Assembly (NCBI GenBank): GCA_035279785.1
Contig: DATEHC010000017.1
Span: forward strand, 20,695 to 84,694
DNA length: 64,000 bases
DNA from: Candidatus Dormiibacterota bacterium
GTDB lineage: Bacteria > Chloroflexota > Dormibacteria > Dormibacterales > Dormibacteraceae
Reading direction: 5' to 3'
Shown: positions 1 to 64,000 of the stretch, piece by piece
Layout of the letters: the number at the start of each line of letters is the position of its first letter
Position numbering within the stretch: position 1 is the stretch's first letter
Translations under genes and position numbers: made by a program
Notes under the pieces: generated by a model
Databases searched by the model: none
Told to the model about the DNA's origin: nothing
What the model saw: only the letters and a program-made list of their open reading frames with translations

Positions 1-161
1 ATCGCGGCGACCGCTATCGCCTGGTCGCCGACCTCGTACCGCAGCGGAGCCGCAACGGGCGCTCGGCCGGCGCCTCGCGTGGCGCGGCCGTCGCGGTGAG
101 GGCAGAGGGAGGCGACCACAACCGGGGCGCCGGCGCGCCGCATTCCAATCGATAGGGGGAT

Positions 162-1457
162 TTGCCCAAGGTGAATTTGCGAAAGACATGGTTTGGCGTC
201 ATCGGAATCGGGGTTGCCCTGGTCGTCGCGGCCTGTGGCGGCGGCACCTCTTCGAGCAACAACAGCGACCAGACGGGCACGTTGACGATCTGGCTCATGA
301 AGGGCAGCGCGCCTGACGCCGTGGTCAACGGCGTCAACGCCGACTTCAATGCCAAGTACCCGAACGTCAAAGTCAACGTCGAGATCCAGAACTGGGGTGA
401 CATCGGCACCAAGCTCGACACGGCGTACGCCGGCAGCGCGCCGCCGGACGTCGTCGAGCTCGGCAACACGTTGGTGGCCAAGTACGCCGCGGCCGGGGCG
501 CTCGAGGACATCAGCGGCAAGAAATCGTCGTTCGACAACTCCGGAACGTGGCTTCAGTCCCTGACCGACTCGTGCACCGTCAGCGGCAAGCTCTACTGCG
601 TCCCGTACTACGCGGGCAGCCGCGCGATCGTCTACCGCAAGGACCTGTTCACCGCGGCCGGCATCGCCAACCCGCCGACCAGCATGGACGAGCTCCTGTC
701 GGACGGCCAGAAGCTGATGGCCGCGAACAGCTCGGACCCCAACTTCTCCGCGCTCTATTTCCCCGGCAAGTACTGGTACGCGGCTCTTCCATTCGTGTGG
801 GACTTCGGCGGCGACATCGCAACTCAGTCGGGCGGAAAATGGACGGGCGCTCTGAACTCGTCCAGCGCGCAGCAGGGACTGACCACCCTCGACAACCTTG
901 TCACCAAGCTGTCGCGTGCAGACAAGACCGGCGATGAGGCCAAGCAGGACGCGGCCTTTGCGCAGGGCCACATCGCGATGATCATCGCCAACGGCTGGGA
1001 GGTCGGCGTCATCACCGACAAGACCAGCGGCAACCCGGCGCTAGCCGACAAGCTCGGCGCCTTCCCGATCCCCAGCCACAACGCGGGCGCGCAGGCGCCG
1101 GTGTTCCTGGGCGGCTCGGACTTCGGCGTCGCGGCCAAGAGTGCGCACCGAGACCTCGCCAACGCGTGGATCCAGACCTTCACCGACCAGAAGAACATGA
1201 GCCAGATGGCGACCGTGGGCGGGGTCATCCCGAACACGACCTCGCTCCTCGGCCTCGGCACCGGGATCAACGCCGTGTTCTACAACGCGGCCAAGACGAG
1301 CAAGTTCGTGCCCAACTCCCAGAACTGGGCCAGCGTCGAGAACGCAAACGTGCTCCCCGACATGCTGGTCAAGATATTCACCGGGCAGCAGGGCATTCCT
1401 GCCGCCACGTCGGCCGCGAGCACCAGGATCACCTCGATCCTGAACGGCGGCGGCTAA
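162..1457 (+). CDS. ABC transporter solute-binding lipoprotein (family 1, sugar/amino-sugar type)
   Basis: 431-aa ORF with signal peptide and lipobox-like 'VVAACGGG'. Overall SBP_bac_1-like sequence. First gene of a co-directional amino-sugar operon. TTG at 162 lies directly after the AGGGGGA motif (154-160), so GTG at 171 is an alternative start. Confidence 0.9.
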   Translation: MPKVNLRKTWFGVIGIGVALVVAACGGGTSSSNNSDQTGTLTIWLMKGSAPDAVVNGVNADFNAKYPNVKVNVEIQNWGDIGTKLDTAYAGSAPPDVVELGNTLVAKYAAAGALEDISGKKSSFDNSGTWLQSLTDSCTVSGKLYCVPYYAGSRAIVYRKDLFTAAGIANPPTSMDELLSDGQKLMAANSSDPNFSALYFPGKYWYAALPFVWDFGGDIATQSGGKWTGALNSSSAQQGLTTLDNLVTKLSRADKTGDEAKQDAAFAQGHIAMIIANGWEVGVITDKTSGNPALADKLGAFPIPSHNAGAQAPVFLGGSDFGVAAKSAHRDLANAWIQTFTDQKNMSQMATVGGVIPNTTSLLGLGTGINAVFYNAAKTSKFVPNSQNWASVENANVLPDMLVKIFTGQQGIPAATSAASTRITSILNGGG

Positions 1458-1498
1458 CTCCGGAATCGACTAAAAGAGAACTAAGGGGGGCTGGCTCT

Positions 1499-2464
1499 AT
1501 GGCGACGGCGGTGACCACGCCAGACCTGGAGCCCAGCCCTTCTTCTTTGGGCGAGGAAGAGCGGTCCTACGCCCAGCGGAGGGCGCACATCCTGCCCTAC
1601 GCCGTGATCGCGCCGAGCCTGGTGATCATCGGCGGCCTCCTCGCCTTTCCCCTCGGGTGGCTGGCCTGGATATCGCTCCAGCACTATGGCCTGAAGGAGC
1701 TGATCAACCACCAGGGCGAGTGGGTCGGCCTCGAGAACTATCAGTCGATCCTCGTCGACCCGCTTTTCCGCCAGGTCCTCTTCCGGACGCTCCTGTTCAC
1801 GGTCGCCTGCGTCGCGCTCACCATCGCGCTGAGCACGCTGATCGCGATGCTTCTGACCAGAGTCCGCCGGGTCGTCCGGATCATCGTCATGAGCGCACTG
1901 GTTTTCGTGTGGGCGACGCCCGTGATCGTCACCGTCGATATCTGGCAGTGGATGTTCGACTACGAGTTCGGCGTCATCAACTACCTGCTCACGCAGCTGC
2001 ACCTCGGCAACTTCATCCACCACAACTGGTTCGACAACCCCGCCCAGGGCTGGAGCGTGTTCGTGGTCGTCGTGGTGTGGGGTGCGATCCCGTTCGTCAC
2101 GATCGTCCTGTTCGCGGCCCTGCTGCAGGTGCCGTCGGAGGTGATCGAAGCCGCGCAGGTCGACGGCGCGGCTGCTTGGCAGCGCTTCTGGTACGTGACC
2201 GCCCCGATTCTCAAGCCAGTCTTCCTGATCGTGACCTGCCTTTCGACGATCTGGGACTTCGGGGTGTTCAACCAGATCTACGTCCTGCTCAACGAGAGAC
2301 CAAGCTCCGATTACTACACGATTGCGATCTATTCGTACCGCGAGTCGTTCGGCGTCACGCAGTACGGGCTCGGAGCCGCGATCGCGGTCCTGATGGTGAT
2401 AGTGCTCGTGGTCGTCACGTTCTTCTACGTGCGCGAAACCGTCAGGGTTGCGGAGATCGGATGA
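1499..2464 (+). CDS. ABC sugar transporter permease (MalF/UgpA-like)
   Basis: In-frame ATG at 1499 inside the long ORF 1166..2464. From 'MATAVTT...' onward the sequence is multi-TM and permease-like. The upstream part of the ORF is Arg-rich and overlaps the SBP gene. Confidence 0.9.
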   Translation: MATAVTTPDLEPSPSSLGEEERSYAQRRAHILPYAVIAPSLVIIGGLLAFPLGWLAWISLQHYGLKELINHQGEWVGLENYQSILVDPLFRQVLFRTLLFTVACVALTIALSTLIAMLLTRVRRVVRIIVMSALVFVWATPVIVTVDIWQWMFDYEFGVINYLLTQLHLGNFIHHNWFDNPAQGWSVFVVVVVWGAIPFVTIVLFAALLQVPSEVIEAAQVDGAAAWQRFWYVTAPILKPVFLIVTCLSTIWDFGVFNQIYVLLNERPSSDYYTIAIYSYRESFGVTQYGLGAAIAVLMVIVLVVVTFFYVRETVRVAEIG

Positions 2465-3366
2465 TCGCGCCCGAAACGGCCCAGGGCGTTCGCGTCAGCA
2501 AGGCGCGCACAGAGTCCAGAGCGCGGACTGAAATCAACGTCTGGCGCGGCTCGAGGCAGCTGCTGATCGATGCGGCCGGGCTCGCCGTCGCCGCGATCAT
2601 GCTGTTCCCGATCTACTGGATGGTAAGCACGGCGCTCAAGCCGGGACGCGACATCCTGACCCTCACGCCCAAGTGGTACCCGTCGCCCTTCACGCTGCAG
2701 AACTTCCAGAACGCGATCACGCGTCCCTATTTCATCGACGACGTCAGGAACAGCCTGACGATCGTCGGCGTGATGCTCGTGCTCGCGCTTGCAGTCGGCT
2801 TTCTCGCGGCGGTCGGAGCGGCGCGGTTCGGGTTCCGCGGGCGCACGGCCTACCTCGTGATGATCATCGGCGTCCAGATGGTGCCGCTCAACTCGTTGAT
2901 CATTCCGCTGTACCTCGCTCTCGACAGCGTGGGCCAGGTCGACGCGCTGCCGGGCGTCATCGCGATCTACCTCGCGGCCGTGCTGCCCTTCATGATCTGG
3001 ACCCTTCGCGGATTCGTCGCCAACATTCCGGTCGAGCTGGAAGAGTCGGCGATGATCGACGGCACCACCCGCCTCGGCGCGTTCTTCCGCATCACGTTCC
3101 CGCTCGTCGCGCCGGGCCTGGTCGCCACCGCGATCTTCGCCAGCATCCAGGCCTGGAACGAATACATCATCGCGTACGTCGTCCTCTCCAGCCCTCAGAA
3201 CCAGACGCTCACGATCTGGCTCGCGTCGTTCACCACCAACCACGGGCCGGAGTGGGGACCGCTGATGGCCGGCGCCACGCTGATCGGCCTGCCGGTCGTC
3301 GCCTTCTTCTTGCTCCTTCAGCGCTACCTGGTCGGCGGTCTCACCGCGGGTTCGGTGAAGGGATGA
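2461..3366 (+). CDS. ABC sugar transporter permease (MalG/UgpE-like)
   Basis: ATG at 2461 overlaps the upstream stop (ATGA). EAA-loop-like 'ESAMIDGTTRLGAFFRITFPLVAPG'. Six hydrophobic segments. Confidence 0.9.
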   Translation: MIAPETAQGVRVSKARTESRARTEINVWRGSRQLLIDAAGLAVAAIMLFPIYWMVSTALKPGRDILTLTPKWYPSPFTLQNFQNAITRPYFIDDVRNSLTIVGVMLVLALAVGFLAAVGAARFGFRGRTAYLVMIIGVQMVPLNSLIIPLYLALDSVGQVDALPGVIAIYLAAVLPFMIWTLRGFVANIPVELEESAMIDGTTRLGAFFRITFPLVAPGLVATAIFASIQAWNEYIIAYVVLSSPQNQTLTIWLASFTTNHGPEWGPLMAGATLIGLPVVAFFLLLQRYLVGGLTAGSVKG

Positions 3367-4730
3367 GCTCCGCGCTGCGCTGCGTCTTTCCCGGATTCGA
3401 GGGGACCACTGCGCCCCACTGGCTTCTTCGTGCCGTGGATCAAGGCCTTGGCGGCGTCGTTCTCTTCGCGCGCAACATCGAGGACCGCGATCAGGTGGCG
3501 GAGCTCGTCGCTTCGCTGCACGCCATGAGGCACGACCTCATCGTCGCCATCGACGAGGAGGGCGGGGACGTCACGCGCCTGGAGGCCAAGACTGGCAGCT
3601 CCTATCCCGGCAACCTCGCGCTGGGAGCCGCGCACGATCCTGCGCTGACGGAGGCCGTGGCGAGAGCCATCGGCGACGACCTCGCGTCGCTCGGCATCGA
3701 CCTCAACTTCGCGCCGGTCGCGGACGTGAACAGCGATCCCCGGAACCCGGTGATCGGCGTGCGCTCGTTCGGCTCCGACCCCGTGCAGGTGGCGGACCAG
3801 ACCGCTGCGTGGGTGCGCGGCCTGCAGAGCGCCGGCGTGGCCGCGACCGCCAAGCACTTTCCCGGCCACGGCGGCACGTCGGCGGATTCCCACCACGAGC
3901 TGCCCGTCGGCGAAGCTGAGCTGCGGCCGTTCGAGGGGGCTATCGCCGCGGGCGTGCGGGCCGTGATGAGCGCGCACATCGTCGTGCCGACTCTCGACGC
4001 GACGCCGGCGACGATCAGCCATCCGGTGATGACGGGCACGCTCCGGGGCGAGCTCGGGTTCGATGGGCTCGCGATCAGCGACGGCCTGGACATGCGTGGC
4101 ATCAGCGGCGATCGCGGGATCGGTGAGGCGGCCGCGCTAGCGGTTGCGGCCGGTTGCGACGCGCTCTGCGTCGGCGGCGGACCGACCGGTCCCGAGGTCG
4201 TGGACGAGATCGTCGCGGCGCTCACCGCGAAGGTCAGCCGTGAACGGCTCGAGGAAGCCGCGGAGCGGGTGGGGGCGCTGGCGCGCTGGCGCGCCTCCCA
4301 ACATTCCGGCGCTTCGCGTGTCGACGGAGTTGGCCTGGAGGCCGCAAGAAAAGCCTTATGGATCTCCGGCGACGTCCGGGTGCGCGACCATGCGGTGGTC
4401 ATGCGCTTCGCGACCGAGCCGTCCGTCGCCGCCGGGCCGATGCCGTGGGGGATGGCGTCCGCGCTGGCGAACCGAGGCGTTCAAGTCCACGACAACAGGC
4501 CCGACAGCGGGCGCGACGCCGGCGCGAGCCTTGTCCTGGTCGTGCGCGACCTGCACCGCAACCCGGAGCACGTTGCTGCGGTCGAAAGTGTCCTCGCCGG
4601 GCGGCCCGACGCGATCCTCGTCGAGATGGGGGTGCCGGTGTGCCGGCCCAAGGCGGCGAAGGCGTATCTCGCCACGCACGGCTCCGCGCGCGTGTGCGCC
4701 GAGGCCGCCGCCGAGGTCATGACCCGATGA
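3363..4730 (+). CDS. nagZ: Glycoside hydrolase family 3 beta-N-acetylhexosaminidase (NagZ-like)
   Basis: ATG at 3363 overlaps the permease stop (ATGA). GH3 motifs 'KHFPGHG' and 'ISDGLDM'. Lies in an amino-sugar operon. Confidence 0.85.
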   Translation: MSSALRCVFPGFEGTTAPHWLLRAVDQGLGGVVLFARNIEDRDQVAELVASLHAMRHDLIVAIDEEGGDVTRLEAKTGSSYPGNLALGAAHDPALTEAVARAIGDDLASLGIDLNFAPVADVNSDPRNPVIGVRSFGSDPVQVADQTAAWVRGLQSAGVAATAKHFPGHGGTSADSHHELPVGEAELRPFEGAIAAGVRAVMSAHIVVPTLDATPATISHPVMTGTLRGELGFDGLAISDGLDMRGISGDRGIGEAAALAVAAGCDALCVGGGPTGPEVVDEIVAALTAKVSRERLEEAAERVGALARWRASQHSGASRVDGVGLEAARKALWISGDVRVRDHAVVMRFATEPSVAAGPMPWGMASALANRGVQVHDNRPDSGRDAGASLVLVVRDLHRNPEHVAAVESVLAGRPDAILVEMGVPVCRPKAAKAYLATHGSARVCAEAAAEVMTR

Positions 4731-4752
4731 GCACCAGATGAGCACCAGATGA
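4727..4752 (+). repeat. 11-bp tandem duplication (ATGAGCACCAG x2, then ATGAGC) at the nagZ-murQ junction
   Basis: ATG at 4727, 4738 and 4749. The first two open identical ORFs, ATG AGC ACC AGA TGA (MSTR*). Each TGA overlaps the next ATG, and the first ATG overlaps the nagZ stop (4728-4730). Confidence 0.9.
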
Positions 4753-5525
4753 GCGAAGAAGTCCACCCGCGCGCCGACGACCTGGACGCGATGAGCTCGC
4801 TCGACCTGGTGGAGCTCATGCACGAAGAGGACGCGCGAGCCGTGGCCGCGCTTGCGCCGCAGCTGTCGAACATCGCGCGGGCGATCGACGCCGTCGCCGA
4901 GAGGCTGCGCGCCGGTGGACGCATGCATTACTTCGGCGCGGGTACCAGCGGCCTGATCGCGGCGATGGACGCGTTCGAATGCCCTGCCACCTTTGGCGTC
5001 GACCTCGTGCAGGCGCACGTCGTGACCGAGCCTGGTCAGGAGGACGATCGCGAGCTGGGCGTCCGGAAGGCGCGCAGCGCCGGGCTGCGTGAAGGCGACG
5101 TCGCGGTCGGCGTCAGCGCGAGCGGCCGCACGGCGTTCGTGTTGGGCGCGCTGAAACAGGCCGCGCAGGACGGCGCGTTTCGCATCGCCGTCGCGTGCCA
5201 CTCGGAGTCGCAGGCCGGCCGGCTGGCTGACGTTGCGATCGAGGTGGAGACTGGCCCGGAGGTGATCGCCGGCTCGACGCGCCTCAAGGCCGGGACCGCG
5301 CAGAAGCTCGTTCTCAACATGCTCAGCACCGGCGTCTTCACGCGCCTGGGCCGCACCCACCGCGGTCGGATGGTCGGGGTCGTGCCGGGCAACGCCAAGC
5401 TCCGCGAGCGCGCCGCGCGCATCATCGCGGACCTAGCGGGCGTATCGATCGAGGTGGCGCGCCGGCGCCTCGACGAGGCGGGTGGCGACGTGGGCGCCGT
5501 GCTCGGCGCGGAGCGGCGCGCATGA
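4749..5525 (+). CDS. murQ: N-acetylmuramic acid 6-phosphate etherase
   Basis: 258 aa. SIS-domain etherase-like sequence ('YFGAGTSGLIAAMDAFECPATFG', 'GSTRLKAGTAQK'). Confidence 0.9.
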   Translation: MSEEVHPRADDLDAMSSLDLVELMHEEDARAVAALAPQLSNIARAIDAVAERLRAGGRMHYFGAGTSGLIAAMDAFECPATFGVDLVQAHVVTEPGQEDDRELGVRKARSAGLREGDVAVGVSASGRTAFVLGALKQAAQDGAFRIAVACHSESQAGRLADVAIEVETGPEVIAGSTRLKAGTAQKLVLNMLSTGVFTRLGRTHRGRMVGVVPGNAKLRERAARIIADLAGVSIEVARRRLDEAGGDVGAVLGAERRA

Positions 5526-6652
5526 AGATCCTTCTGCGCGGCCGCGTGCACGGGCGTGACGCCGTCCACGGCGTCCTCGTCGACGGTGACTCGATCGTGT
5601 GGGTAGGCAGGGGCAAGCCGCCCGAGCGTCCGGACGAGGAGGTGGTCGCGAGGCCGGACGAGACGATCGCTCCCGGATTCATCGACCTTCAGGTCAACGG
5701 CTTTTGCGGGCACGACGCGGCGGCGGGCGCGGAGGCGATCGCCAAGGTCTCGGAGGCGCTGCCTTCGACGGGCGTGACCGCGTTCCTGCCCACAGTGATC
5801 TCGGAGCCGGTCGAGGTGGGCGCGGCGTTCGTCGCGGCGGTTGGCGCCGCCGCCGAGTCCACCGGCGCGCGGGTGCTCGGCGCGCACGTCGAGGGTCCCT
5901 TCCTCAATCCATCATTCCGTGGCGCGCACCTGCGCAGCCACCTTGCCGAGCCGACCAGGGAGAACGTCGACGTGCTCCTCGCGGCGCGTCCGCGGCTCGT
6001 CACCCTCGCGCCGGAGCTTCCCGGCGCGCTCGAGGCCATAGAGCGGATGCACGCCGCCGGCATCGTCGTCGCCGCCGGCCACAGCGGCGCGGACTTCGAG
6101 CAGGGGCGCAAGGCGGTCGCGGCCGGCGTGCGTTTTGCGACGCATCTGTACAACGCGATGCCGCCAGTCCACCATCGGCGCCCCGGCGTCGCGCTCGCGC
6201 TGATGCTCGACCCGCGGGTCACCACCGGCTTGATCGCCGACGGCGAGCACGTCCACCCCGCGGTGTGCGAGCAGCTGGTTCGCGTGAAGGGTCCGACGCG
6301 CATCGCGCTGACGACGGACCAGACCTCGGCCGCCGGCGCTCCGGCGGGGACCTACGAGCTGTCGGGCCGAACGGTGATGAGCGACGGCCGGGTGGTGCGT
6401 CTCGAGGACGGGACCCTGGCGGGAAGCGCGGCGACGATGCCAGACCTCGTGCGCATGACCGCCCGGCTGCCGGGCATGAACCTCGACCGCGCGATCGGGC
6501 TCGCGGCGGGTGTGCCCGCGCGTGTGCTGGGCGAGCGGCGGCTTGGTCGCATCGCCGCGGGCGCTTGCGCCGACCTCGTCGTGCTCGACGCCGACGCCAA
6601 CGTGCGCCTGACGATGATCCGGGGGGCGGTCAAATTTCGCCAGCAGTCCTAG
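5522..6652 (+). CDS. nagA: N-acetylglucosamine-6-phosphate deacetylase
   Basis: ATGA overlap with the murQ stop. 'GFIDLQVNG', 'THLYNAMP' and 'GxIADGxH'-type motifs of the NagA amidohydrolases. Confidence 0.9.
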   Translation: MKILLRGRVHGRDAVHGVLVDGDSIVWVGRGKPPERPDEEVVARPDETIAPGFIDLQVNGFCGHDAAAGAEAIAKVSEALPSTGVTAFLPTVISEPVEVGAAFVAAVGAAAESTGARVLGAHVEGPFLNPSFRGAHLRSHLAEPTRENVDVLLAARPRLVTLAPELPGALEAIERMHAAGIVVAAGHSGADFEQGRKAVAAGVRFATHLYNAMPPVHHRRPGVALALMLDPRVTTGLIADGEHVHPAVCEQLVRVKGPTRIALTTDQTSAAGAPAGTYELSGRTVMSDGRVVRLEDGTLAGSAATMPDLVRMTARLPGMNLDRAIGLAAGVPARVLGERRLGRIAAGACADLVVLDADANVRLTMIRGAVKFRQQS

Positions 6653-6684
6653 GCCAAAGAGTTTTGGGCCAAGCCGTATTAGGG

Positions 6685-7539
6685 ATGGACATCGGCGGGT
6701 CTTCGAGCCGCGCCCGTCTTCGCGACGAGGCGAACGTAATGCACGACGCCGAAGGCCCGGGGGCCAACGTGGCGACGCTCTCGGCGAAGCTGGTCGACGA
6801 CCGCGTGACCGAGCTCCTGCGCAGCCTGGGCGACGCGCGTCCGCGCGCGTGCTGCGCCGGCGCGGCCGGAGCGGAGGTCGCCGAAGGTCGCGCTCGGCTT
6901 GAGTCGCTGCTCGGGCGGCTGCTGCCCGAATGCCGGCTGATGGTCGTCCACGACACGCGCCTCGTGCTCGCAGCCGCCGGGCTGGACGAAGGGATCGCCC
7001 TGATCGCCGGTACCGGGTCTGTCGCATACGGCCGAACCCGCGACGGCCGTGAGGTCCAGCGCGGTGGCTGGGGCTGGATGATCGGCGACGAGGGCAGTGG
7101 CGTCTGGATCACGCGCGAGGCCGTCCGGCTCCTGATGACCCGGACCGAGCGCGGATACAGCCTCGGCGAGCTGGGCGAAGCGATGCTCGCGGCGGCCGCG
7201 GTCGCCGACGTGCGGCAGCTGATCCTGAAGCTGCACTCGCGGCACGAGCCGCGCGACTGGGCGACCCTGGCGCGCGTCGTGTCCGGCACGGCAGATCTCG
7301 ACGTCGGAGCCCGCGAGGTTCTGCGACGCGCGGGCGTGGAGCTCGCCCAACGCGTGACCGAGGTGGAGGTCGCCCTGGATCTGCCGGGCCCGGTCGTGCT
7401 CGCCGGAGGGCTCCTCCTCAACGAGCCACGAATCGAGGAATCGGTGCGCGCGAGCCTGCCGCACATGCGCATCGTGCCTCTCGAGCAGCCGCCGGTCGAG
7501 GGAGCCGTGCGCCTGGCCGAGGAGCTTCTGCGCGGGTGA
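6685..7539 (+). CDS. BadF/BadG/BcrA/BcrD-type ATPase, GlcNAc/MurNAc kinase-like (MurK-like)
   Basis: ATG at 6685 in frame within the long ORF 5599..7539. 'MDIGGSSSR...' N-terminus and 'GGWGWMIGDEGSG' are typical of BadF-type sugar kinases. The upstream 360 aa of the ORF are Arg-rich and overlap nagA. Confidence 0.8.
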   Translation: MDIGGSSSRARLRDEANVMHDAEGPGANVATLSAKLVDDRVTELLRSLGDARPRACCAGAAGAEVAEGRARLESLLGRLLPECRLMVVHDTRLVLAAAGLDEGIALIAGTGSVAYGRTRDGREVQRGGWGWMIGDEGSGVWITREAVRLLMTRTERGYSLGELGEAMLAAAAVADVRQLILKLHSRHEPRDWATLARVVSGTADLDVGAREVLRRAGVELAQRVTEVEVALDLPGPVVLAGGLLLNEPRIEESVRASLPHMRIVPLEQPPVEGAVRLAEELLRG

Positions 7540-8528
7540 GCCACTTCCGCACCGAGATCGCCGAACAGGTCGAGGTCGCGTCGCGGCTGCTCGACCGTGG
7601 GCCCGATACCGCCGCGAGAATCGCCGATCGGATCCGCGACGCATCGTCGCGCGGGTTCGTGATCGCCGCGCGCGGCAGCTCCGACAACGCCGCGCTTTAT
7701 GCGAAGTATCTGTTCGGTGTACGCAACCGCGCGCTGGTCGCACTGGCCGCGCCATCACTCTTCACGCATTACTCACGGCCGCCGAAGCTGGACGGTCAGT
7801 GCGTGATCGGCATCTCGCAATCGGGCGAGTCGCCCGACGTGATCGCGGTCATCGAGGGTGCGCGCGAGCAAGGCTGCGCGACGGTTGCCATCACCAACGC
7901 GACCACCTCGAAGCTTGCGCGCACGGCCGAGCTCGTGCTTCCGATGGAGGCGGGACCCGAGCTCAGCGTGCCCGCGTCGAAGACCTACACCGCGAGCCTG
8001 CTGGCGATGGCGATGTTGTCGCAGGCGCTCGACCCGGACCCGGACTTCGAGGCCGCGCTCACGACAGTGCCGGCGGCGATCGCGCGGACCCTCGAGCGCG
8101 ACGACGAGCTCGCCGCGCTGGTGCCGCCGCTGCTCGGCCCGCGCGCGGTCGTGCTCGGTCGGGGCTTCAACTTCTCGACGGCGGAAGAGATCGCGCTGAA
8201 GCTCAGCGAGACGAGCTACGTGCTTGCGCGGGCCTGGTCGGTCGCCGACTTCGAGCACGGACCGATCGCGATCATGGAGGCGGGTCTACCGGTGCTCCTC
8301 GTCGACGGTGGCGGCCTCGTCGCGTCCGACCTCGAATCCATTCGCTCGCGCCTCGAATCGAGAGGCTGTTCGGTGCTTCATCTCTTCGACGTCTCGGGTC
8401 TGCCCGAAGAGCTCACGCCCATCCCGCTCGCGGTGCTGGGCCAGCTGCTCGCGCACCAGGTCGCGACCGCGCGGGGCTTCGACCCCGACCGGCCGCGCGC
8501 TATTCAGAAGGTCACGCGGACCTGGTGA
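7536..8528 (+). CDS. SIS-domain sugar isomerase/deaminase (GlmS isomerase-domain-like, NagB-II/AgaS-like)
   Basis: GTGA overlap with the kinase stop. Two SIS repeats ('ARGSSDNAA', 'ISQSGESPD'). Confidence 0.8.
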   Translation: MSHFRTEIAEQVEVASRLLDRGPDTAARIADRIRDASSRGFVIAARGSSDNAALYAKYLFGVRNRALVALAAPSLFTHYSRPPKLDGQCVIGISQSGESPDVIAVIEGAREQGCATVAITNATTSKLARTAELVLPMEAGPELSVPASKTYTASLLAMAMLSQALDPDPDFEAALTTVPAAIARTLERDDELAALVPPLLGPRAVVLGRGFNFSTAEEIALKLSETSYVLARAWSVADFEHGPIAIMEAGLPVLLVDGGGLVASDLESIRSRLESRGCSVLHLFDVSGLPEELTPIPLAVLGQLLAHQVATARGFDPDRPRAIQKVTRTW

Positions 8529-10620
8529 TCGAGCCGCTCTGAAAAGAGGCGGCGGTCGTCGCGAGCGGCACGGTGAACCGAAACTCCGAACCCTCGCCGA
8601 CGGTGCTCTCGACAGCGATGCGGCCGCCGTGCATCTCGACGATCTGGCGCGTGATCGCAAGGCCGAGGCCGGTGCCGATGATCTTGCCCGCATGCTTGTC
8701 CTCGTACCGCTCGTAGCGCCCGAACAGGCGGCTGATGAACTCGGGCGGGATTCCGTTCCCGTGGTCGACCACCGAGACCTCGGCGCACCCGCCGTTGACG
8801 TGCGTGCTCACCTGGATGTCCCCGCCGCGCGGTGAGTACTTGATCGCGTTGTTCAAGAGGTTCGTGAGCACCTGGGTGAGGCGGTCCTCATCTCCCAGCA
8901 CGGGCGGTATCGCGGGCTCGATGTCGACCTGGATGGTGTGGACCTTGGTGGAGACGGCGGCGTGCTCGGCGGCCTCCTTGACCAGCCGGTTGATGTCGAG
9001 CTCCTGGAGGTCGAGCTTTAGCTTGCCGGCCTCGAGGCGGTCGAAGTCCAGCATCTCCGTGATCATCCGGTTCAGGCGCTGCGAGTCGTTGTAGATCTCG
9101 CCGGCCAGGGTTTTCATCTCGCTCGGCTCCATCTCCTGGTCGCGGATGAGCTCGCTGAAACCCTGGATGCCCACAAGCGCGGTGCGGAACTCGTGGCTGA
9201 CCATCGAGACGAACTCGCTCTTCAGCCGGTTCAGCTTCTCCATCTGCGCGAGGTTGGCGGCCGACAGCTCCTCGGCCTCACGTTTCGCCGTCACGTCCTC
9301 GAACGTCGCCATGAAGTAATCGATGGTTCCATCCGGCCTGCGGATCGGCGTGGCGCTCCAGTGCACCCAGAACTGGCTGCCGTCTGCGCGCCTGGCCTGG
9401 CAGTCGGATTCATACGTCTCGGCGGCGCCGTCGCCGACGGTGGGGAAGGACCTGAACACGCGCGAGACGTAATCCTCGGGAAGGAAGGTATCGGTCACGG
9501 AACCGACCAGCACCTGGAGCGGCGCGAGAAGCATCGAGGCCAGTCGCGGGTTGGCGCTGGTGATGCGACGCTCGACGGAGATCGCGGCCACGCCCTGCGG
9601 CGCGTGGTCGATGACGTCGTTGAGCATGGTGTCACGCTCCTCCAGGCTCGCCTGGACGCGCTTGCGCTGGCGCAGCAGCGCCCGAGCCTCCGAACGCGAC
9701 AGGAGGTGGCTCGCGAGCAGGATCGCGGCGAGACCACCCGCCGCGGCGGCGGCGTACGCGGTCATCGGCTGGTGGTTGACCGAGATCACGATCGCGGTGA
9801 GGGCCACGGCGCCCACGCCGACGTACGGGATCAGGTCGGGCCACAGCGGCGGCATCTCGTCGTCGATGGACGTGTTTCCTTCCGGCCATGTCGGGCTCAG
9901 GGCTACGAGGGCGAAGCCGTACGTCGATCCCATGGCCAGCACGGTGCCGAGCGTCGCGGACCCGCCCGTGCCGGCGATGAAGACCGCGCCGCAGTCGGCA
10001 AGAGCGGTGATCGAGAGACCCAGGAGGACCAGGACGATCCGTCCGTCGATTGCCGCCGCGCTTCGGCGCAAGGTCAGCGAGACGGCGGTGAGAAGCGCGA
10101 AGTCGAGGGCCAGCGACGCCGGGCCGATCCACTCCGCCTCCGGGGAGGCAAGCCTGGCGAAGAGCTCGGGCAGCGAAAGAGCGCTGGCGATGAAGACCAG
10201 CGAGAGCGCGATCATCGCCACGTCGAGGGTTGTGCGCCGCGCGGTCGCATACGGATGCGAGCGAGACGGAAACAAGAGCAGGCCGGCGATCGCGGCGGGC
10301 ACCGCGGCCGCCACGCCGAAATCGGCCTCCGAGAGGATTTTCGGGCCGTGGCCGGCGGCCAGGGTGAACGCGGCCTCGCCGGCTTCCACCAGCACCGCGA
10401 TCAGTCCCGACAGCGCCAGCAGAGCCCAGGCTCCGCGGACCTGGCCTGTCGACCTGGACGCGAGCCGACCGCACGTGGCCAGCGCGGCCACGCCGGCGAG
10501 CGCCTGGCCTACGTCTCCGGCGACGTCCGCGGCCTGGCTTTGGCCGCCCGTCGCCACATACGTGGACAGCAGCGCAATGGCGAACCCGGCGAGAATCGCG
10601 ATGACCCAGAAGCGACGCAT
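8512..10620 (-). CDS. Membrane sensor histidine kinase (multi-TM N-terminus, PAS, HisKA, HATPase_c)
   Basis: 702 aa. Hydrophobic N-terminal ~300 aa, a PAS-like segment, H-box 'VSHEFRTAL', N-box 'LLNNAIKYS' and G-box 'GTGLGLAI'. Last gene of the minus-strand signalling operon. Confidence 0.9.
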   Translation of the reverse strand: MRRFWVIAILAGFAIALLSTYVATGGQSQAADVAGDVGQALAGVAALATCGRLASRSTGQVRGAWALLALSGLIAVLVEAGEAAFTLAAGHGPKILSEADFGVAAAVPAAIAGLLLFPSRSHPYATARRTTLDVAMIALSLVFIASALSLPELFARLASPEAEWIGPASLALDFALLTAVSLTLRRSAAAIDGRIVLVLLGLSITALADCGAVFIAGTGGSATLGTVLAMGSTYGFALVALSPTWPEGNTSIDDEMPPLWPDLIPYVGVGAVALTAIVISVNHQPMTAYAAAAAGGLAAILLASHLLSRSEARALLRQRKRVQASLEERDTMLNDVIDHAPQGVAAISVERRITSANPRLASMLLAPLQVLVGSVTDTFLPEDYVSRVFRSFPTVGDGAAETYESDCQARRADGSQFWVHWSATPIRRPDGTIDYFMATFEDVTAKREAEELSAANLAQMEKLNRLKSEFVSMVSHEFRTALVGIQGFSELIRDQEMEPSEMKTLAGEIYNDSQRLNRMITEMLDFDRLEAGKLKLDLQELDINRLVKEAAEHAAVSTKVHTIQVDIEPAIPPVLGDEDRLTQVLTNLLNNAIKYSPRGGDIQVSTHVNGGCAEVSVVDHGNGIPPEFISRLFGRYERYEDKHAGKIIGTGLGLAITRQIVEMHGGRIAVESTVGEGSEFRFTVPLATTAASFQSGSITRSA

Positions 10621-10629
10621 CGCGCGCTC

Positions 10630-10995
10630 CTAGGCGACCATCAGCCGGCTCACCTCTTCGTTGAGAAGGCCGAGGTCGACCGGCTTGGTCAGAAAGCTGT
10701 CGATCCCGCCACCGGCCATGGCGTCGCGGACCTCGTCCGAGAGGTCGCCTGTGAGTGCGATGACCTTGATCGGGTGAAGCATGTGACGCTTGCGGAGGAA
10801 CTGTAAGATCTCGACCCCGTCATACATCGGCATATGGACATCAAGAATTACTAAGTCGAATTCCAACGTCGTCCCCATCTCCAACGCCAGGTTTCCGTCG
10901 GAGGCGGTGGAGACCTCGTAGCCCTTCGACTCCAGGAAGTAGGTCAGGAGCTCGGCGCTGGCGGGATCGTCGTCGGCAACCAGGATCCGTTTCAC
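10630..10995 (-). CDS. Stand-alone response-regulator receiver (CheY-like)
   Basis: GTG at 10995 overlaps the upstream stop (GTGA). 'ILVADDDP', 'DLVILDVHMPMYDG', 'FLTKP'. The longer ORF starting at 11097 overlaps the preceding receiver gene. Confidence 0.85.
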   Translation of the reverse strand: MKRILVADDDPASAELLTYFLESKGYEVSTASDGNLALEMGTTLEFDLVILDVHMPMYDGVEILQFLRKRHMLHPIKVIALTGDLSDEVRDAMAGGGIDSFLTKPVDLGLLNEEVSRLMVA

Positions 10996-11386
10996 TGCGC
11001 CACCAGCCGCTCGCCCGCGGAGGTGCCCGTCAGGTGCTCGCGTACCTGGGCGGTGAATGTCCGCGTGTCGATCGGCTTGGCGATGTACCCCTGACATCCC
11101 GCCTGGAAGGCAAGCTCGCGGTCGCCGCTCATGGCGTGGGCGGTGAGGGCGACGACAGGGATCGCGGCAGTGGCCGGGTCGGCCTTAAGGTCGCGCGTGA
11201 GCGAGAGTCCGTCCTGTCCGGGCAGCTGCACGTCCATCAGGATGAGGTCGGGCGTCAGCTCGCGCGCCGCTTTCCACGCCTCGTCGGCCGAGCCGGCCAC
11301 CTCGACGCGATAACCGTCGAGCTCGAGCACGGCCCGGACCAGGATCTGGTTGGTCTCGTTGTCTTCGACGACGAGGATGAGGTCGC

Positions 11387-11390
<4 letters not shown>
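10992..11390 (-). CDS. Stand-alone response-regulator receiver (CheY-like)
   Basis: TTG start at 11390 overlaps the hybrid kinase stop (TTGA). 'ILVVEDNE', 'DLILMDVQLPGQDG', 'YIAKP'. Confidence 0.9.
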
Positions 11391-13989
<2,599 letters not shown>

Positions 13990-13990
<1 letters not shown>

Positions 13991-15930
13991 CAGGCAGCCC
14001 CCAGGCTCGCGGTCCCGGCGAACTGGTTGATGAAGGCGCTCACGACCTCCGGGTCCCATTGCCGGAGGGCGCCGGCGCGGAGGATGGCAAGCGCCTCATC
14101 CGCGCTCTTGCGCGAGCGGTAGGGACGGTCGTTGATGAGCGCGTCGAACGCATCGCACACGGAGACGATCCGCGCGTGAAGCGGGATTGCCTTGCCGGCG
14201 AGCCGGTCGGGATATCCAGTGCCGTCGAACCGCTCGTGGTGGTGCCGGATGATGGGCAGCAGGGAGGCGCCGGAGCGCAGCGGCGCCACGATGTTCGCGC
14301 CGATGATCGGGTGGAGGCGCATCGCGCCCATCTCGGCGGCGTCGAGCGGACCTGGTTTGAGCAGGATCGCGTCGGGCACGCCGATCTTGCCGATGTCATG
14401 GATGAGGCCGCCGCGGTACAGCGTGTCTTCTTCGGCAGCGCTCAGGCCGAGGCTCGCGCCCAGGCGCCGCGCCGACTCGGCGACGCGCTGCGTGTGTGCC
14501 TCGGTGAAGGGATCCTTGGCTTCGACGGCGGCCGCGAGCGCGAAGATCACTTGCTCGGCGCTGTCGAGCGAGTCGTAGACGCTCTTCAGCCGAAGAGCCG
14601 AGCGGACGCGCGCCACCAGCTCGACCCGGTCGACGGGCTTGGTCATGTAGTCGTCCGCCCCCGCGTCGAGCGCGTTGATCCGGTCGGAGGTGCGGTCGAG
14701 GGCGGTGATCATCACGACGGGGATGAGGTGGGAGGTCGAGCTGGCCTTGATCCTCCGGCAGACCTCGTATCCGTCGATTCCCGGCATCTGCACGTCGAGC
14801 AGAACGAGGTCGGGCGGCGAGGCGTGGATCGCCTTGAGGGCGGCGATCCCGTCCTCGGCGCCGCGGACATGGCATTCGACGCCGGCCAGGCACGCCTCGA
14901 TGAGATCGCGGTTCGCGGCCGAGTCGTCGACCACCAGCACGACCGGAATCCGTGCGGTTGCAGGGAGGCCGCGTGTGGGCGTTGCCGCCTGGATGTCGTC
15001 GCCGCGACGTCCGGGCCATGCGGCCGGCCGGAGCGCAGTGGCGAAAGCGACCGCTGACGGGAAGCGGTCCTCCGGGCGCTTGGCGAGCGCCTTGCGCAGG
15101 ACCTCCTCGACGTGGGCCGACAGCTCGCCCTTCAGCTCGATGGTGGCGGGCATCGGCTTCGTGACGTGCGAGAGGAGCGTGGCTGCGGGCGTGTCGCACT
15201 CGAAGGGCACGCGCCCGGTCAGCATCTCGTAGGCGACGATCGCGAGCGAATACAGGTCGGACGGGGGGCCCATCGGCTCGTCCGCCGCCTGCTCGGGGGA
15301 CATGTACTCGGGCGTCCCCATGACCGTGCCCGAGCTAGTCATTCGCCGGTGCTGGCCCGTCATGAGGGAGAGGCCGAAGTCGGCGAGCACCGGCGTGCCG
15401 TCGTCACGCAGGAGGATGTTCGACGGCTTGACGTCGCGGTGGAGAATGCCGTGCGCGTGCGCGTGGTCGAGGGCGCTCGCCAGCTGCTCGACGACCGGGA
15501 CGACCTCCTGCAGCTCCAACGGCCGGCCGACGCGGTCGGCCAGCGTTCCGCCTCCGACCAGCTCGAGCACCAGGTAGGCGATCCCGTCGTCGTAGCCGTA
15601 ATCGAAGACCTCGAGGATGTTCGGGTGCTTGAGCCTCGCCACCGAGCGAGCCTCCTGTTGGAAGCGCTGGCGGTAATCGGGGTCGTCGGCGAAGAAGTCG
15701 GGCAGGACCTTGACGGCGACGTACCGGTCGAGGGCGGGGTGGTAGGCGCGGTAAACGGAGGCCATGCCCCCGCGGCCGATCTTCTCCATGACGCGGTACG
15801 GACCGAGGGTCGTGCCCTCGCGGAGGTTCACCGGAGCCAGCCGAGGAGGGCCGCGATCGAGACGACGGCGGGCAGCGCCAGCGCAGACGTGGAAGCCGCC
15901 AGGACCATGGCGGCCGCGACCGCCCGCCAA
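13990..15930 (-). CDS. Ser/Thr protein kinase - receiver - HD-GYP phosphodiesterase fusion protein
   Basis: Hanks kinase motifs 'GRGGMASVY', 'VAVKVL', 'HRDVKPSN', 'DFG', 'GTPEYMSPE'. Receiver 'VLVVDDS...LLDVQMPGIDG...YMTKP'. HD-GYP 'HDIGK' and 'HHERFDGTGYP'. Alternative GTG start at 15831. Confidence 0.9.
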
Positions 15931-16100
15931 GGCGTTTCTTCAGCTTCCCGCTGCTGCTCCGCCGCTACCCAACCGGCAAGATCGTCCACGTGACCGTAAC
16001 CACTCTCCCTGTGAGTTGCAGCGTAAGAAGCATTTACTTAGCGGCACCCCTCTCAGGCGGGCCAATTCACTATCCGATCGGGTAGTTCTGTTAACCCAAC

Positions 16101-16118
16101 CTGATCAAACTGATCAAA
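16101..16118. repeat. Tandem 9-mer CTGATCAAA x2 (two TGATCA palindromes)
   Basis: Direct read. The second copy contains the LuxR-type gene's stop codon. Lies in the intergenic region upstream of the kinase operon. Confidence 0.8.
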
Positions 16119-17781
16119 GCCATCCCTGCTTGGCCGCCTCGTGGGCAAGCTCGGTTCGGTTCGAGGAGCCGGTCTTCTGCAGGATCTGGCGGACGTGAAA
16201 CTTGACCGTGTTCTGGCTGAGGTGGACCCGCGCGGCGATCTCGCGGTTGGTCAGGCCTTCCACCGCCAGGCGCATGATGTCCGATTCGATCCGGCTCATG
16301 TCCAGCGGCGGGCGCTGCGGGCGGGGCGCGACCTGGCCGGTCCGAACGTGGCGCAGGCGCTCCTGCATGGTCGCGCTGTCGATGGCCACCGCGGCGACGC
16401 TGCCGAGGGCTTCGAGGAAAGACAGCCACTCCTGGTCGGGGTTGAGCGCAGAGCGGTGGAACACCTCCAGCGCTCCGAGCAGCTTTCCGCGGCTGATCAG
16501 GGGGACGGCGCCATAGGCCTTGAAGCCCTCTCGGGCGAACAGCGACCGACGGCGAAACTGGGAGAACGCGCTCAGTGCGGTCACCGTTTCGATGCGCCGG
16601 CTGGCCACCACGTTCCCGGGTATCGACTTCTGGTCGTCGACCGGGAGGCGGTAGTCGGGCACCGAGGTGGCCAGGAAGCCGGTGCTGGCCGACAGCGCCA
16701 GCGTGTTGTCGGCCTCATCGAGAAGGAGCACGTCGGCCGCGTCGACTCGCAGCTGCGAGGTGACATGGTCGAGGATGACCTTGAGCGTGAGCCGCAGGTC
16801 GGGGCTGGCGCTGACGGCAAGGCTGACGCTCTGCAGCGCGGTCAGTCGCTCCAATCGCTTGACCGCATCCTCGTAGAGCTGGGCGTTCTCGACGGCCAGC
16901 CCGGTACGGTCCGCGATGGCCTGGATCCAGGTCACGTCTTTCTCCGTCAGCGGATTCGAGCTCCTCTTCTCGACCAATCCGAGGGCGCCGATCGTGGCGC
17001 CGCGCGCGCGCATCGGTGCGAAGACGATTCCAAGGCGGGTGCCGGCCGGCATCCACGGATGGCGCTCCATGTAGCTCCGTACGTCCTCGTTGAGCCGGTC
17101 CTTGAGTTCTTCCAGGGTGAGGTCGGGAAGGAACATCGCCTGCCCTGTCTCGATCACCTCCGAGGCCACCGGTGATACCTCCCTCCGGCCGGCGACGCGC
17201 ATCGCCTCGGCGTAGGTGTCGGCGTAGTCCGGCTGGTCCTCGTCGGCGGTGACGAAGAGGATGTCGGCGGGGTCTTTGCCCATCAGCGCCGCGATCCATA
17301 CGCCCGGACGCAGCCTGCTGAGCGCCTTCGTGACGGTGGTGAGGATGGCGCGGGGCTGCAGGCGGGCCCCGGCGAGCTGGTCCGTTACCTCGTCGACGAT
17401 GTGATCGCCCGTGGAGCGCGTGGTGACACGGCTTCGGGTGATGAGGTAGGTGACGTCGGTGAGGTTGGCGACCGCGCCGCCGGCCTCGGGGACCACGTCG
17501 ACCTGGAGCCAGACGTCGGCGCCGTCGCTCCGGCGGGCTCGTACGAGCGCCCCCCGGATCGGCTGCTCGCTGCGCAGGCAAGCGATCGCCGGATGAACGG
17601 TGATCGGCCCCTCGGCGGACTCGATCATCAGCCACCCGGCGTCCTCGGCGCGAGACCCGATGAGGTCCTCCGCCTCCAGCCCCAGCGTGTCGAGCGCGGC
17701 CCGGTTGGCTTCGAGCACCACGCCGTTGCTGTCATAGACGACCACGGCAGCCGGGACGTTGTTAAGTGAACCGGGGACCAA
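16114..17781 (-). CDS. PAS-GAF-GAF-LuxR (HTH) transcriptional regulator
   Basis: 555 aa. PAS-like N-terminus, two GAF-like regions, and a C-terminal LuxR HTH 'LTNREIAARVHLSQNTVKFHVRQILQKTG'. TTG start. Confidence 0.85.
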   Translation of the reverse strand: MVPGSLNNVPAAVVVYDSNGVVLEANRAALDTLGLEAEDLIGSRAEDAGWLMIESAEGPITVHPAIACLRSEQPIRGALVRARRSDGADVWLQVDVVPEAGGAVANLTDVTYLITRSRVTTRSTGDHIVDEVTDQLAGARLQPRAILTTVTKALSRLRPGVWIAALMGKDPADILFVTADEDQPDYADTYAEAMRVAGRREVSPVASEVIETGQAMFLPDLTLEELKDRLNEDVRSYMERHPWMPAGTRLGIVFAPMRARGATIGALGLVEKRSSNPLTEKDVTWIQAIADRTGLAVENAQLYEDAVKRLERLTALQSVSLAVSASPDLRLTLKVILDHVTSQLRVDAADVLLLDEADNTLALSASTGFLATSVPDYRLPVDDQKSIPGNVVASRRIETVTALSAFSQFRRRSLFAREGFKAYGAVPLISRGKLLGALEVFHRSALNPDQEWLSFLEALGSVAAVAIDSATMQERLRHVRTGQVAPRPQRPPLDMSRIESDIMRLAVEGLTNREIAARVHLSQNTVKFHVRQILQKTGSSNRTELAHEAAKQGWL

Positions 17782-17834
17782 ACCAGGCCGAATTATGGTG
17801 GCGGAAGTGAGCGGCCTCTTAAATTAAGCCCACT

Positions 17835-18143
17835 TTGGTCACCGTTCGGGCAGCGCGTTCAGGAGCGGGCGCCGGCCGTGGCCCCGGCTATGGATGGACG
17901 AGCCACGTGACAGTCGACCGGCATGGCCGCCGCACCGAGTACACAGTGACGATCTCGCCCGCTTCGATGGCGCGCTGGTCGGTAGGCTCCGAGCTGAAGG
18001 ACGTCGAGGACCTGGTCCGCCGGAGCTTCGAGTTTCTGCTCGAACGGGAGTCGCCGAGCTCGATACTGCCGCAGTTTGAGCTGTCGGTTATCGAGACCTA
18101 CTTTCCGGAGTACGACGAGCTGATCAGGAGTAGTCGAGGCTAG
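17835..18143 (+). CDS. Hypothetical small protein
   Basis: High third-position G+C from about 17907 onward. GTG at 17907 is an alternative start. No family recognised. Its 3' end overlaps the convergent DUF899 gene by 20 nt. Confidence 0.45.
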   Translation: MVTVRAARSGAGAGRGPGYGWTSHVTVDRHGRRTEYTVTISPASMARWSVGSELKDVEDLVRRSFEFLLERESPSSILPQFELSVIETYFPEYDELIRSSRG

Positions 18144-18819
18144 GTCCCCAGGTCTTCCCGCGACCCTCGGGCGTGCGGTCGAGCATCGACCAGAGGGGCC
18201 ACATGAAGTCGACGTGGCGCCGATCCTGGCCCGGGTCCTGATCCGCGAACCACAGCTCACTCGACCAGAAGTGACGGATCTTCTTGCCGCGCTTCGTGAA
18301 GACGTGCGCTAGCGGCCACTGCTGGCCCGTCTCGTCCTCGGCCAGGTAGTCGCGGTTGAATTCGTTGTTCGCGGAAGAGAGCAGCAGGGCGTGCGACCAG
18401 CCGCGCCGTCGCGCATGCTCGCGAAAGCGCGTGATCGGGGCTTTCGCCACCACGACGAAGTTCGCGCGCTGGACGAAGTGGCGCGCCGCGCCGTCGACCG
18501 CGTCGATGATCGAAGTGCAGCTCGGGCACGGGGTCATCGAGCCGATGCGCTCCGGGTACATGAAGTTGTAGAGGAAGAGGCTCTTCTTGCCGGCGGCGAA
18601 CAGCTCCGAGAACCGAATCGACCTGTATTCGTCCTCGCCCGGCGCCCAGGCGTCGAAGGCGTAGTCCACCTTCACGAGTCCTCCGAGCGGCAGGGCCCGT
18701 CGCCGCTTCGCCACCTGCTCTTCCTGACGCCGGAGCTTGAGCTCATCACGCAGCAGGGCGTTGCGTGCGCGCCGGTACTCCGGGGTCTCGCCGGGGAATC
18801 GATTTGCTGTTTTCGCCAT
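18124..18819 (-). CDS. DUF899 thioredoxin-like family protein
   Basis: 231 aa. N-terminal 'FPGETPEYRRARNALLRDELKLRRQ' and a 'CPSC' motif are typical of DUF899. Confidence 0.8.
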   Translation of the reverse strand: MAKTANRFPGETPEYRRARNALLRDELKLRRQEEQVAKRRRALPLGGLVKVDYAFDAWAPGEDEYRSIRFSELFAAGKKSLFLYNFMYPERIGSMTPCPSCTSIIDAVDGAARHFVQRANFVVVAKAPITRFREHARRRGWSHALLLSSANNEFNRDYLAEDETGQQWPLAHVFTKRGKKIRHFWSSELWFADQDPGQDRRHVDFMWPLWSMLDRTPEGRGKTWGPSLDYS

Positions 18820-18882
18820 TGAGACATTGTCAAACGTCCGTCACATACGGTGCATAGGGTGCTGGCTACGATGGAGGTTCAG

Positions 18883-19569
18883 ATGGCCGCGCCGATCCTG
18901 GTCGTCGACGACGATCCCAAGATCGTCTCGCTGGTGAAGACATACCTCGAGCGGGAAGGATTTCGCGTGGTCGCGGCGGCCGACGGACGCTCGGCGCTTC
19001 GGGCCTTCAACGATTTCGATCCAGGCCTGATCGTGCTCGACCTGATGCTCCCCGAGCTCGACGGGCTCGCGCTGATGCGCACCATCCGCGAGCGGTCGAA
19101 CGTGCCGATCGTGATGCTTTCGGCGCGGGCGCAGGTCGCGGACCGCGTCTTCGGGATCCATGAGGGGGCCGACGACTACCTAGCCAAGCCCTTCTCCCCG
19201 GCGGAGCTTGTCGTGCGCGTCAAGGCCGTCTTGCGACGTGCGCGCAATCCGCGGCCGCAGGCGCGCGGTGTCATCGAGCATGGCGATCTCGTCATCGACC
19301 TGGATCGCGTGGAGGTCCGGCGCGAAGGTCGTCCGATGCCGCTGACGCCGGCGGAGTTTCGTCTGCTGACCGCCCTGGTGCAGGCGGGCGGTCGCGTCCT
19401 CAGCCGGCAGGCGCTGCTCGACTCGCTCTACGGCGAGGCGCAGGGTGAGGCACTGGAGCGCACGATCGACGTCCACATCGGGCGACTTCGCGACAAGCTC
19501 GGCGAGGACGCGATCGCGCCACGCTACATCGTCACGGTGCGCGGGTCGGGCTACCGGGCCGTGGCCTGA
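18883..19569 (+). CDS. OmpR-family response regulator
   Basis: ATG at 18883 lies 5 nt after GGAGG (the ORF opens at 18850). Receiver 'ILVVDDDP...LDLMLPELDG'. Winged-helix 'LTPAEFRLL...VDVHIGRLRDKL'. Confidence 0.9.
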   Translation: MAAPILVVDDDPKIVSLVKTYLEREGFRVVAAADGRSALRAFNDFDPGLIVLDLMLPELDGLALMRTIRERSNVPIVMLSARAQVADRVFGIHEGADDYLAKPFSPAELVVRVKAVLRRARNPRPQARGVIEHGDLVIDLDRVEVRREGRPMPLTPAEFRLLTALVQAGGRVLSRQALLDSLYGEAQGEALERTIDVHIGRLRDKLGEDAIAPRYIVTVRGSGYRAVA

Positions 19570-19576
19570 GCAATCG

Positions 19577-20647
19577 ATGCGCGCGCTGCGCAGTCTCGCG
19601 ACTGGCATCACCTTCGTCTCGGTCGTTGTGGCGTGGGTCGCGATCGCCGTCATCACCGTGGGGGTGATGGTGGTGGCGCAGTCGACATTCGACCGCCTCA
19701 TGGTCCAGGCCGGGTCATCCGCCGTCGTCGCGCACGCGATGTTCGACCACGGCGTGACCACGATCCTCGCCATCGCGGTCCTGGTCGCCCTGGCGATAAG
19801 CGTCGCCCTTGCGATCGCACTTGCTGCGTGGCTGGCGCGGCCGCTGCGCGAGATGGCGGGCGCCGCCGAGCGGATCGCGGACGGCGACTACTCGACACGC
19901 GTGCCCGGAGGCGGGCCGACCGAGCTCGCCTCGCTCGCGCACTCCTTCAATCGCATGGCGCAGAGCCTGGCCGAGCAGGACCAGGAGCGCACCGACTTCA
20001 TCGCGAACGCGGCGCACGAGCTGCGCACGCCCCTGACCAATCTCCAGGGTTACCTCGAGGCTCTGCGCGACGGGGTGATCGCGCCTACGCCCGAGCAGTT
20101 TCACTCGCTGCACGAAGAGGCCCAGCGGTTGGTGCGACTCTCGCGCTCGCTCGAAGCCCTCGCTGTCAATCGCAGGGCAGAGGAGGTCGGGCGCTGCGAG
20201 AACGTCGACGTCGCCCAGGCCATCCGATCCGCGTACGAGGTGGCGCGGCCCGCGTTCGAGGCCAAGGCGATCGACGTCGACGTGCTGCTGCCCGACCGGT
20301 TGATGGTGGTGGCCGAGCCGGATGGATTGGCGCAGGTCCTGGCCAACCTTCTGCAGAACGCCTCGCGCTACACGCCGCAGGGCGGCAGCGCGGCGATTCG
20401 TGCGGCGGGCCGGCGCTCGAACGTCGTCGTCAGCGTCTCCAACAGCGGCGACGGCATCCCCGCCGGCGACCTGCCTCACGTGTTCGAGCGCTTCTACCGG
20501 GTCGAGAAATCGCGAGATGCCGCGCGAGGGGGCGCCGGCATCGGGCTCGCGATCGTCAAGCAGCTCGTCGAAGCATCGGGTGGTCGGGTCGGCGTCCACT
20601 CTGACGGCCGGCTCACGCGTTTCTGGTTCAGCCTCCCCGCCGCCTAG
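19577..20647 (+). CDS. HAMP-domain sensor histidine kinase
   Basis: ATG at 19577 within ORF 19445..20647. Two TM segments, HAMP, H-box 'AAHELRTPLT', G-box 'GGAGIGLAIV'. Confidence 0.9.
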   Translation: MRALRSLATGITFVSVVVAWVAIAVITVGVMVVAQSTFDRLMVQAGSSAVVAHAMFDHGVTTILAIAVLVALAISVALAIALAAWLARPLREMAGAAERIADGDYSTRVPGGGPTELASLAHSFNRMAQSLAEQDQERTDFIANAAHELRTPLTNLQGYLEALRDGVIAPTPEQFHSLHEEAQRLVRLSRSLEALAVNRRAEEVGRCENVDVAQAIRSAYEVARPAFEAKAIDVDVLLPDRLMVVAEPDGLAQVLANLLQNASRYTPQGGSAAIRAAGRRSNVVVSVSNSGDGIPAGDLPHVFERFYRVEKSRDAARGGAGIGLAIVKQLVEASGGRVGVHSDGRLTRFWFSLPAA

Positions 20648-20752
20648 GCGCTTCGTCTTTCTTTATGTCGGACACGTGACGGCGCGTCACGCTCCGGCAA
20701 CACGACTCCGACACCCTGAATCGCGAACGGCATTTCGCGAATGGAGGCGTGT

Positions 20753-21865
20753 ATGAAAAGTCGGATTCGGTCTCTCGTCTTGTTGGCCGCGGTAGCGGTC
20801 GCGGCGCTTGGCGCGGCGACGCCCGCGGAGGCGGCGGATTCGTCCGGGGGCGCCGTGTTCGTCCAGACCAACGACCCCACCGGCAACTCGATCGACGCGT
20901 ATCACCGCAACGGCGACGGAACCATCGCCTTTCTGAAGAGCTACCCGACTGGCGGTCTCGGCGGGCGTGAGCTCGGCGCGGGATCCGACCCGATCGCGAC
21001 GCAGGGGTCGCTCCGGCTCGACGACCGACTGCTGCTCGCGGTCAACCCCGGCAGCAACACCGTCTCCGCTTTCGCGGTCGCCGGCGACAGGCTGGCGCTG
21101 AGGCAGGTCGTAAGCTCGGGCGGGCCGTTCCCCGCGAGCATCGCGGCGCACGGCAGGCTCGTTTACGTTCTCGACGCCGGCGGCGCGGGGTTCGTTTCCG
21201 GCTTCCGCCTCGCGGGTGGCCGGCTCCACCCGATCGAGGGTTCGACGCGCAGCCTCGGGCTCGCCAACGGCAACCCCCCCTTCTTTCTCAGCTCGCCGGC
21301 GCAGGTCGGCTTCACGCCGGACGGGCGGCACCTCATCGTCACGACCAAGACCAACAACACCGTGGACGTGTTCTCCGTAGATCGTGACGGCCGCCTTTCG
21401 GCGACACCGGTGAAGAACCCCGCGGCGCCAGTGCCTTTTGCCTGGGTATTCGACTCCGCGGGCCGGATGGTGCTCAACTTCGCCGGCACCAGCTCGCTCG
21501 AGACCTTCACGGTCAACGCCGACAACACCATCACGCCGGTTAGCGCGCCGGTCAGCGACACCCAGGCCGCTCTGTGCTGGGTCACCCGGGCAGCGGGTTA
21601 CCTGTACACGTCAAACACCGGGAGCGGCGACGTCAGCCAGTTCCAGGTCCAGGGTGAGGGGACCGTTGTGCTCGTGAACCCGATCGCGGCGCCTGGCATC
21701 TCCGGCGCCATCGACTCGGCGAGCGCGGGCGGCTTCCTCTACGTCCAGGCAGGAGTCGGGAGCACAGTGCACGTCTTCGCCATCGGCGCCGGCGGGGCGC
21801 TGACCCCGACCCAGGTCGCCGCCGTTCCCGACGGTGGGAGCCAGGAAGGGATCGTCGTCACCTAG
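20753..21865 (+). CDS. Secreted beta-propeller protein (lactonase/7-bladed propeller-like)
   Basis: ATG at 20753 lies 5 nt after GGAGG. Signal peptide 'MKSRIRSLVLLAAVAVAALGAATPAEA'. Repeated strand-rich blocks resemble PF10282-type proteins. Confidence 0.75.
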   Translation: MKSRIRSLVLLAAVAVAALGAATPAEAADSSGGAVFVQTNDPTGNSIDAYHRNGDGTIAFLKSYPTGGLGGRELGAGSDPIATQGSLRLDDRLLLAVNPGSNTVSAFAVAGDRLALRQVVSSGGPFPASIAAHGRLVYVLDAGGAGFVSGFRLAGGRLHPIEGSTRSLGLANGNPPFFLSSPAQVGFTPDGRHLIVTTKTNNTVDVFSVDRDGRLSATPVKNPAAPVPFAWVFDSAGRMVLNFAGTSSLETFTVNADNTITPVSAPVSDTQAALCWVTRAAGYLYTSNTGSGDVSQFQVQGEGTVVLVNPIAAPGISGAIDSASAGGFLYVQAGVGSTVHVFAIGAGGALTPTQVAAVPDGGSQEGIVVT

Positions 21866-21871
21866 CGTGCG

Positions 21872-22081
21872 TCAGTCGAGCTCATCGAGGTGGGTCGTCC
21901 GGCGGGCGACCCACCACGCCTTCACGTCGTCGATCACCGGCTGCATGAAGATCAGCGCGAGCATCGGCGCGCCGATCAGGTTGATCGCCTGCCACAGCTC
22001 CAGGTGAACGTCGGCCCCACCGGTCGAGTGGTTCAACTGCTTGCTGCCGATCGCGATCAGGGCTGCGATGAAGGGGACCAG
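21872..22081 (-). CDS. Candidate unannotated small membrane protein (69 codons, putative CTG start)
   Basis: Absent from the ORF track because it has no ATG/GTG/TTG giving 60 aa or more. The frame is open for about 100 codons. By hand count, about 65 of the 69 codons from the CTG have G or C at the third position. Peptide '(L)VPFIAALIAIGSKQLNHSTGGADVHLELWQAINLIGAPMLALIFMQPVIDDVKAWWVARRTTHLDELD' has hydrophobic helices. The CTG lies 1 nt after the upstream stop (TGAGCTG). Confidence 0.4.
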   Translation of the reverse strand: MVPFIAALIAIGSKQLNHSTGGADVHLELWQAINLIGAPMLALIFMQPVIDDVKAWWVARRTTHLDELD

Positions 22082-22082
22082 C

Positions 22083-22568
22083 TCAGGCCGCCGCCTTGCC
22101 GAGCTTCGGCGCCAGCCTCTCGAGCTTGCGTGCGGTGGAGACCTCCTGGTCCCGGTTCTCCGTCAAGAGCTTGACGGCCTTGCGCATCTTCATCATCTCC
22201 GCGCCGTCGATGAGGTCCGCGTAGCCGGCCATCTCGTAGTGCTCGGCCTTCGTCGCGCCGCCCGCGATGACGGCGTCGCGAATCTCGTCGGTGCCCGCCT
22301 CTTCCATCATCTTCGACGCCTCGCCGACGAGACCCTTGGCTCCCATGCATTCCTGACGCTGCGGCTGCTCGCCCGCCTCCGCAAACACCTGCTCGAGGTT
22401 CAGGATCTGCTGCTCGGTCTGCTGCATGTGCTCTTCGAGCATCGTCTGCAGCTTCTCGTCCGAGGCCTTGTCGCGCATCTTGCGCATCGCGTCGAGGAAC
22501 TGGTGCTCGGCGTCGTACATGTCCGCGAGCTCGTGCGCGAACTTCTCTTGAGCGGTCGTGATCGGCAT
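22083..22568 (-). CDS. DUF892 / YciE-YciF-like ferritin-fold stress protein
   Basis: 161 aa. 'FAHELADMYDAEHQFLDAMRKM' and an overall four-helix pattern typical of DUF892. Confidence 0.85.
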   Translation of the reverse strand: MPITTAQEKFAHELADMYDAEHQFLDAMRKMRDKASDEKLQTMLEEHMQQTEQQILNLEQVFAEAGEQPQRQECMGAKGLVGEASKMMEEAGTDEIRDAVIAGGATKAEHYEMAGYADLIDGAEMMKMRKAVKLLTENRDQEVSTARKLERLAPKLGKAAA

Positions 22569-22648
22569 GGGTCGCCCTCCCTGTGTGTGGTTCTACTTGT
22601 GCAACGTCGCCGCGCGAATCGATACCGATGACGCAGGTTTAGACGTTC

Positions 22649-23707
22649 TTATGCGGTTGCGCGCTTTTTCGGAAGGCGGAAACGCATGCCCGCGCGCTCC
22701 ACGATCACCGGTTCGCCACGCCATCCCTTCCAGATGGCGGCGATCAGGACAGATGCGACGCCGGCGAACGGCACCGCAAACAGCGCTCCGACCACGCCTC
22801 CAAGGTCTGCGCCGATCACGATCGCGAGCAATGCCGCGACCGGATGCAGCCCCACCGCGCCTCCGGTGATGCGCGGCGCTAGGACGTTGTTTTCGATCAC
22901 CTGCATGACGACGAAGAAGACGATCACGTAGACGACCAGGGGCAGCGGCTGCGTCAGGCTGATGATCACAGCGGGTAGCGACGCGAGGATCGGCCCCACC
23001 ATCGGGATGAGCTCGAAGAGGAACGCGAGGATCCCGATGAGCACGGGATAGCGAACGCCGAGCACATAGGACCCGAGCCCGGCCGACAGGCCGATGATCG
23101 AGGCCATGATCAGCTGGCCGCGGATGTACGCGCCGACGACCTGGCTGACGGTGTCCTGCACGAAGCGCGCTTTGTCGCGTTGTGTTGGAGGGAACATCTG
23201 GATCGCGACCTCGGCCATGCGACCGCCGTCGACCATGAACCAGAAGCCGAGCACGAGCACGAGGGCGGTGTCCACGAGGCCGCCGGCGATCGCCTCTGCG
23301 ATGTTCAGCGCCCCCGTGACGGTGGACTGCGCGAGGCCGCGCAGCGACCCGGCGAGGTCGACCCCGGCGAACGGCGGGTAGCCGTTGATCTGGTCGAGGT
23401 ATCCGGGCAGCCTGCCGGCCAGCCCCTCTGTCTGTTGGATGAGCGGCGGTGCGATCAGGAGGATGCTCCCGGCGATCAGGCCCAGTGCGAGCGCGTAGAT
23501 GAGGAGGGCCGCGAGGGCGCGCGGCAGCAGCTTCTGCGCCCACGAAAGCGCCGGCTCCAGCGCGTAGGCGAGGACGACCGCAAGGAGGACCACCACCACG
23601 ACGTGCAGGACGCGTCCGATGACCTGGCTGCCGACCCAAAGGAAGGCGATCGCAGCCAGCCCGACCAGGCACTTGTCCCGAACGCTTCCCCAGTCCACGG
23701 CGTGCAT
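22649..23707 (-). CDS. AI-2E family transporter (PerM/UPF0118)
   Basis: 352 aa with about 8 TM segments. Sequence pattern matches AI-2E/PerM permeases. Confidence 0.85.
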   Translation of the reverse strand: MHAVDWGSVRDKCLVGLAAIAFLWVGSQVIGRVLHVVVVVLLAVVLAYALEPALSWAQKLLPRALAALLIYALALGLIAGSILLIAPPLIQQTEGLAGRLPGYLDQINGYPPFAGVDLAGSLRGLAQSTVTGALNIAEAIAGGLVDTALVLVLGFWFMVDGGRMAEVAIQMFPPTQRDKARFVQDTVSQVVGAYIRGQLIMASIIGLSAGLGSYVLGVRYPVLIGILAFLFELIPMVGPILASLPAVIISLTQPLPLVVYVIVFFVVMQVIENNVLAPRITGGAVGLHPVAALLAIVIGADLGGVVGALFAVPFAGVASVLIAAIWKGWRGEPVIVERAGMRFRLPKKRATA

Positions 23708-23766
23708 CTCTCCTCATACGGAACGCGGGGTTGCGGGGCGGTGGCCATATTCCTTATTTATGTGGG

Positions 23767-24396
23767 GTGGCGACGGGCAAGTTCGCGGGCTGGAAGGGCG
23801 ACTTCACCGGCTTTTTCCTCGGCCTGCGGGCGAACAACAACAAGCCCTACTTCGAGGCTCACCGGAAGCAGTACGAGGAGGTGGTGAAGGCGCCGATGCT
23901 GGCGCTGCTCGCCGACCTCGAGGCGGAGTTCGGGCCGCCGCACCGGATCTCGCGGCCCTACCGGGATATCCGGTTCAGCGCCGACAAGTCCCCCTACAAG
24001 CTGAACATCTACGCCGATCTCGAGCGCGGAGGATACGTAGCGCTCGATGCTGAGGGTCTGACGGCCGCCGGCGGGCGGTACATGGTCGAGGACGCGCAGC
24101 TCAAGAGGCTGCGGGCCGGGGTGGCGAACGACCGCTCGGGGAAGGAGCTCGTGGGGATCGTCGAGGCTCTGCGGAAGAAGGGCTACGACGTCTCCGGCCA
24201 GGAGCTAAAGCGCGTGCCGCCGCCTTATCCCCAGGACCATCCGCGAGGTGAGCTGCTGCGGCACAAACGATTGATCTACTGGAAGCGGTGGCCGGCCGGA
24301 CCGTGGATCGCGACCGCGCGCGCGAAAGAGCGGGTGGCTCAGGCTTGGCGGGATGGTGCACCACTCGAAAAGTGGTGCGCCAAGTACATGGACTAG
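23767..24396 (+). CDS. DUF2461 (TIGR02453) family protein
   Basis: GTG at 23767 in ORF 23731..24396. 'FTGFFLGLRANNNKPYFEAHRKQYEE' and 'RPYRDIRFSADKSPYK' are family hallmarks. Confidence 0.8.
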   Translation: MATGKFAGWKGDFTGFFLGLRANNNKPYFEAHRKQYEEVVKAPMLALLADLEAEFGPPHRISRPYRDIRFSADKSPYKLNIYADLERGGYVALDAEGLTAAGGRYMVEDAQLKRLRAGVANDRSGKELVGIVEALRKKGYDVSGQELKRVPPPYPQDHPRGELLRHKRLIYWKRWPAGPWIATARAKERVAQAWRDGAPLEKWCAKYMD

Positions 24397-24424
24397 ACGC
24401 AGCCCCTCCGTCGTCTTCGGCGAC

Positions 24425-24444
24425 ACCTCCCCATGAATGGGGAG
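24425..24444 (+). terminator. Hairpin (8-bp stem CCTCCCCA/TGGGGAGG, loop TGAA) downstream of the DUF2461 gene
   Basis: Perfect inverted repeat read directly. No T-tract follows it, so terminator function is uncertain. Confidence 0.4.
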
Positions 24445-24561
24445 GAGGTCTCCCCCTAGACCTGCATTGACGAAGTGGAGCTGGAGGCGCGATTCATTCG
24501 CGCCGTCGCCTGGCGCGTACCACCAGGTGCCTCCTCGCCGCGATTGTGGAAGGAGGGGGCT

Positions 24562-24584
24562 CGCAGGGGAGGCCTGCCTCCCTG
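24562..24584 (-). terminator. Hairpin (GCAGGGGAGG/CCTCCCTGC, one bulge) 3 nt after the DUF72 stop
   Basis: Imperfect 9-bp stem read directly. No U-tract on the minus strand. Confidence 0.4.
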
Positions 24585-24587
24585 CGC

Positions 24588-25589
24588 TTAGTCCTGCATC
24601 TCCGCCAGCAGCCGCGCGGCTTCGCGCGCGTTGGTGGTTCCGTAGTTGGAGTAGCAGTTGTTGTAGACGACGTGGGTTTGCTTCGTCTGCTTCGCAATCG
24701 CGGCGATCTTCGGGGTCCAGTCCGCGAGCTCGTCCTCGTCGTAGAGGTAGCGAAACCGCTCTGACGGTGGGATTTCCTTCTTCTCCCAGTTCTCCTTGTT
24801 GCGTCCGTGAAAACGAAACACGGCGAGCTGGTCGTTGGTCGGGAATATCACCGGAGGCACCGAGCTCTTGAAACCCTGCGGCTCGTCGACCGCGACGTAC
24901 GGAATCTTGTGGTCTTGCAGGAACTTGATCGTGCGCTCGGCATTCTTCTCGTTGAACCAGCTGCCGTGGCGAAACTCGACCGCGATCGGCAGGTCCAGAC
25001 GCTGCCGCGTCTCCAGGATCAGATCGCGCGCCTCGTTGGATGGGAACACCCACTTCGGGAACTGCACGAAGACGGCGCCGAGCTTGTCCGCGGCGATCAA
25101 CGGCTGCAGCGCCTCGCGAAACTGGGTGTAGACGGCGTCGAGCAGCTCGCCCGGCATGTCCTTGCGATAGATGCGTTTCTTTTCTGTCAACTCCGACGGA
25201 AGCTCTTCCTTGATAGCTTTCGGGAGGCGCGCCAACTCGGTCGGCTGGCCCGTCATCAACGCGTGCGCCTTGATGTCGAAGACAAAGTTGCCCGGCGTGC
25301 GCTCGACCCAGGTTTCGGAGGTCTTCTTGTTCGGCAGCGCGTAATAGGTTGCGTCGACCTCGACCATGGAGAACTGGCTCGCGTAATAGCGGAGCCGTTC
25401 CTCGGCCGTGCTGATGCCCTTCGGATAGAAAACGTCGGGCACGGTCATCGTCGGGTCGGTCCAGCTCGCGGTCCCGAAACGGGCCTCGCCTTTTCCGATA
25501 CGAATTGGTTTGTGCGCGGCGTTGCCTGCCTCATCGCCGCGTTGGCGCGATGCGTCTACGCCCGGATCGTGCGGATCTACTCGAGCCAT
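24588..25589 (-). CDS. DUF72 (YecE-like) family protein
   Basis: ATG at 25589 within ORF 24588..25829. 'FGTASWTD...FYPKG...RLRYYASQFSMVEVDATYYALP' is the typical DUF72 N-terminus. Overlaps the cupin stop by 13 nt. Confidence 0.85.
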   Translation of the reverse strand: MARVDPHDPGVDASRQRGDEAGNAAHKPIRIGKGEARFGTASWTDPTMTVPDVFYPKGISTAEERLRYYASQFSMVEVDATYYALPNKKTSETWVERTPGNFVFDIKAHALMTGQPTELARLPKAIKEELPSELTEKKRIYRKDMPGELLDAVYTQFREALQPLIAADKLGAVFVQFPKWVFPSNEARDLILETRQRLDLPIAVEFRHGSWFNEKNAERTIKFLQDHKIPYVAVDEPQGFKSSVPPVIFPTNDQLAVFRFHGRNKENWEKKEIPPSERFRYLYDEDELADWTPKIAAIAKQTKQTHVVYNNCYSNYGTTNAREAARLLAEMQD

Positions 25590-25918
25590 TCGGTGATGAA
25601 CTTCGGGCTCAGGTGCACGTCGACCTGGCGGAGCACCCCATCTCCAGAATTGATGAACCCGTGAGGCTGGTTCGACTCGACCACCGCCATCTCGCCGGCG
25701 CGCACCACGCGCTCGGACTTGCCATCGCGAAACGTTGCCGTGCCCTCGAGCACGATGAGCAGCTCGACGTACGGGTGGCGGTGGAGCTTCGGTCCCTGGC
25801 CGGGCGGCGCGTCGACGAAGATGACGCACGCGCCGACGCCGCCGAACTTCTCGCCGACGAAATCACGCGAGATCACGTCAAGCGGAAGCTCGTCCCTGGA
25901 AACGAACGTGATGGCCAC
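25577..25918 (-). CDS. Cupin-domain protein
   Basis: Cupin motifs 'PKLHRHPYVELLIVLEG' and 'PHGFINSG'. GTG at 25918 is the only canonical start after the upstream stop, so the start is uncertain. Confidence 0.7.
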   Translation of the reverse strand: MAITFVSRDELPLDVISRDFVGEKFGGVGACVIFVDAPPGQGPKLHRHPYVELLIVLEGTATFRDGKSERVVRAGEMAVVESNQPHGFINSGDGVLRQVDVHLSPKFITEWLE

Positions 25919-25929
25919 GAGACCGAATG

Positions 25930-27273
25930 CTAGTGAAGGCCGGCGATGAGCTCCGCCTGCTGCATCAGGTGCCGCGGCGCGAGAAATTGATCGACCACGC
26001 GCGCACGAGCTTCGCTCCCAAGAGCCGCGCCTCGCTCGGGATCGGACAGTAGCCCGACGACCGCGTCGCCGAACGCGCGCAGGTCCGCGGGGTCGTCGAT
26101 GAGCAGTCCGCTCTTGCCGTCTTCGATCTGATCCTCGATGCCTCCCACGCGACTGGCGACCACCGGTCGTGATTTCCACATCGCCTCGGCGACCGTGAGG
26201 CCGAAACCCTCGGCGACGCTCTTCTGGACCACGACGTCCGCGCGGCGCTGCAGCGCGTTGACGATCAGCGCGTTCCGGTCGAGGTCGCGCATGGGTATCT
26301 GCGCGATCACGATCCGGTCCTTGATCGCGGGGTGGAGGGCATTACGGTGCGATCGGACTTCGGCGAGAACCTCGGGCTGCTCGGGGTCGTCGTCGACCGA
26401 AGTGACCTCGGGTCCGGCGAGCACGAGCCACGCGTCGGCGCGAGGCGCGATGTTCTCCGCAAACGCGCGCACGACGCCGACCGGATCCTTGAGCCGGTCC
26501 CATCGCGAGACCTGCAGGACCACTCGCGCGGAGTCCGGCACGCCGCCGATCAGCCCCGAGCGTTCGAGAGTGTCACGCCGCTCTCCGTCCGGGAGCTCGC
26601 GGTTCTTGGTGATGAACGGATCGATGCACGGCGCGATGATGCGCACCCGCGCCGTCGCGCATCCTTCCCACACGTAAGCCTGGCGGGAGAAGATGACCGC
26701 GGCCGCGTCGCGGAGGTAACCGATGAGGAAGCGCCAGGCCCCGCGAGCGACGTCATTGGGCTCGTCGACGCCGATGTGGCACCGCCAAACCACCTTGACG
26801 CCGCGCCCCGTCAACACCGGAACGAGGCCGGCCGTCTGCGGATCGTGCAGGACCGCGACGTCGCCGGGGCGCATCTGCTCGAGAAGGGCTACGGCGTTCG
26901 GCTCGAGCGTCTGCTCATAGACCACACGGTCCTCGGCGGTCAGCGCCGAGCCGTCGGGCGCCACGCCGTGCAGCAGGGTGTGGATCTTCTTCGTCAGCGC
27001 GAAGAACTCGGGCGCGCCCTCGATCACGACCCAGCGTTCGTCGACATTCGCCCACAGGTCGTAGGGAATCAGCGAGCCGAGAAGCTCCGCGACCCCGCCC
27101 CCTCGGGCGGTCGAGTTGACGTTCCACAGGACCTTCCCGCGCATCGTGGCCGCCAGCAGGCGCATCGCGGATTCGAACCTGGCGAATCCGGCGTCGCCGA
27201 GCAGGGATCGGTAGGCGCAGATCGGCGCCGGGCGCAGTTCGACCGTCTGCAGGGTCGCGGGGATCACAGCCAT
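25930..27273 (-). CDS. GT4 glycosyltransferase, TreT-like (trehalose glycosyl-transferring synthase-like)
   Basis: 447 aa. N-terminal 'VNSTARGGGVAELLGSL...FFALTKKIHTLLHG' matches the TreT-type pattern. C-terminal GT4 'EGFGLTVAEAM'. Confidence 0.8.
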   Translation of the reverse strand: MAVIPATLQTVELRPAPICAYRSLLGDAGFARFESAMRLLAATMRGKVLWNVNSTARGGGVAELLGSLIPYDLWANVDERWVVIEGAPEFFALTKKIHTLLHGVAPDGSALTAEDRVVYEQTLEPNAVALLEQMRPGDVAVLHDPQTAGLVPVLTGRGVKVVWRCHIGVDEPNDVARGAWRFLIGYLRDAAAVIFSRQAYVWEGCATARVRIIAPCIDPFITKNRELPDGERRDTLERSGLIGGVPDSARVVLQVSRWDRLKDPVGVVRAFAENIAPRADAWLVLAGPEVTSVDDDPEQPEVLAEVRSHRNALHPAIKDRIVIAQIPMRDLDRNALIVNALQRRADVVVQKSVAEGFGLTVAEAMWKSRPVVASRVGGIEDQIEDGKSGLLIDDPADLRAFGDAVVGLLSDPERGAALGSEARARVVDQFLAPRHLMQQAELIAGLH

Positions 27274-27275
27274 AC

Positions 27276-28955
27276 ATGGAAGAAACGCCTGCGGCGCGTT
27301 TACTCGACGTGGGGATCTCGCTCCGGCCCGAGCGTTTGAAGCGCTATCGCGACATAGCCGCCCTGCTCCTCAAGTACGGCGGGGACGACGTAGTCCGCCG
27401 TGCAGGCCTCGAGGAGGCGGTCGAGATGCCAGCTCCCGCCGAGGGGGAACAGACCGACAAGGCGACCGCCCTGGCCCGAGACCTCGAGCGCCTCGGACCG
27501 ACGTTCATCAAGCTCGGCCAGGTCCTTGCGGTGCGCCACGATCTGCTGCCGCCCGAGTACACCGAGGCCCTTTCCCGATTGCAGGACCGTGTCGCGCCGT
27601 TTCCGTTCGAGCAGGCCGAGCACACGATCCAGACCGAGATCGGAGTGCGCATCTCGAAGATCTTCACCGAGATCGATCCGCAGCCGGTAGCGTCGGCCTC
27701 CCTCGGCCAGGTCCATAAGGCCACGCTGCGCGACGGCCGCATCGTCGCGGTCAAGGTGCAGCGGCCGGGCATCCGGCAGCGCATCGACACCGACCTGGAC
27801 GCCCTCGACGACATCGCCCAGTTTCTCGACTCGCATACCGAGATCGGACGCGCGTACTCGTTCGGCGCGATTCTCGAAGAGTTTCGCAAGACGCTTTATC
27901 GCGAGCTCGACTACCGCAAGGAAGCCGAGAACATGACCCTGATCGCCCGCAACCTCGAGGAGTTCGAGCGCATCGTGATACCGCGGCCGATCGCGGACTT
28001 CACGACCGCGCGTGTCCTCACCATGGACTTCATACGCGGACGCAAGATCACGAAGGTGAGCCCGCTCACGCGTCTCGAGCTCGACGGCCGCCAGCTCGCG
28101 GAAGAGCTGTTTGCCGCATACCTGAAGCAGATCCTGGCCGACGGATATTTCCATGCCGACCCGCACCCGGGCAACGTGTTCCTCACCGACGACGGGAGGA
28201 TCGCGCTCCTCGACCTCGGCATGACCGGCTCGCTCGGACCAACGCTGCAGGAACAGCTGCTGCGGCTAGTCCTCGCGATATCGGAAGGCCGCAGCGACGA
28301 CGCGGTCGAGGTCCTGGTCAAGATCGGAACTCCGGTCGCCAATTTCGACAAGGAAGCGGTCGCCGGGGCAGTGTCCGAGTTCGTCGCCGCGACCAATGGC
28401 CATTCGCTGGAGCAGATGCAGCTCGGTCGCCGGATCATGGAAGTCTCGGCCATGTCGGCCAGGTCAGGGCTTCGGCTGCCTGTGGAGATGGTGCTGATCG
28501 CGCGAGCGCTGATCAACCTCGACCAGGTGGGGCGCATCCTCGATCCCGAGTTCGATCCGAACGAGGCGATCCGCGACAACGCCGCCGAGATCCTGCACCA
28601 GCGACTCGTCAAGAGCGCGACGCCGGGCCGGATCTTCGCCAACTTGTTAGAGGCCAAAGACCTGGTCGCCAACGTGCCGGGCCAGCTGAACCGCATCCTC
28701 GAGCACCTGGCGAACAACGACATGTCGTTCGACGTCCACGCCTTCGACGAAGACCGTCTCATGAGCGGCCTTCACAAGATCGCGAACCGCATCACGGTCG
28801 GACTCGTGCTGTCCGCGCTGATCATCGGCGCGGCGCTGCTGATGCGCGTGCCGACCCAATTCACGGTGCTGGGCTATCCCGGAATCGCGATGGTGTTCTT
28901 CAGCGTTGCGGCGATCGGCGGGCTCGCTTTGGTCGTGTCGATCCTCAGGGACTAG
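27276..28955 (+). CDS. ABC1/UbiB-family atypical kinase
   Basis: 559 aa. 'ASASLGQVHKATLRDGRIVAVKVQRPG', 'HADPHPGN'. C-terminal TM helices. Confidence 0.9.
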   Translation: MEETPAARLLDVGISLRPERLKRYRDIAALLLKYGGDDVVRRAGLEEAVEMPAPAEGEQTDKATALARDLERLGPTFIKLGQVLAVRHDLLPPEYTEALSRLQDRVAPFPFEQAEHTIQTEIGVRISKIFTEIDPQPVASASLGQVHKATLRDGRIVAVKVQRPGIRQRIDTDLDALDDIAQFLDSHTEIGRAYSFGAILEEFRKTLYRELDYRKEAENMTLIARNLEEFERIVIPRPIADFTTARVLTMDFIRGRKITKVSPLTRLELDGRQLAEELFAAYLKQILADGYFHADPHPGNVFLTDDGRIALLDLGMTGSLGPTLQEQLLRLVLAISEGRSDDAVEVLVKIGTPVANFDKEAVAGAVSEFVAATNGHSLEQMQLGRRIMEVSAMSARSGLRLPVEMVLIARALINLDQVGRILDPEFDPNEAIRDNAAEILHQRLVKSATPGRIFANLLEAKDLVANVPGQLNRILEHLANNDMSFDVHAFDEDRLMSGLHKIANRITVGLVLSALIIGAALLMRVPTQFTVLGYPGIAMVFFSVAAIGGLALVVSILRD

Positions 28956-29338
28956 GCGACCTGGGTTATCGCGTCGATCCCCTCGATCCCCTCGATCCCC
29001 TCGTCCTTGGCGATGTGTCGCGCGATCGCGTCGAGCGTCTCGGTGCCGACCGCCTTCACCTGCTCCGCGTTGAGCCCAGCCCTTGCCCGAATGTCGAACA
29101 CGAACCGGACTGAGCCGCCCAGGTTCGTAAGCGCACGCAACACCCCGCCGACTCCGTTGTTGAGCACCGCCGCGATGATCACAGCGCGCGCGCCGATGAT
29201 GGGCGCGCCCAACGTCAGGATCTTGTCGGTGTCGACGCCGACTTCCTGGCCGCGGTGTGCGGTGAGCCACCTCTGGACGTGAGACATCTCGCTTGCGCCG
29301 TCGGCTTCAACTCGTATCGTGCCCATGTCGTCACCCAT
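28952..29338 (-). CDS. Hypothetical protein (128 aa) with a C-terminal (E-G-I)x3 repeat
   Basis: ATG at 29338 (alternative 29326) inside the long ORF 28952..29743. High GC3. No family recognised. Last gene of the MFS-TetR-NUDIX string. Confidence 0.55.
   Translation of the reverse strand: MGDDMGTIRVEADGASEMSHVQRWLTAHRGQEVGVDTDKILTLGAPIIGARAVIIAAVLNNGVGGVLRALTNLGGSVRFVFDIRARAGLNAEQVKAVGTETLDAIARHIAKDEGIEGIEGIDAITQVA
28974..29003. repeat. 9-bp tandem repeat TCGATCCCC x3 (+TCG)
   Basis: Direct read. Encodes EGIEGIEGI near the C-terminus of the 28952..29338 gene. It stays in frame because the unit is a multiple of 3. Confidence 0.9.
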
Positions 29339-29394
29339 CTTTCTCTCGATACAGCCGCCGCGATACGTGCTTTGAAACCGAATTCGGCGGTCTC

Positions 29395-29853
29395 TTATTC
29401 GTGCGCGTGCAGTCGATCCAGAAGCGGCGCCTGGGACGGAAGGATCATGCGTCGCGCCTCGTTCAGCGAAAACCAGGCGGCGCGGTCCACCTCCGGAAAA
29501 TCCTGCATGCGGCCCGAGCGCGGCGGCCATTCCATCGAGAACGTGTTGCTCTTGATCGCGGTCACGTCGAGGTCTCCACGCGCCGCCCAAGCGTGCACGA
29601 CCTTGCCGCCAGCCTGACGGATCGACCCGAGCGAAGTCAGCTCGCCCTCTGATGGCTTGGCACCGAGCTCCTCCTCGAACTCGCGGCGTGCCACGTCGAG
29701 CGCCACCTCGCCCGGCTCGATCTCCCCCTTCGGTATCGACCACGCGCCGGCGTCTCGCTTCGCCCAGAACGGCCCGCCTGGATGAATCAGCAGCACTTCG
29801 AGTTTGCCGTCGCGGACGCGATACAGGAGCAGGCCCGCGGATTCCCTGGCCAG
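29395..29853 (-). CDS. NUDIX hydrolase
   Basis: NUDIX box 'GEIEPGEVALDVARREFEEELG'. The family N-terminal strand 'SAGLLLYRVRDGKLEVLLIHPGGPFW' is encoded upstream of the first GTG (29796). The only start-like codon upstream of it is CTG at 29853, 3 nt after the TetR TAA and in the same frame. Confidence 0.75.
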   Translation of the reverse strand: MARESAGLLLYRVRDGKLEVLLIHPGGPFWAKRDAGAWSIPKGEIEPGEVALDVARREFEEELGAKPSEGELTSLGSIRQAGGKVVHAWAARGDLDVTAIKSNTFSMEWPPRSGRMQDFPEVDRAAWFSLNEARRMILPSQAPLLDRLHAHE

Positions 29854-29856
29854 CGG

Positions 29857-30495
29857 TTATTGCTTCCAGTCGAGCGGCAGGCCGGCCTCGAGGTGTGCGA
29901 GCGCACCGTCCGCGAGCTTGACCATGTCCGCCTTGGGGTCCTCGCTCACCGTGAGCATGGCCGCGAGGAGCACGCCGAGGACCGCGCCGGCCATGTTGCG
30001 CACGGCGAAGTCGGTCGTGTTCTTGCCGGCGCGTGTTGCGAGGAGCTCGGCCACCTGGTTCACGAGGTCCGCGAACTGGCTGAACATCGCGCCCCGGAGC
30101 TCGGGTGTCCTGAGGAAGAGTTGCGTGCGTTCGCGCACGAGCCGCTCCTGGTCGGGCGTGAGATTTTCGAACACGGCGCGCATCGCGTTGCGCAGGCGGC
30201 GGATCGGGTTCACCGTGCTGGGCTGTGCATCGAACGCCTGCAGGATCAGAGGATCGAGGTCGTCCTGGAAGACGACCGCCTCCTTGCTCGGGAAGTAGTT
30301 GAAAAAGGTGCTCGGCGAGATCTCGACCGCCTCGGCGATCTCCTCGATCGTCGTCTCCTCGAAGCCCCGCTCCAGAAAGAGGCGCATCGCCTCCTTCTGG
30401 ATCGAGGCTCGGGTCCTGACCTTCTTGCGCTCGCGTAAGCCCGGCGTGCGGGCCAGGCCCGATAAGGACGCGCTTCCCGCGCCAACTGAATTCAA
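29857..30495 (-). CDS. TetR-family transcriptional regulator
   Basis: 212 aa. HTH 'IQKEAMRLFLERGFEETTIEEIAEAVEISPSTFFNYFPSKEA'. Confidence 0.9.
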   Translation of the reverse strand: MNSVGAGSASLSGLARTPGLRERKKVRTRASIQKEAMRLFLERGFEETTIEEIAEAVEISPSTFFNYFPSKEAVVFQDDLDPLILQAFDAQPSTVNPIRRLRNAMRAVFENLTPDQERLVRERTQLFLRTPELRGAMFSQFADLVNQVAELLATRAGKNTTDFAVRNMAGAVLGVLLAAMLTVSEDPKADMVKLADGALAHLEAGLPLDWKQ

Positions 30496-30496
30496 A

Positions 30497-32032
30497 TCAC
30501 GCCACCTTCTCGACTGCCGGCTGCACGGCGATGGATGCGCCGCTGCGTCCCGGAAGGAAGATCAAGGCGAGGAGGGCGGCCAACGCGGCGATTCCCGCCG
30601 AAAGCATCAGCGCCGCGTCCATGCCCCGGACGAATGCATCGTGAACGGATTGAAGCAGACTCGGCGCGTGGAGCTGGGTCGCGACCGCGTCACCCGCGAA
30701 CACGCTCAGCTTCACCTTCGCCGCAATCGCGGCCGGCAGCCCGGTGAGGTCGAGCTTCGACTGGTACACGGTGACAAGGACGCTGCCCAGCACCGCCGAC
30801 CCAAAGGGCGCGCCGACCTTCTGCATCGCCTGGAGCAGCGCTGAGGCCACGCCGCTCTGGTCGCTCGGCACTTCCTTGAGAGCTGCCGACGCCGCGGTCG
30901 CGAAACCGACGCCCATGCCGAATCCGACGATCGCCATCCACGTGATCACAAAGGTGGTGCTCGAGTCGAGCGCGGTCCGCGATCCGATCAGGAGTCCGAT
31001 CGCGGTGATGAAGAACCCGACCGCGACCGTGTATCGCGGGCCCACGCGCCGCGCGACACGGTCCGCGGGCACGGCCCCAACAATGAGGCCGGCGATGATC
31101 GGCAGCAGTCGTACGCCCGAGCCCTCGGGGTCGAGCCCCAGCACGCCCTGCGAGTACTGCGGCAGCGTGAATACCATGCCGATCAACGCCATGCCGCCGA
31201 GCGCGGCGAGGATGACGCCCCACGTGAATCCGCGCGATTGGAACAACGTCAGGTCGATCAGCGGCCGGCCGCCGGGACGCTGCGTCAAGAAGCGCTCCCA
31301 GAGAAAAAAACCGACGACGGCGACGACGCCGGCGACCAGCACCGCGAGCGACCTCGGGTCGGTCCAGCCGTTGCGGCCGAGCTCGATCAGGCCGTAGGTC
31401 ACGGCTGCGAGGCCGCCGCTGGCCAGGACGATGCCCAGCGGGTCGAGCGCCGGGCGCTCCGGGGCGCGCGACTCGGGCACGAGCGCGACCACGGCGATGA
31501 GCCCGACAAGCGCGACGGGCACGTTCATCAGGAAGATCCAGCCCCACCAGAAATTGGTGAGCAGCCATCCGCCGAAGATCGGCCCGATGGGGAGGGCGAC
31601 GAAGTTCGCGGCGGCCCAGATCCCGACCGCGCGCGGGCGCTCCTCCTCGTCGAAGAGGACGGTCATCACGGACAGCGCCATGACGACGATGGCCGCGCCG
31701 GCCAGGCCGAGCACGAGCCGGCCGGCCAGAAACTGTCCGGAGTCGACCGCATACGCGCAACCGACCGAACCGGCTCCGAACAGGACCAGCGCGCCGATCA
31801 GGATCTTCTTGCGGCCGAACCGGTCGCCCAGCACCCCCGCCGGCAGCATGCCCGCGGCCAGCACGAGCGCGTAACCGGACGAGAACCACTGCAGGTCGGA
31901 TTCCGACGCCTTGAGGGCGTTTGCCAGCGTGGGGAGGGCCACGCTCAGCACGGTGATGTCGAGGCCGACGGCCAGCACACCGAGCGTCAGCGCCGCCAGC
32001 GCCCACCACTTTCGGTTCCCAATCGAGTTCAT
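30497..32032 (-). CDS. MFS transporter, DHA2 (EmrB/QacA-like, 14-TMS) drug:H+ antiporter type
   Basis: 511 aa. About 14 hydrophobic segments and motif A 'GVLGDRFGRKK'. Its stop lies 1 nt before the TetR start. Confidence 0.9.
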   Translation of the reverse strand: MNSIGNRKWWALAALTLGVLAVGLDITVLSVALPTLANALKASESDLQWFSSGYALVLAAGMLPAGVLGDRFGRKKILIGALVLFGAGSVGCAYAVDSGQFLAGRLVLGLAGAAIVVMALSVMTVLFDEEERPRAVGIWAAANFVALPIGPIFGGWLLTNFWWGWIFLMNVPVALVGLIAVVALVPESRAPERPALDPLGIVLASGGLAAVTYGLIELGRNGWTDPRSLAVLVAGVVAVVGFFLWERFLTQRPGGRPLIDLTLFQSRGFTWGVILAALGGMALIGMVFTLPQYSQGVLGLDPEGSGVRLLPIIAGLIVGAVPADRVARRVGPRYTVAVGFFITAIGLLIGSRTALDSSTTFVITWMAIVGFGMGVGFATAASAALKEVPSDQSGVASALLQAMQKVGAPFGSAVLGSVLVTVYQSKLDLTGLPAAIAAKVKLSVFAGDAVATQLHAPSLLQSVHDAFVRGMDAALMLSAGIAALAALLALIFLPGRSGASIAVQPAVEKVA

Positions 32033-32051
32033 CTCGCCACCTCCTTCAACT

Positions 32052-32092
32052 TTAGAGTCACTAGTAAATATAGCAACTCTAAAAATCTAGTG
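32052..32092. promoter_or_regulatory. Nested inverted repeats in the AT-rich MFS upstream region (candidate TetR operator)
   Basis: TTAGAGT (32052-32058) pairs with ACTCTAA (32076-32082), and CACTAG (32059-32064) pairs with CTAGTG (32087-32092). Located 20-60 nt upstream of the MFS start codon. Confidence 0.45.
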
Positions 32093-32139
32093 GCTATTCC
32101 GAGAGGTCACAAAATCGCGCCCATTCGATCCTCTTCTTC

Positions 32140-32490
32140 GTGGAAGAACCCCTCTTCGCGCCGGAGCATCGGCACCGTCATCATGTAGGCGTGGGTGCCA
32201 ACAAGGCCTGGGACCGTTTCGAATCTGACATCCAGGGATTGGCGGGCGAGTTGAAGCGTCACTACCGCACCGCGGGCAGCGCTACCGATGCGAAGGCGAT
32301 CGATCAGTCGCTCGAGCAGCTGCGGCAGGCGGCCGAGACAGCGTTCAAGTCTCTCGAGAATGCGACTCGCGATCCCGACGTGCGCGACAAGACCAAGCAA
32401 ACGGCGCGATCCTTTGGCATGGCGGTCGCCGAGACCTTCCGTGACCTCGGTGAGGAGATCGACAAGGCCGTCCGCAGAAACCAGGGCTAG
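32140..32490 (+). CDS. Hypothetical helical protein
   Basis: GTG at 32140, with an alternative GTG at 32191 ('GANKAWDRFESD...'). Coding-like GC3. No family recognised. Confidence 0.5.
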   Translation: MEEPLFAPEHRHRHHVGVGANKAWDRFESDIQGLAGELKRHYRTAGSATDAKAIDQSLEQLRQAAETAFKSLENATRDPDVRDKTKQTARSFGMAVAETFRDLGEEIDKAVRRNQG

Positions 32491-33614
32491 GCCCGGTTTG
32501 CGGCCGCCTGCTTTGCGGTCATGATCCGCGCTACGTCCGCGGGCGAGAGGATCCCGACCAGCGAGCCGTTGTCGAACACCAGCACGCGCTGATTGATGCC
32601 GGCGCCGATTCGCTGGATCAGGGCGGAAAGGTCCTCGCGCGGGGTGGTCACGGGCACGTCGTCGATCGGTCGCGCGACATCGATGAGGTGCTTGGCGGCG
32701 CGCTCGGGCGGAGGCAAGCGCACGAGGTCGGACAGCCTCACCACGCCCGTCAGCCGGCCCGACTGCTCGTGGATCGGATAGGTCGTGAAGCTGTGATTGG
32801 GCGCGATCGATTCCATGAACTGCTCGACTGTCACCCAGTCCGGGAGCGTGACTACAGGCGAGGTCATCGCCGCCGAAACAGGAACTGACCTCAGCAGGGT
32901 GCGCACGTTGCTTCCGGCCTCCTCGGCCGATGCGGCGGACAGCAGGAACCATCCGAGGAACACGATCCAGATGCCGTTGATGACAGCTCCGAAGAACAGC
33001 TCCAGCACGCCCGCGCCGATCATCAGGAACGCGAACACACGCCCGATCCTCACCGCGTTGTGCACGCCCTGCCGGCGGCTTCCCGAACGCCACCAAAGGA
33101 AAGAGCTCAGCAGGCGGCCGCCGTCGAGCGGAAACGCGGGCACGAGGTTGAAAAGCCCGAGGGCGAGGTTGGCGAAAGTCAGGTAGGCGAACAGGTCGGA
33201 GACGAGCGCGTTGACGTGTTGCGTCACGGAGCCGATGCCAAACGCAATGGCCGCGACGCCGAAGCTCGTCAGCGGGCCGACTCCGGCGATCAAGGCCTCC
33301 GACCGCGCGGTCGCCGGCTCGCCCTCGAGCTGGGATACGCCCCCGAACAGCCACAGCGTGATGCCGCTCACCTTGACGCCATGGCTGCGCGCGACCAGGG
33401 AATGCGAGAGCTCGTGGGCGAGCAGACACACGTAGAAGAGGAGGGCGCCCGCGGCCGCCGTGAGCCAGTAGAGAAGCGGCGCGTAGCCTGGCGCGTCGAC
33501 GGGGAGGACGTTGGTTGCGAGCGTCCACGTCACCAGGGCGAAGATGAAGACCAGGCTCCAGTTGAAGCCGATCTCGATGCCGAACAATCGCCCGAGCCGG
33601 ATGCTCGGATTCAC
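32487..33614 (-). CDS. Site-2 protease family (M50) zinc metalloprotease with CBS pair
   Basis: 'HELSHSL' (HExxH) and 'NLVPAFPLDGG', followed by two CBS-like repeats at the C-terminus. Confidence 0.9.
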   Translation of the reverse strand: MNPSIRLGRLFGIEIGFNWSLVFIFALVTWTLATNVLPVDAPGYAPLLYWLTAAAGALLFYVCLLAHELSHSLVARSHGVKVSGITLWLFGGVSQLEGEPATARSEALIAGVGPLTSFGVAAIAFGIGSVTQHVNALVSDLFAYLTFANLALGLFNLVPAFPLDGGRLLSSFLWWRSGSRRQGVHNAVRIGRVFAFLMIGAGVLELFFGAVINGIWIVFLGWFLLSAASAEEAGSNVRTLLRSVPVSAAMTSPVVTLPDWVTVEQFMESIAPNHSFTTYPIHEQSGRLTGVVRLSDLVRLPPPERAAKHLIDVARPIDDVPVTTPREDLSALIQRIGAGINQRVLVFDNGSLVGILSPADVARIMTAKQAAANRA

Positions 33615-33640
33615 CGCGGAGTCGAATATACAGTTAGCCC

Positions 33641-34339
33641 GTGCGCGCGGCCGAGCAACTTCACACCGATCGCCCGGCGCTCCTTTTCGACCTCGACGGC
33701 ACTCTCATCGACAGCGTCTATCAGCACGTGCTCGCGTGGAAGGACGCGCTGGAGTCGGCCGGCATACCCCTTTCGGTGTGGCGCATCCACCGGCGGATCG
33801 GCATGAGTGGCGGCCTATTCCTGCGCGCGCTCGTGCGCGAGACCGGTCGCGAGCTCACCGCTGAACAAGCCGACGGTTTGCGCCGGGAGCACGAGAAGCG
33901 ATACGCCGGCCGCATCTCCGAGGTACGGCCTTTGCCCGGCGCGCAGGCTCTGCTCGATGAGCTGACGAGGCTCGGCGTGCCCTGGGCGATCGCGACGAGC
34001 AGCAGCGAGGTAACCGCGCGCACCTCGCTCACGCTGCTGAGCCTGCCGGACGGCGTGCCCGTCATCACGCGCGACCGCGTCGAGTTCGCGAAGCCGAATC
34101 CCGACCTCTTCCTCGCCGCGGCACAGGCGCTTCGCCGGCCCATCGCCGAAAGCTTCGTCGTCGGTGACAGCGTGTGGGACCAGCTCGCCGCGCAGCGAGC
34201 GCACTCGCTGGGCATCGGCCTGCTGTCCGGCGGATACGGACGCGAAGAGCTCGAGTCGGCGGGCGCGTATCGCGTGTACGACGACCCACTAGACCTCCTC
34301 GAGCACGTGGACGAGCTGGGCATCAGGAGGCGCGTCTGA
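33641..34339 (+). CDS. HAD-superfamily hydrolase (phosphoglycolate phosphatase-like)
   Basis: 'LLFDLDGTLIDS' motif I and 'VGDSVWD' motif IV. GTG start. Confidence 0.85.
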   Translation: MRAAEQLHTDRPALLFDLDGTLIDSVYQHVLAWKDALESAGIPLSVWRIHRRIGMSGGLFLRALVRETGRELTAEQADGLRREHEKRYAGRISEVRPLPGAQALLDELTRLGVPWAIATSSSEVTARTSLTLLSLPDGVPVITRDRVEFAKPNPDLFLAAAQALRRPIAESFVVGDSVWDQLAAQRAHSLGIGLLSGGYGREELESAGAYRVYDDPLDLLEHVDELGIRRRV

Positions 34340-34356
34340 GCCCTGGTCTTGGAACA

Positions 34357-34656
34357 ATGGCCTCGATGAAATTTCAGGTGCGCGAGTACACGGTCAAGCC
34401 GGGCGAGATGGACGAGTGGGTGGCGGAGTGGCGCTCGAAGGTCGCGCCGCTCCGCAAGAAGATGGGGTTCGAGATCCTCGGTGCGTGGACGGTCGATGGC
34501 ACCGATCGGTTCGTGTGGATCATCGGGTACGACGGACCGAAGTCGTGGGACGAGGCCAACGACGACTACTACGCATCGCCGGAGCGCAAGGCGCTCGATC
34601 CCGACCCGGCGCGCCACCTGACGAAGACCGAGACTCGCCTGATGAGCCCAGCTTGA
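34357..34656 (+). CDS. NIPSNAP family protein
   Basis: ATG at 34357 within ORF 34174..34656. 99 aa, 'REYTVKPGEMDEWVAEW...GAWTVDGTDRFVWIIGY' pattern. Confidence 0.7.
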   Translation: MASMKFQVREYTVKPGEMDEWVAEWRSKVAPLRKKMGFEILGAWTVDGTDRFVWIIGYDGPKSWDEANDDYYASPERKALDPDPARHLTKTETRLMSPA

Positions 34657-34662
34657 TCGAGG

Positions 34663-35070
34663 TTAGGGCTCTTCTTCCTCGCTGATCACCGAGTCTCGCG
34701 ACAGCTCATCCTCATCGGAGTCGGCGAACAGGTCGCGGATCTCGGCTCCGCCCGACTCGAAGTCCCCGATGTCGTCGGTCGAATCCTCCTCGACGACCTG
34801 GCCCGACTGCCGCGACTCGGAAACCAGCTGGTCGAACGCGCGCTGCGCCGCGTCTGCCGTCGGATACTCGTAGAACTCCCTGTCTTCGGGAAGCTCGGCG
34901 CCTTCGGTCTCGTCGGTGCCGTGGCGGAAAACGTAGCTGCGGCCGTCGTCGGGGTCGTGCAGCAGCGAGAGGTATTTCTCGCCCCTCAGCCGCACGCGCC
35001 TCTCGGCCTGCTCATCGTTTTCGAGCTCGAGCAGGCGGCTGACGATCTCCTCCTCACTCCGCTCCGCCAT
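34663..35070 (-). CDS. Hypothetical acidic protein (135 aa)
   Basis: ATG at 35070 within the long ORF 34663..35802. Asp/Glu-rich. No family recognised. Confidence 0.5.
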   Translation of the reverse strand: MAERSEEEIVSRLLELENDEQAERRVRLRGEKYLSLLHDPDDGRSYVFRHGTDETEGAELPEDREFYEYPTADAAQRAFDQLVSESRQSGQVVEEDSTDDIGDFESGGAEIRDLFADSDEDELSRDSVISEEEEP

Positions 35071-35094
35071 GACTTCTAGACTAGCCCGATCGGG

Positions 35095-36231
35095 ATGGGG
35101 GGCACGGTGTCGCACACAAAGCCTTCGGGCACGTATCTCGAAACGCCCGACATCACGCTGGACGAGCTTCGGCTCGCGGTGCGCAACCATTCGATGCCGC
35201 ATGAGGCCCTCCGGTATCCGATCACCCCGATCGGTCTTCACTACCTGCTGATCCATTTCGACATACCGCAAGTCGACGTCGCGGATTACGCGTTGACGAT
35301 CGGCGGCCAGGTGCGCAATCCGCTGCGTCTGACTCTCGACGACGTCAAGGCGCGGCCCGCGCGGACGCTGGCCGTCACGCTCGAGTGCGCGGGCAACGGC
35401 CGCGCACTGACGTCGCCGCGTCCGCAAAGCCAGCCGTGGCTCGGCGAGGCGGTTGGCACCGCCGAGTGGACGGGCACGCCCCTGGCCCCGCTGCTGCGAG
35501 AAGCCGGCCTGAGAGACGGGGCGGTCGCCGTCGCCTTCACCGGTCTCGACCGCGGCGTGCAGGGTGGCATCGATCAGCTCTACGAGCGCAGCCTCTCGGT
35601 CGACGACGCGCTCCGCGACGAGGTGCTCCTCGCGTACGCCATCAACGGGCAGCCGCTGCCGCCGCAGCACGGGTTTCCACTCCGCGTCATCGTCCCCGGC
35701 TGGTACGGGATGACGCACGTGAAGTGGCTGCGGTCGATCACGGTGCTGGATCATGAATTCGTCGGGTACCAGCAGGCGACCAAATACCAGTTCCGCACGC
35801 ATGAAGGTGAAGATGGCGAGCCCGTGACGCGCATGCTCCCTCGCGCGCTGATGGTGCCCCCCGGCATGCCCGAGTTCATGTCGCGCGCGCGATTCGTCGC
35901 GCCGTCGGTGCAGACCATCGAAGGGCGCGCCTGGTCCGGCCGCGGCGCGATCACGTCGGTCGAGGTGAGCGGGGACGGAGGGGCATCGTGGTCACTCGCG
36001 CAGCTCGGGCCCGCGGTGTCTCCGTACGCATGGCGAGGCTGGAAATACACGTGGGATGCAACGAAGCCGGGCGAGTACGAGCTGTGCGCCCGCGCGACGG
36101 ACGCGGCCGGCAACGTGCAGCCGCTCGAGCAGCGGTGGAGTCTCGAGGGCGTCCAGAACAACGCGGTGCAACGGGTGCGCGTGGTCGTGGGCGCGGCCGA
36201 CCGGAAGCAAGAGCCCGCCGACTCCCAGTAG
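35095..36231 (+). CDS. Sulfite-oxidase-family molybdopterin oxidoreductase
   Basis: 378 aa. Mo-ligand Cys context 'LECAGNGR', plus 'GFPLRVIVPGWYG' and a C-terminal dimerisation-domain-like region. Confidence 0.85.
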   Translation: MGGTVSHTKPSGTYLETPDITLDELRLAVRNHSMPHEALRYPITPIGLHYLLIHFDIPQVDVADYALTIGGQVRNPLRLTLDDVKARPARTLAVTLECAGNGRALTSPRPQSQPWLGEAVGTAEWTGTPLAPLLREAGLRDGAVAVAFTGLDRGVQGGIDQLYERSLSVDDALRDEVLLAYAINGQPLPPQHGFPLRVIVPGWYGMTHVKWLRSITVLDHEFVGYQQATKYQFRTHEGEDGEPVTRMLPRALMVPPGMPEFMSRARFVAPSVQTIEGRAWSGRGAITSVEVSGDGGASWSLAQLGPAVSPYAWRGWKYTWDATKPGEYELCARATDAAGNVQPLEQRWSLEGVQNNAVQRVRVVVGAADRKQEPADSQ

Positions 36232-36232
36232 C

Positions 36233-37408
36233 GTGAGCAACGTGCCTCGACAGACGGCTCCATCGGACGCCGTCGATCGCCTGCTCCAGGCGTGGCGGGG
36301 CGAGGTCGAGGCCAACAAGACTTACGCGCTCCTCGCGGACCGCCTCGGCAACACTCGCCGGGGCGAGATCATCCGCTCCATCGCCGCCGCCGAGGCTTCG
36401 CATCGCGAGCGCATCGAGCGCCGGCTGCGCGAGCTCGGCCAGCCGATACCTGACCCCGAGACGGTGAAGCTGTCGCCGATGCAGCGTCTGCAGGCTCGCG
36501 TGGCGCCGGTCGAGATGATCCTGCAGCGCATGGAGGCGGCCGAAGAGTTCGAGATCACGGACCGCTACAAACGCAGCACGGGGGACCCGAAGACCGACGC
36601 CGTGCTCGAGGAGATCCGCATCGAGGAGGAGGGGCACTCGCGCTCGCTCGAATCGATGGAGGTTGCCCACCGCGCCGAGCCCGCTCCGTCGAGCGTGCAG
36701 AGCCGGCTCAATCGCATCCTCGGCCGCGAGTCGTGGCACCGCACGGGAGCCGGATGGATCTCGGGCGCGATTTACGGCGCCAACGACGGCCTCGCCGCCG
36801 TGTTCGGGATCGTCGCGGGCGTGTCCGGCGCGACCGGAGGCTCGAGTTTCGTGCTGACGGCCGGGTTGTTCGGCGCCATCGCGTCCGCGTTGTCGATGGC
36901 CACCGGCGCATTTCTTGCGGAGCGTTCCGAGGGCGAGGTGGCCGCGGCCAACTTCGAACGCGAGCGACAGGAGATCGTCGAGCACCCCGACGAAGAGAAG
37001 GAAGAGGTGTCGCTCTTCTACCAGCTCAAGGGTGTCGACAAGGAAACCGCGGACCGGCTCGCGGAGCAGCTCGCGAAGAATCCCGACGCGCTGCTGAAGC
37101 TCCACGCGCCCGAGGAGCTCGGGGCGAGCGAGGCGTCGGGCAACCCGGTGCAGGCCGCCATAGCGGCGGGCGTGAGCACTTTCATCGGCGCCATGGTCCC
37201 GGTGGTTCCGTTCTTCTGGCTTCGCGGCACGACCGGCGTGATCGTGGCCGCCGTCGTTTCCCTGATCGCGCACTTCCTGGTCGGCGCGTCCAAGGCGCTC
37301 TTCACGCTGCGCTCGTGGTGGTCGGCGGGACTCGAGATGACGCTCGCCGGGGTGATCGTCGGGGGCATCACCTACGCGATCGGGTTGGTGCTGCGAGTCG
37401 GCGGCTGA
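36233..37408 (+). CDS. VIT1/CCC1-family iron/manganese transporter with N-terminal ferritin/rubrerythrin-like domain
   Basis: GTG at 36233, 1 nt after the upstream stop. 'EASHRERI ... EEEGHSRSL' di-iron-like helices, then 'GANDGLAAVFGIVAGV' and TM helices. Confidence 0.85.
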   Translation: MSNVPRQTAPSDAVDRLLQAWRGEVEANKTYALLADRLGNTRRGEIIRSIAAAEASHRERIERRLRELGQPIPDPETVKLSPMQRLQARVAPVEMILQRMEAAEEFEITDRYKRSTGDPKTDAVLEEIRIEEEGHSRSLESMEVAHRAEPAPSSVQSRLNRILGRESWHRTGAGWISGAIYGANDGLAAVFGIVAGVSGATGGSSFVLTAGLFGAIASALSMATGAFLAERSEGEVAAANFERERQEIVEHPDEEKEEVSLFYQLKGVDKETADRLAEQLAKNPDALLKLHAPEELGASEASGNPVQAAIAAGVSTFIGAMVPVVPFFWLRGTTGVIVAAVVSLIAHFLVGASKALFTLRSWWSAGLEMTLAGVIVGGITYAIGLVLRVGG

Positions 37409-37443
37409 GCGCGGGACCGTACAAATGTGCTATATGATTAAGG

Positions 37444-38265
37444 TTGAGCACGCCTCCAACCGATGCCCTGGCGCGCCTGAAGGCCGCGAGCAAGTGGATG
37501 TGGACCCAGGGCGACTATCCAGCTGTCGCCAGCCTGCTCGAGCCATACGCCCAGCAGCTCGCTGACCTCAGCGGTGTTGAGGCGCGGACTCGGGTCCTGG
37601 ACGTCGCTGCCGGAACCGGAAACTTCGCCCTTGCCGCCGCCCTACGCGGGGCTTACGTCACGGCGAGCGACATGACGTCGCACATGATCGAGCTCGGCCG
37701 CGCGCGGACCGAGGAAGCGCGCCTGCCCATCGAGTGGGTCGAGGGCGATGCCGAAGCGCTGCCGTTCCCCGACTCCGGGTTCGACCTGGTCGCCTCGGTC
37801 TTTGGAGCGATGTTCGCGGCCCAGCCAGGCCTGGTCGCGCGCGAGCTGTTCCGCGTGTGCCGCCCGGGCGGGACAGTGGCGATGGCCAACTACAGCCGCG
37901 AAGGATTCCTCGGTGGGATGGCGGCGCTCTTCGAGCGCTATTCGAGCCGCCAGCTCGCGGTCGAGATACCGTCGCCGTTCGACTGGGGCGATGAAGAGGT
38001 CGTGCGCAGACGACTTGCGGCGGACGCGTCCGCGGTCGATGTCAGGCCGGGCACGATCACCTGGACGTTCGACTCGGTGGAGGCGACGTTCGAGTTCTGG
38101 GAGAGAACCAACGCGCCGACGATCGCGCTCCGCATGACCATCGAGCCCGAGCGCTACGCCGCTTTCCAGGACGACGCGCGGAAGCTGATGCGCGACCTGA
38201 ACTCCGCTTCCGACGGTGGCGTCGAGCTCAGGTCGTCCTACCTGAACGTCCTCGCCACCAAGTAG
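37444..38265 (+). CDS. Class I SAM-dependent methyltransferase
   Basis: TTG start. Motif I 'VLDVAAGTGNFALAAA'. Methyltransf_11-like. Confidence 0.85.
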   Translation: MSTPPTDALARLKAASKWMWTQGDYPAVASLLEPYAQQLADLSGVEARTRVLDVAAGTGNFALAAALRGAYVTASDMTSHMIELGRARTEEARLPIEWVEGDAEALPFPDSGFDLVASVFGAMFAAQPGLVARELFRVCRPGGTVAMANYSREGFLGGMAALFERYSSRQLAVEIPSPFDWGDEEVVRRRLAADASAVDVRPGTITWTFDSVEATFEFWERTNAPTIALRMTIEPERYAAFQDDARKLMRDLNSASDGGVELRSSYLNVLATK

Positions 38266-39204
38266 CTAGGCGCGCGCGGCCTCGTAGCTCCATGTTGAGG
38301 ACGCGATGGAAGCGATCAGCTGCCAGCCCGCGTCGCCGCCCATCCCGTCCGTCATGACCACCAGGACGTACGCGCCGGACGGTCCATTCCTCACGAGAGC
38401 GGCGTCGTTCTCGACCAGGTCGATGGTCCCCGTCTTGTGCACCACCGTGCTGCGGCCGTTCAGGCCGGCCGGTATCCCCGCTTCGGTGACGGTGCCGCTG
38501 AGCATCGGATACAGCCACGCTTGCGCGGCCGCCCCGCCGAGCGCTCCCTTCGCCTCGGCCGACCATAGCTTCGCGAGGTCGATGGCGGTAGTAGTGTTGG
38601 CGGTGAAGAACGTCGAATCGGTGGCGCCCATCGACGCCGCCCACGCATTCAGCGCATCGGCTCCGCCGACGTCGCGAACGAGCATGTGGCCGGCCGTGTT
38701 GTCGGAGTAGAGCCCGGCGCGGCGCGCCAGCTCGTTGCGCGTGTAGCACATGCCGTCCGCGTAGTCGTCATACCAACCGTCCTCGTAGTCCGCGTCCTCG
38801 TAGCACACGGCGCCGTTGGGATCGGTTGCGCCCGCGGCGATGTTCTGCGCTTCCAGCATCAGCGCCGCGAGCTTGTACGTGCTGGCTGCGGTGAAGACTT
38901 CGTCGCCGTTGTAGGTCCAGGTCAGGGGCGCCGGTCCGCCGAGCTCGATCAGCGCGACGCCGACGGAGCCGCTGCTTTCCTGCACGAGCGGTTCGATGGT
39001 TGCGGTCAGGCTCATCGGGCTGCGTGCGACGAGCTCGTTGATCGCGGTCAGCAGCTGATGGGTCCCCGCGACCGCGAGCGTCGATGCCGATGACGCGCGG
39101 CGCGCGGGTGCGGTCGGGGTGCGCGCCTGCGCGTCCTGTGCCGCCGGCGCCAGTGCGATGACGACCACGCCGGCCACGACCAACACGCGCGAGGCGACCT
39201 TCAC
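38266..39204 (-). CDS. Secreted serine hydrolase, class A beta-lactamase-related
   Basis: Signal peptide present. All three motifs are present: SxxK 'STYK', SDN 'YSDN' and KTG 'HKTG'. Confidence 0.75.
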   Translation of the reverse strand: MKVASRVLVVAGVVVIALAPAAQDAQARTPTAPARRASSASTLAVAGTHQLLTAINELVARSPMSLTATIEPLVQESSGSVGVALIELGGPAPLTWTYNGDEVFTAASTYKLAALMLEAQNIAAGATDPNGAVCYEDADYEDGWYDDYADGMCYTRNELARRAGLYSDNTAGHMLVRDVGGADALNAWAASMGATDSTFFTANTTTAIDLAKLWSAEAKGALGGAAAQAWLYPMLSGTVTEAGIPAGLNGRSTVVHKTGTIDLVENDAALVRNGPSGAYVLVVMTDGMGGDAGWQLIASIASSTWSYEAARA

Positions 39205-39282
39205 GACTTTTTCTTGTTGTCACGGTGCGAGCCGTGTCTAAGAATTGGCTGAGTCGCCGGTAATGTTTTTGCAAGGGCGGGC

Positions 39283-40119
39283 TCAGGACGGGGGCAGCTT
39301 CTCCACCGTCACGTCTCGGCCGAGAAGGGCCGAGATCACGCGCCGCGACGCCGCTGGGTCGCCGCTGGTCCAGAACGATTCAGTGCCCTCTCCACCGTCT
39401 GCGAGCATGTCGCGCTCCTCGAGCACGCGCCGCAGCTGGCGCGCCACCGCCGCGCCGGTCTCGATCAGCGCGACGTTCGGGCCCGCCATCTCGGCAAGGA
39501 GTGGTTTCAGGAAGACGTAGTGCGTGGAGCCCAGGACGATCGCATCCGCGCCCGCGTCGAGCATCGGCCTGACGTAGCCCTCGACCATGCGTCGCAGCTC
39601 CGAGCTCCCGAGATCGGCCTCCTCGATGTGCTCGACGAGGCCAGGCACGGGCTGGATGATCACCTTCACGTCGCCGCTGAACCGGTCGAGCAGCGATGCG
39701 AGCCTGTCGGATTCGCTGACGGCCGCGGGGACGATCGCGCCCACCACTCCGGAGCGCGTCGCGGCGACCGCGGGCTTGATGCCCGGCTCGATGCCGACGA
39801 CGGGGATGGCGAGGCTGCTGCGAAGCGCTTCCGCCGATCCGGCCGTGCCGGTGTTCGAGCCGATCACGACCGCCTTGATACCGCGCTCGATGAGGAAGCC
39901 GGAGATCTCGAGGGCGCGCCGCCGCACGAAGCCGGGCGGCTTGTCGCCCCATGGAGCGTTGGCGGAATCGGCGACGTAGTAGATCGACTCGGCGGGCAGC
40001 AATGCGCGGATCTCGCGCAGCACCGAAAGCCCGCCGACGCCGGAGTCGAATAGGCCGACGGGCGCGGGGTTCACATGCCGAAGGCTAGCCGACATCACAT
40101 GGTCCGACCTGTCAGGCAT
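39283..40119 (-). CDS. murI: Glutamate racemase homologue with both catalytic Cys replaced by Ser
   Basis: 'GLFDSGVGGLSVL' and 'PVVGIEPGIKPA' identify the MurI family. The catalytic 'ACNTAS' and 'GCTHYP' motifs read 'GSNTGTA' (TCG) and 'GSTHYVF' (TCC). Confidence 0.8.
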   Translation of the reverse strand: MPDRSDHVMSASLRHVNPAPVGLFDSGVGGLSVLREIRALLPAESIYYVADSANAPWGDKPPGFVRRRALEISGFLIERGIKAVVIGSNTGTAGSAEALRSSLAIPVVGIEPGIKPAVAATRSGVVGAIVPAAVSESDRLASLLDRFSGDVKVIIQPVPGLVEHIEEADLGSSELRRMVEGYVRPMLDAGADAIVLGSTHYVFLKPLLAEMAGPNVALIETGAAVARQLRRVLEERDMLADGGEGTESFWTSGDPAASRRVISALLGRDVTVEKLPPS

Positions 40120-40267
40120 TTCCGGCCGCCAAAACCCCGGATAGTCCGGACTATCCGGCCTTCATCACCCCGGCCGGGAGCAGCGCTCCAGGCTCTGAAA
40201 TTTGCATACCATCCGGCGCCGCCGAACGAGATCTTGAAAATCCATTTTTTGACTCCAGTTTTGGCGT

Positions 40268-40471
40268 TTGGCGCGTTCTATCTGTATGCCGCGCCGTTTG
40301 CTTTGGGGCCTGGCGTTCGGCCTCCTCGTAGGTGGTTGCGTCGTGGCGCTGAGCGCGGCGCGGTACGGCTTAAGCGCACCGCTCCTGCTCGTCGGAATTG
40401 TGCTCGCGCTGGGCTTCGGAGGACTTGCCTTCGCCAGCGCTTTCGTAGAACGCCGCCGGCCCGTAGACTGA
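40268..40471 (+). CDS. Hypothetical small membrane protein (two TM helices)
   Basis: 67-aa ORF, or 61 aa from ATG at 40286. Two hydrophobic helices. Moderate GC3. Confidence 0.35.
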   Translation: MARSICMPRRLLWGLAFGLLVGGCVVALSAARYGLSAPLLLVGIVLALGFGGLAFASAFVERRRPVD

Positions 40472-40479
40472 ACGCCGGT

Positions 40480-40680
40480 TTGGGGGAATCCGAGCGCGTC
40501 GGCATCACGCCGAAGAGCTGGACCGCGGAATCGCATCACGGCGTGCTGCACCTCGGCAAGCGCTGGTACGTCGTGAGCGCGGAGCTGGACGAGCACGGTC
40601 AGGCCGAGGGCGTCCGGCTGGACGGTCCGTACCCTGACCGCGAATCGGCCGAGTCGCGCGCGCGTTCGATGCAGGCCTGA
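40480..40680 (+). CDS. Hypothetical small protein (66 aa)
   Basis: TTG at 40480 in frame with ORF 40075..40680. High GC3. 'WTAESHHGVLHLGKRWYVVSAELDEHGQAEGVRLDGPY'. No family recognised. Confidence 0.4.
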   Translation: MGESERVGITPKSWTAESHHGVLHLGKRWYVVSAELDEHGQAEGVRLDGPYPDRESAESRARSMQA

Positions 40681-40686
40681 TCCGCG

Positions 40687-41439
40687 GTGCGCGTCGCCGC
40701 GATCTCCGACATCCACGGCAACCTGCCGGCTCTCGAAGCGGTGCTCGCCGAAGTCGACCGCGAGATGCCGGACCTGATGGTGTTCTGCGGCGATGTCGCT
40801 TCCGGCCCGATGCCCGCCGAGACCATCGATCGCTTGCTGACGCTCGACGGTGCACGGTTCGTCCGTGGCAACGCCGACCGCGGCCTCATCGAGGAGTTCG
40901 ACGCCGTGCCGCACGCCGCGATGCCTGGCCCATTCCTGGACTGGTGCACGCGCCAGCTCACGCGCAAGCAGCGCGATTTCCTCGCGTCATTCGAGAGCAC
41001 GGTGACGGTCGATGACGTCGACGGGTTGGGCCAGGTGCTTTTCTGCCACGCCTCTCCGCGCAACGACACGGACGCGTTCACGGTCGCGACGCCGGATGAA
41101 CGGGTACGCGCACTTTTCGCCGGAACCCGCGCCGGCGTCGTCGTGTGCGGCCACACTCATATGCAGTTCGACCGCATGGTCGGTGACATTCGCTTGGTCA
41201 ACGCCGGCAGTGTCGGCATGCCCTACGGAGCTCCTGGCGCGTACTGGGCGATGCTTGGCCCCGACGTCGACCTGCGGCGCACGGATTACGACCGTGAGGC
41301 GGCCGCGACCCGCATACGCGCGAAGGATTGGGACCAGGCCGAGGAGTTCGCCAAGGGCAACGTGCTGAGCGCGCCGTCGATCGAGGAGGCGATGAAGTTC
41401 ATCGGCGGCATCGAGGCGAAGCAGGTCGCGAACGCTTAG
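40687..41439 (+). CDS. Metallophosphoesterase (calcineurin-like, YfcE/MJ0936-type)
   Basis: 'AISDIHGN', 'CGDV', 'RGNAD', 'CGHTH', 'NAGSVG' motifs. GTG start. Confidence 0.85.
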   Translation: MRVAAISDIHGNLPALEAVLAEVDREMPDLMVFCGDVASGPMPAETIDRLLTLDGARFVRGNADRGLIEEFDAVPHAAMPGPFLDWCTRQLTRKQRDFLASFESTVTVDDVDGLGQVLFCHASPRNDTDAFTVATPDERVRALFAGTRAGVVVCGHTHMQFDRMVGDIRLVNAGSVGMPYGAPGAYWAMLGPDVDLRRTDYDREAAATRIRAKDWDQAEEFAKGNVLSAPSIEEAMKFIGGIEAKQVANA

Positions 41440-41702
41440 CGCGTTCGGTAGCCGGGCAGGCTCCTGGTGTCGGATTCCGTCAGGTCGGTGATCACGTGAT
41501 GGTCGGTCATCCTCTTCACGCGAGCGGCCGGCACCTCGACCAGCACGCCGTCCCTCCGACGCAGGACGATGCCGTGAAAGATGTCCTCGTCGCGGTCACC
41601 AAGCGTCGCCTCCGCGGTGCCGATGTCCGACCCGTCGACGCCGACCACGCCGGCGTTGGTCCGCATGGCGGTCCAGGCGATGGGCGTCTCGTCCTCGTAC
41701 AT
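41436..41702 (-). CDS. PRC-barrel-like / DUF2171-like small protein
   Basis: 88 aa. 'VVGVDGSDIGTAEATLGDRDEDIFHGIVL...VEVPAARVKRMTDHHVITDL' fits the DUF2171 pattern. Divergent from the eRF1-fold gene, with 53 bp between the starts. Confidence 0.5.
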   Translation of the reverse strand: MYEDETPIAWTAMRTNAGVVGVDGSDIGTAEATLGDRDEDIFHGIVLRRRDGVLVEVPAARVKRMTDHHVITDLTESDTRSLPGYRTR

Positions 41703-41755
41703 GGGCTCGAGCCCACTCTACCGACAGGCGGTTCGCAAGCGTTCAAGATTGTGGA

Positions 41756-42535
41756 ATGACGCGCTACAGCCCGCTGCTGTCGATCTTTGTCCTCGCCCCC
41801 CGACTGCGGCGCGCGTCGAACCGCGCGGTGAGCATCTTCCTGCCCGCGCGCTCGGAGGGCTACGACGCCCGCTTCTACGACATCGAGTTTCGCGACCTGC
41901 TGCACCGCTACTCCAGCAGGCTGGGCCCGAAGGACCGCGAGTTGATGGAGTACGAGATGCGGCGGCTGCGTCACCACGTCGCGGTCGTGCGGCCGGCGGG
42001 CTGCCCGGCGTTCGCGGGTTTCGCCGACGAGCCCAAGGGAGTTCTCGAGCTCGTCAAGCTTCGTGATGAGACGGACGAGCGGCTCGAGGTGGGGGAGCTG
42101 CTGCTCGCCCCGGTGATGCGCCAGCTGGAGCACCATCCGCCCGCGCTCATCGCCGTCGTCGACAAGGAGCACGCGCGGACTTTCGGCGCGATCCTCGAGG
42201 ACATCATTCCGCTCGACGAGGTCAATGGCGCGGAGGTTCGGCATTCGCGGGCCGGTGGCACGTCGGCGCCGAGCAACCAGCGCAAGGCGGACAACCGCGC
42301 CAAGGCAAACCTGGAGACGGCCGTGAAGACGGTGGAACGCGAGATGAGCTCCGGCGCCTACATGCACCTGTATGTCGCGGGGCCGGCGGAGGCGCGCACG
42401 ACCTTCGAGCGCCTGCTGCCCGAGCGTTTGAAGAAGACGATCGCCGGCCATCTGAGCGCGTCGCTCGACTCGGCGGTCCTCAGGCGCGAGCTGCGCGAGA
42501 AGATGGCGGCCGCAGAACGATCTGCGTCTGGGTGA
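41756..42535 (+). CDS. eRF1-fold protein, bacterial Vms1/Ankzf1-like (baeRF) family, short form
   Basis: 259 aa. 'LIAVVDKEHARTFGA', 'RAGGTSAPSNQRKADNRAKANL' and 'LYVAGPAEARTTFERLLPERL' parallel the 'VV.DR..A', 'KPGGWSQxRYQRxxE' and 'LVVAGdvRa...LP' blocks of bacterial eRF1-like proteins. This was recognised by eye only. Confidence 0.6.
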   Translation: MTRYSPLLSIFVLAPRLRRASNRAVSIFLPARSEGYDARFYDIEFRDLLHRYSSRLGPKDRELMEYEMRRLRHHVAVVRPAGCPAFAGFADEPKGVLELVKLRDETDERLEVGELLLAPVMRQLEHHPPALIAVVDKEHARTFGAILEDIIPLDEVNGAEVRHSRAGGTSAPSNQRKADNRAKANLETAVKTVEREMSSGAYMHLYVAGPAEARTTFERLLPERLKKTIAGHLSASLDSAVLRRELREKMAAAERSASG

Positions 42536-42872
42536 CCTTCGCGACAAGCCTGCCGTTCTCGTCACGCACAGCGGTTTCGACGACGACCGTCGTGCCTCCC
42601 CGATGCAGGGGCGTCGCGGAGGCCGTGACCCGTCCCTGACGCACCGCGCCGAGGAAGTTCGTCTTCGATTCGATGGTGGACGTGCCCGCGGCACCCTCCG
42701 GCAGGTTGAGAAACGCGCACGCTCCGCCCGCGGAATCGGCCAGCGCCATGATCACGCCGCCGTGAAGAATTCCGCCCGCCGTGCACAGTTCGGGCGCCCA
42801 TTCGAGCGATAAGACCACCCGCTCGGGCGCGGATTCGTCGCTCCGGATGCCGAGGGTGGCGGCTAGCGGCAT
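42480..42872 (-). CDS. PaaI-family hotdog-fold thioesterase
   Basis: ATG at 42872 within the long ORF 42480..44021. 'GGILHGGVIMALADSAGG' and 'ESKTNFLGAV' are typical. Its 3' end overlaps the convergent eRF1-fold gene by 56 nt. Confidence 0.8.
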   Translation of the reverse strand: MPLAATLGIRSDESAPERVVLSLEWAPELCTAGGILHGGVIMALADSAGGACAFLNLPEGAAGTSTIESKTNFLGAVRQGRVTASATPLHRGGTTVVVETAVRDENGRLVAKVTQTQIVLRPPSSRAARA

Positions 42873-42908
42873 CCACTCGCTGAAGCGTTCTATGTTGGGA
42901 AGTAGAGC

Positions 42909-44033
42909 ATGAACCAGGCGGACCGCATCTCGGAGCTGAGGCGACTCGGGCAGAGCGTCTGGCTCGACCAGATCGACCGCGACATGATCCGGACCGGCCG
43001 GCTCGAGCAGCTCCGCGATCTGGGTGTAAGCGGCGTCACCGCGAACCCGACCATCTTCGCCACGGCCCTCACTCGGTCGGACGTGTACGCGCCAGACATT
43101 GCGCGCCGCCTCGATCGCGGGATGGACGCCGAATCGATCCTGTGGGAGCTGCTGATCGAGGACGTGCAGGCGGCGGCGGACATATTCCGGCCCACGTTCG
43201 ATCGCGAGCACGGTCGCGACGGTTTCGTGAGCATCGAGGTTTCGCCCGAGATCGCGGGCGACACCGACAGGACGATCGCCGCCGCGCGCGACCTTCACCG
43301 GCGCGTTGCCCGTCCCAACGCGATGGTCAAGATCCCCGCGACCCCATCCGGGTTGCCCGCGATCGAAGCGATGATCGCGGACGGGGCCAACATCAACGTG
43401 ACGCTGATCTTCGCCGTCGAGAGATACGTCAAGGTGGTCGAGGCTTTTCTCGCCGGCCTCGAGCGCCTGCTCGAGAGCGCGGGGGACGTGACGCGCGTGC
43501 AGAGCGTCGCCAGCTTTTTTGTCAGCCGCGTCGACACGAAGGTGGACGAGCGGCTCGAGAAGAGGATCGCGCAGGCCGACAGCAGCCGCAAGCCTCAGCT
43601 GCGCAAGCTCCTGGGCAAGGCGGCGGTCGCGAACTCGAGGCTGGCTTACGAGATGTTCAGCCAGCTCCACGCCGGACCGCGCTGGGACAGGCTTCGCGAC
43701 GCGGGTGCTTCGGTGCAGCGCTGTCTGTGGGCGAGCACGTCGACGAAGAACCCGAGCTACTCCGACGTGATGTACGTCGAGGACCTCATCGGGCCGGCGA
43801 CCGTGAACACGATGCCGGTCCCCACGCTCGAGGCGTTCAACGACCACGGCCGCGTCGCCCCGACCCTCCAGCAGAACGTCGACGGCGCGCGCCGCGTGCT
43901 CGACGACCTGGCGGCCGCCGGCATCGACCTCGCGGCCATCACGCAGGAGCTGGAGGACGAAGGCGTCGCCGGGTTCGCGAAGTCTTATCGGGAGTCGATC
44001 GACCACCTGAGCAAGGTTCAAACCGGCCGGTAA
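42909..44033 (+). CDS. tal: Transaldolase
   Basis: 374 aa. 'GQSVWLDQI', 'VTANPTIF' and the Schiff-base Lys context 'VKIPATPSG'. Confidence 0.9.
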   Translation: MNQADRISELRRLGQSVWLDQIDRDMIRTGRLEQLRDLGVSGVTANPTIFATALTRSDVYAPDIARRLDRGMDAESILWELLIEDVQAAADIFRPTFDREHGRDGFVSIEVSPEIAGDTDRTIAAARDLHRRVARPNAMVKIPATPSGLPAIEAMIADGANINVTLIFAVERYVKVVEAFLAGLERLLESAGDVTRVQSVASFFVSRVDTKVDERLEKRIAQADSSRKPQLRKLLGKAAVANSRLAYEMFSQLHAGPRWDRLRDAGASVQRCLWASTSTKNPSYSDVMYVEDLIGPATVNTMPVPTLEAFNDHGRVAPTLQQNVDGARRVLDDLAAAGIDLAAITQELEDEGVAGFAKSYRESIDHLSKVQTGR

Positions 44034-44057
44034 CCGCCGCAGTACGTTTAGCGGGCC

Positions 44058-45035
44058 ATGTCCTCAGTCGCGATTGAAGCGCGCTCTCTGCGCAAGATCT
44101 ACGAGAGCACCCGCGGCGTCTTCCGCCGGGAGAAGGTCGAGCGAACCGCGCTGAAGGGCGTCGATCTCGCCATCGGGAGCGGCGAGCTGTTCGGTCTCCT
44201 CGGTCCCAACGGGGCGGGCAAGACCACGATGGTCAAGATCTTCACGACCCTGCTCCTGCCGACATCGGGGACGGCGCGTGTGCTCGGCCTCGACGTTGTC
44301 AAGGACTCCTGGGCGCTGCGCAAGCGGATGGGGTTCGTGTTCGGTGGCGAGCGTGGGCTCTACTGGCGGCTGTCGGGCCTCGACAACCTGCGCTACTTCG
44401 CCGACCTGTATCGGGTGCCGCCCGACGTGGCGCGGCGCAGGATCCCCGCCCTGATCGAGCGGCTTGGGCTGACGGGCAGGGAGCGTGACCGCGTCGAGCT
44501 CTACTCGCGCGGGATGAAGCAGCGCCTGCACCTGGCGCGCGGCCTGCTCAACGACCCCGAGGTGCTCTTCCTGGACGAGCCGACGATCGGCCTCGACCCG
44601 GTGGGCGCACGTGAGCTGCGCAGCATCGTGCGCGAGCTCGCTGACTCGGGCAAGACGATCTTCCTCACGACGCACTACATGTTCGAGGCCGACGCCGTAT
44701 GCGACCGCATCGCCGTGATCAAGGACGGCGGCATCGTCGCCGAGGGCACGCCGGACAGCATCAAGGACCTCGTCAAGGACCAGGGCGTGGTCGAGTTCGA
44801 GGTGGTGGGCCTGGCGGACGAGCGGATTGCGCAGCTGCGCGCGCTCGCCGGCGTGAGCTCCGTGGCCGTCGACACGCGCGAGCTCGCCCAGGTCGTGACC
44901 ATCCAGTGCAGCCGTCCCGGCGAGGTGATCGCGCAGCTGGGCTACGTGCTCGACGGGGTCGCGCCGGCCAAGGTGACCTCGCGCGAGCCCACGCTCGAGG
45001 ATGCCTACGTGCAGCTCATCGGCGAGTCGTCGTGA
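44058..45035 (+). CDS. ABC transporter ATP-binding protein (DrrA/ABC-2 type)
   Basis: Walker A 'GPNGAGKTT', signature 'YSRGMKQRL', Walker B 'LFLDEPT'. Confidence 0.9.
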   Translation: MSSVAIEARSLRKIYESTRGVFRREKVERTALKGVDLAIGSGELFGLLGPNGAGKTTMVKIFTTLLLPTSGTARVLGLDVVKDSWALRKRMGFVFGGERGLYWRLSGLDNLRYFADLYRVPPDVARRRIPALIERLGLTGRERDRVELYSRGMKQRLHLARGLLNDPEVLFLDEPTIGLDPVGARELRSIVRELADSGKTIFLTTHYMFEADAVCDRIAVIKDGGIVAEGTPDSIKDLVKDQGVVEFEVVGLADERIAQLRALAGVSSVAVDTRELAQVVTIQCSRPGEVIAQLGYVLDGVAPAKVTSREPTLEDAYVQLIGESS

Positions 45036-45829
45036 GGTCGCTCCTGCGCGCCTGCATCAGCGCGTTCTGGATCTCGGTCCGCCTGAAGGTCGTCAGCCCA
45101 TGGGCGTACCTGAACTGGCTCGTCTTTCCTCTCATCTTCGCGACGGTGGGACTCTACGTGCTCAGCCTTCCAACCGCCGGCATGGGCGCGGCGGGCTCGC
45201 ACCTCGTGTACGGCATCCTGGGCGGCGGCCTGATCGGCTACTGGTCGGACGCGTACATCGATGGCGGCAACGGCATCCAGGACGAGCGCTGGAACGGAAC
45301 GCTGGAGCAGCTCTTCGGCACGCCGACGCCTTTGTGGGTGGTGATCCTCGGCAAGGTGTGGGGCGCGCTGCTGTTCGGCTTTCTCGCGTTCCTCCCGACT
45401 GCGGCGTTGGGTTTTTTCGGATTTCACGCCGTGCTGCCTCACCTCGATCCCTGGCGTTTCGTGATCTCGCTCGGCGTGCTGACCTTTGCCTTCTTCTGCA
45501 TCGCGCAGGCGCTGACTCCACTGTTTGCGTTGTGGCGGTGGGCGTTCAGCATGGTCAACGGCTTCGAGCTCGGCGTCTACGTGCTGTGCGGGTTCATGTT
45601 CCCGATCGCCGTTCTCACTCCGTGGCTGCAGGGGATCGCGGGCGCGCTTGCGCCGACCTGGGCGGTGCGCGCGCTCTACGCATCCACGCTCGCCGAGGGG
45701 CCTCATGACTTTGTCGCGTGGTGGCTTTACTCGATCGGCCTGAGCTTCATCTTCTTGATCGGCGCCTACTTCCTCTACGCACTCGTCGAGCGCGAGGCCC
45801 GCGTGTCCGGTCAGCTGGCGCTCGCATGA
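45032..45829 (+). CDS. ABC-2 type transporter permease
   Basis: GTG at 45032 overlaps the ATPase stop (GTGA). Six hydrophobic segments. Confidence 0.8.
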   Translation: MRSLLRACISAFWISVRLKVVSPWAYLNWLVFPLIFATVGLYVLSLPTAGMGAAGSHLVYGILGGGLIGYWSDAYIDGGNGIQDERWNGTLEQLFGTPTPLWVVILGKVWGALLFGFLAFLPTAALGFFGFHAVLPHLDPWRFVISLGVLTFAFFCIAQALTPLFALWRWAFSMVNGFELGVYVLCGFMFPIAVLTPWLQGIAGALAPTWAVRALYASTLAEGPHDFVAWWLYSIGLSFIFLIGAYFLYALVEREARVSGQLALA

Positions 45830-46626
45830 GGAAGCTCCTCGCCGAGACCGGCGTGTTCCTGCGCGCGACGTACCTCCAGTACGTCGCGCTCTTCCAGTGG
45901 GCGTCGATCCGCGGCTACGTCGCCTACAAGGTCATCCTGCCCGTGACGCAGATCCTTTTCTTCGTCGAGCTCGGCGTTTACGCGACGGGCAGGCAGAACG
46001 CGCTCTACTTCGCGCTCGGCAACGCGCTCCAGCTCACCGCCAACGCCGGCATATTCGGTGTGATCGCGACCGTCGCCAACGAGCGCCAGTACGGCACGCT
46101 CCCGATCCTGCTCGCGTCGCCTTCGAACCGTCTGGTCACGTTTCTCAGTCGCGCGATCGTCAACGTCATCGACGGCATCGTCACGGTGGCGGTCGGCCTG
46201 GCAATCGCTGTGCTGCTGTTCGGGCTCGACCTGCACCACGCCAACTTCGCGCTCCTGGCGTTCTGCGTGGTGGTTATCTCGCTGACCACCGCGGGACTCG
46301 GTCTGATGTTCGGAAGCATCGGACTCGTGATGCGCGACGCGATCATCATCGCCAACGTCGTCTATTACGTCCTTCTGATCGTGTGTGGCATCAATTTCCC
46401 GGTCAGCCGCCTGCCGGGCGTGGTGCAGGTCATCTCCTACGCACTGCCGCTGACGCGAGGCGTGCAGGCGGCGCGAGACGCGGCCGCGGGCGCATCGTTC
46501 GGGCAGGTCATCGGGCTGGTCGCGGGCGAGCTCCTGGTGGGCGTCCTGTGGGCGCTCGCGGGTTACGTGCTGTTCCGGCTGCTCGAGGGTTGGGCCCGGC
46601 GCGGCGGGCTGCAGGAAGCGTACTGA
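45826..46626 (+). CDS. ABC-2 type transporter permease
   Basis: ATG at 45826 overlaps the upstream stop (ATGA). Six hydrophobic segments. Confidence 0.8.
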   Translation: MRKLLAETGVFLRATYLQYVALFQWASIRGYVAYKVILPVTQILFFVELGVYATGRQNALYFALGNALQLTANAGIFGVIATVANERQYGTLPILLASPSNRLVTFLSRAIVNVIDGIVTVAVGLAIAVLLFGLDLHHANFALLAFCVVVISLTTAGLGLMFGSIGLVMRDAIIIANVVYYVLLIVCGINFPVSRLPGVVQVISYALPLTRGVQAARDAAAGASFGQVIGLVAGELLVGVLWALAGYVLFRLLEGWARRGGLQEAY

Positions 46627-46627
46627 C

Positions 46628-48394
46628 GTGGAGTTCACGACGCGGCCGGAGCTCAAGGGCACGTTCGGCGTCGTGAGCTCGACCCACTGGCTGGCCTCGC
46701 AGTGCGCGATGACCGTCCTCGATCGCGGCGGCAACGCGTTCGACGCGGCGGCGGCCGGCGGCTTCGTGCTGCAGGTCGTGGAGCCGCACCTCAACGGCCT
46801 GGGTGGCGAGGTACCGATCGTGCTCTGGGATGTCAGCCGCGGACACGCTGAGGTGATCTGCGGCCAGGGACCGACACCCGCGGCGGCCACCATCGATCAC
46901 GTCGGCAGCCTTGGCCTCGCCGAGATCCCCGGCACCGGCCTGGTCGCGGCGTGCGTGCCCGGAGCGTTCGGCGGCTGGATGACGCTGCTTCGCGACCACG
47001 GCACGTGGAGCCCGGGCGACGTGCTCAAGTTTGCGATCGCCTATGCCGAGTCGGGCTATCCCCTTCTGCCTCGGATCGCAGCGGTGCTGCAGGTCGTCGA
47101 GCCACTTTTTCGCGAGCACTGGCGCTCGTCCGCCGCCGTGTATCTGGAGCGCGGCGTGCCCCAGCCCTGGCAGCTGTTCCGAAACCACGACCTGGCCTCG
47201 ACCTATCGGCACCTCGTTCGTGCGGGCGCCGAAGCGGGAGGCGGTCGCGAAGCCCAGATCGATGGAGCGCTGAGCGCGTTTTATTCAGGGTTCGTCGCCG
47301 AAGCCGTCGAGCGTCACAGCCGCGCTGCGGTGATGGACAGCTCCGGCGAGGAGCATCCGGGATTCTTGGCGGGAGCGGACATGGCCGCGTTCGACGCCCG
47401 ACATGAAGACCCCCTCGTCACCGACTTTCGGGGATGGTTCGTGGCGAAGTGCGGTCCCTGGAGCCAGGGCCCGGTGTTTCTGCAGCAGCTGCGACTGCTC
47501 GATGGATTCGATCTTGCGTCGCTCGGATTTCTCTCCGCGGAGCACATCCACCTCGTCACCGAGTGCGCAAAGCTGGCGTTCGCCGACCGCGAGGCGTGGT
47601 ACGCGGACCCCGATAAAGCGACGGTCCCGATCGATGCACTCCTCTCGCGCGAGTACGCAAACGAGCGACGCACGCTGGTCGGCGATCGCGCATCGCTCGA
47701 GCTGCGGCCGGGGTCGCCCGGCGGCGAGCAACCACGTTTGCCGAGGCGCGAGCCACAGGCGATCGAGCCAGGTCACTGGACCGGCGGTGGAGCGCAGTCA
47801 GTCGGCGCCACCACGCGAGGCGACACGTGCCACATCGCCGTCGCCGACCGGCACGGCAACATGGTCGCCTGCACGCCGAGTGGGGGATGGCTGCAGAGCT
47901 CGCCGGTCATCGAGGGTCTCGGCTTCTGCCTAGGCACGCGCGCGCAGATGTTCAACCTCGATCCCGAGCATCCCAACCGGCTCGACGGCGGCAAGAGACC
48001 GCGCACGACCCTCAGCCCTACGCTCGCTCTTCGCGACGGCGAGCCGAGGCTCGCGTTCGGCACGCCCGGCGGCGATCAGCAGGACCAGTGGACGCTCGAG
48101 TTCTTCCTGGCGCACACAGTATTCGGCCTCGGGCTCCAGGCCGCGATTGACTCGCCGATGTTCCACAACTCGCATTTCGCGAGCTCCTTCGCGCCCCACG
48201 ACGCTCACCCGGGCCGCCTCCACAGCGAGCCGATGGCCGCGGGCGTCCTCGACGGGTTGCGCGCTCGCGGACACGAGGTGATCGAGGCCGAGCCCTGGTC
48301 CCTTGGACGGACCTGCGCGGTGGGAAGGGAGGACGGCGTCCTTGGGGCCGCGGCCAATCCTCGCGGCGGGCAGGCTTACGCGGTCGGGCGCTAG
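46628..48394 (+). CDS. ggt: Gamma-glutamyltransferase family protein
   Basis: 588 aa. 'VSSTHWLASQ', 'GGNAFDAA' and the nucleophile context 'GDTCHIAVADRHGNMV'. GTG start 1 nt after the upstream stop. Confidence 0.9.
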   Translation: MEFTTRPELKGTFGVVSSTHWLASQCAMTVLDRGGNAFDAAAAGGFVLQVVEPHLNGLGGEVPIVLWDVSRGHAEVICGQGPTPAAATIDHVGSLGLAEIPGTGLVAACVPGAFGGWMTLLRDHGTWSPGDVLKFAIAYAESGYPLLPRIAAVLQVVEPLFREHWRSSAAVYLERGVPQPWQLFRNHDLASTYRHLVRAGAEAGGGREAQIDGALSAFYSGFVAEAVERHSRAAVMDSSGEEHPGFLAGADMAAFDARHEDPLVTDFRGWFVAKCGPWSQGPVFLQQLRLLDGFDLASLGFLSAEHIHLVTECAKLAFADREAWYADPDKATVPIDALLSREYANERRTLVGDRASLELRPGSPGGEQPRLPRREPQAIEPGHWTGGGAQSVGATTRGDTCHIAVADRHGNMVACTPSGGWLQSSPVIEGLGFCLGTRAQMFNLDPEHPNRLDGGKRPRTTLSPTLALRDGEPRLAFGTPGGDQQDQWTLEFFLAHTVFGLGLQAAIDSPMFHNSHFASSFAPHDAHPGRLHSEPMAAGVLDGLRARGHEVIEAEPWSLGRTCAVGREDGVLGAAANPRGGQAYAVGR

Positions 48395-48465
48395 GTCCTG
48401 AGCCTCAGGTCGAGCAAGTCGCGCGGCGAATTGACCAGGCGGCGCTGCACGGGGGGAGTCCCCGC

Positions 48466-48657
48466 CTACCGGACCACGTGAAGGTGCGCCGCCGGGCGTC
48501 CGTCGAGCCGGTCGGCGAGCGTCCGCAGCCGGCCCGCCATCCAGCCGCGGAACGGCGTGGCTTCACTCTCCGGCACCAGGCGCGACCGCTCTTCGGCGAC
48601 GCGGGCCATGGTCCGGTGGGCCTCCAGGATCAGTCGTTCCGGGGTGTAGTGGTCCAT
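48466..48657 (-). CDS. Hypothetical small protein (63 aa)
   Basis: ATG at 48657 borders the AT-rich intergenic region. Divergent from the ArsR-type gene. No family recognised. Confidence 0.4.
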   Translation of the reverse strand: MDHYTPERLILEAHRTMARVAEERSRLVPESEATPFRGWMAGRLRTLADRLDGRPAAHLHVVR

Positions 48658-48719
48658 GGCGACATTATAGGCTGCCGTCTGTTCAAATAGACAAGCACCT
48701 AATTTAATCACCTGATAAT

Positions 48720-48735
48720 ATAGGCCGCAGCCTAT
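48720..48735. promoter_or_regulatory. Palindrome ATAGGC-CGCA-GCCTAT overlapping the ArsR-type start codon (candidate auto-operator)
   Basis: Perfect 6-bp arms read directly. A related 10-mer TATAGGCTGC at 48666-48675 matches TATAGGCCGC at 48719-48728, 53 bp away. Confidence 0.4.
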
Positions 48736-49717
48736 GCCAGCCAGCAGCGAAGCCGCCAGGCCACAGATCCAGGTCGCGATCTCCGCGCCGATCGAGCTGA
48801 TGTGGCTGATTCACTGGGCGGGAGCTGGACACTCGCACGGAGGCACGTATGCCGAGCTCGACGAGCTGCGCCTCCGCCGAGGCCCGGAGCTGGAAAAGCT
48901 CTCGGGCGAGCGGCTTGCCCAGTACTCGACCGAGATGCTGGTGCTGGCATTTCGCTCGGGGACGTTGATGGACCACGACCTGAAGCGATTTTTCGGCCGG
49001 ATCGAGGCCGCCATCGACGACGCTCGTATGCCGTCTCTTCTTTCCGAAAGCCCGAGGGAGCGCGAGATCGTGCACGAGCGCCTCGAGCGAATCCGTTCCG
49101 ACAAAGCATTCAGGAGGCGCTACGTGGACCTCCTACGCGCGATCTGGTCGGACATGGAGCCCGAATGGGAGAGGACCGGGCGACAATCGGCGACCGCGGA
49201 AGCGCAGCGATGGGAGCGGGCTCTTGAAGCGGGAACCACTTATCGCCAGATACTCCAAGTCCAGCAGATCTGGCCGCCGAGGCCGGAAGCCGACACATTC
49301 GCCGACGCCGCCGCGGTCCAGGGGAATCTCACCCTTACCCCGGCCTGGTTCGGCGGCAAGATCCACATCCTCGAGTTCGACGGCCGCGTGTACGTCGGGC
49401 GCGGCATGCGCCTGGGTGAGCCGTCGTTCAAGGAGGTGGCGGTCGAGGTGTCGGCGCACATCAAGGCCCTCGCGGATCCGACTCGCCTCGCCATCCTGCT
49501 GCGTCTGGCGCGCGATCCCGCCTCCGTCACCGAGATTGCCCGCCAGTTCGACCTCTCGCAGCCGACCGTGAGTGCGCACGTCAACGTTTTGCGTCAAGCG
49601 GGCCTGCTCGAGGAGAAGACGGTCGGCCGCAGCGCTCAGCTGAGCGCTAGCAAGGACGGTGTCCGCCGGCTGTTCGCCGACGCCGAGGAGTCACTGGTCC
49701 GTGCCTTTCGCGCCTAG
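48734..49717 (+). CDS. ArsR/SmtB-family transcriptional regulator with large N-terminal domain (DUF5937-like)
   Basis: C-terminal HTH 'LADPTRLAILLRLARDPASVTEIARQFDLSQPTVSAHVNVLRQAGLL'. The ~230-aa N-terminal domain is typical of DUF5937-ArsR proteins. Confidence 0.8.
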   Translation: MPASSEAARPQIQVAISAPIELMWLIHWAGAGHSHGGTYAELDELRLRRGPELEKLSGERLAQYSTEMLVLAFRSGTLMDHDLKRFFGRIEAAIDDARMPSLLSESPREREIVHERLERIRSDKAFRRRYVDLLRAIWSDMEPEWERTGRQSATAEAQRWERALEAGTTYRQILQVQQIWPPRPEADTFADAAAVQGNLTLTPAWFGGKIHILEFDGRVYVGRGMRLGEPSFKEVAVEVSAHIKALADPTRLAILLRLARDPASVTEIARQFDLSQPTVSAHVNVLRQAGLLEEKTVGRSAQLSASKDGVRRLFADAEESLVRAFRA

Positions 49718-50320
49718 CTCGGCGTTCACCCTCTCGACGACCTGTTTCAAAACCTCGTAGGGCTGCGCGCCCAGCACCAGGTAACGCCGGCCGAAGACGT
49801 GCGCGGGAATCGCGTTGATCCCGACCGACGTCGCGACCCTGCGATCTTCGTCGATGATCGCGGCGTAGCGATCGTCGTCGACGGCCTCACGCAGGTCAGC
49901 GCCGTCGAGCCCGACAGTCTCGCCGATCCGCACGAGGTCGTCGACGTCCTCGAGCTTGCCGGTTCCCTCCCAGTGCGCCTTGAAAAGGGCGCGGTGCATC
50001 TCTTCGAAGCGGCCCTTCTCACGCGCGAGCTCGGCGGCGCCAAGGGCGCGTCGCGAGTTGATGATCACGTCGCGCGTGCGCATCTCGAGGCCGACCGATT
50101 GCGCGACCGACTGCATGTACGAGCGCATCTGGTCGGAACGAGAGCGTCCGAAATACGCCTCGCGTGGGATCCCTTCGGGCGGCGCCTCGGGATGCAGCTC
50201 GTACGGCCTCCAGGTGACGTGGACGAGTCCCTCGCGCTCGAGCTGCTCGACTCGAACCGAGTCGATGTAGCACCAGGGTCAAACGTAGTCGGAGAAGATC
50301 ACCAGGTCCACAGCTTCCAT
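49691..50320 (-). CDS. DsbA/FrnE-like thiol:disulfide oxidoreductase with in-frame TGA at the first redox Cys (candidate selenoprotein, otherwise a pseudogene)
   Basis: The frame of ORF 49691..50128 continues upstream to ATG 50320: MEAVDLVIFSDYV-TGA(50279-50281)-PWCYIDSVRVEQLEREGLVHVTWRPYELHPEAPPEG. This is the family 'D..CPWCYI' motif with TGA in place of Cys. There are no other stops or frameshifts in 209 codons. The C-terminus 'GINAIPAHVF...LGAQPYE' is DsbA-like. Confidence 0.6.
50247..50265 (-). promoter_or_regulatory. SECIS-like hairpin 13 nt downstream of the in-frame UGA
   Basis: mRNA UCGACUCG-GUU-CGAGUCGA forms a perfect 8-bp stem with a 3-nt G-initiated loop. The stem starts 13 nt after the UGA. 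Confidence 0.4.
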
Positions 50321-50428
50321 GAGGACGTCTCTAAGCATCCCTTAACGAGGCGGTGGCAGAATGAAGTCGAGGGCGAAAGGGACCCTGAACGTGAACCCGG
50401 GAAGCTCGGAATTCAGGAGGTAATGCCC

Positions 50429-51208
50429 ATGGCAGACGCGAAGACGTTCGTCATCGATGCACCCGTTTGGATCGACCTTTCGAGCACCAATCCGGCGAAG
50501 GCTCGGGAGTTCTACTCGAAGCTGTTCGGATGGGATGCCGAGCCCGAGAAAGACCCGGCCGCGGGCGGCTACGCGATCGCGAGGCTCGCCGGGAAAGACG
50601 TGGCGGGCATCGGCGGCACCCAGGACCCGAACGCACCGTCGGCGTGGATGGTGTACATCGGCACCAAGGACGCGGCCGCGCTCGCGAAGAAGATCGAGGC
50701 GGAGGGCGGCAAGGTGGTCGCGCCTCCGTTCGACGTGATGGACGTGGGCCGCATGGCGGTCTTCCAGGACCCGAGTGGTGCATTCATCTCGGCGTGGCAG
50801 CCGAAGTCCATGAATGGCTTCGAAGTCATGCGCAGGGCCGGTGCCTATTCGTGGGCGGAGCTGAACTCACGCGGCTTTGACAAGGCGGAGAACTTTTACA
50901 AGAAGGTGTTCGGCTGGACGACGAAGAAGAGCCCGATGGGCGAGGGTCAGCCCGAGTACACGGAGTTCCAGCTGAGCGGCGAGAGCATCGCCGGCGGCAT
51001 GGAGATGAACTCGATGGTGCCGAAAGAGGTCCCGTCCTATTGGACCGTCTACTTCGGCGTGACCGACGTGGACAAGGCCTTCGGGAAGGCGACAGGCCTC
51101 GGGGCGACGGAGATGGTTGCGCCGCAGGACTTCCCGGGCGGCCGGTTTGCGCTCCTGTCAGATCCGACGGGCGCGATGTTCGGCCTCCTGACGACCGACC
51201 AGAGCTGA
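50429..51208 (+). CDS. Two-domain VOC (glyoxalase/bleomycin-resistance) family protein
   Basis: ATG at 50429 lies 8 nt after AGGAGG. It has two repeats of the 'FY..vFGW...' VOC module. Confidence 0.85.
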   Translation: MADAKTFVIDAPVWIDLSSTNPAKAREFYSKLFGWDAEPEKDPAAGGYAIARLAGKDVAGIGGTQDPNAPSAWMVYIGTKDAAALAKKIEAEGGKVVAPPFDVMDVGRMAVFQDPSGAFISAWQPKSMNGFEVMRRAGAYSWAELNSRGFDKAENFYKKVFGWTTKKSPMGEGQPEYTEFQLSGESIAGGMEMNSMVPKEVPSYWTVYFGVTDVDKAFGKATGLGATEMVAPQDFPGGRFALLSDPTGAMFGLLTTDQS

Positions 51209-51218
51209 GCTCGACGGG

Positions 51219-51253
51219 AGACCGGCGGGCGTGCGTCACGCCCGCCGGTCTTT
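51219..51253 (+). terminator. Rho-independent terminator
   Basis: 15-bp perfect stem AGACCGGCGGGCGTG / CACGCCCGCCGGTCT, loop CGT, followed by TTT. Starts 11 nt after the VOC stop. Confidence 0.75.
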
Positions 51254-51292
51254 CAATATGTCGGGCGTAACGCGCGCCGGTAGCCTTGACCG

Positions 51293-51646
51293 ATGCAGAA
51301 GGATCCCGCCGCCGAGAAGTGGTTCGCGGGCAAGCCCGCGGAGCCCGCGCTGCGGCGCGTGCGCGAGGTGATCCTCGGCGCCGACAAGCGGATGAAAGAG
51401 GGCACGAAGTACGGCACGGTGATGTTCCACTGCGGCGGCGACTTCGCAAGCTTTGTGCAGCACAACAAGAAGACCGTGAGCCTGATGTTCAACCGCGGCG
51501 GGATCATCCCCGGCAAGTTCCCGCACATGGAAGGCGAGGGGCGCCAGGTGCGCTTCATGCGCTTTGCCGACGCGGCCGAGGTCAACGCGCGCAAGACCGA
51601 GCTGAGCAAGATCGTAGTCGCGTGGTGCGACCTGATGTCCGCCTGA
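51293..51646 (+). CDS. DUF1801 (YdhG-like) domain protein
   Basis: 117 aa. 'LRRVREVILGADKRMKEGTKYGTVMF' pattern. Confidence 0.75.
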   Translation: MQKDPAAEKWFAGKPAEPALRRVREVILGADKRMKEGTKYGTVMFHCGGDFASFVQHNKKTVSLMFNRGGIIPGKFPHMEGEGRQVRFMRFADAAEVNARKTELSKIVVAWCDLMSA

Positions 51647-51658
51647 TCCCTTGGGGGC

Positions 51659-52027
51659 CTAGCGCGCCGTCACGTAAGAGATGATCCGTTCAACCTTGAT
51701 CTTTCCGTGCTCGTCAAGCAGCCAGGTCTGAGCCGAGACAAACGTTTTCGCTCCCTGCGGCCCGTCGGTGTCGACCTCGTACGCGATGAGGGCATTCAGC
51801 TCATCGCCCATCTCGCTGATGACGCGCAGACTTCCGGGAATGACCCGCCTCGCGAATTGCGCGAGGCCCCGCGGCGCATCCATGTACTCGTCGATCCCTA
51901 CAAGGTGCCCGGCGGGACTGAAGAACTCCACGTCGCCGGCGAGGTTGCGACGCGCTGTGTCGAGGTCGTGATTGGTCCACGCTTCGAGGTGAGAATGGGC
52001 GAGCGCGACCGCTCGTGCTGCGTTCAA
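51659..52027 (-). CDS. SnoaL-like / NTF2-fold protein
   Basis: TTG at 52027 lies 7 nt after AAGGAGG and overlaps the upstream stop (TTGA). 'AHSHLEAWTNHDLDTARRNLAGDVEF'. Confidence 0.7.
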   Translation of the reverse strand: MNAARAVALAHSHLEAWTNHDLDTARRNLAGDVEFFSPAGHLVGIDEYMDAPRGLAQFARRVIPGSLRVISEMGDELNALIAYEVDTDGPQGAKTFVSAQTWLLDEHGKIKVERIISYVTAR

Positions 52028-52356
52028 CTCTTCGCCTCCTTGACGAACTCGAGTGCTTCCTCGGCGAGGGGCAGCCAGCGTTTCGATGAGATGGATGACA
52101 GGACGAACCATTCACGCATCGGCCTGCCCTTGCCCGCGTCGAAATAATCTCCGTCGCCCGCTTCCACCAGCCCCGCCACGCGCTCCCGCTGAAGCTTGAC
52201 CACAAGCGAGCCGCGGACGAGCATCGCGAAGATCCGCCCATCCACCTTGAGCTGACCCGACGACCCGAACCCCTTGCCCTCGGTGATATGGGCGACGCCA
52301 CGCCGAGGCTTCATCCTGGCCACGAGGTCGGCGTACTTCGACTCGGCGCTCCTCAT
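52024..52356 (-). CDS. TfoX N-terminal-domain-like protein
   Basis: 110 aa. 'FGSSGQLKVDGRIFAMLVRGSLVVKL' resembles the TfoX_N/YjdF-type fold. Assignment is tentative. Confidence 0.5.
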   Translation of the reverse strand: MRSAESKYADLVARMKPRRGVAHITEGKGFGSSGQLKVDGRIFAMLVRGSLVVKLQRERVAGLVEAGDGDYFDAGKGRPMREWFVLSSISSKRWLPLAEEALEFVKEAKS

Positions 52357-52377
52357 GCCGTGCCATTATCCAGTCAC

Positions 52378-52407
52378 AACTTGAAAATATCAAGTACTAA
52401 CTTGAAA
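52378..52407. promoter_or_regulatory. Direct repeat AACTTGAAA x2 (21-bp spacing) in the AT-rich divergent promoter (candidate HxlR-type operator)
   Basis: Copies at 52378-52386 and 52399-52407. Between them, CTTGA(aaata)TCAAG forms a short palindrome. Confidence 0.35.
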
Positions 52408-52420
52408 CACTAAGGCTCGC

Positions 52421-53092
52421 GTGCTATCGTCGCGGTGCGTGAGGTCTTACCAGCAGTACTGCGCGGTGGCCAAGGCGCTCGACGTTGTCGGTGACCGGTG
52501 GGTTCTCCTGATCGTCCGCGAGCTGCTGACCTCGGGCCCTTCGCGCTACACCGACCTCCTCAAGGGCCTTCCTGGGATTGCCACCAACCTGCTTGCGGAC
52601 CGCCTGCGGCAGATGGAGAAGGCGGCCATCGTGCGCCGCGAGGAGGCGCCGCCGCCCGTGGCCACGACCCTGTTCCACCTGACCGATCGCGGCAATGCGC
52701 TCAACCCGATCCTCGAGGAGCTCGGCCGTTGGGGCGCCCCGCTGATGGGGGTGCCGCAACCCGGCAATGTGTTCCGCAGCCACTGGCTCGTATTCCCATT
52801 TGACGCCTATCTCGTCGACAAGTCGCCGTCCGAGCCCCCGATCGCGATCGAGATCCGCACGGGCGATGAGCCGATGGTGGTGGAGACGCTCGACGGCAAG
52901 GTGAAAACGCGCCGCGGCACCGCGGAGAAGCCCGACGCCGTGCTCACCGGACGGCCGGGATTGATTCTCGCCCTGTTGTCCGGCCGTCTCGACATGGCCG
53001 AGGCGAAGAATCGCGGGCTCGAGCTGACCGGCTCGCGGAAGGCGCTGCACCGCGTCGTGGGCGCGTGGGGCGCCGAGGGTCCGAAGGTCTAG
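52421..53092 (+). CDS. HxlR-family winged-helix regulator with C-terminal extension
   Basis: 'CAVAKALDVVGDRWVLLIVRELLTSGPSRYTDLLKGLPGIATNLLADRLRQME'. GTG start. The C-terminal ~110 aa are unassigned (SCP2-like?). Confidence 0.8.
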   Translation: MLSSRCVRSYQQYCAVAKALDVVGDRWVLLIVRELLTSGPSRYTDLLKGLPGIATNLLADRLRQMEKAAIVRREEAPPPVATTLFHLTDRGNALNPILEELGRWGAPLMGVPQPGNVFRSHWLVFPFDAYLVDKSPSEPPIAIEIRTGDEPMVVETLDGKVKTRRGTAEKPDAVLTGRPGLILALLSGRLDMAEAKNRGLELTGSRKALHRVVGAWGAEGPKV

Positions 53093-53970
53093 CCCGAGTA
53101 CTCGCGCGCCACGTGCGCGGCGACGCCGGCGTTGTTCACCACCAGGTCGACGTTGAGGTCGAGCGTGCGCCCGCCCGAGAGCTCGGCCATCCGCGCCAGC
53201 AGGTGCGGCGTGACCGCGCCACCGCCGACGCCCTCACCGAGCTCAGCTGCCGCGCGCCGGGCCATCTCCTCGACGCCGTCGATCTCGTACGGCGGCGGGA
53301 TGGCGACGACGACGCCGCGAGCACCCGTCGACCACGATGCGCGTAGAACGGCCGCCGCATCGCTTGCGTCAGCCACGCGGGCGCTGACCGGGCAGCCGCT
53401 CGCCCGTGCGTAGAAGGCGGGGAACTCGTCGGTCGCGAATCCGAGCACGGGAACCGCCAGGCTTTCGAGACGTTCGAGGGTCAGGCGCAGGTCGAGGATG
53501 ATCTTGGCGCCGGCGCAGAAAACCGCGACGGGCGAGCGCGCGATCTCATCGAGGTCGGCGGACTCGTCCTCGGGATGCCCGCGATGGACGCCGCCTATGC
53601 CGCCGGTGGCGAAGAACCGAATTCCGGCCAGGGCGGCGGCGCGCACCGACGCCGCGACTGTGGTCGCTCCAATCGAACGATGCACGGCGGCGGCGGCGAT
53701 GTCACGCGAGCTGACCTTGACCGCGCCGCCTGATGCGATGCGCTCGAGCTCCGGATCGGTCAGGCCGACCCTCAACCGGCCGTCGAGCACGGCGACGGTT
53801 GCGGGCACCGCGCCGGCCTCGCGGACCGCTTCCTCGCAACCTCGTGCCGCCCTCAGGTTGTGGGGAGCGGGCAGGCCCTGGCCGACGATCGACGTCTCGA
53901 GCGCGACGACCGGCCGGCCGGACTCGAGCGCGTCGGCGACCTCCGGCGCGACCTGAAGAAGATCGCTCAG
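53089..53970 (-). CDS. psuG: Pseudouridine-5'-phosphate glycosidase
   Basis: 'LLQVAPEVADALESGRPVVALETSIVGQGLP' and 'FATGGIGGVHRG'. No ATG/GTG/TTG lies between an implausible TTG about 62 codons upstream and the conserved N-terminus. CTG at 53970 overlaps the kinase stop (CTGA). Confidence 0.8.
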   Translation of the reverse strand: MSDLLQVAPEVADALESGRPVVALETSIVGQGLPAPHNLRAARGCEEAVREAGAVPATVAVLDGRLRVGLTDPELERIASGGAVKVSSRDIAAAAVHRSIGATTVAASVRAAALAGIRFFATGGIGGVHRGHPEDESADLDEIARSPVAVFCAGAKIILDLRLTLERLESLAVPVLGFATDEFPAFYARASGCPVSARVADASDAAAVLRASWSTGARGVVVAIPPPYEIDGVEEMARRAAAELGEGVGGGAVTPHLLARMAELSGGRTLDLNVDLVVNNAGVAAHVAREYSG

Positions 53971-54806
53971 CTTGGCCGCGCCCCGACGAGCGAGACCGAT
54001 CGCGACGCGGCGCTGACGGCCGATTCCGCCGCCTCCACCGGCGCGGCGCCACGAAGCCAGGCCACGCAGAATGCGGCCGCGAAGGCGTCGCCGGCCCCGG
54101 TCGGGTCTACAGCGTGCGCCTCGGGCGCGGGAATCTCTCGGCCGAAGACGCTGCAACCGCGCGCGCCGCGCTTCAGCACCGGGACCTGGGCCAGGCTCTC
54201 GAGCGGAACCGCCAGGGTCTGCGCCTCCTTCTCGGTGGCGAACAGCACCTCGGGGGCGAGTCGCGCCAGCACGTAGGCCATTCGCGACGGTCCGTAAGCG
54301 TGGAGCCCCGCCGCCGACGAGAGATCGACGGCCAGCATTCCTTTCTTCTCGCGGACGATCCGGATGGCGGCGCGGGTCGCGCCGGCAAGCGGCTCCCGGA
54401 ACAGCGAGTAGGCCGGCACGTGCAGAAGTTGGGTGTCGCGGAACCACGACTCGTCGAGGTCTTGCGGGCTCAGCCCGACGCTGGCGCCCCGCTGCGTGGC
54501 CATGGTGCGCCCGCCATCGGGTCCGATGAGCACCGCGATGGAGCCGGTCGGTTCGGCCGCCCAGACGGCGCGAACCTCGACTCCGCGGGATTCGAGATCG
54601 GCAACCAGCCGTCTTCCCGTGTCGTCGTCTCCAACACGCGCGACCAGTCGTGCGGGCTCGCCCAGAGCCGCGGCCCAGGCGCAGAAGTTGGCGGCCTGGC
54701 CGCCGCCGCCCAGGGTGATGGTGGCCGGCGTGTCGTCGTCCGCGGCGAGGAATGTGTCGGTGACGATCGAGATGTCCAGGAGCAGGTCTCCGATCGACAC
54801 GATCAC
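53967..54806 (-). CDS. psuK: PfkB-family carbohydrate kinase (pseudouridine kinase-like)
   Basis: 279 aa. 'DPTGAGDAFAAAF' motif. Translationally coupled to psuG. Confidence 0.75.
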   Translation of the reverse strand: MIVSIGDLLLDISIVTDTFLAADDDTPATITLGGGGQAANFCAWAAALGEPARLVARVGDDDTGRRLVADLESRGVEVRAVWAAEPTGSIAVLIGPDGGRTMATQRGASVGLSPQDLDESWFRDTQLLHVPAYSLFREPLAGATRAAIRIVREKKGMLAVDLSSAAGLHAYGPSRMAYVLARLAPEVLFATEKEAQTLAVPLESLAQVPVLKRGARGCSVFGREIPAPEAHAVDPTGAGDAFAAAFCVAWLRGAAPVEAAESAVSAASRSVSLVGARPS

Positions 54807-54945
54807 GGGTCGAGGATAAGACCTGCGCCTACCTCAATTGCAGTAGCGGCAAATCATCCAGATGGGGCTGGCTTTCAGCGCTCGGCGGAGACCATGATTC
54901 GGGCTAAGCCGGGCCATGGGTCGCCCGGCGGGCTGCGGGGGTGTG

Positions 54946-54979
54946 AGCCATGCGCCTGATGCGCATGGCTTTCTCTTTT
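54946..54979. terminator. GC-rich hairpin (10-bp stem AGCCATGCGC/GCGCATGGCT, loop CTGAT) with a T-tract on the plus-strand side
   Basis: Direct read. Lies 8 nt downstream of the minus-strand DapA-like stop, but the TTTCTCTTTT tract follows the stem only in the plus orientation. Confidence 0.55.
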
Positions 54980-55877
54980 AGCGCCGCGATCGGGCCGGCG
55001 TAAGCAAACCCTGAGCGGTCAGCGCATCGCGCATGGCTCCCTCGAGGTGCTCGTCGAGCTTGCGCACGGGTGGTGCAGACCAGGGTTCGCAGACGCCGAT
55101 CATCTGCAGCGCCGACTTGATCGCCAGCGGAAAAACTCCGGCCCGCACCGCGGAAACGACTTCGAACAGCCGGTCCTGAGCCTCGCGCGCCGCTTCCATG
55201 TCTCCCCGCCCGTACTCGTCGAAGATGCGCACGACCATCGCCGGCGCCACGTTGCCCGCGCCACAGATCGTGCCGGCGCCGCCCATCGCAAGCGACGCGA
55301 GGAGCATCGTGTCGCTGCCCGTGAAGATGCGGAATGCAGGTAGGTCGCGCGTGGCGATGCAGACACCCTCGAAGTACTCGAAGTCCCGGCTCGAGTCCTT
55401 GATGCCCGCGATCGTGCCCTCGCGCGCGAGAGTCGCCACGGTGACGGGCTCGGCAACCACCTTTGTGAATTGCGGGATGTTGTAGAGCATCACCGGCAGG
55501 TCGGCCCGCTGGCGAAGCTCGCGATAGAACGCGAGCACGCCTGCCTGGTCGGTCGGGTAGTAGAACGGCGGCGCGACGAGCACGGCGTCCGCGCCCAGCT
55601 CCTTCGCCGCCTCGACCTCGTTGCGTGCCGCGGCGAGGTGGCTCTGGGCCACGCCGCAGATCACCGGGGCGCGTCCTCGGGCGGCCTCGACGACCGCGGA
55701 CAGCACGGTGCGTCGCGCCGATTCGTCGAGGGACGCCGTCTCGCCGGTGGAGCCGAGCGCCAGCAGCCCGTGCACCCCGCCGCCGATCACGTGGTCGATG
55801 AGGCGCTCGACCGCGGGTTCGTCCACGCGGCCGTCGCGTGTCATCGGCGTGACGAGCGCGACGAGCACGCCCCGCAT
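54978..55877 (-). CDS. Dihydrodipicolinate synthase/N-acetylneuraminate lyase family (class I aldolase)
   Basis: ATG at 55877 within ORF 54978..56225. 'LGSTGE', 'LYNIPQFT', 'IAGIKDSS'. Confidence 0.85.
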   Translation of the reverse strand: MRGVLVALVTPMTRDGRVDEPAVERLIDHVIGGGVHGLLALGSTGETASLDESARRTVLSAVVEAARGRAPVICGVAQSHLAAARNEVEAAKELGADAVLVAPPFYYPTDQAGVLAFYRELRQRADLPVMLYNIPQFTKVVAEPVTVATLAREGTIAGIKDSSRDFEYFEGVCIATRDLPAFRIFTGSDTMLLASLAMGGAGTICGAGNVAPAMVVRIFDEYGRGDMEAAREAQDRLFEVVSAVRAGVFPLAIKSALQMIGVCEPWSAPPVRKLDEHLEGAMRDALTAQGLLTPARSRR

Positions 55878-55921
55878 TTGTTGCAGCTCGAACACTGCCG
55901 CCAGCCTAGCGCTTTCCTGTT

Positions 55922-56794
55922 TCAGTCCCGGCCCGCGGACACGATGCGGTTGCGGAGCTTGCCGATGCCCTCGACCTCGGTCTCCATCACGTCGCCGGGC
56001 TTCAGGTACTCGGGCGGGGTGCGCGCGAACCCGACGCCGTCGGGCGTGCCCGTCGCGATGATTGTGCCGGGCAGCAGCGTCAGCCCGATCGACACCCACT
56101 CGATCACCGCGTCGACCGAGTAGATCATGTCGCGCGTGTTGCCGTCCTGCTTCACCACGCCGTTGACGTGCAGCTGCAGGCCGAGGCTCTGCGGATCGGC
56201 GATCTCGTCGGCCGTCACGATCCACGGACCCATCGGCGAGCTGCGGTCAAGGCTCTTGCCCTTGAAGTACTGGCCGCCCCAGCCGCTCTGGATGTCGCGC
56301 GCCGTCACGTCGTTGAAGACCGTGTAGCCGAACACGTGCCGGCGCGCTTCGGAGCGGTTGATGCTGGCGCCCTTGCGGCCGATGATCACGCCGAGCTCGA
56401 CCTCCCAGTCGATCTTGTCGCTCACGGCCGGATCGATCGCGATGTCGGCCATGGGCTCGGTCAGCGACGTGATCGCCTTGCTGAAGACCGTCGGCGGGCT
56501 CGGCTCTCGACCTTCGACGGCAGCTGTCTCGGCAGCATGCTTCTGGTAGTTGCGGCCGATCGCGATCACATTGCCGCGTGGCAGCGGGATGGGGGAGAGC
56601 AGCTCGACCGAATCAAGCCGGCGAGCTTTCGCGCGACTCGACGACAATGCCGAGCGCGCCGCGGCAACGCCCGCATCACCGGCCTCGATCAGCGAGAGCA
56701 TGTCGCCTGGCTCGTCGATCTCGACCAGCTCGTCACCGTCACGCATCACACCGACGCGTACATCGCCACCGGCTCGAAATGTGATCAACCTCAC
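55922..56794 (-). CDS. Fumarylacetoacetate hydrolase (FAH) family protein
   Basis: 290 aa. 'IIGRKG...' and 'GTPDGVG' FAH-domain motifs. Confidence 0.85.
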   Translation of the reverse strand: MRLITFRAGGDVRVGVMRDGDELVEIDEPGDMLSLIEAGDAGVAAARSALSSSRAKARRLDSVELLSPIPLPRGNVIAIGRNYQKHAAETAAVEGREPSPPTVFSKAITSLTEPMADIAIDPAVSDKIDWEVELGVIIGRKGASINRSEARRHVFGYTVFNDVTARDIQSGWGGQYFKGKSLDRSSPMGPWIVTADEIADPQSLGLQLHVNGVVKQDGNTRDMIYSVDAVIEWVSIGLTLLPGTIIATGTPDGVGFARTPPEYLKPGDVMETEVEGIGKLRNRIVSAGRD

Positions 56795-57600
56795 TGGTTT
56801 TCCTCCTCGTCTGATTGCGTCGCCGGTCTGGCGCGCACGGCGCCCAGGAACATCGCCTCGAAGTCGTCGCGGCGCTGAAGGTCCTCGGGGCGGCCCTCCA
56901 ACCTGGTGGTCCCCGACACCAGCACGCTCGTCCAGCTCGCTATCTGAAGCGCAGCGCGCGCACGCTGCTCGACGAGCAGCACCGCCTTGCCCACTGCGGC
57001 CAGGGTGGTCACGTGCTCGCGCAAAAGGCTGTCCGCGAGCTTCGGGCTCAGGTTGGCGGTCGGCTCGTCGAGGATCAGGACCTTCGGGTCAAGCATCAGC
57101 ACCCTCGCGATCGCGAGCATCTTCCGTTCGCCGCCGCTGAGCTTGTCGGCGCGCCGCTTGAGCATCGGCGGCAGGGCGGGGAAGACTCCGCCGACCTGCT
57201 CGATGCGTTCCAGCACCTTCGCGCCGCTGAGCAGATAGCCGCCCATCTCGAGGTTCTCGCGCACGGTGAGCGACTCGAAGATGTCGTTCACCTGCGGCAC
57301 GTAGCCGACACCGTGGCGCGCGAGCACTTCGGGCGGACGGTTGGTCACGTCCTGGTCGCCGAGCATCACGCGCCCCGAGGTGACCCGCAGGATTCCGACC
57401 AGGCTCTTCAGAAGCGTGCTCTTGCCGGCGCCGTTGGGGCCGATGACGGCGACGATCTCCGATGGACCTACCGAGATCGACACGTCGCGGATCACGGGCA
57501 CGCCGCCGTATCCGGAGGTGACGCGCTCCGCGCTCAGGCTGGGCGCGGGCCGCTCGGCCGCCGGCGCCGGCTGTCTATCCAACAAGGTAAGCGTCGACAA
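56791..57600 (-). CDS. livF: Branched-chain amino-acid-type ABC transporter ATP-binding protein (LivF-like)
   Basis: Walker A 'GPNGAGKST', signature 'LSGGERKML'. The start is uncertain (TTG at 57600 or 57582). Confidence 0.85.
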   Translation of the reverse strand: MSTLTLLDRQPAPAAERPAPSLSAERVTSGYGGVPVIRDVSISVGPSEIVAVIGPNGAGKSTLLKSLVGILRVTSGRVMLGDQDVTNRPPEVLARHGVGYVPQVNDIFESLTVRENLEMGGYLLSGAKVLERIEQVGGVFPALPPMLKRRADKLSGGERKMLAIARVLMLDPKVLILDEPTANLSPKLADSLLREHVTTLAAVGKAVLLVEQRARAALQIASWTSVLVSGTTRLEGRPEDLQRRDDFEAMFLGAVRARPATQSDEEENQ

Positions 57601-58342
57601 TCTCTCGCTGCCGCCTCAAGCTGGCCATCGTGCCGCTGCCGATCAACTTTCCCTGCGCCATGACAAAAACCGAGTCGCACAGCGCTTCGACCAGGTGCAG
57701 CTCGTGCTCGACCATCAGGATCGTGAGCCCGTCCGCGCGCAGGGCCTGAAGGTAGTACTGGATCTCGCCGACGACGCGCGGGTGCACGCCCGACATCGGC
57801 TCGTCCAGGAGCAGGCAGCGGGGATGGAGCATCAGCGCGCGCATGATCTCGATAAGGCGCTTCTGGCCGCCGCTCATCGTGCCGGCGTAGTCGGACTCCT
57901 TGGCGGTCATCCCGAAACGCGCAAGCAGGCCGCGTGCTTCGGCGACGAGCCGGTCTTCGTCGTCGCCCCAATACCTGCGCCCGAGCAGCGCGCCCCACAG
58001 CGAGTCGCCGCGATTCCGCGGCGCCGCGACGAGAAGGTTCTCGAGCACCGTGAGGCGGGCGAACTCCGAGGGCAGCTGAAAGGTGCGCACCAGGCCCATC
58101 CGTGCTCGGCGGTACGCGGGCACACGCGTGATGTCGACGCCCTCGAACGTGATGCGGCCGCTGCTCGCGGGCAGAGTCCCCGCGAGAACGGCCATGAACG
58201 TGGACTTGCCGGCGCCGTTGGGGCCGATGAGGCCGGTGATCCTGCCCCGCGGCACCTCGAGCGACACGCCGTCGACCGCGTGCATGCCCTCGAAGTGGCG
58301 GTGGACGTCCTTGGTGACGAGCATGGCGTTGCTCTCAGGCAT
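57575..58342 (-). CDS. livG: Branched-chain amino-acid-type ABC transporter ATP-binding protein (LivG-like)
   Basis: Walker A 'GPNGAGKST', signature 'MSGGQKRL'. LivG-type C-terminus. Confidence 0.9.
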   Translation of the reverse strand: MPESNAMLVTKDVHRHFEGMHAVDGVSLEVPRGRITGLIGPNGAGKSTFMAVLAGTLPASSGRITFEGVDITRVPAYRRARMGLVRTFQLPSEFARLTVLENLLVAAPRNRGDSLWGALLGRRYWGDDEDRLVAEARGLLARFGMTAKESDYAGTMSGGQKRLIEIMRALMLHPRCLLLDEPMSGVHPRVVGEIQYYLQALRADGLTILMVEHELHLVEALCDSVFVMAQGKLIGSGTMASLRRQREIVDAYLVG

Positions 58343-59303
58343 CGGGCGCGCCCTCGTAAACGCGTCGCGGCTCGGGCCGCACGCCCTCGGGCCGGAACCA
58401 CAGAAAGCCGAGGATGAAGAGCCCGATGAAGACCCACTCGAGCGCCGGGATCAGGTTCGGAGGACCGATGTTCATGCGGGTGAGGAGGCGCGTCACCTCC
58501 TCGAACCCGACGGGCACGAGCAATGCGCCGAGAATCGCGCCCACGTTGTTGCCTCGGCCGCCGACGATGACGGCCGCGAAAAGGATGATCGTCTCCGGGT
58601 AGAGCCAGGTCGATGGCGCCCACACCTGCAGGAAGCCGACGAGGATGGCGCCCGACAGGCCCGCGATCGCCCCGCCGACGATGAAGACGGTGATCTTCAT
58701 CGCGACCGGGTTCTTGCCAAGCGCGGTCGCTGCCAGCTCGTGGTCGCGCATCGCGCGCAGCGAACGGCCGAAGGGAGAGTTGACGATGCGGGCGGCGAGG
58801 AACCAGACGATCGCCACGCACACCGCCGTCAGAAATATGTAGAGGTACTGATAGCTGTCCGCGCCGGTGTCGAGCTGGTCCTGCAGCGGCTGGGGAACGA
58901 GGGCGAGTCCCGCGGCGCCGTTGAGCCACGGCCTGGCGTTGTTGATCACCGTGTTGGCGATGATCGAGGTCACCAGCAGCGCGATCGCCTGATAGTCGGC
59001 GCGAAGCTTGCGAAGGACGACGAGCCCCACTGGAATGGCGAGCAGCGCCCCCGCGATCGCGCCGCCGATCCAGGGAAACGGGAACGGCAGCTGATAGCCG
59101 CCGACGTAGATCTGGAAGCTGTAGTCGGGGTTGGTGTCCGGCGGCATCGAGAGGATCGCGGCCGCGTAGGCGCCGGCGGCCTGGAAGATGATGAAGCTGA
59201 AGTTCACGATCCCCGAGACGCCGAACTGCAGGTTCAGCGCGAGGCACGCGATGATGTCGACGCCCGCGAAGATCAAGAGGTTGGCCGCGTAGTAGGTGTT
59301 CAT
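58335..59303 (-). CDS. livM: Branched-chain amino-acid-type ABC permease (LivM-like)
   Basis: ATG at 59303 overlaps the livH stop (ATGA). Multi-TM. Confidence 0.85.
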   Translation of the reverse strand: MNTYYAANLLIFAGVDIIACLALNLQFGVSGIVNFSFIIFQAAGAYAAAILSMPPDTNPDYSFQIYVGGYQLPFPFPWIGGAIAGALLAIPVGLVVLRKLRADYQAIALLVTSIIANTVINNARPWLNGAAGLALVPQPLQDQLDTGADSYQYLYIFLTAVCVAIVWFLAARIVNSPFGRSLRAMRDHELAATALGKNPVAMKITVFIVGGAIAGLSGAILVGFLQVWAPSTWLYPETIILFAAVIVGGRGNNVGAILGALLVPVGFEEVTRLLTRMNIGPPNLIPALEWVFIGLFILGFLWFRPEGVRPEPRRVYEGAPDA

Positions 59304-60184
59304 CCGGCGGCCGCGAGCGCTCCGCGCTTGGCCAGCAGGCCCTGCGGGCGCAGGACCATCACGAGCACCAGGATGGCGAAGGCGACGACCTGTTTGTAGT
59401 CGGGCGACCACGCGGCCGCGCTCAGCTCGGTGACGATGCCGATCACGACCGCGCCGAGCATCGCCCCGTAAGGCTGACCCGCTCCACCGAGGACGGCGGC
59501 AGCCAGCGCGGTGATCAAGAATCCCGCGCCGCTCGCGATCGTGAACGAGTCCGAGTCCAGCGCCGCGACGACGCCGGCGAGCCCGCACAGCGCTCCGGTG
59601 ATGAGCCACACCACGTCGATCACGCGCTGGGTCGGAATCCCAGAGCTTCTTGCCAGCGTCGGGTTGGAGGCGGTCGCGCGCATCGCCTTGCCGAGCCGCG
59701 TGTAGCGCAGCAGCGCGTGGATGCCGAGCATCACCGCGATGGCGAGAAAGATGATCGCGATCTGGTTGACGGTCAGCGCGATCGATCCGAAGCGCAGCAG
59801 CGAGCTGAAGCGCTCGCGGTAAGACACGCTGAAGTAGTCGACGATCGGCAGCAGAAGGTTGGAGATCATCAGCGACACGGCGAGCGAGACGATGACCATG
59901 CCGAGCAGTCCCGTGCCCCGGCGCTGGAACGGAGCGTAGATGAAGCGATTGATCAGGAAAGAGAACACGGCGCCGAACAGCGCTCCGCCGATCGTGGCAA
60001 TCCAGATGGACACGCCTGCGCGGTCGATGTAGTACGCGACGTAGGCGGATGCGATCATCACCTCGCCGTACGCGAGGTTGATCATGTTCGTGATCCCGAA
60101 CTGCATTGTGAAGCCGACCGCGGCGATGGCGATCACGGACGCGCTCACCAGGCCGAAGCCGAACGCCGCGACGTACAGGCTCAC
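59300..60184 (-). CDS. livH: Branched-chain amino-acid-type ABC permease (LivH-like)
   Basis: 294 aa, multi-TM. 'NLAYGEVMI' is typical of LivH. Confidence 0.9.
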   Translation of the reverse strand: MSLYVAAFGFGLVSASVIAIAAVGFTMQFGITNMINLAYGEVMIASAYVAYYIDRAGVSIWIATIGGALFGAVFSFLINRFIYAPFQRRGTGLLGMVIVSLAVSLMISNLLLPIVDYFSVSYRERFSSLLRFGSIALTVNQIAIIFLAIAVMLGIHALLRYTRLGKAMRATASNPTLARSSGIPTQRVIDVVWLITGALCGLAGVVAALDSDSFTIASGAGFLITALAAAVLGGAGQPYGAMLGAVVIGIVTELSAAAWSPDYKQVVAFAILVLVMVLRPQGLLAKRGALAAAG

Positions 60185-60214
60185 GGCGTCACCCCTTGAT
60201 ACCGCTCCGGTCCC

Positions 60215-61534
60215 TTAGATTCCTCCAGCGTCGCTGAGCGCTTTGGTCTGGTCCGGGGTGAGCTGCGCGACCTGGACCTCGTTCCCCTGGGCGTCGTACT
60301 TGACCAGGATGTAGCCCGACTGCGAGTTGTTGTACTGGTCGAAGTTGTTCTCCCCTGCCGCGCCCACGTACCGGATCGACTTGCCCGCCTTCAGCGCGTC
60401 AAGCCCTTCCTTGTAAGTGTGGACGACGGTGGCGCCCGACGTGCCGTTCGCGATCTCCTTGATCTTCGGGTTGTAGACCGTCGCGTCGTGGCTGTTGGTG
60501 GCGACCATCGCCAGCGCGGCCATGATGATGCCGTCGTACAGGTGGAGCGTCGAGCCGCGCTGGTTGTACTTGGGCGCGTTGGCGAACGTCGACGCGGCGA
60601 TCTTCAGGTTGTTCTGGAACTCGTCGTAGGCCGTGCCCGAGAACGTGTAGCCGAGATCGACGCCGCGGTAGTTGGCCACGAGGTCGTCGACGCCGATCGT
60701 GCTCGTCACGTCCTTGAACCACTGCGGGTCGATGGTGGCCGACGTGCCGACGAACGGAATCGTCTTCGTGCCGTTCAGCTCCTTGACCTCGCCGAGGTAC
60801 GTTCCGGCGGAGCCCAGCGCCTCGGTGAAGATGACGTCGGGCTTGAACTGCAGCATCGCCGTCACCTCGGTCCTGAAGGACGACGCGCCGAGGTGGATGG
60901 GGAAGTTCTGCACCGTTTTGCCGAAATGCTTGAGCGCGTTGGTCGCGGGCTCGACGAACGACTGCGAGCCGATGTCGTCACCGAAGACGAGGGCGACCTT
61001 GTTCCACGCCGGGTGGTTCGGGCCGTACTGGACCCACCCCACCATCGCGTACGCGTCGAAGATGTCCGCCGGCACCAGGCGGTGGAAGTACTGGAGCTTC
61101 GTCTTGTTGAACTCGCTCTGGCCGGTCATGCAGAACATCGGAACGTGGGCCTTGTCGACGATGGGTGCGACCGCCGACGCCTCGTCCGACGTGCAGCCGA
61201 CGACCGCCAGCAGGTTGGAGTTGCTGGCGATCATCTGATTGGCGGCCGGCGCCGCGTCCGCGGGCTCACCGCGCGTGTCGAACTGCTGGCACTTGACCTG
61301 GCGTCCGCCGACGCCGCCGTTGTTGTTGATCTCCGGCGCCGCGGCGAGGCAGGCCGCGTAATAAGCCGGGCCGAGGTTGGCGTCGGCGCCGCTGAACGGC
61401 GCCAATACACCCACCAGCAAGTCCCCCGAGCCAAGCCCTCCTCCCGAAGAGCTGGAGCCTCCACCACACGCCGCCAGGACCAGGGCTGCCAGAAGGGTTG
61501 CCGTCGCGCCCATACGTGGCTGGAACATCTTCAC
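60215..61534 (-). CDS. Liv-type (family 4/ANF-receptor) periplasmic ligand-binding lipoprotein
   Basis: Lipobox 'VLAACGGG'. GTG at 61534 lies 6 nt after GGAGGA, with ATG at 61528 as an alternative. The longer ORF to 61621 is unlikely. Confidence 0.85.
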   Translation of the reverse strand: MKMFQPRMGATATLLAALVLAACGGGSSSSGGGLGSGDLLVGVLAPFSGADANLGPAYYAACLAAAPEINNNGGVGGRQVKCQQFDTRGEPADAAPAANQMIASNSNLLAVVGCTSDEASAVAPIVDKAHVPMFCMTGQSEFNKTKLQYFHRLVPADIFDAYAMVGWVQYGPNHPAWNKVALVFGDDIGSQSFVEPATNALKHFGKTVQNFPIHLGASSFRTEVTAMLQFKPDVIFTEALGSAGTYLGEVKELNGTKTIPFVGTSATIDPQWFKDVTSTIGVDDLVANYRGVDLGYTFSGTAYDEFQNNLKIAASTFANAPKYNQRGSTLHLYDGIIMAALAMVATNSHDATVYNPKIKEIANGTSGATVVHTYKEGLDALKAGKSIRYVGAAGENNFDQYNNSQSGYILVKYDAQGNEVQVAQLTPDQTKALSDAGGI

Positions 61535-61569
61535 CGCACGTCCTCCCCCGGAAAAAACGTCTACGGAAT

Positions 61570-61577
61570 TGTCGACA
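61570..61577. promoter_or_regulatory. Palindrome TGTCGACA in the livJ-like/GntR divergent intergenic region (candidate GntR operator core)
   Basis: Perfect 8-bp palindrome with a GT..AC core in an AT-rich context. Confidence 0.3.
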
Positions 61578-61607
61578 TTATTGAGGATAATCTCTTGAAC
61601 GGCAACC

Positions 61608-62270
61608 ATGAGGCCGCGCAAGGACCCGTACCACCAGCTTCGCGAGTCGATCGTGAGCGGCCAGTTTCATCCCAACGAGAGGCTGGTCGAAGCGAACATC
61701 GCCCAGCGGATCGGCGCGGGTCGGACCGCAGTGCGCTCCGCACTCGTGCGCCTTGACCAGGAGGGCCTGGTCAAGCTCGAGCACAACCGCGGCGCACGCG
61801 TGCGCTTGATCAGCGACCGCGAGGCCCTCGAGATCGAGGAGGTCCGCGCCGCGCTCGAAGGGATGCTTGCACGTCGGGCGGCCGAGCGCATCAAGCCCGA
61901 CGGGCTGCGCGCGCTGCGCCAGGTGATGGTGCAGATGCGCGGCCGCGTAGAAGCCGGCGACTCGATCGGATACTCGGAGCTGAACGCCACCTTTCACCAG
62001 CTCATCTGGACGGCGGCCGATCACCCGACCGCAAGCAACCTCGTGGCGAGCTTGAAGTCGCAGGGGATCCGATTCCAGTACCAGACGGCGCTGAGGCCGG
62101 GACGCGCGCAGCGCTCGCTGCGCGAGCACGATGCGATCTTCGCGGCCCTGAAGGCGCACGACGGGGACGAGGCCGAGGCGGCGATGCGCGGCCACCTGGC
62201 GGAGGTGCTCGACACCCTCAAGTGGGCGATCGAGACGCAGCACCGCACGGCGCGCTGGCTGCCCGGTTAG
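61608..62270 (+). CDS. GntR-family (FadR/FCD subfamily) transcriptional regulator
   Basis: 220 aa. wHTH 'ERLVEANIAQRIGAGRTAVRSALVRLDQEGLV' plus a helical FCD-like C-terminal domain. Confidence 0.9.
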   Translation: MRPRKDPYHQLRESIVSGQFHPNERLVEANIAQRIGAGRTAVRSALVRLDQEGLVKLEHNRGARVRLISDREALEIEEVRAALEGMLARRAAERIKPDGLRALRQVMVQMRGRVEAGDSIGYSELNATFHQLIWTAADHPTASNLVASLKSQGIRFQYQTALRPGRAQRSLREHDAIFAALKAHDGDEAEAAMRGHLAEVLDTLKWAIETQHRTARWLPG

Positions 62271-63223
62271 TCCGCTTTTAGGGCCACCGCCTCGGCAAGC
62301 TTCGCCAGGCCGTAGAGCGCACGCAGGGAAGGGACCTCGACCTTCTGCCAGCCTGCGATCTCGATCACTGCGCCCAGCAGGGCGTCGAGCTCGAGCGGTT
62401 TGCGCGCCTCGAGGTCCTGCAGGGTCGAGGTCTTGTGAGGCCCGACCGCCGCCGCCCCACGCATGCGCTTTTCGATACTGATCGGCAGCTCTACCCCGAG
62501 CGCATGCGCGACCGATTCGACCTCCTCCATCAGCGTCCGAATGAGCTGGCGGCTGCCCTCGGACTGAAACATCTCGGACTCCGTCGCCCGCGTCACCACG
62601 CTGACGGGATTGAGGGTTGCGTTGCCGACCAGCTTGAGCCATATCTCGCTGCGCAGCCGCGTCTGTACGGGAGCCTTGAAGCCCGCCTTCGAGAGCATTG
62701 CCGACAGCCGCTGCACCCTGTCAGTCCGCGCGCCGTCCGGCTCACCGAGGGAGAAACGATCGCCGTCCTCGTGCAAGACCACTCCGGGCTCCACGACGGC
62801 CGCGCCAGGGTAGACCACGCAACCGACCACCTGGCCCATCGGGATGCTGCGCGCGATCACGCCGCCCGGATCCACCGATTCGAGGTGGCGGTCCGGAAAG
62901 TACCACCACGGGACGCCGTTGATGGCGGCGACGACAGTCGCTTCGTCACGCAAGGCCGCTCCCATCTGCGGCGCGAGAGCGGGAATCGTGTGCGCCTTCA
63001 GCGTGATGAAGACCGCGTCGGCTTGGCCGACCGCGCCGATCTCGTCGGTGGCGCGCGGATGGACCGTGAACTCCTCCTGGCCGCCGCGGACCGTGAGGCC
63101 GTTTGTTTTCAAGGCCGCGAGGTTGGCGCCGCGGGCAATCAGGATCACGTCCTCGCCCGCGCGTGACAGATGCGCGCCGAGCAACCCGCCGATGGCCCCC
63201 GCGCCGACGATCGCGACGGTCAT
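62267..63223 (-). CDS. 2-dehydropantoate 2-reductase family (PanE/ApbA) oxidoreductase
   Basis: 'VAIVGAGAIGG' Rossmann motif plus a ketopantoate reductase-like C-terminal domain. Confidence 0.85.
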   Translation of the reverse strand: MTVAIVGAGAIGGLLGAHLSRAGEDVILIARGANLAALKTNGLTVRGGQEEFTVHPRATDEIGAVGQADAVFITLKAHTIPALAPQMGAALRDEATVVAAINGVPWWYFPDRHLESVDPGGVIARSIPMGQVVGCVVYPGAAVVEPGVVLHEDGDRFSLGEPDGARTDRVQRLSAMLSKAGFKAPVQTRLRSEIWLKLVGNATLNPVSVVTRATESEMFQSEGSRQLIRTLMEEVESVAHALGVELPISIEKRMRGAAAVGPHKTSTLQDLEARKPLELDALLGAVIEIAGWQKVEVPSLRALYGLAKLAEAVALKAD

Positions 63224-63247
63224 CTCTGGACAGTCACTTCTTGACAG

Positions 63248-64000
<753 letters not shown>

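Follow-up and report, generated by a model that had tools for sequence, protein, structure and literature searches.

A gene on the minus strand of the window, which is the whole 64,000-nt stretch of Candidatus Dormiibacterota DNA analysed here, very probably encodes a genuine selenoprotein of the FrnE/DsbA type, with selenocysteine (Sec) predicted at the position of the active-site Cys. Its best explanation, in which comparative sequence data give us high confidence, is a probably cytoplasmic FrnE-type thiol/selenol-disulfide oxidoreductase of the DsbA family, the nucleophile of which would be encoded by an in-frame UGA assisted by a SECIS element. The parts of the gene on which this reading depends first are:

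49691..50338, minus strand: putative selenoprotein coding sequence, FrnE-type DsbA-like oxidoreductase (from translation, Pfam DSBA and the match to FrnE, 5CNW)
50282..50320, minus strand: segment before the UGA, coding for the thioredoxin-fold strand beta-1 (..DLVIFSDYV) (from in-frame conservation and dN/dS)
50279..50281, minus strand: in-frame UGA, putative Sec (U14 counted from the ATG at 50320), first residue of U-P-W-C (from TGA conservation and the FrnE alignment)

The coding sequence comprises 215 codons from the ATG at 50338, or 209 from an alternative ATG at 50320, and contains one in-frame TGA (50279-50281), after which no stop is met until the terminal TGA at 49691-49693. Reading along the minus strand from the ATG at 50320, 13 codons (MEAVDLVIFSDYV) lead to the TGA, and the frame continues with PWCYIDSVRVEQLE; it is open through the TGA, as the preliminary description had proposed, and the 209 codons carry no other lesion. 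A program-made list of open reading frames reports just the C-terminal 145 aa (49691-50128). The true start is probably the ATG 18 nt further upstream (50338-50336), which gives a protein beginning MLRDVLMEAV; it is favoured because an in-frame TAA-GGG precedes it and because the closest relative (L001) has the MLR start only. The MLR start is kept in the closest relatives of the window gene. Residue numbers below are counted from the ATG at 50320.

The proposed DsbA/FrnE-type identity was borne out by both profile and structure-based comparisons. Across the TGA, the translated protein matches Pfam DSBA (PF01323) over residues 6-194 of 209 with E=1.1e-31 and 110.6 bits (cut-off 25.6), and the best matches among solved structures are Deinococcus FrnE (5CNW; E=1e-19, residues 4-201) and, in second place, SCO1869 (3GL5; E=6e-18, residues 7-197). 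In the residue-by-residue alignment the TGA column falls opposite Cys22, the first Cys of the FrnE CPWC motif, precisely where it had been placed in the preliminary description. The FSDYV stretch upstream of the TGA corresponds to the family strand beta-1, which begins at residue 4, opposite FrnE residue 12, so that there is no N-terminal extension. These alignments establish the UGA as the codon of the predicted nucleophilic active-site residue, within U-P-W-C, and establish that the predicted functional domain requires translation through a UGA that is conserved in the lineage. The CP(W/F)C active site of the FrnE subfamily (cd03024; PMC8945050) is present as UPWC, with Sec for the first Cys, and the only Cys of the 209-residue protein is C17. 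The C-terminal CxxxxC regeneration motif of the subfamily is absent, the protein ending at residue 209; this motif is found in many members, not all, and since some FrnE homologues also lack it (PMC8945050), its absence does not exclude membership. A different assignment, to the Rcas_1661 family thioredoxin-like (seleno)lipoproteins (NF041057), was rejected on the basis of a partial C-terminal match scoring 45.1 bits, where the curated NCBIfam cut-off is 190.

Of the 80 related genome loci (species level; most are from Dormibacterota MAGs), every one has the TGA at the site; in 79 it stands in the expected frame, with protein identities of 63-83%, and in the 80th the TGA is also there, followed by a 1-nt deletion. 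Metagenomes were searched with a pattern that permitted TGA, TGC or TGT equally at the Sec codon, the matches then being read for the codon used, and 120 of 120 contigs had TGA, no Cys-coding (TGC/TGT) copy being found among them. These counts leave next to no probability for a pseudogene, a recent TGC-to-TGA nonsense mutation, or a sequencing or assembly error in one genome: a single base change from TGC would suffice and gene callers treat TGA as a stop, but the codon recurs in independent species-level genomes and in contigs from many samples and assemblers. Copies of one contaminant are excluded by the 63-83% identity and by a dS of approximately 1.1 among related loci. Furthermore, the segment upstream of the TGA is in frame at all loci and varies synonymously (dN/dS, 0.17-0.22 at dS of approximately 0.5). 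For the 10 codons before the TGA, dN/dS is 0.22 (dS, 0.54), and for the gene body 0.19, a substitution pattern which indicates that purifying selection acts on the predicted pre-TGA peptide, read in frame with the domain. UGA conservation is accompanied by coding constraint on both sides, as expected of a UxxC protein, and the gene is not the decaying pseudogene against which the preliminary description had already argued. That description had also regarded close relatives carrying TGC and no hairpin as evidence against Sec, which is clearly not the situation encountered, TGA being present at 80/80 loci and the hairpin discussed below in 78/78.

Of the genome loci, 78 yielded a complete reading frame and are referred to here as orthologues. 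In 68 of them the codon immediately before the UGA is GTT, a codon with 8% usage in the gene body, and in all 78 the base after the UGA is C. The P-W-C-Y residues that follow are invariant at the protein level while their codons vary synonymously. Some bacteria use UGA as a sense codon, and a lineage-wide reassignment of this kind would also keep the frame open; it has a probability close to nil, however, given that TGA ends the window gene and 60 of the 78 orthologues, and is thus an ordinary terminal stop that has not been reassigned genome-wide, and that ORFs throughout the 67% G+C window have a normal structure when read with table 11.

Database annotation gives a different picture of the locus. 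Among the 240 closest matches listed, all but P0046 are ‘DsbA family proteins’ truncated at the N-terminus and devoid of the catalytic motif, and in these 239, from two database searches, query cover does not exceed 90%, consistent with gene callers restarting past the stop. Nearly all entries are 166-200 aa long. Taken at face value, this annotation would describe two products, a short peptide ending at the UGA and a truncated DsbA-domain protein from an internal start, an arrangement that we consider extremely unlikely. The entries disagree as to the annotated start, and no internal start is shared. In the window gene the first possible start codon 3' of the in-frame TGA is at 50128, so that internal initiation would cost 64 residues, and beta-1, the redox motif and alpha-1 with them. 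Moreover, P-W-C-Y, which lies between the TGA and the internal starts, shows the protein-level invariance and synonymous variability described above, and the upstream FSDYV is the family beta-1. P0046 is the only full-length ‘Cys’ entry among the matches listed; it is an SRC-source singleton (ERR1700682_3280644), available as a protein record alone, and when it was used as the query just truncated Sec-type relatives came back among the matches listed.

The second line of evidence is an RNA hairpin downstream of the UGA, located as follows:

50266..50278, minus strand: 13-nt spacer between UGA and hairpin, CCCUGGUGCUACA, spanning the P-W-C-Y codons plus base 1 of the Ile codon (from ortholog comparison)
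50247..50265, minus strand: candidate SECIS hairpin (from 78/78 orthologs, RNAalifold, synonymous divergence and a codon-usage control)
50258-50265, minus strand: 5' arm of the candidate SECIS, UCGACUCG
50255-50257, minus strand: apical loop of the candidate SECIS, GUU
50247-50254, minus strand: 3' arm of the candidate SECIS, CGAGUCGA

The 8-bp stem with a GUU loop 13 nt past the UGA, which the preliminary description had reported, was confirmed at these positions. The hairpin is kept in all 78 full-frame orthologues, with dG values between −7.2 and −10.4 kcal/mol and a conserved core made of a 7-bp stem and a G-GUY-M loop; the spacer is constant in length in the same 78, with few synonymous variants. 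RNAalifold predicts the hairpin as the sole consensus structure. The deepest dip in synonymous-site variation of the gene coincides with it (pS, 0.07 at codons 13-18 versus approximately 0.58 in the gene body), and its codons depart from usage in the gene body (TCG, 99% versus 52%; A/G-ending Arg codons, 100% versus 39%; GTC, 100% versus 50%). Variants in the stem are either wobble-compatible (U-A to U-G, G-C to G-U) or open the closing pair into the loop. Double, compensatory changes occur at none of the 7 stem pairs, and one-sided wobble changes at 2; the stem being invariant rather than covarying, the RNA structure is deduced from frozen synonymous sites and wobble-only changes. Folding of the single sequence is unremarkable for 67% G+C DNA (z=−1.36, with 21 of 200 shuffles folding as well), so that the significance of the hairpin derives from the comparative data only. 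Additional outer pairs forming a lower stem were suggested by the single-sequence minimum free energy (MFE) structure and gained no support from RNAalifold.

Comparison with the four criteria for bacterial SECIS elements set out in PMC13188914 (Fig. 2A) agrees with the expectation of the preliminary description. All variants have either an 8-bp stem with a 3-nt loop or a 7-bp stem with a 5-nt loop, within the ranges of 4-16 bp for the upper stem and 3-9 nt for the loop. The consensus places a G in the first two loop positions, in an N1-G-[G/U]-N-N2 pattern (PMC13188914), and the loop is G-GUY-C/A in 77/78 orthologues, the lone variant, CGUGC, having G at position 2. Spacer (13 nt) and arm (7-8 nt) add up to an invariant 20-21 nt, in agreement with the corresponding criterion. 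Finally, with respect to an MFE of −7.5 kcal/mol or lower, the window hairpin has −10.4 kcal/mol and 77/78 orthologues are at or below the threshold, one having −7.2 kcal/mol. The comparison thus demonstrates a conserved predicted hairpin with bacterial SECIS properties at the right distance downstream of the UGA. With TGA in 80/80 loci and 120/120 contigs and with the constraint on the synonymous sites of the hairpin, the reading as a U-P-W-C selenoprotein with a SECIS is supported.

The genes flanking dsbA in the window are:

50429..51208, plus strand: two-domain glyoxalase/VOC-family gene, divergent from dsbA (Pfam PF00903, two stretches)
48734..49717, plus strand: convergent gene of 327 aa, its C-terminal part containing an ArsR-type HTH at residues 246-294 (Pfam HTH_20 and HTH_5)

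The glyoxalase/VOC gene, separated from dsbA by approximately 90 bp (50339-50428), is the most conserved neighbour: of the 75 loci whose upstream sequence extends far enough, 44 have it next to dsbA in divergent orientation, and it recurs in ±10 kb contexts of long-contig entries. The HTH gene, the 3' end of which overlaps that of dsbA by 27 nt, is found near dsbA in 21/72 loci. Further away from dsbA, a bacterial eRF1-like gene is found repeatedly.

Neither selA, selB and selD nor tRNA-Sec was detected in approximately 1.6 Mb of linked, largely syntenic DNA (the window, 80 genome loci, 120 metagenome loci and contexts). Searches with tblastn using E. coli SelA, SelB and SelD as queries gave no matches in the window and the 80 loci or in a further 688 kb. 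ARAGORN returned no tRNAs whatever in the window and all loci, an Rfam search of the window returned nothing, and SelA, SelB and SelD domains were absent from the Pfam-annotated ±10 kb contexts of long-contig entries (five look-ups). As the DNA covered is mostly one syntenic neighbourhood, these results say little about genomes of several Mb. A screen of the 1.6 Mb for further combinations of in-frame TGA, redox motif and SECIS-like hairpin yielded shadow-frame artefacts only, and a stricter one, on the window only, just gene junctions.

The lack of Sec machinery in this DNA is what would be expected if the UGA were decoded without the Sec pathway, either by hairpin-stimulated near-cognate read-through with Cys or Trp or by another recoding factor, in a lineage lacking selABCD. 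UGA-C is a leaky context in which termination is weak, and both its invariance and the recurrence of the eRF1-like gene point in the same direction. Such decoding is nevertheless very unlikely. Absence from approximately 1.6 Mb of linked DNA weighs little, as already stated, and if Cys were inserted a simpler TGY codon would be favoured, yet TGA is used in 200/200 copies. Every criterion of the SelB-type element is matched, including canonical spacing of the apical G-U (PMC13188914; PMC8659212), and the site is the exact Cys position at which Sec/Cys exchange is documented in the family (PMC1088965).

With UGA decoded as Sec, the hairpin starting 13 nt past the UGA would present its apical G-U, at positions 25 and 26 from the U of UGA, to SelB, the Sec-specific elongation factor, which would bind it and, competing with RF2, bring Sec-tRNA(Sec) to the UGA. 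The outcome would be a full-length protein of approximately 209-215 aa in place of a peptide of 13-19 residues. The enzyme may then cycle between the selenol/thiol form and an intramolecular U14-C17 selenenylsulfide, and, by analogy with FrnE and its Cys pair, may reduce or isomerise disulfides of partner proteins or small molecules. With no other Cys and no FrnE-like CxxxxC tail, recycling would have to use an external reductant.

Recognition of the UGA as a Sec codon would restore the active site to the truncated annotations and, for Dormibacterota, an uncultured phylum widespread in soil, would imply selenocysteine decoding, with at least one selenoenzyme maintained by strong selection. In the searchable literature no link between Dormibacterota and selenocysteine was found, joint mentions of the group and selenium terms being incidental. 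Sec in this phylum would bear on selenium needs in cultivation attempts and on the general view that selenoproteins are seldom kept by aerobes. With its small size (7-8 bp, G-GUY loop, fixed 13-nt spacer) and near-invariance, the candidate SECIS offers a handy lineage model for finding more selenoprotein genes. Dormibacterota are described as aerobic soil bacteria, and TGA persists in 200/200 copies with no verified reversion to Cys, in a radiation that is phylum-level in scope and saturated for synonymous divergence. A speculative and rather doubtful extension is that Sec is functionally irreplaceable here, and that the FrnE-like enzyme may be a principal reason why the lineage keeps Sec decoding. 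If true, it would run against the stated trend that selenoproteins are rarely retained in aerobic bacteria (PMC13188914). A variant in which the genomes lack selABCD and recode the UGA by another mechanism is less likely and more radical.

With respect to known systems, neither the kind of protein nor the mechanism is new, and the window gene, as read here, adds a member to a known selenoprotein family. UxxC DsbA-like proteins (PF01323/COG2761) were initially reported from the Sargasso Sea selenoproteome (PMC1088965), have been catalogued as a selenoprotein family since 2005, and are included in a 2026 review (PMC1088965, PMC1794560, PMC13188914). The DsbA-like selenoprotein form 1 shares with the window protein the Pfam domain, Sec for the first Cys of CxxC, a bSECIS hairpin within the coding region after the UGA, and widespread Cys homologues. 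However, its described members come from marine metagenomes, Deltaproteobacteria, Firmicutes and Asgard archaea (PMC1794560, PMC13188914) rather than Dormibacterota, and in the window clade the Sec form is essentially fixed (200/200 DNA copies). The E. coli fdhF-type SECIS is also a coding-region hairpin, placed 11 nt after the UGA versus 13 nt here, with G23/U24 in the apical loop corresponding to G25/U26 (PMC8659212); the window hairpin differs in that its 7-8 bp stem is perfect, the 5' arm lacking a bulged U, and in that RNAalifold predicts no lower stem that is conserved. FrnE of Deinococcus radiodurans (DR_0659; PDB 5CNW, 5CP1), a cytoplasmic disulfide reductase/isomerase of the DsbA family, resembles the window protein in the xPWC motif, the apparent lack of an N-terminal signal extension and the conserved cis-Pro region (I/V-P), with modest sequence similarity. 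It has Cys where the window protein has UGA, and its C-terminal CxxxxC tail regenerates the active site (PMC8945050), whereas the window protein ends approximately 40 residues earlier. The putative DsbA oxidoreductase SCO1869 of Streptomyces coelicolor (PDB 3GL5) has the same FrnE-type architecture and is, unlike the window UGA form, a Cys form with uncharacterised function.

The FrnE/DsbA-type gene (dsbA) is a 210-codon frame (MEAVDLVIFSDYV-TGA-PWCYIDSVRVEQLE...) with the following elements.

49691-50320, minus strand: dsbA frame, from ATG 50320 to the terminal TGA at 49691-49693
50279-50281, minus strand: in-frame TGA, the only internal stop
50247-50265, minus strand: hairpin UCGACUCG-GUU-CGAGUCGA, 13 nt past the UGA

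The mechanical ORF list contains only the last 145 aa of the protein (49691-50128) because the first start codon past the TGA is found at 50128. When Cys was substituted at the TGA, the Pfam DSBA model (PF01323) covered residues 6-194 straight over this position (E=1e-31). Among solved structures, FrnE of Deinococcus radiodurans is the nearest (5CNW/5CP1; E=1e-19 over residues 4-201), ahead of S. coelicolor SCO1869 (3GL5). In the FrnE alignment the TGA stands opposite the first Cys of CPWC. The preliminary description of a DsbA/FrnE-like frame interrupted at this residue, of its truncated ORF and of the GUU-loop hairpin is confirmed. None of the NCBIfam models claims the protein, and membership of the best match, NF041057, was rejected (45 bits versus a cut-off of 190). 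The actual start is probably ATG 50338-50336 (MLRDVLMEAV...) rather than ATG 50320 (region 50320-50338, minus strand): it lies right behind an in-frame TAA-GGG, and the MLR start is common to several close relatives, being the sole start in the orthologous locus L001.

With the peptide past the TGA as the sole query, a search covering one genome for each GTDB species found 80 loci (63-83% protein identity). Nearly all are labelled Candidatus Dormi(i)bacterota or, in early soil MAGs, "Chloroflexi bacterium CF_". The codon ahead of P-W-C-Y is TGA in 79 of the 80, with (V/I)FSDYV in frame upstream. In the apparent exception, L033, the TGA is present too, and the CCC run behind it has lost 1 nt (CC-TGG in place of CCCTGG, 3547-3552); the resulting frameshift in this MAG reflects either faulty assembly or a truly inactivated gene. 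JGI metagenome contigs were scanned with a pattern accepting TGA, TGC or TGT and leaving the hairpin unconstrained; there were at least 120 matches, and the 120 listed all carry TGA. At the protein level, the best 120 homologues of the window protein and the best 120 of P0046, a full-length database homologue, were taken from a collection of 5.8 billion proteins. Query coverage is at most 90% for all but one of those listed, the typical length is 166-194 aa, and each sequence inspected starts past the TGA, the pattern left when gene callers meet a stop and restart beyond it. The preliminary description had admitted a single-base TGC-to-TGA nonsense mutation as the alternative, with relatives carrying TGC and no hairpin as its signature. 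With TGA in 80/80 loci and in every metagenome match listed, and the hairpin in 78/78 full-frame orthologues, sequence comparison identifies the TGA as a conserved feature and not a lesion.

The sole full-length entry with Cys at this position among the 240 homologues listed is P0046 itself, a singleton of SRC source (ERR1700682_3280644) without a nucleotide record, whose nearest relatives are of the Sec type. Its Cys is either a real Sec-to-Cys reversion or an assembly artefact, the two being indistinguishable from the protein record alone. Copies of dsbA at 70-82% identity also occur in SMAG catalogue contigs (L002, L018, L036, L058, L061 and L080) under the names Acidoferrum, Verrucomicrobiia, Solirubrobacteraceae, Micrarchaeaceae archaeon and Nitrosopolaris; mis-binning of Dormibacterota contigs, rather than transfer, is the most likely explanation. 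The MAG CTOTU41299 contains two Sec-DsbA copies on separate contigs (L045 and L071; 69% and 70% identity to the query), which could be paralogs or reflect a mixed bin.

Selection was analysed in the 78 orthologues that yielded a complete frame. For the ten codons ahead of the TGA, dS is 0.54 and dN/dS 0.22, similar to the 0.19 of the gene body, which argues that this segment is selected as protein in the dsbA frame. Past the TGA, P-W-C-Y is invariant as protein while its codons vary synonymously. Internal initiation would be possible in the window only at 50128 and would cost the protein 64 residues, beta-1 and the redox motif among them. A reassigned code is ruled out since TGA is the ordinary terminator in 60 of the 78 orthologues and in the window gene. 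Translation is thus predicted to run on through the TGA.

The single-sequence fold of the hairpin region is unremarkable for 67% G+C DNA (z=-1.36), and is therefore insufficient to establish a SECIS. The element UCGACUC(G)-loop-(C)GRGUCGA is, however, found exactly 13 nt past the UGA in 78/78 full-frame orthologues (dG -7.2 to -10.4 kcal/mol), and the 120 metagenome copies listed agree with it. In the orthologues synonymous divergence (pS) is approximately 0.58 over dsbA versus 0.07 at codons 13-18, the deepest minimum of the gene. Compared with the same genes' own usage, the hairpin Ser is TCG in 99% (versus 52%), the second Val GTC in 100% (versus 50%), and Arg only CGA, CGG, AGA or AGG (100% versus 39%, CGC being dominant elsewhere), for a joint expectation of 0.036 per independent lineage. 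The variation that does occur keeps pairing: U-A or U-G results from the Arg codons and G-U from rare C-to-T changes, and with AGR codons the closing G-C pair becomes part of the loop, leaving 7 bp and a GGUCA loop. From 30 diverse sequences, RNAalifold returned this 7-bp hairpin and nothing else. As the stem hardly varies at all, it detected no compensatory double changes. The published bSECIS criteria (PMC13188914, Fig. 2A) are a loop of 3-9 nt on a stem of 4-16 bp, G in the first two loop positions (N1-G-[G/U]-N-N2), a UGA-to-loop distance of 16-37 nt and an MFE of -7.5 kcal/mol or lower; the dsbA hairpin conforms to all four, with a distance of 20-21 nt. Its geometry mirrors that of the E. 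coli element, in which the hairpin lies 11 nt past the UGA and loop G23/U24 are contacted by SelB (PMC8659212), with G25/U26 (counted from the U of UGA) in their place. On this comparative evidence the hairpin behaves as a SECIS, as had been suspected. Furthermore, the codon before the UGA is GTT in 87% of the orthologues (68/78) versus 8% in the gene body, and that after it CCC in 87% (68/78) versus 29%, a bias (window 50279-50287, minus strand) that points to a context constraint on recoding beyond the hairpin.

Taken with the selection upstream of the TGA and its conservation, these properties support the U-P-W-C selenoprotein originally proposed, and make it very probable that the dsbA TGA is a genuine SECIS-directed Sec codon. 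No tRNA or Rfam family was detected in the 64-kb window, and its other genes include nothing related to selenium. Genes for SelA, SelB, SelD and tRNA-Sec were found neither there nor in approximately 1.6 Mb of dsbA-linked DNA, which is largely one syntenic neighbourhood, so that the Sec machinery is unverified rather than absent.

The neighbourhood of dsbA in the window comprises the following genes.

50429-51208, divergent from dsbA: two-domain glyoxalase/VOC gene, the most conserved neighbour
48734-49717, plus strand, convergent with dsbA: gene for a 327-aa protein (C-terminal ArsR-type HTH); its 3' end and that of dsbA overlap by 27 nt
46628-48394: gamma-glutamyltranspeptidase gene

Of the 75 loci whose upstream sequence is long enough, 44 have the glyoxalase/VOC gene next to dsbA; a DUF1801 gene follows in 28 loci, and the ArsR-type HTH gene is near dsbA in 21 loci. 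The Pfam match of the 327-aa protein is confined to its last approximately 80 residues (HTH, 246-294), the N-terminal 240 having none. Many other species have a Peripla_BP_2 gene whose 4-nt overlap with the dsbA stop suggests a co-translated partner; it is absent at this position in the window. This gene (PF01497, approximately 274 aa, same strand) follows dsbA in L082 (10504-11328), L083 (10540-11373), L205 (10513-11337) and L211 (10537-11364), with the 4-nt overlap in L082, L205 and L211. A bacterial eRF1-like gene (baeRF_family10, PF18854, E=4e-15) is present at 41756-42535 (plus strand) and in L083 (16833-17609), L205 (14034-14804) and L207 (18907-19689), 4-10 kb from the recoded gene; it recurs in several species, with no sign of a relation to UGA recoding. 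The window also contains a dense signalling block (8512-20647) with a PAS-histidine kinase, a hybrid kinase with two receiver domains, a Ser/Thr kinase-receiver-HD fusion, a PAS-GAF-LuxR regulator and an OmpR-type two-component pair.

Many, although not all, members of the FrnE group use a C-terminal CxxxxC for regeneration (PMC8945050). The window protein has neither this tail nor an N-terminal extension, and its single Cys is C17, so that the redox centre would be a U14-C17 selenenylsulfide (numbered from ATG 50320), presumably recycled by an external reductant. A "DsbA-like protein" (COG2761, UxxC) was recognized as a selenoprotein family in the Sargasso Sea in 2005 (PMC1088965) and later in several Deltaproteobacteria and Firmicutes (PMC1794560), and is listed in a 2026 review as DsbA-like form 1 (PF01323, UxxC; PMC13188914). 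No paper linking Dormibacterota to Sec was found in the literature searched, and BSepDB may already include such genomes. The window gene agrees with DsbA-like form 1 in all sequence-level criteria of that family; with respect to its known members, what is new is the Dormibacterota lineage and the degree of fixation, the Sec form being found in every DNA copy seen among the 80 loci and the 120 metagenome matches listed.
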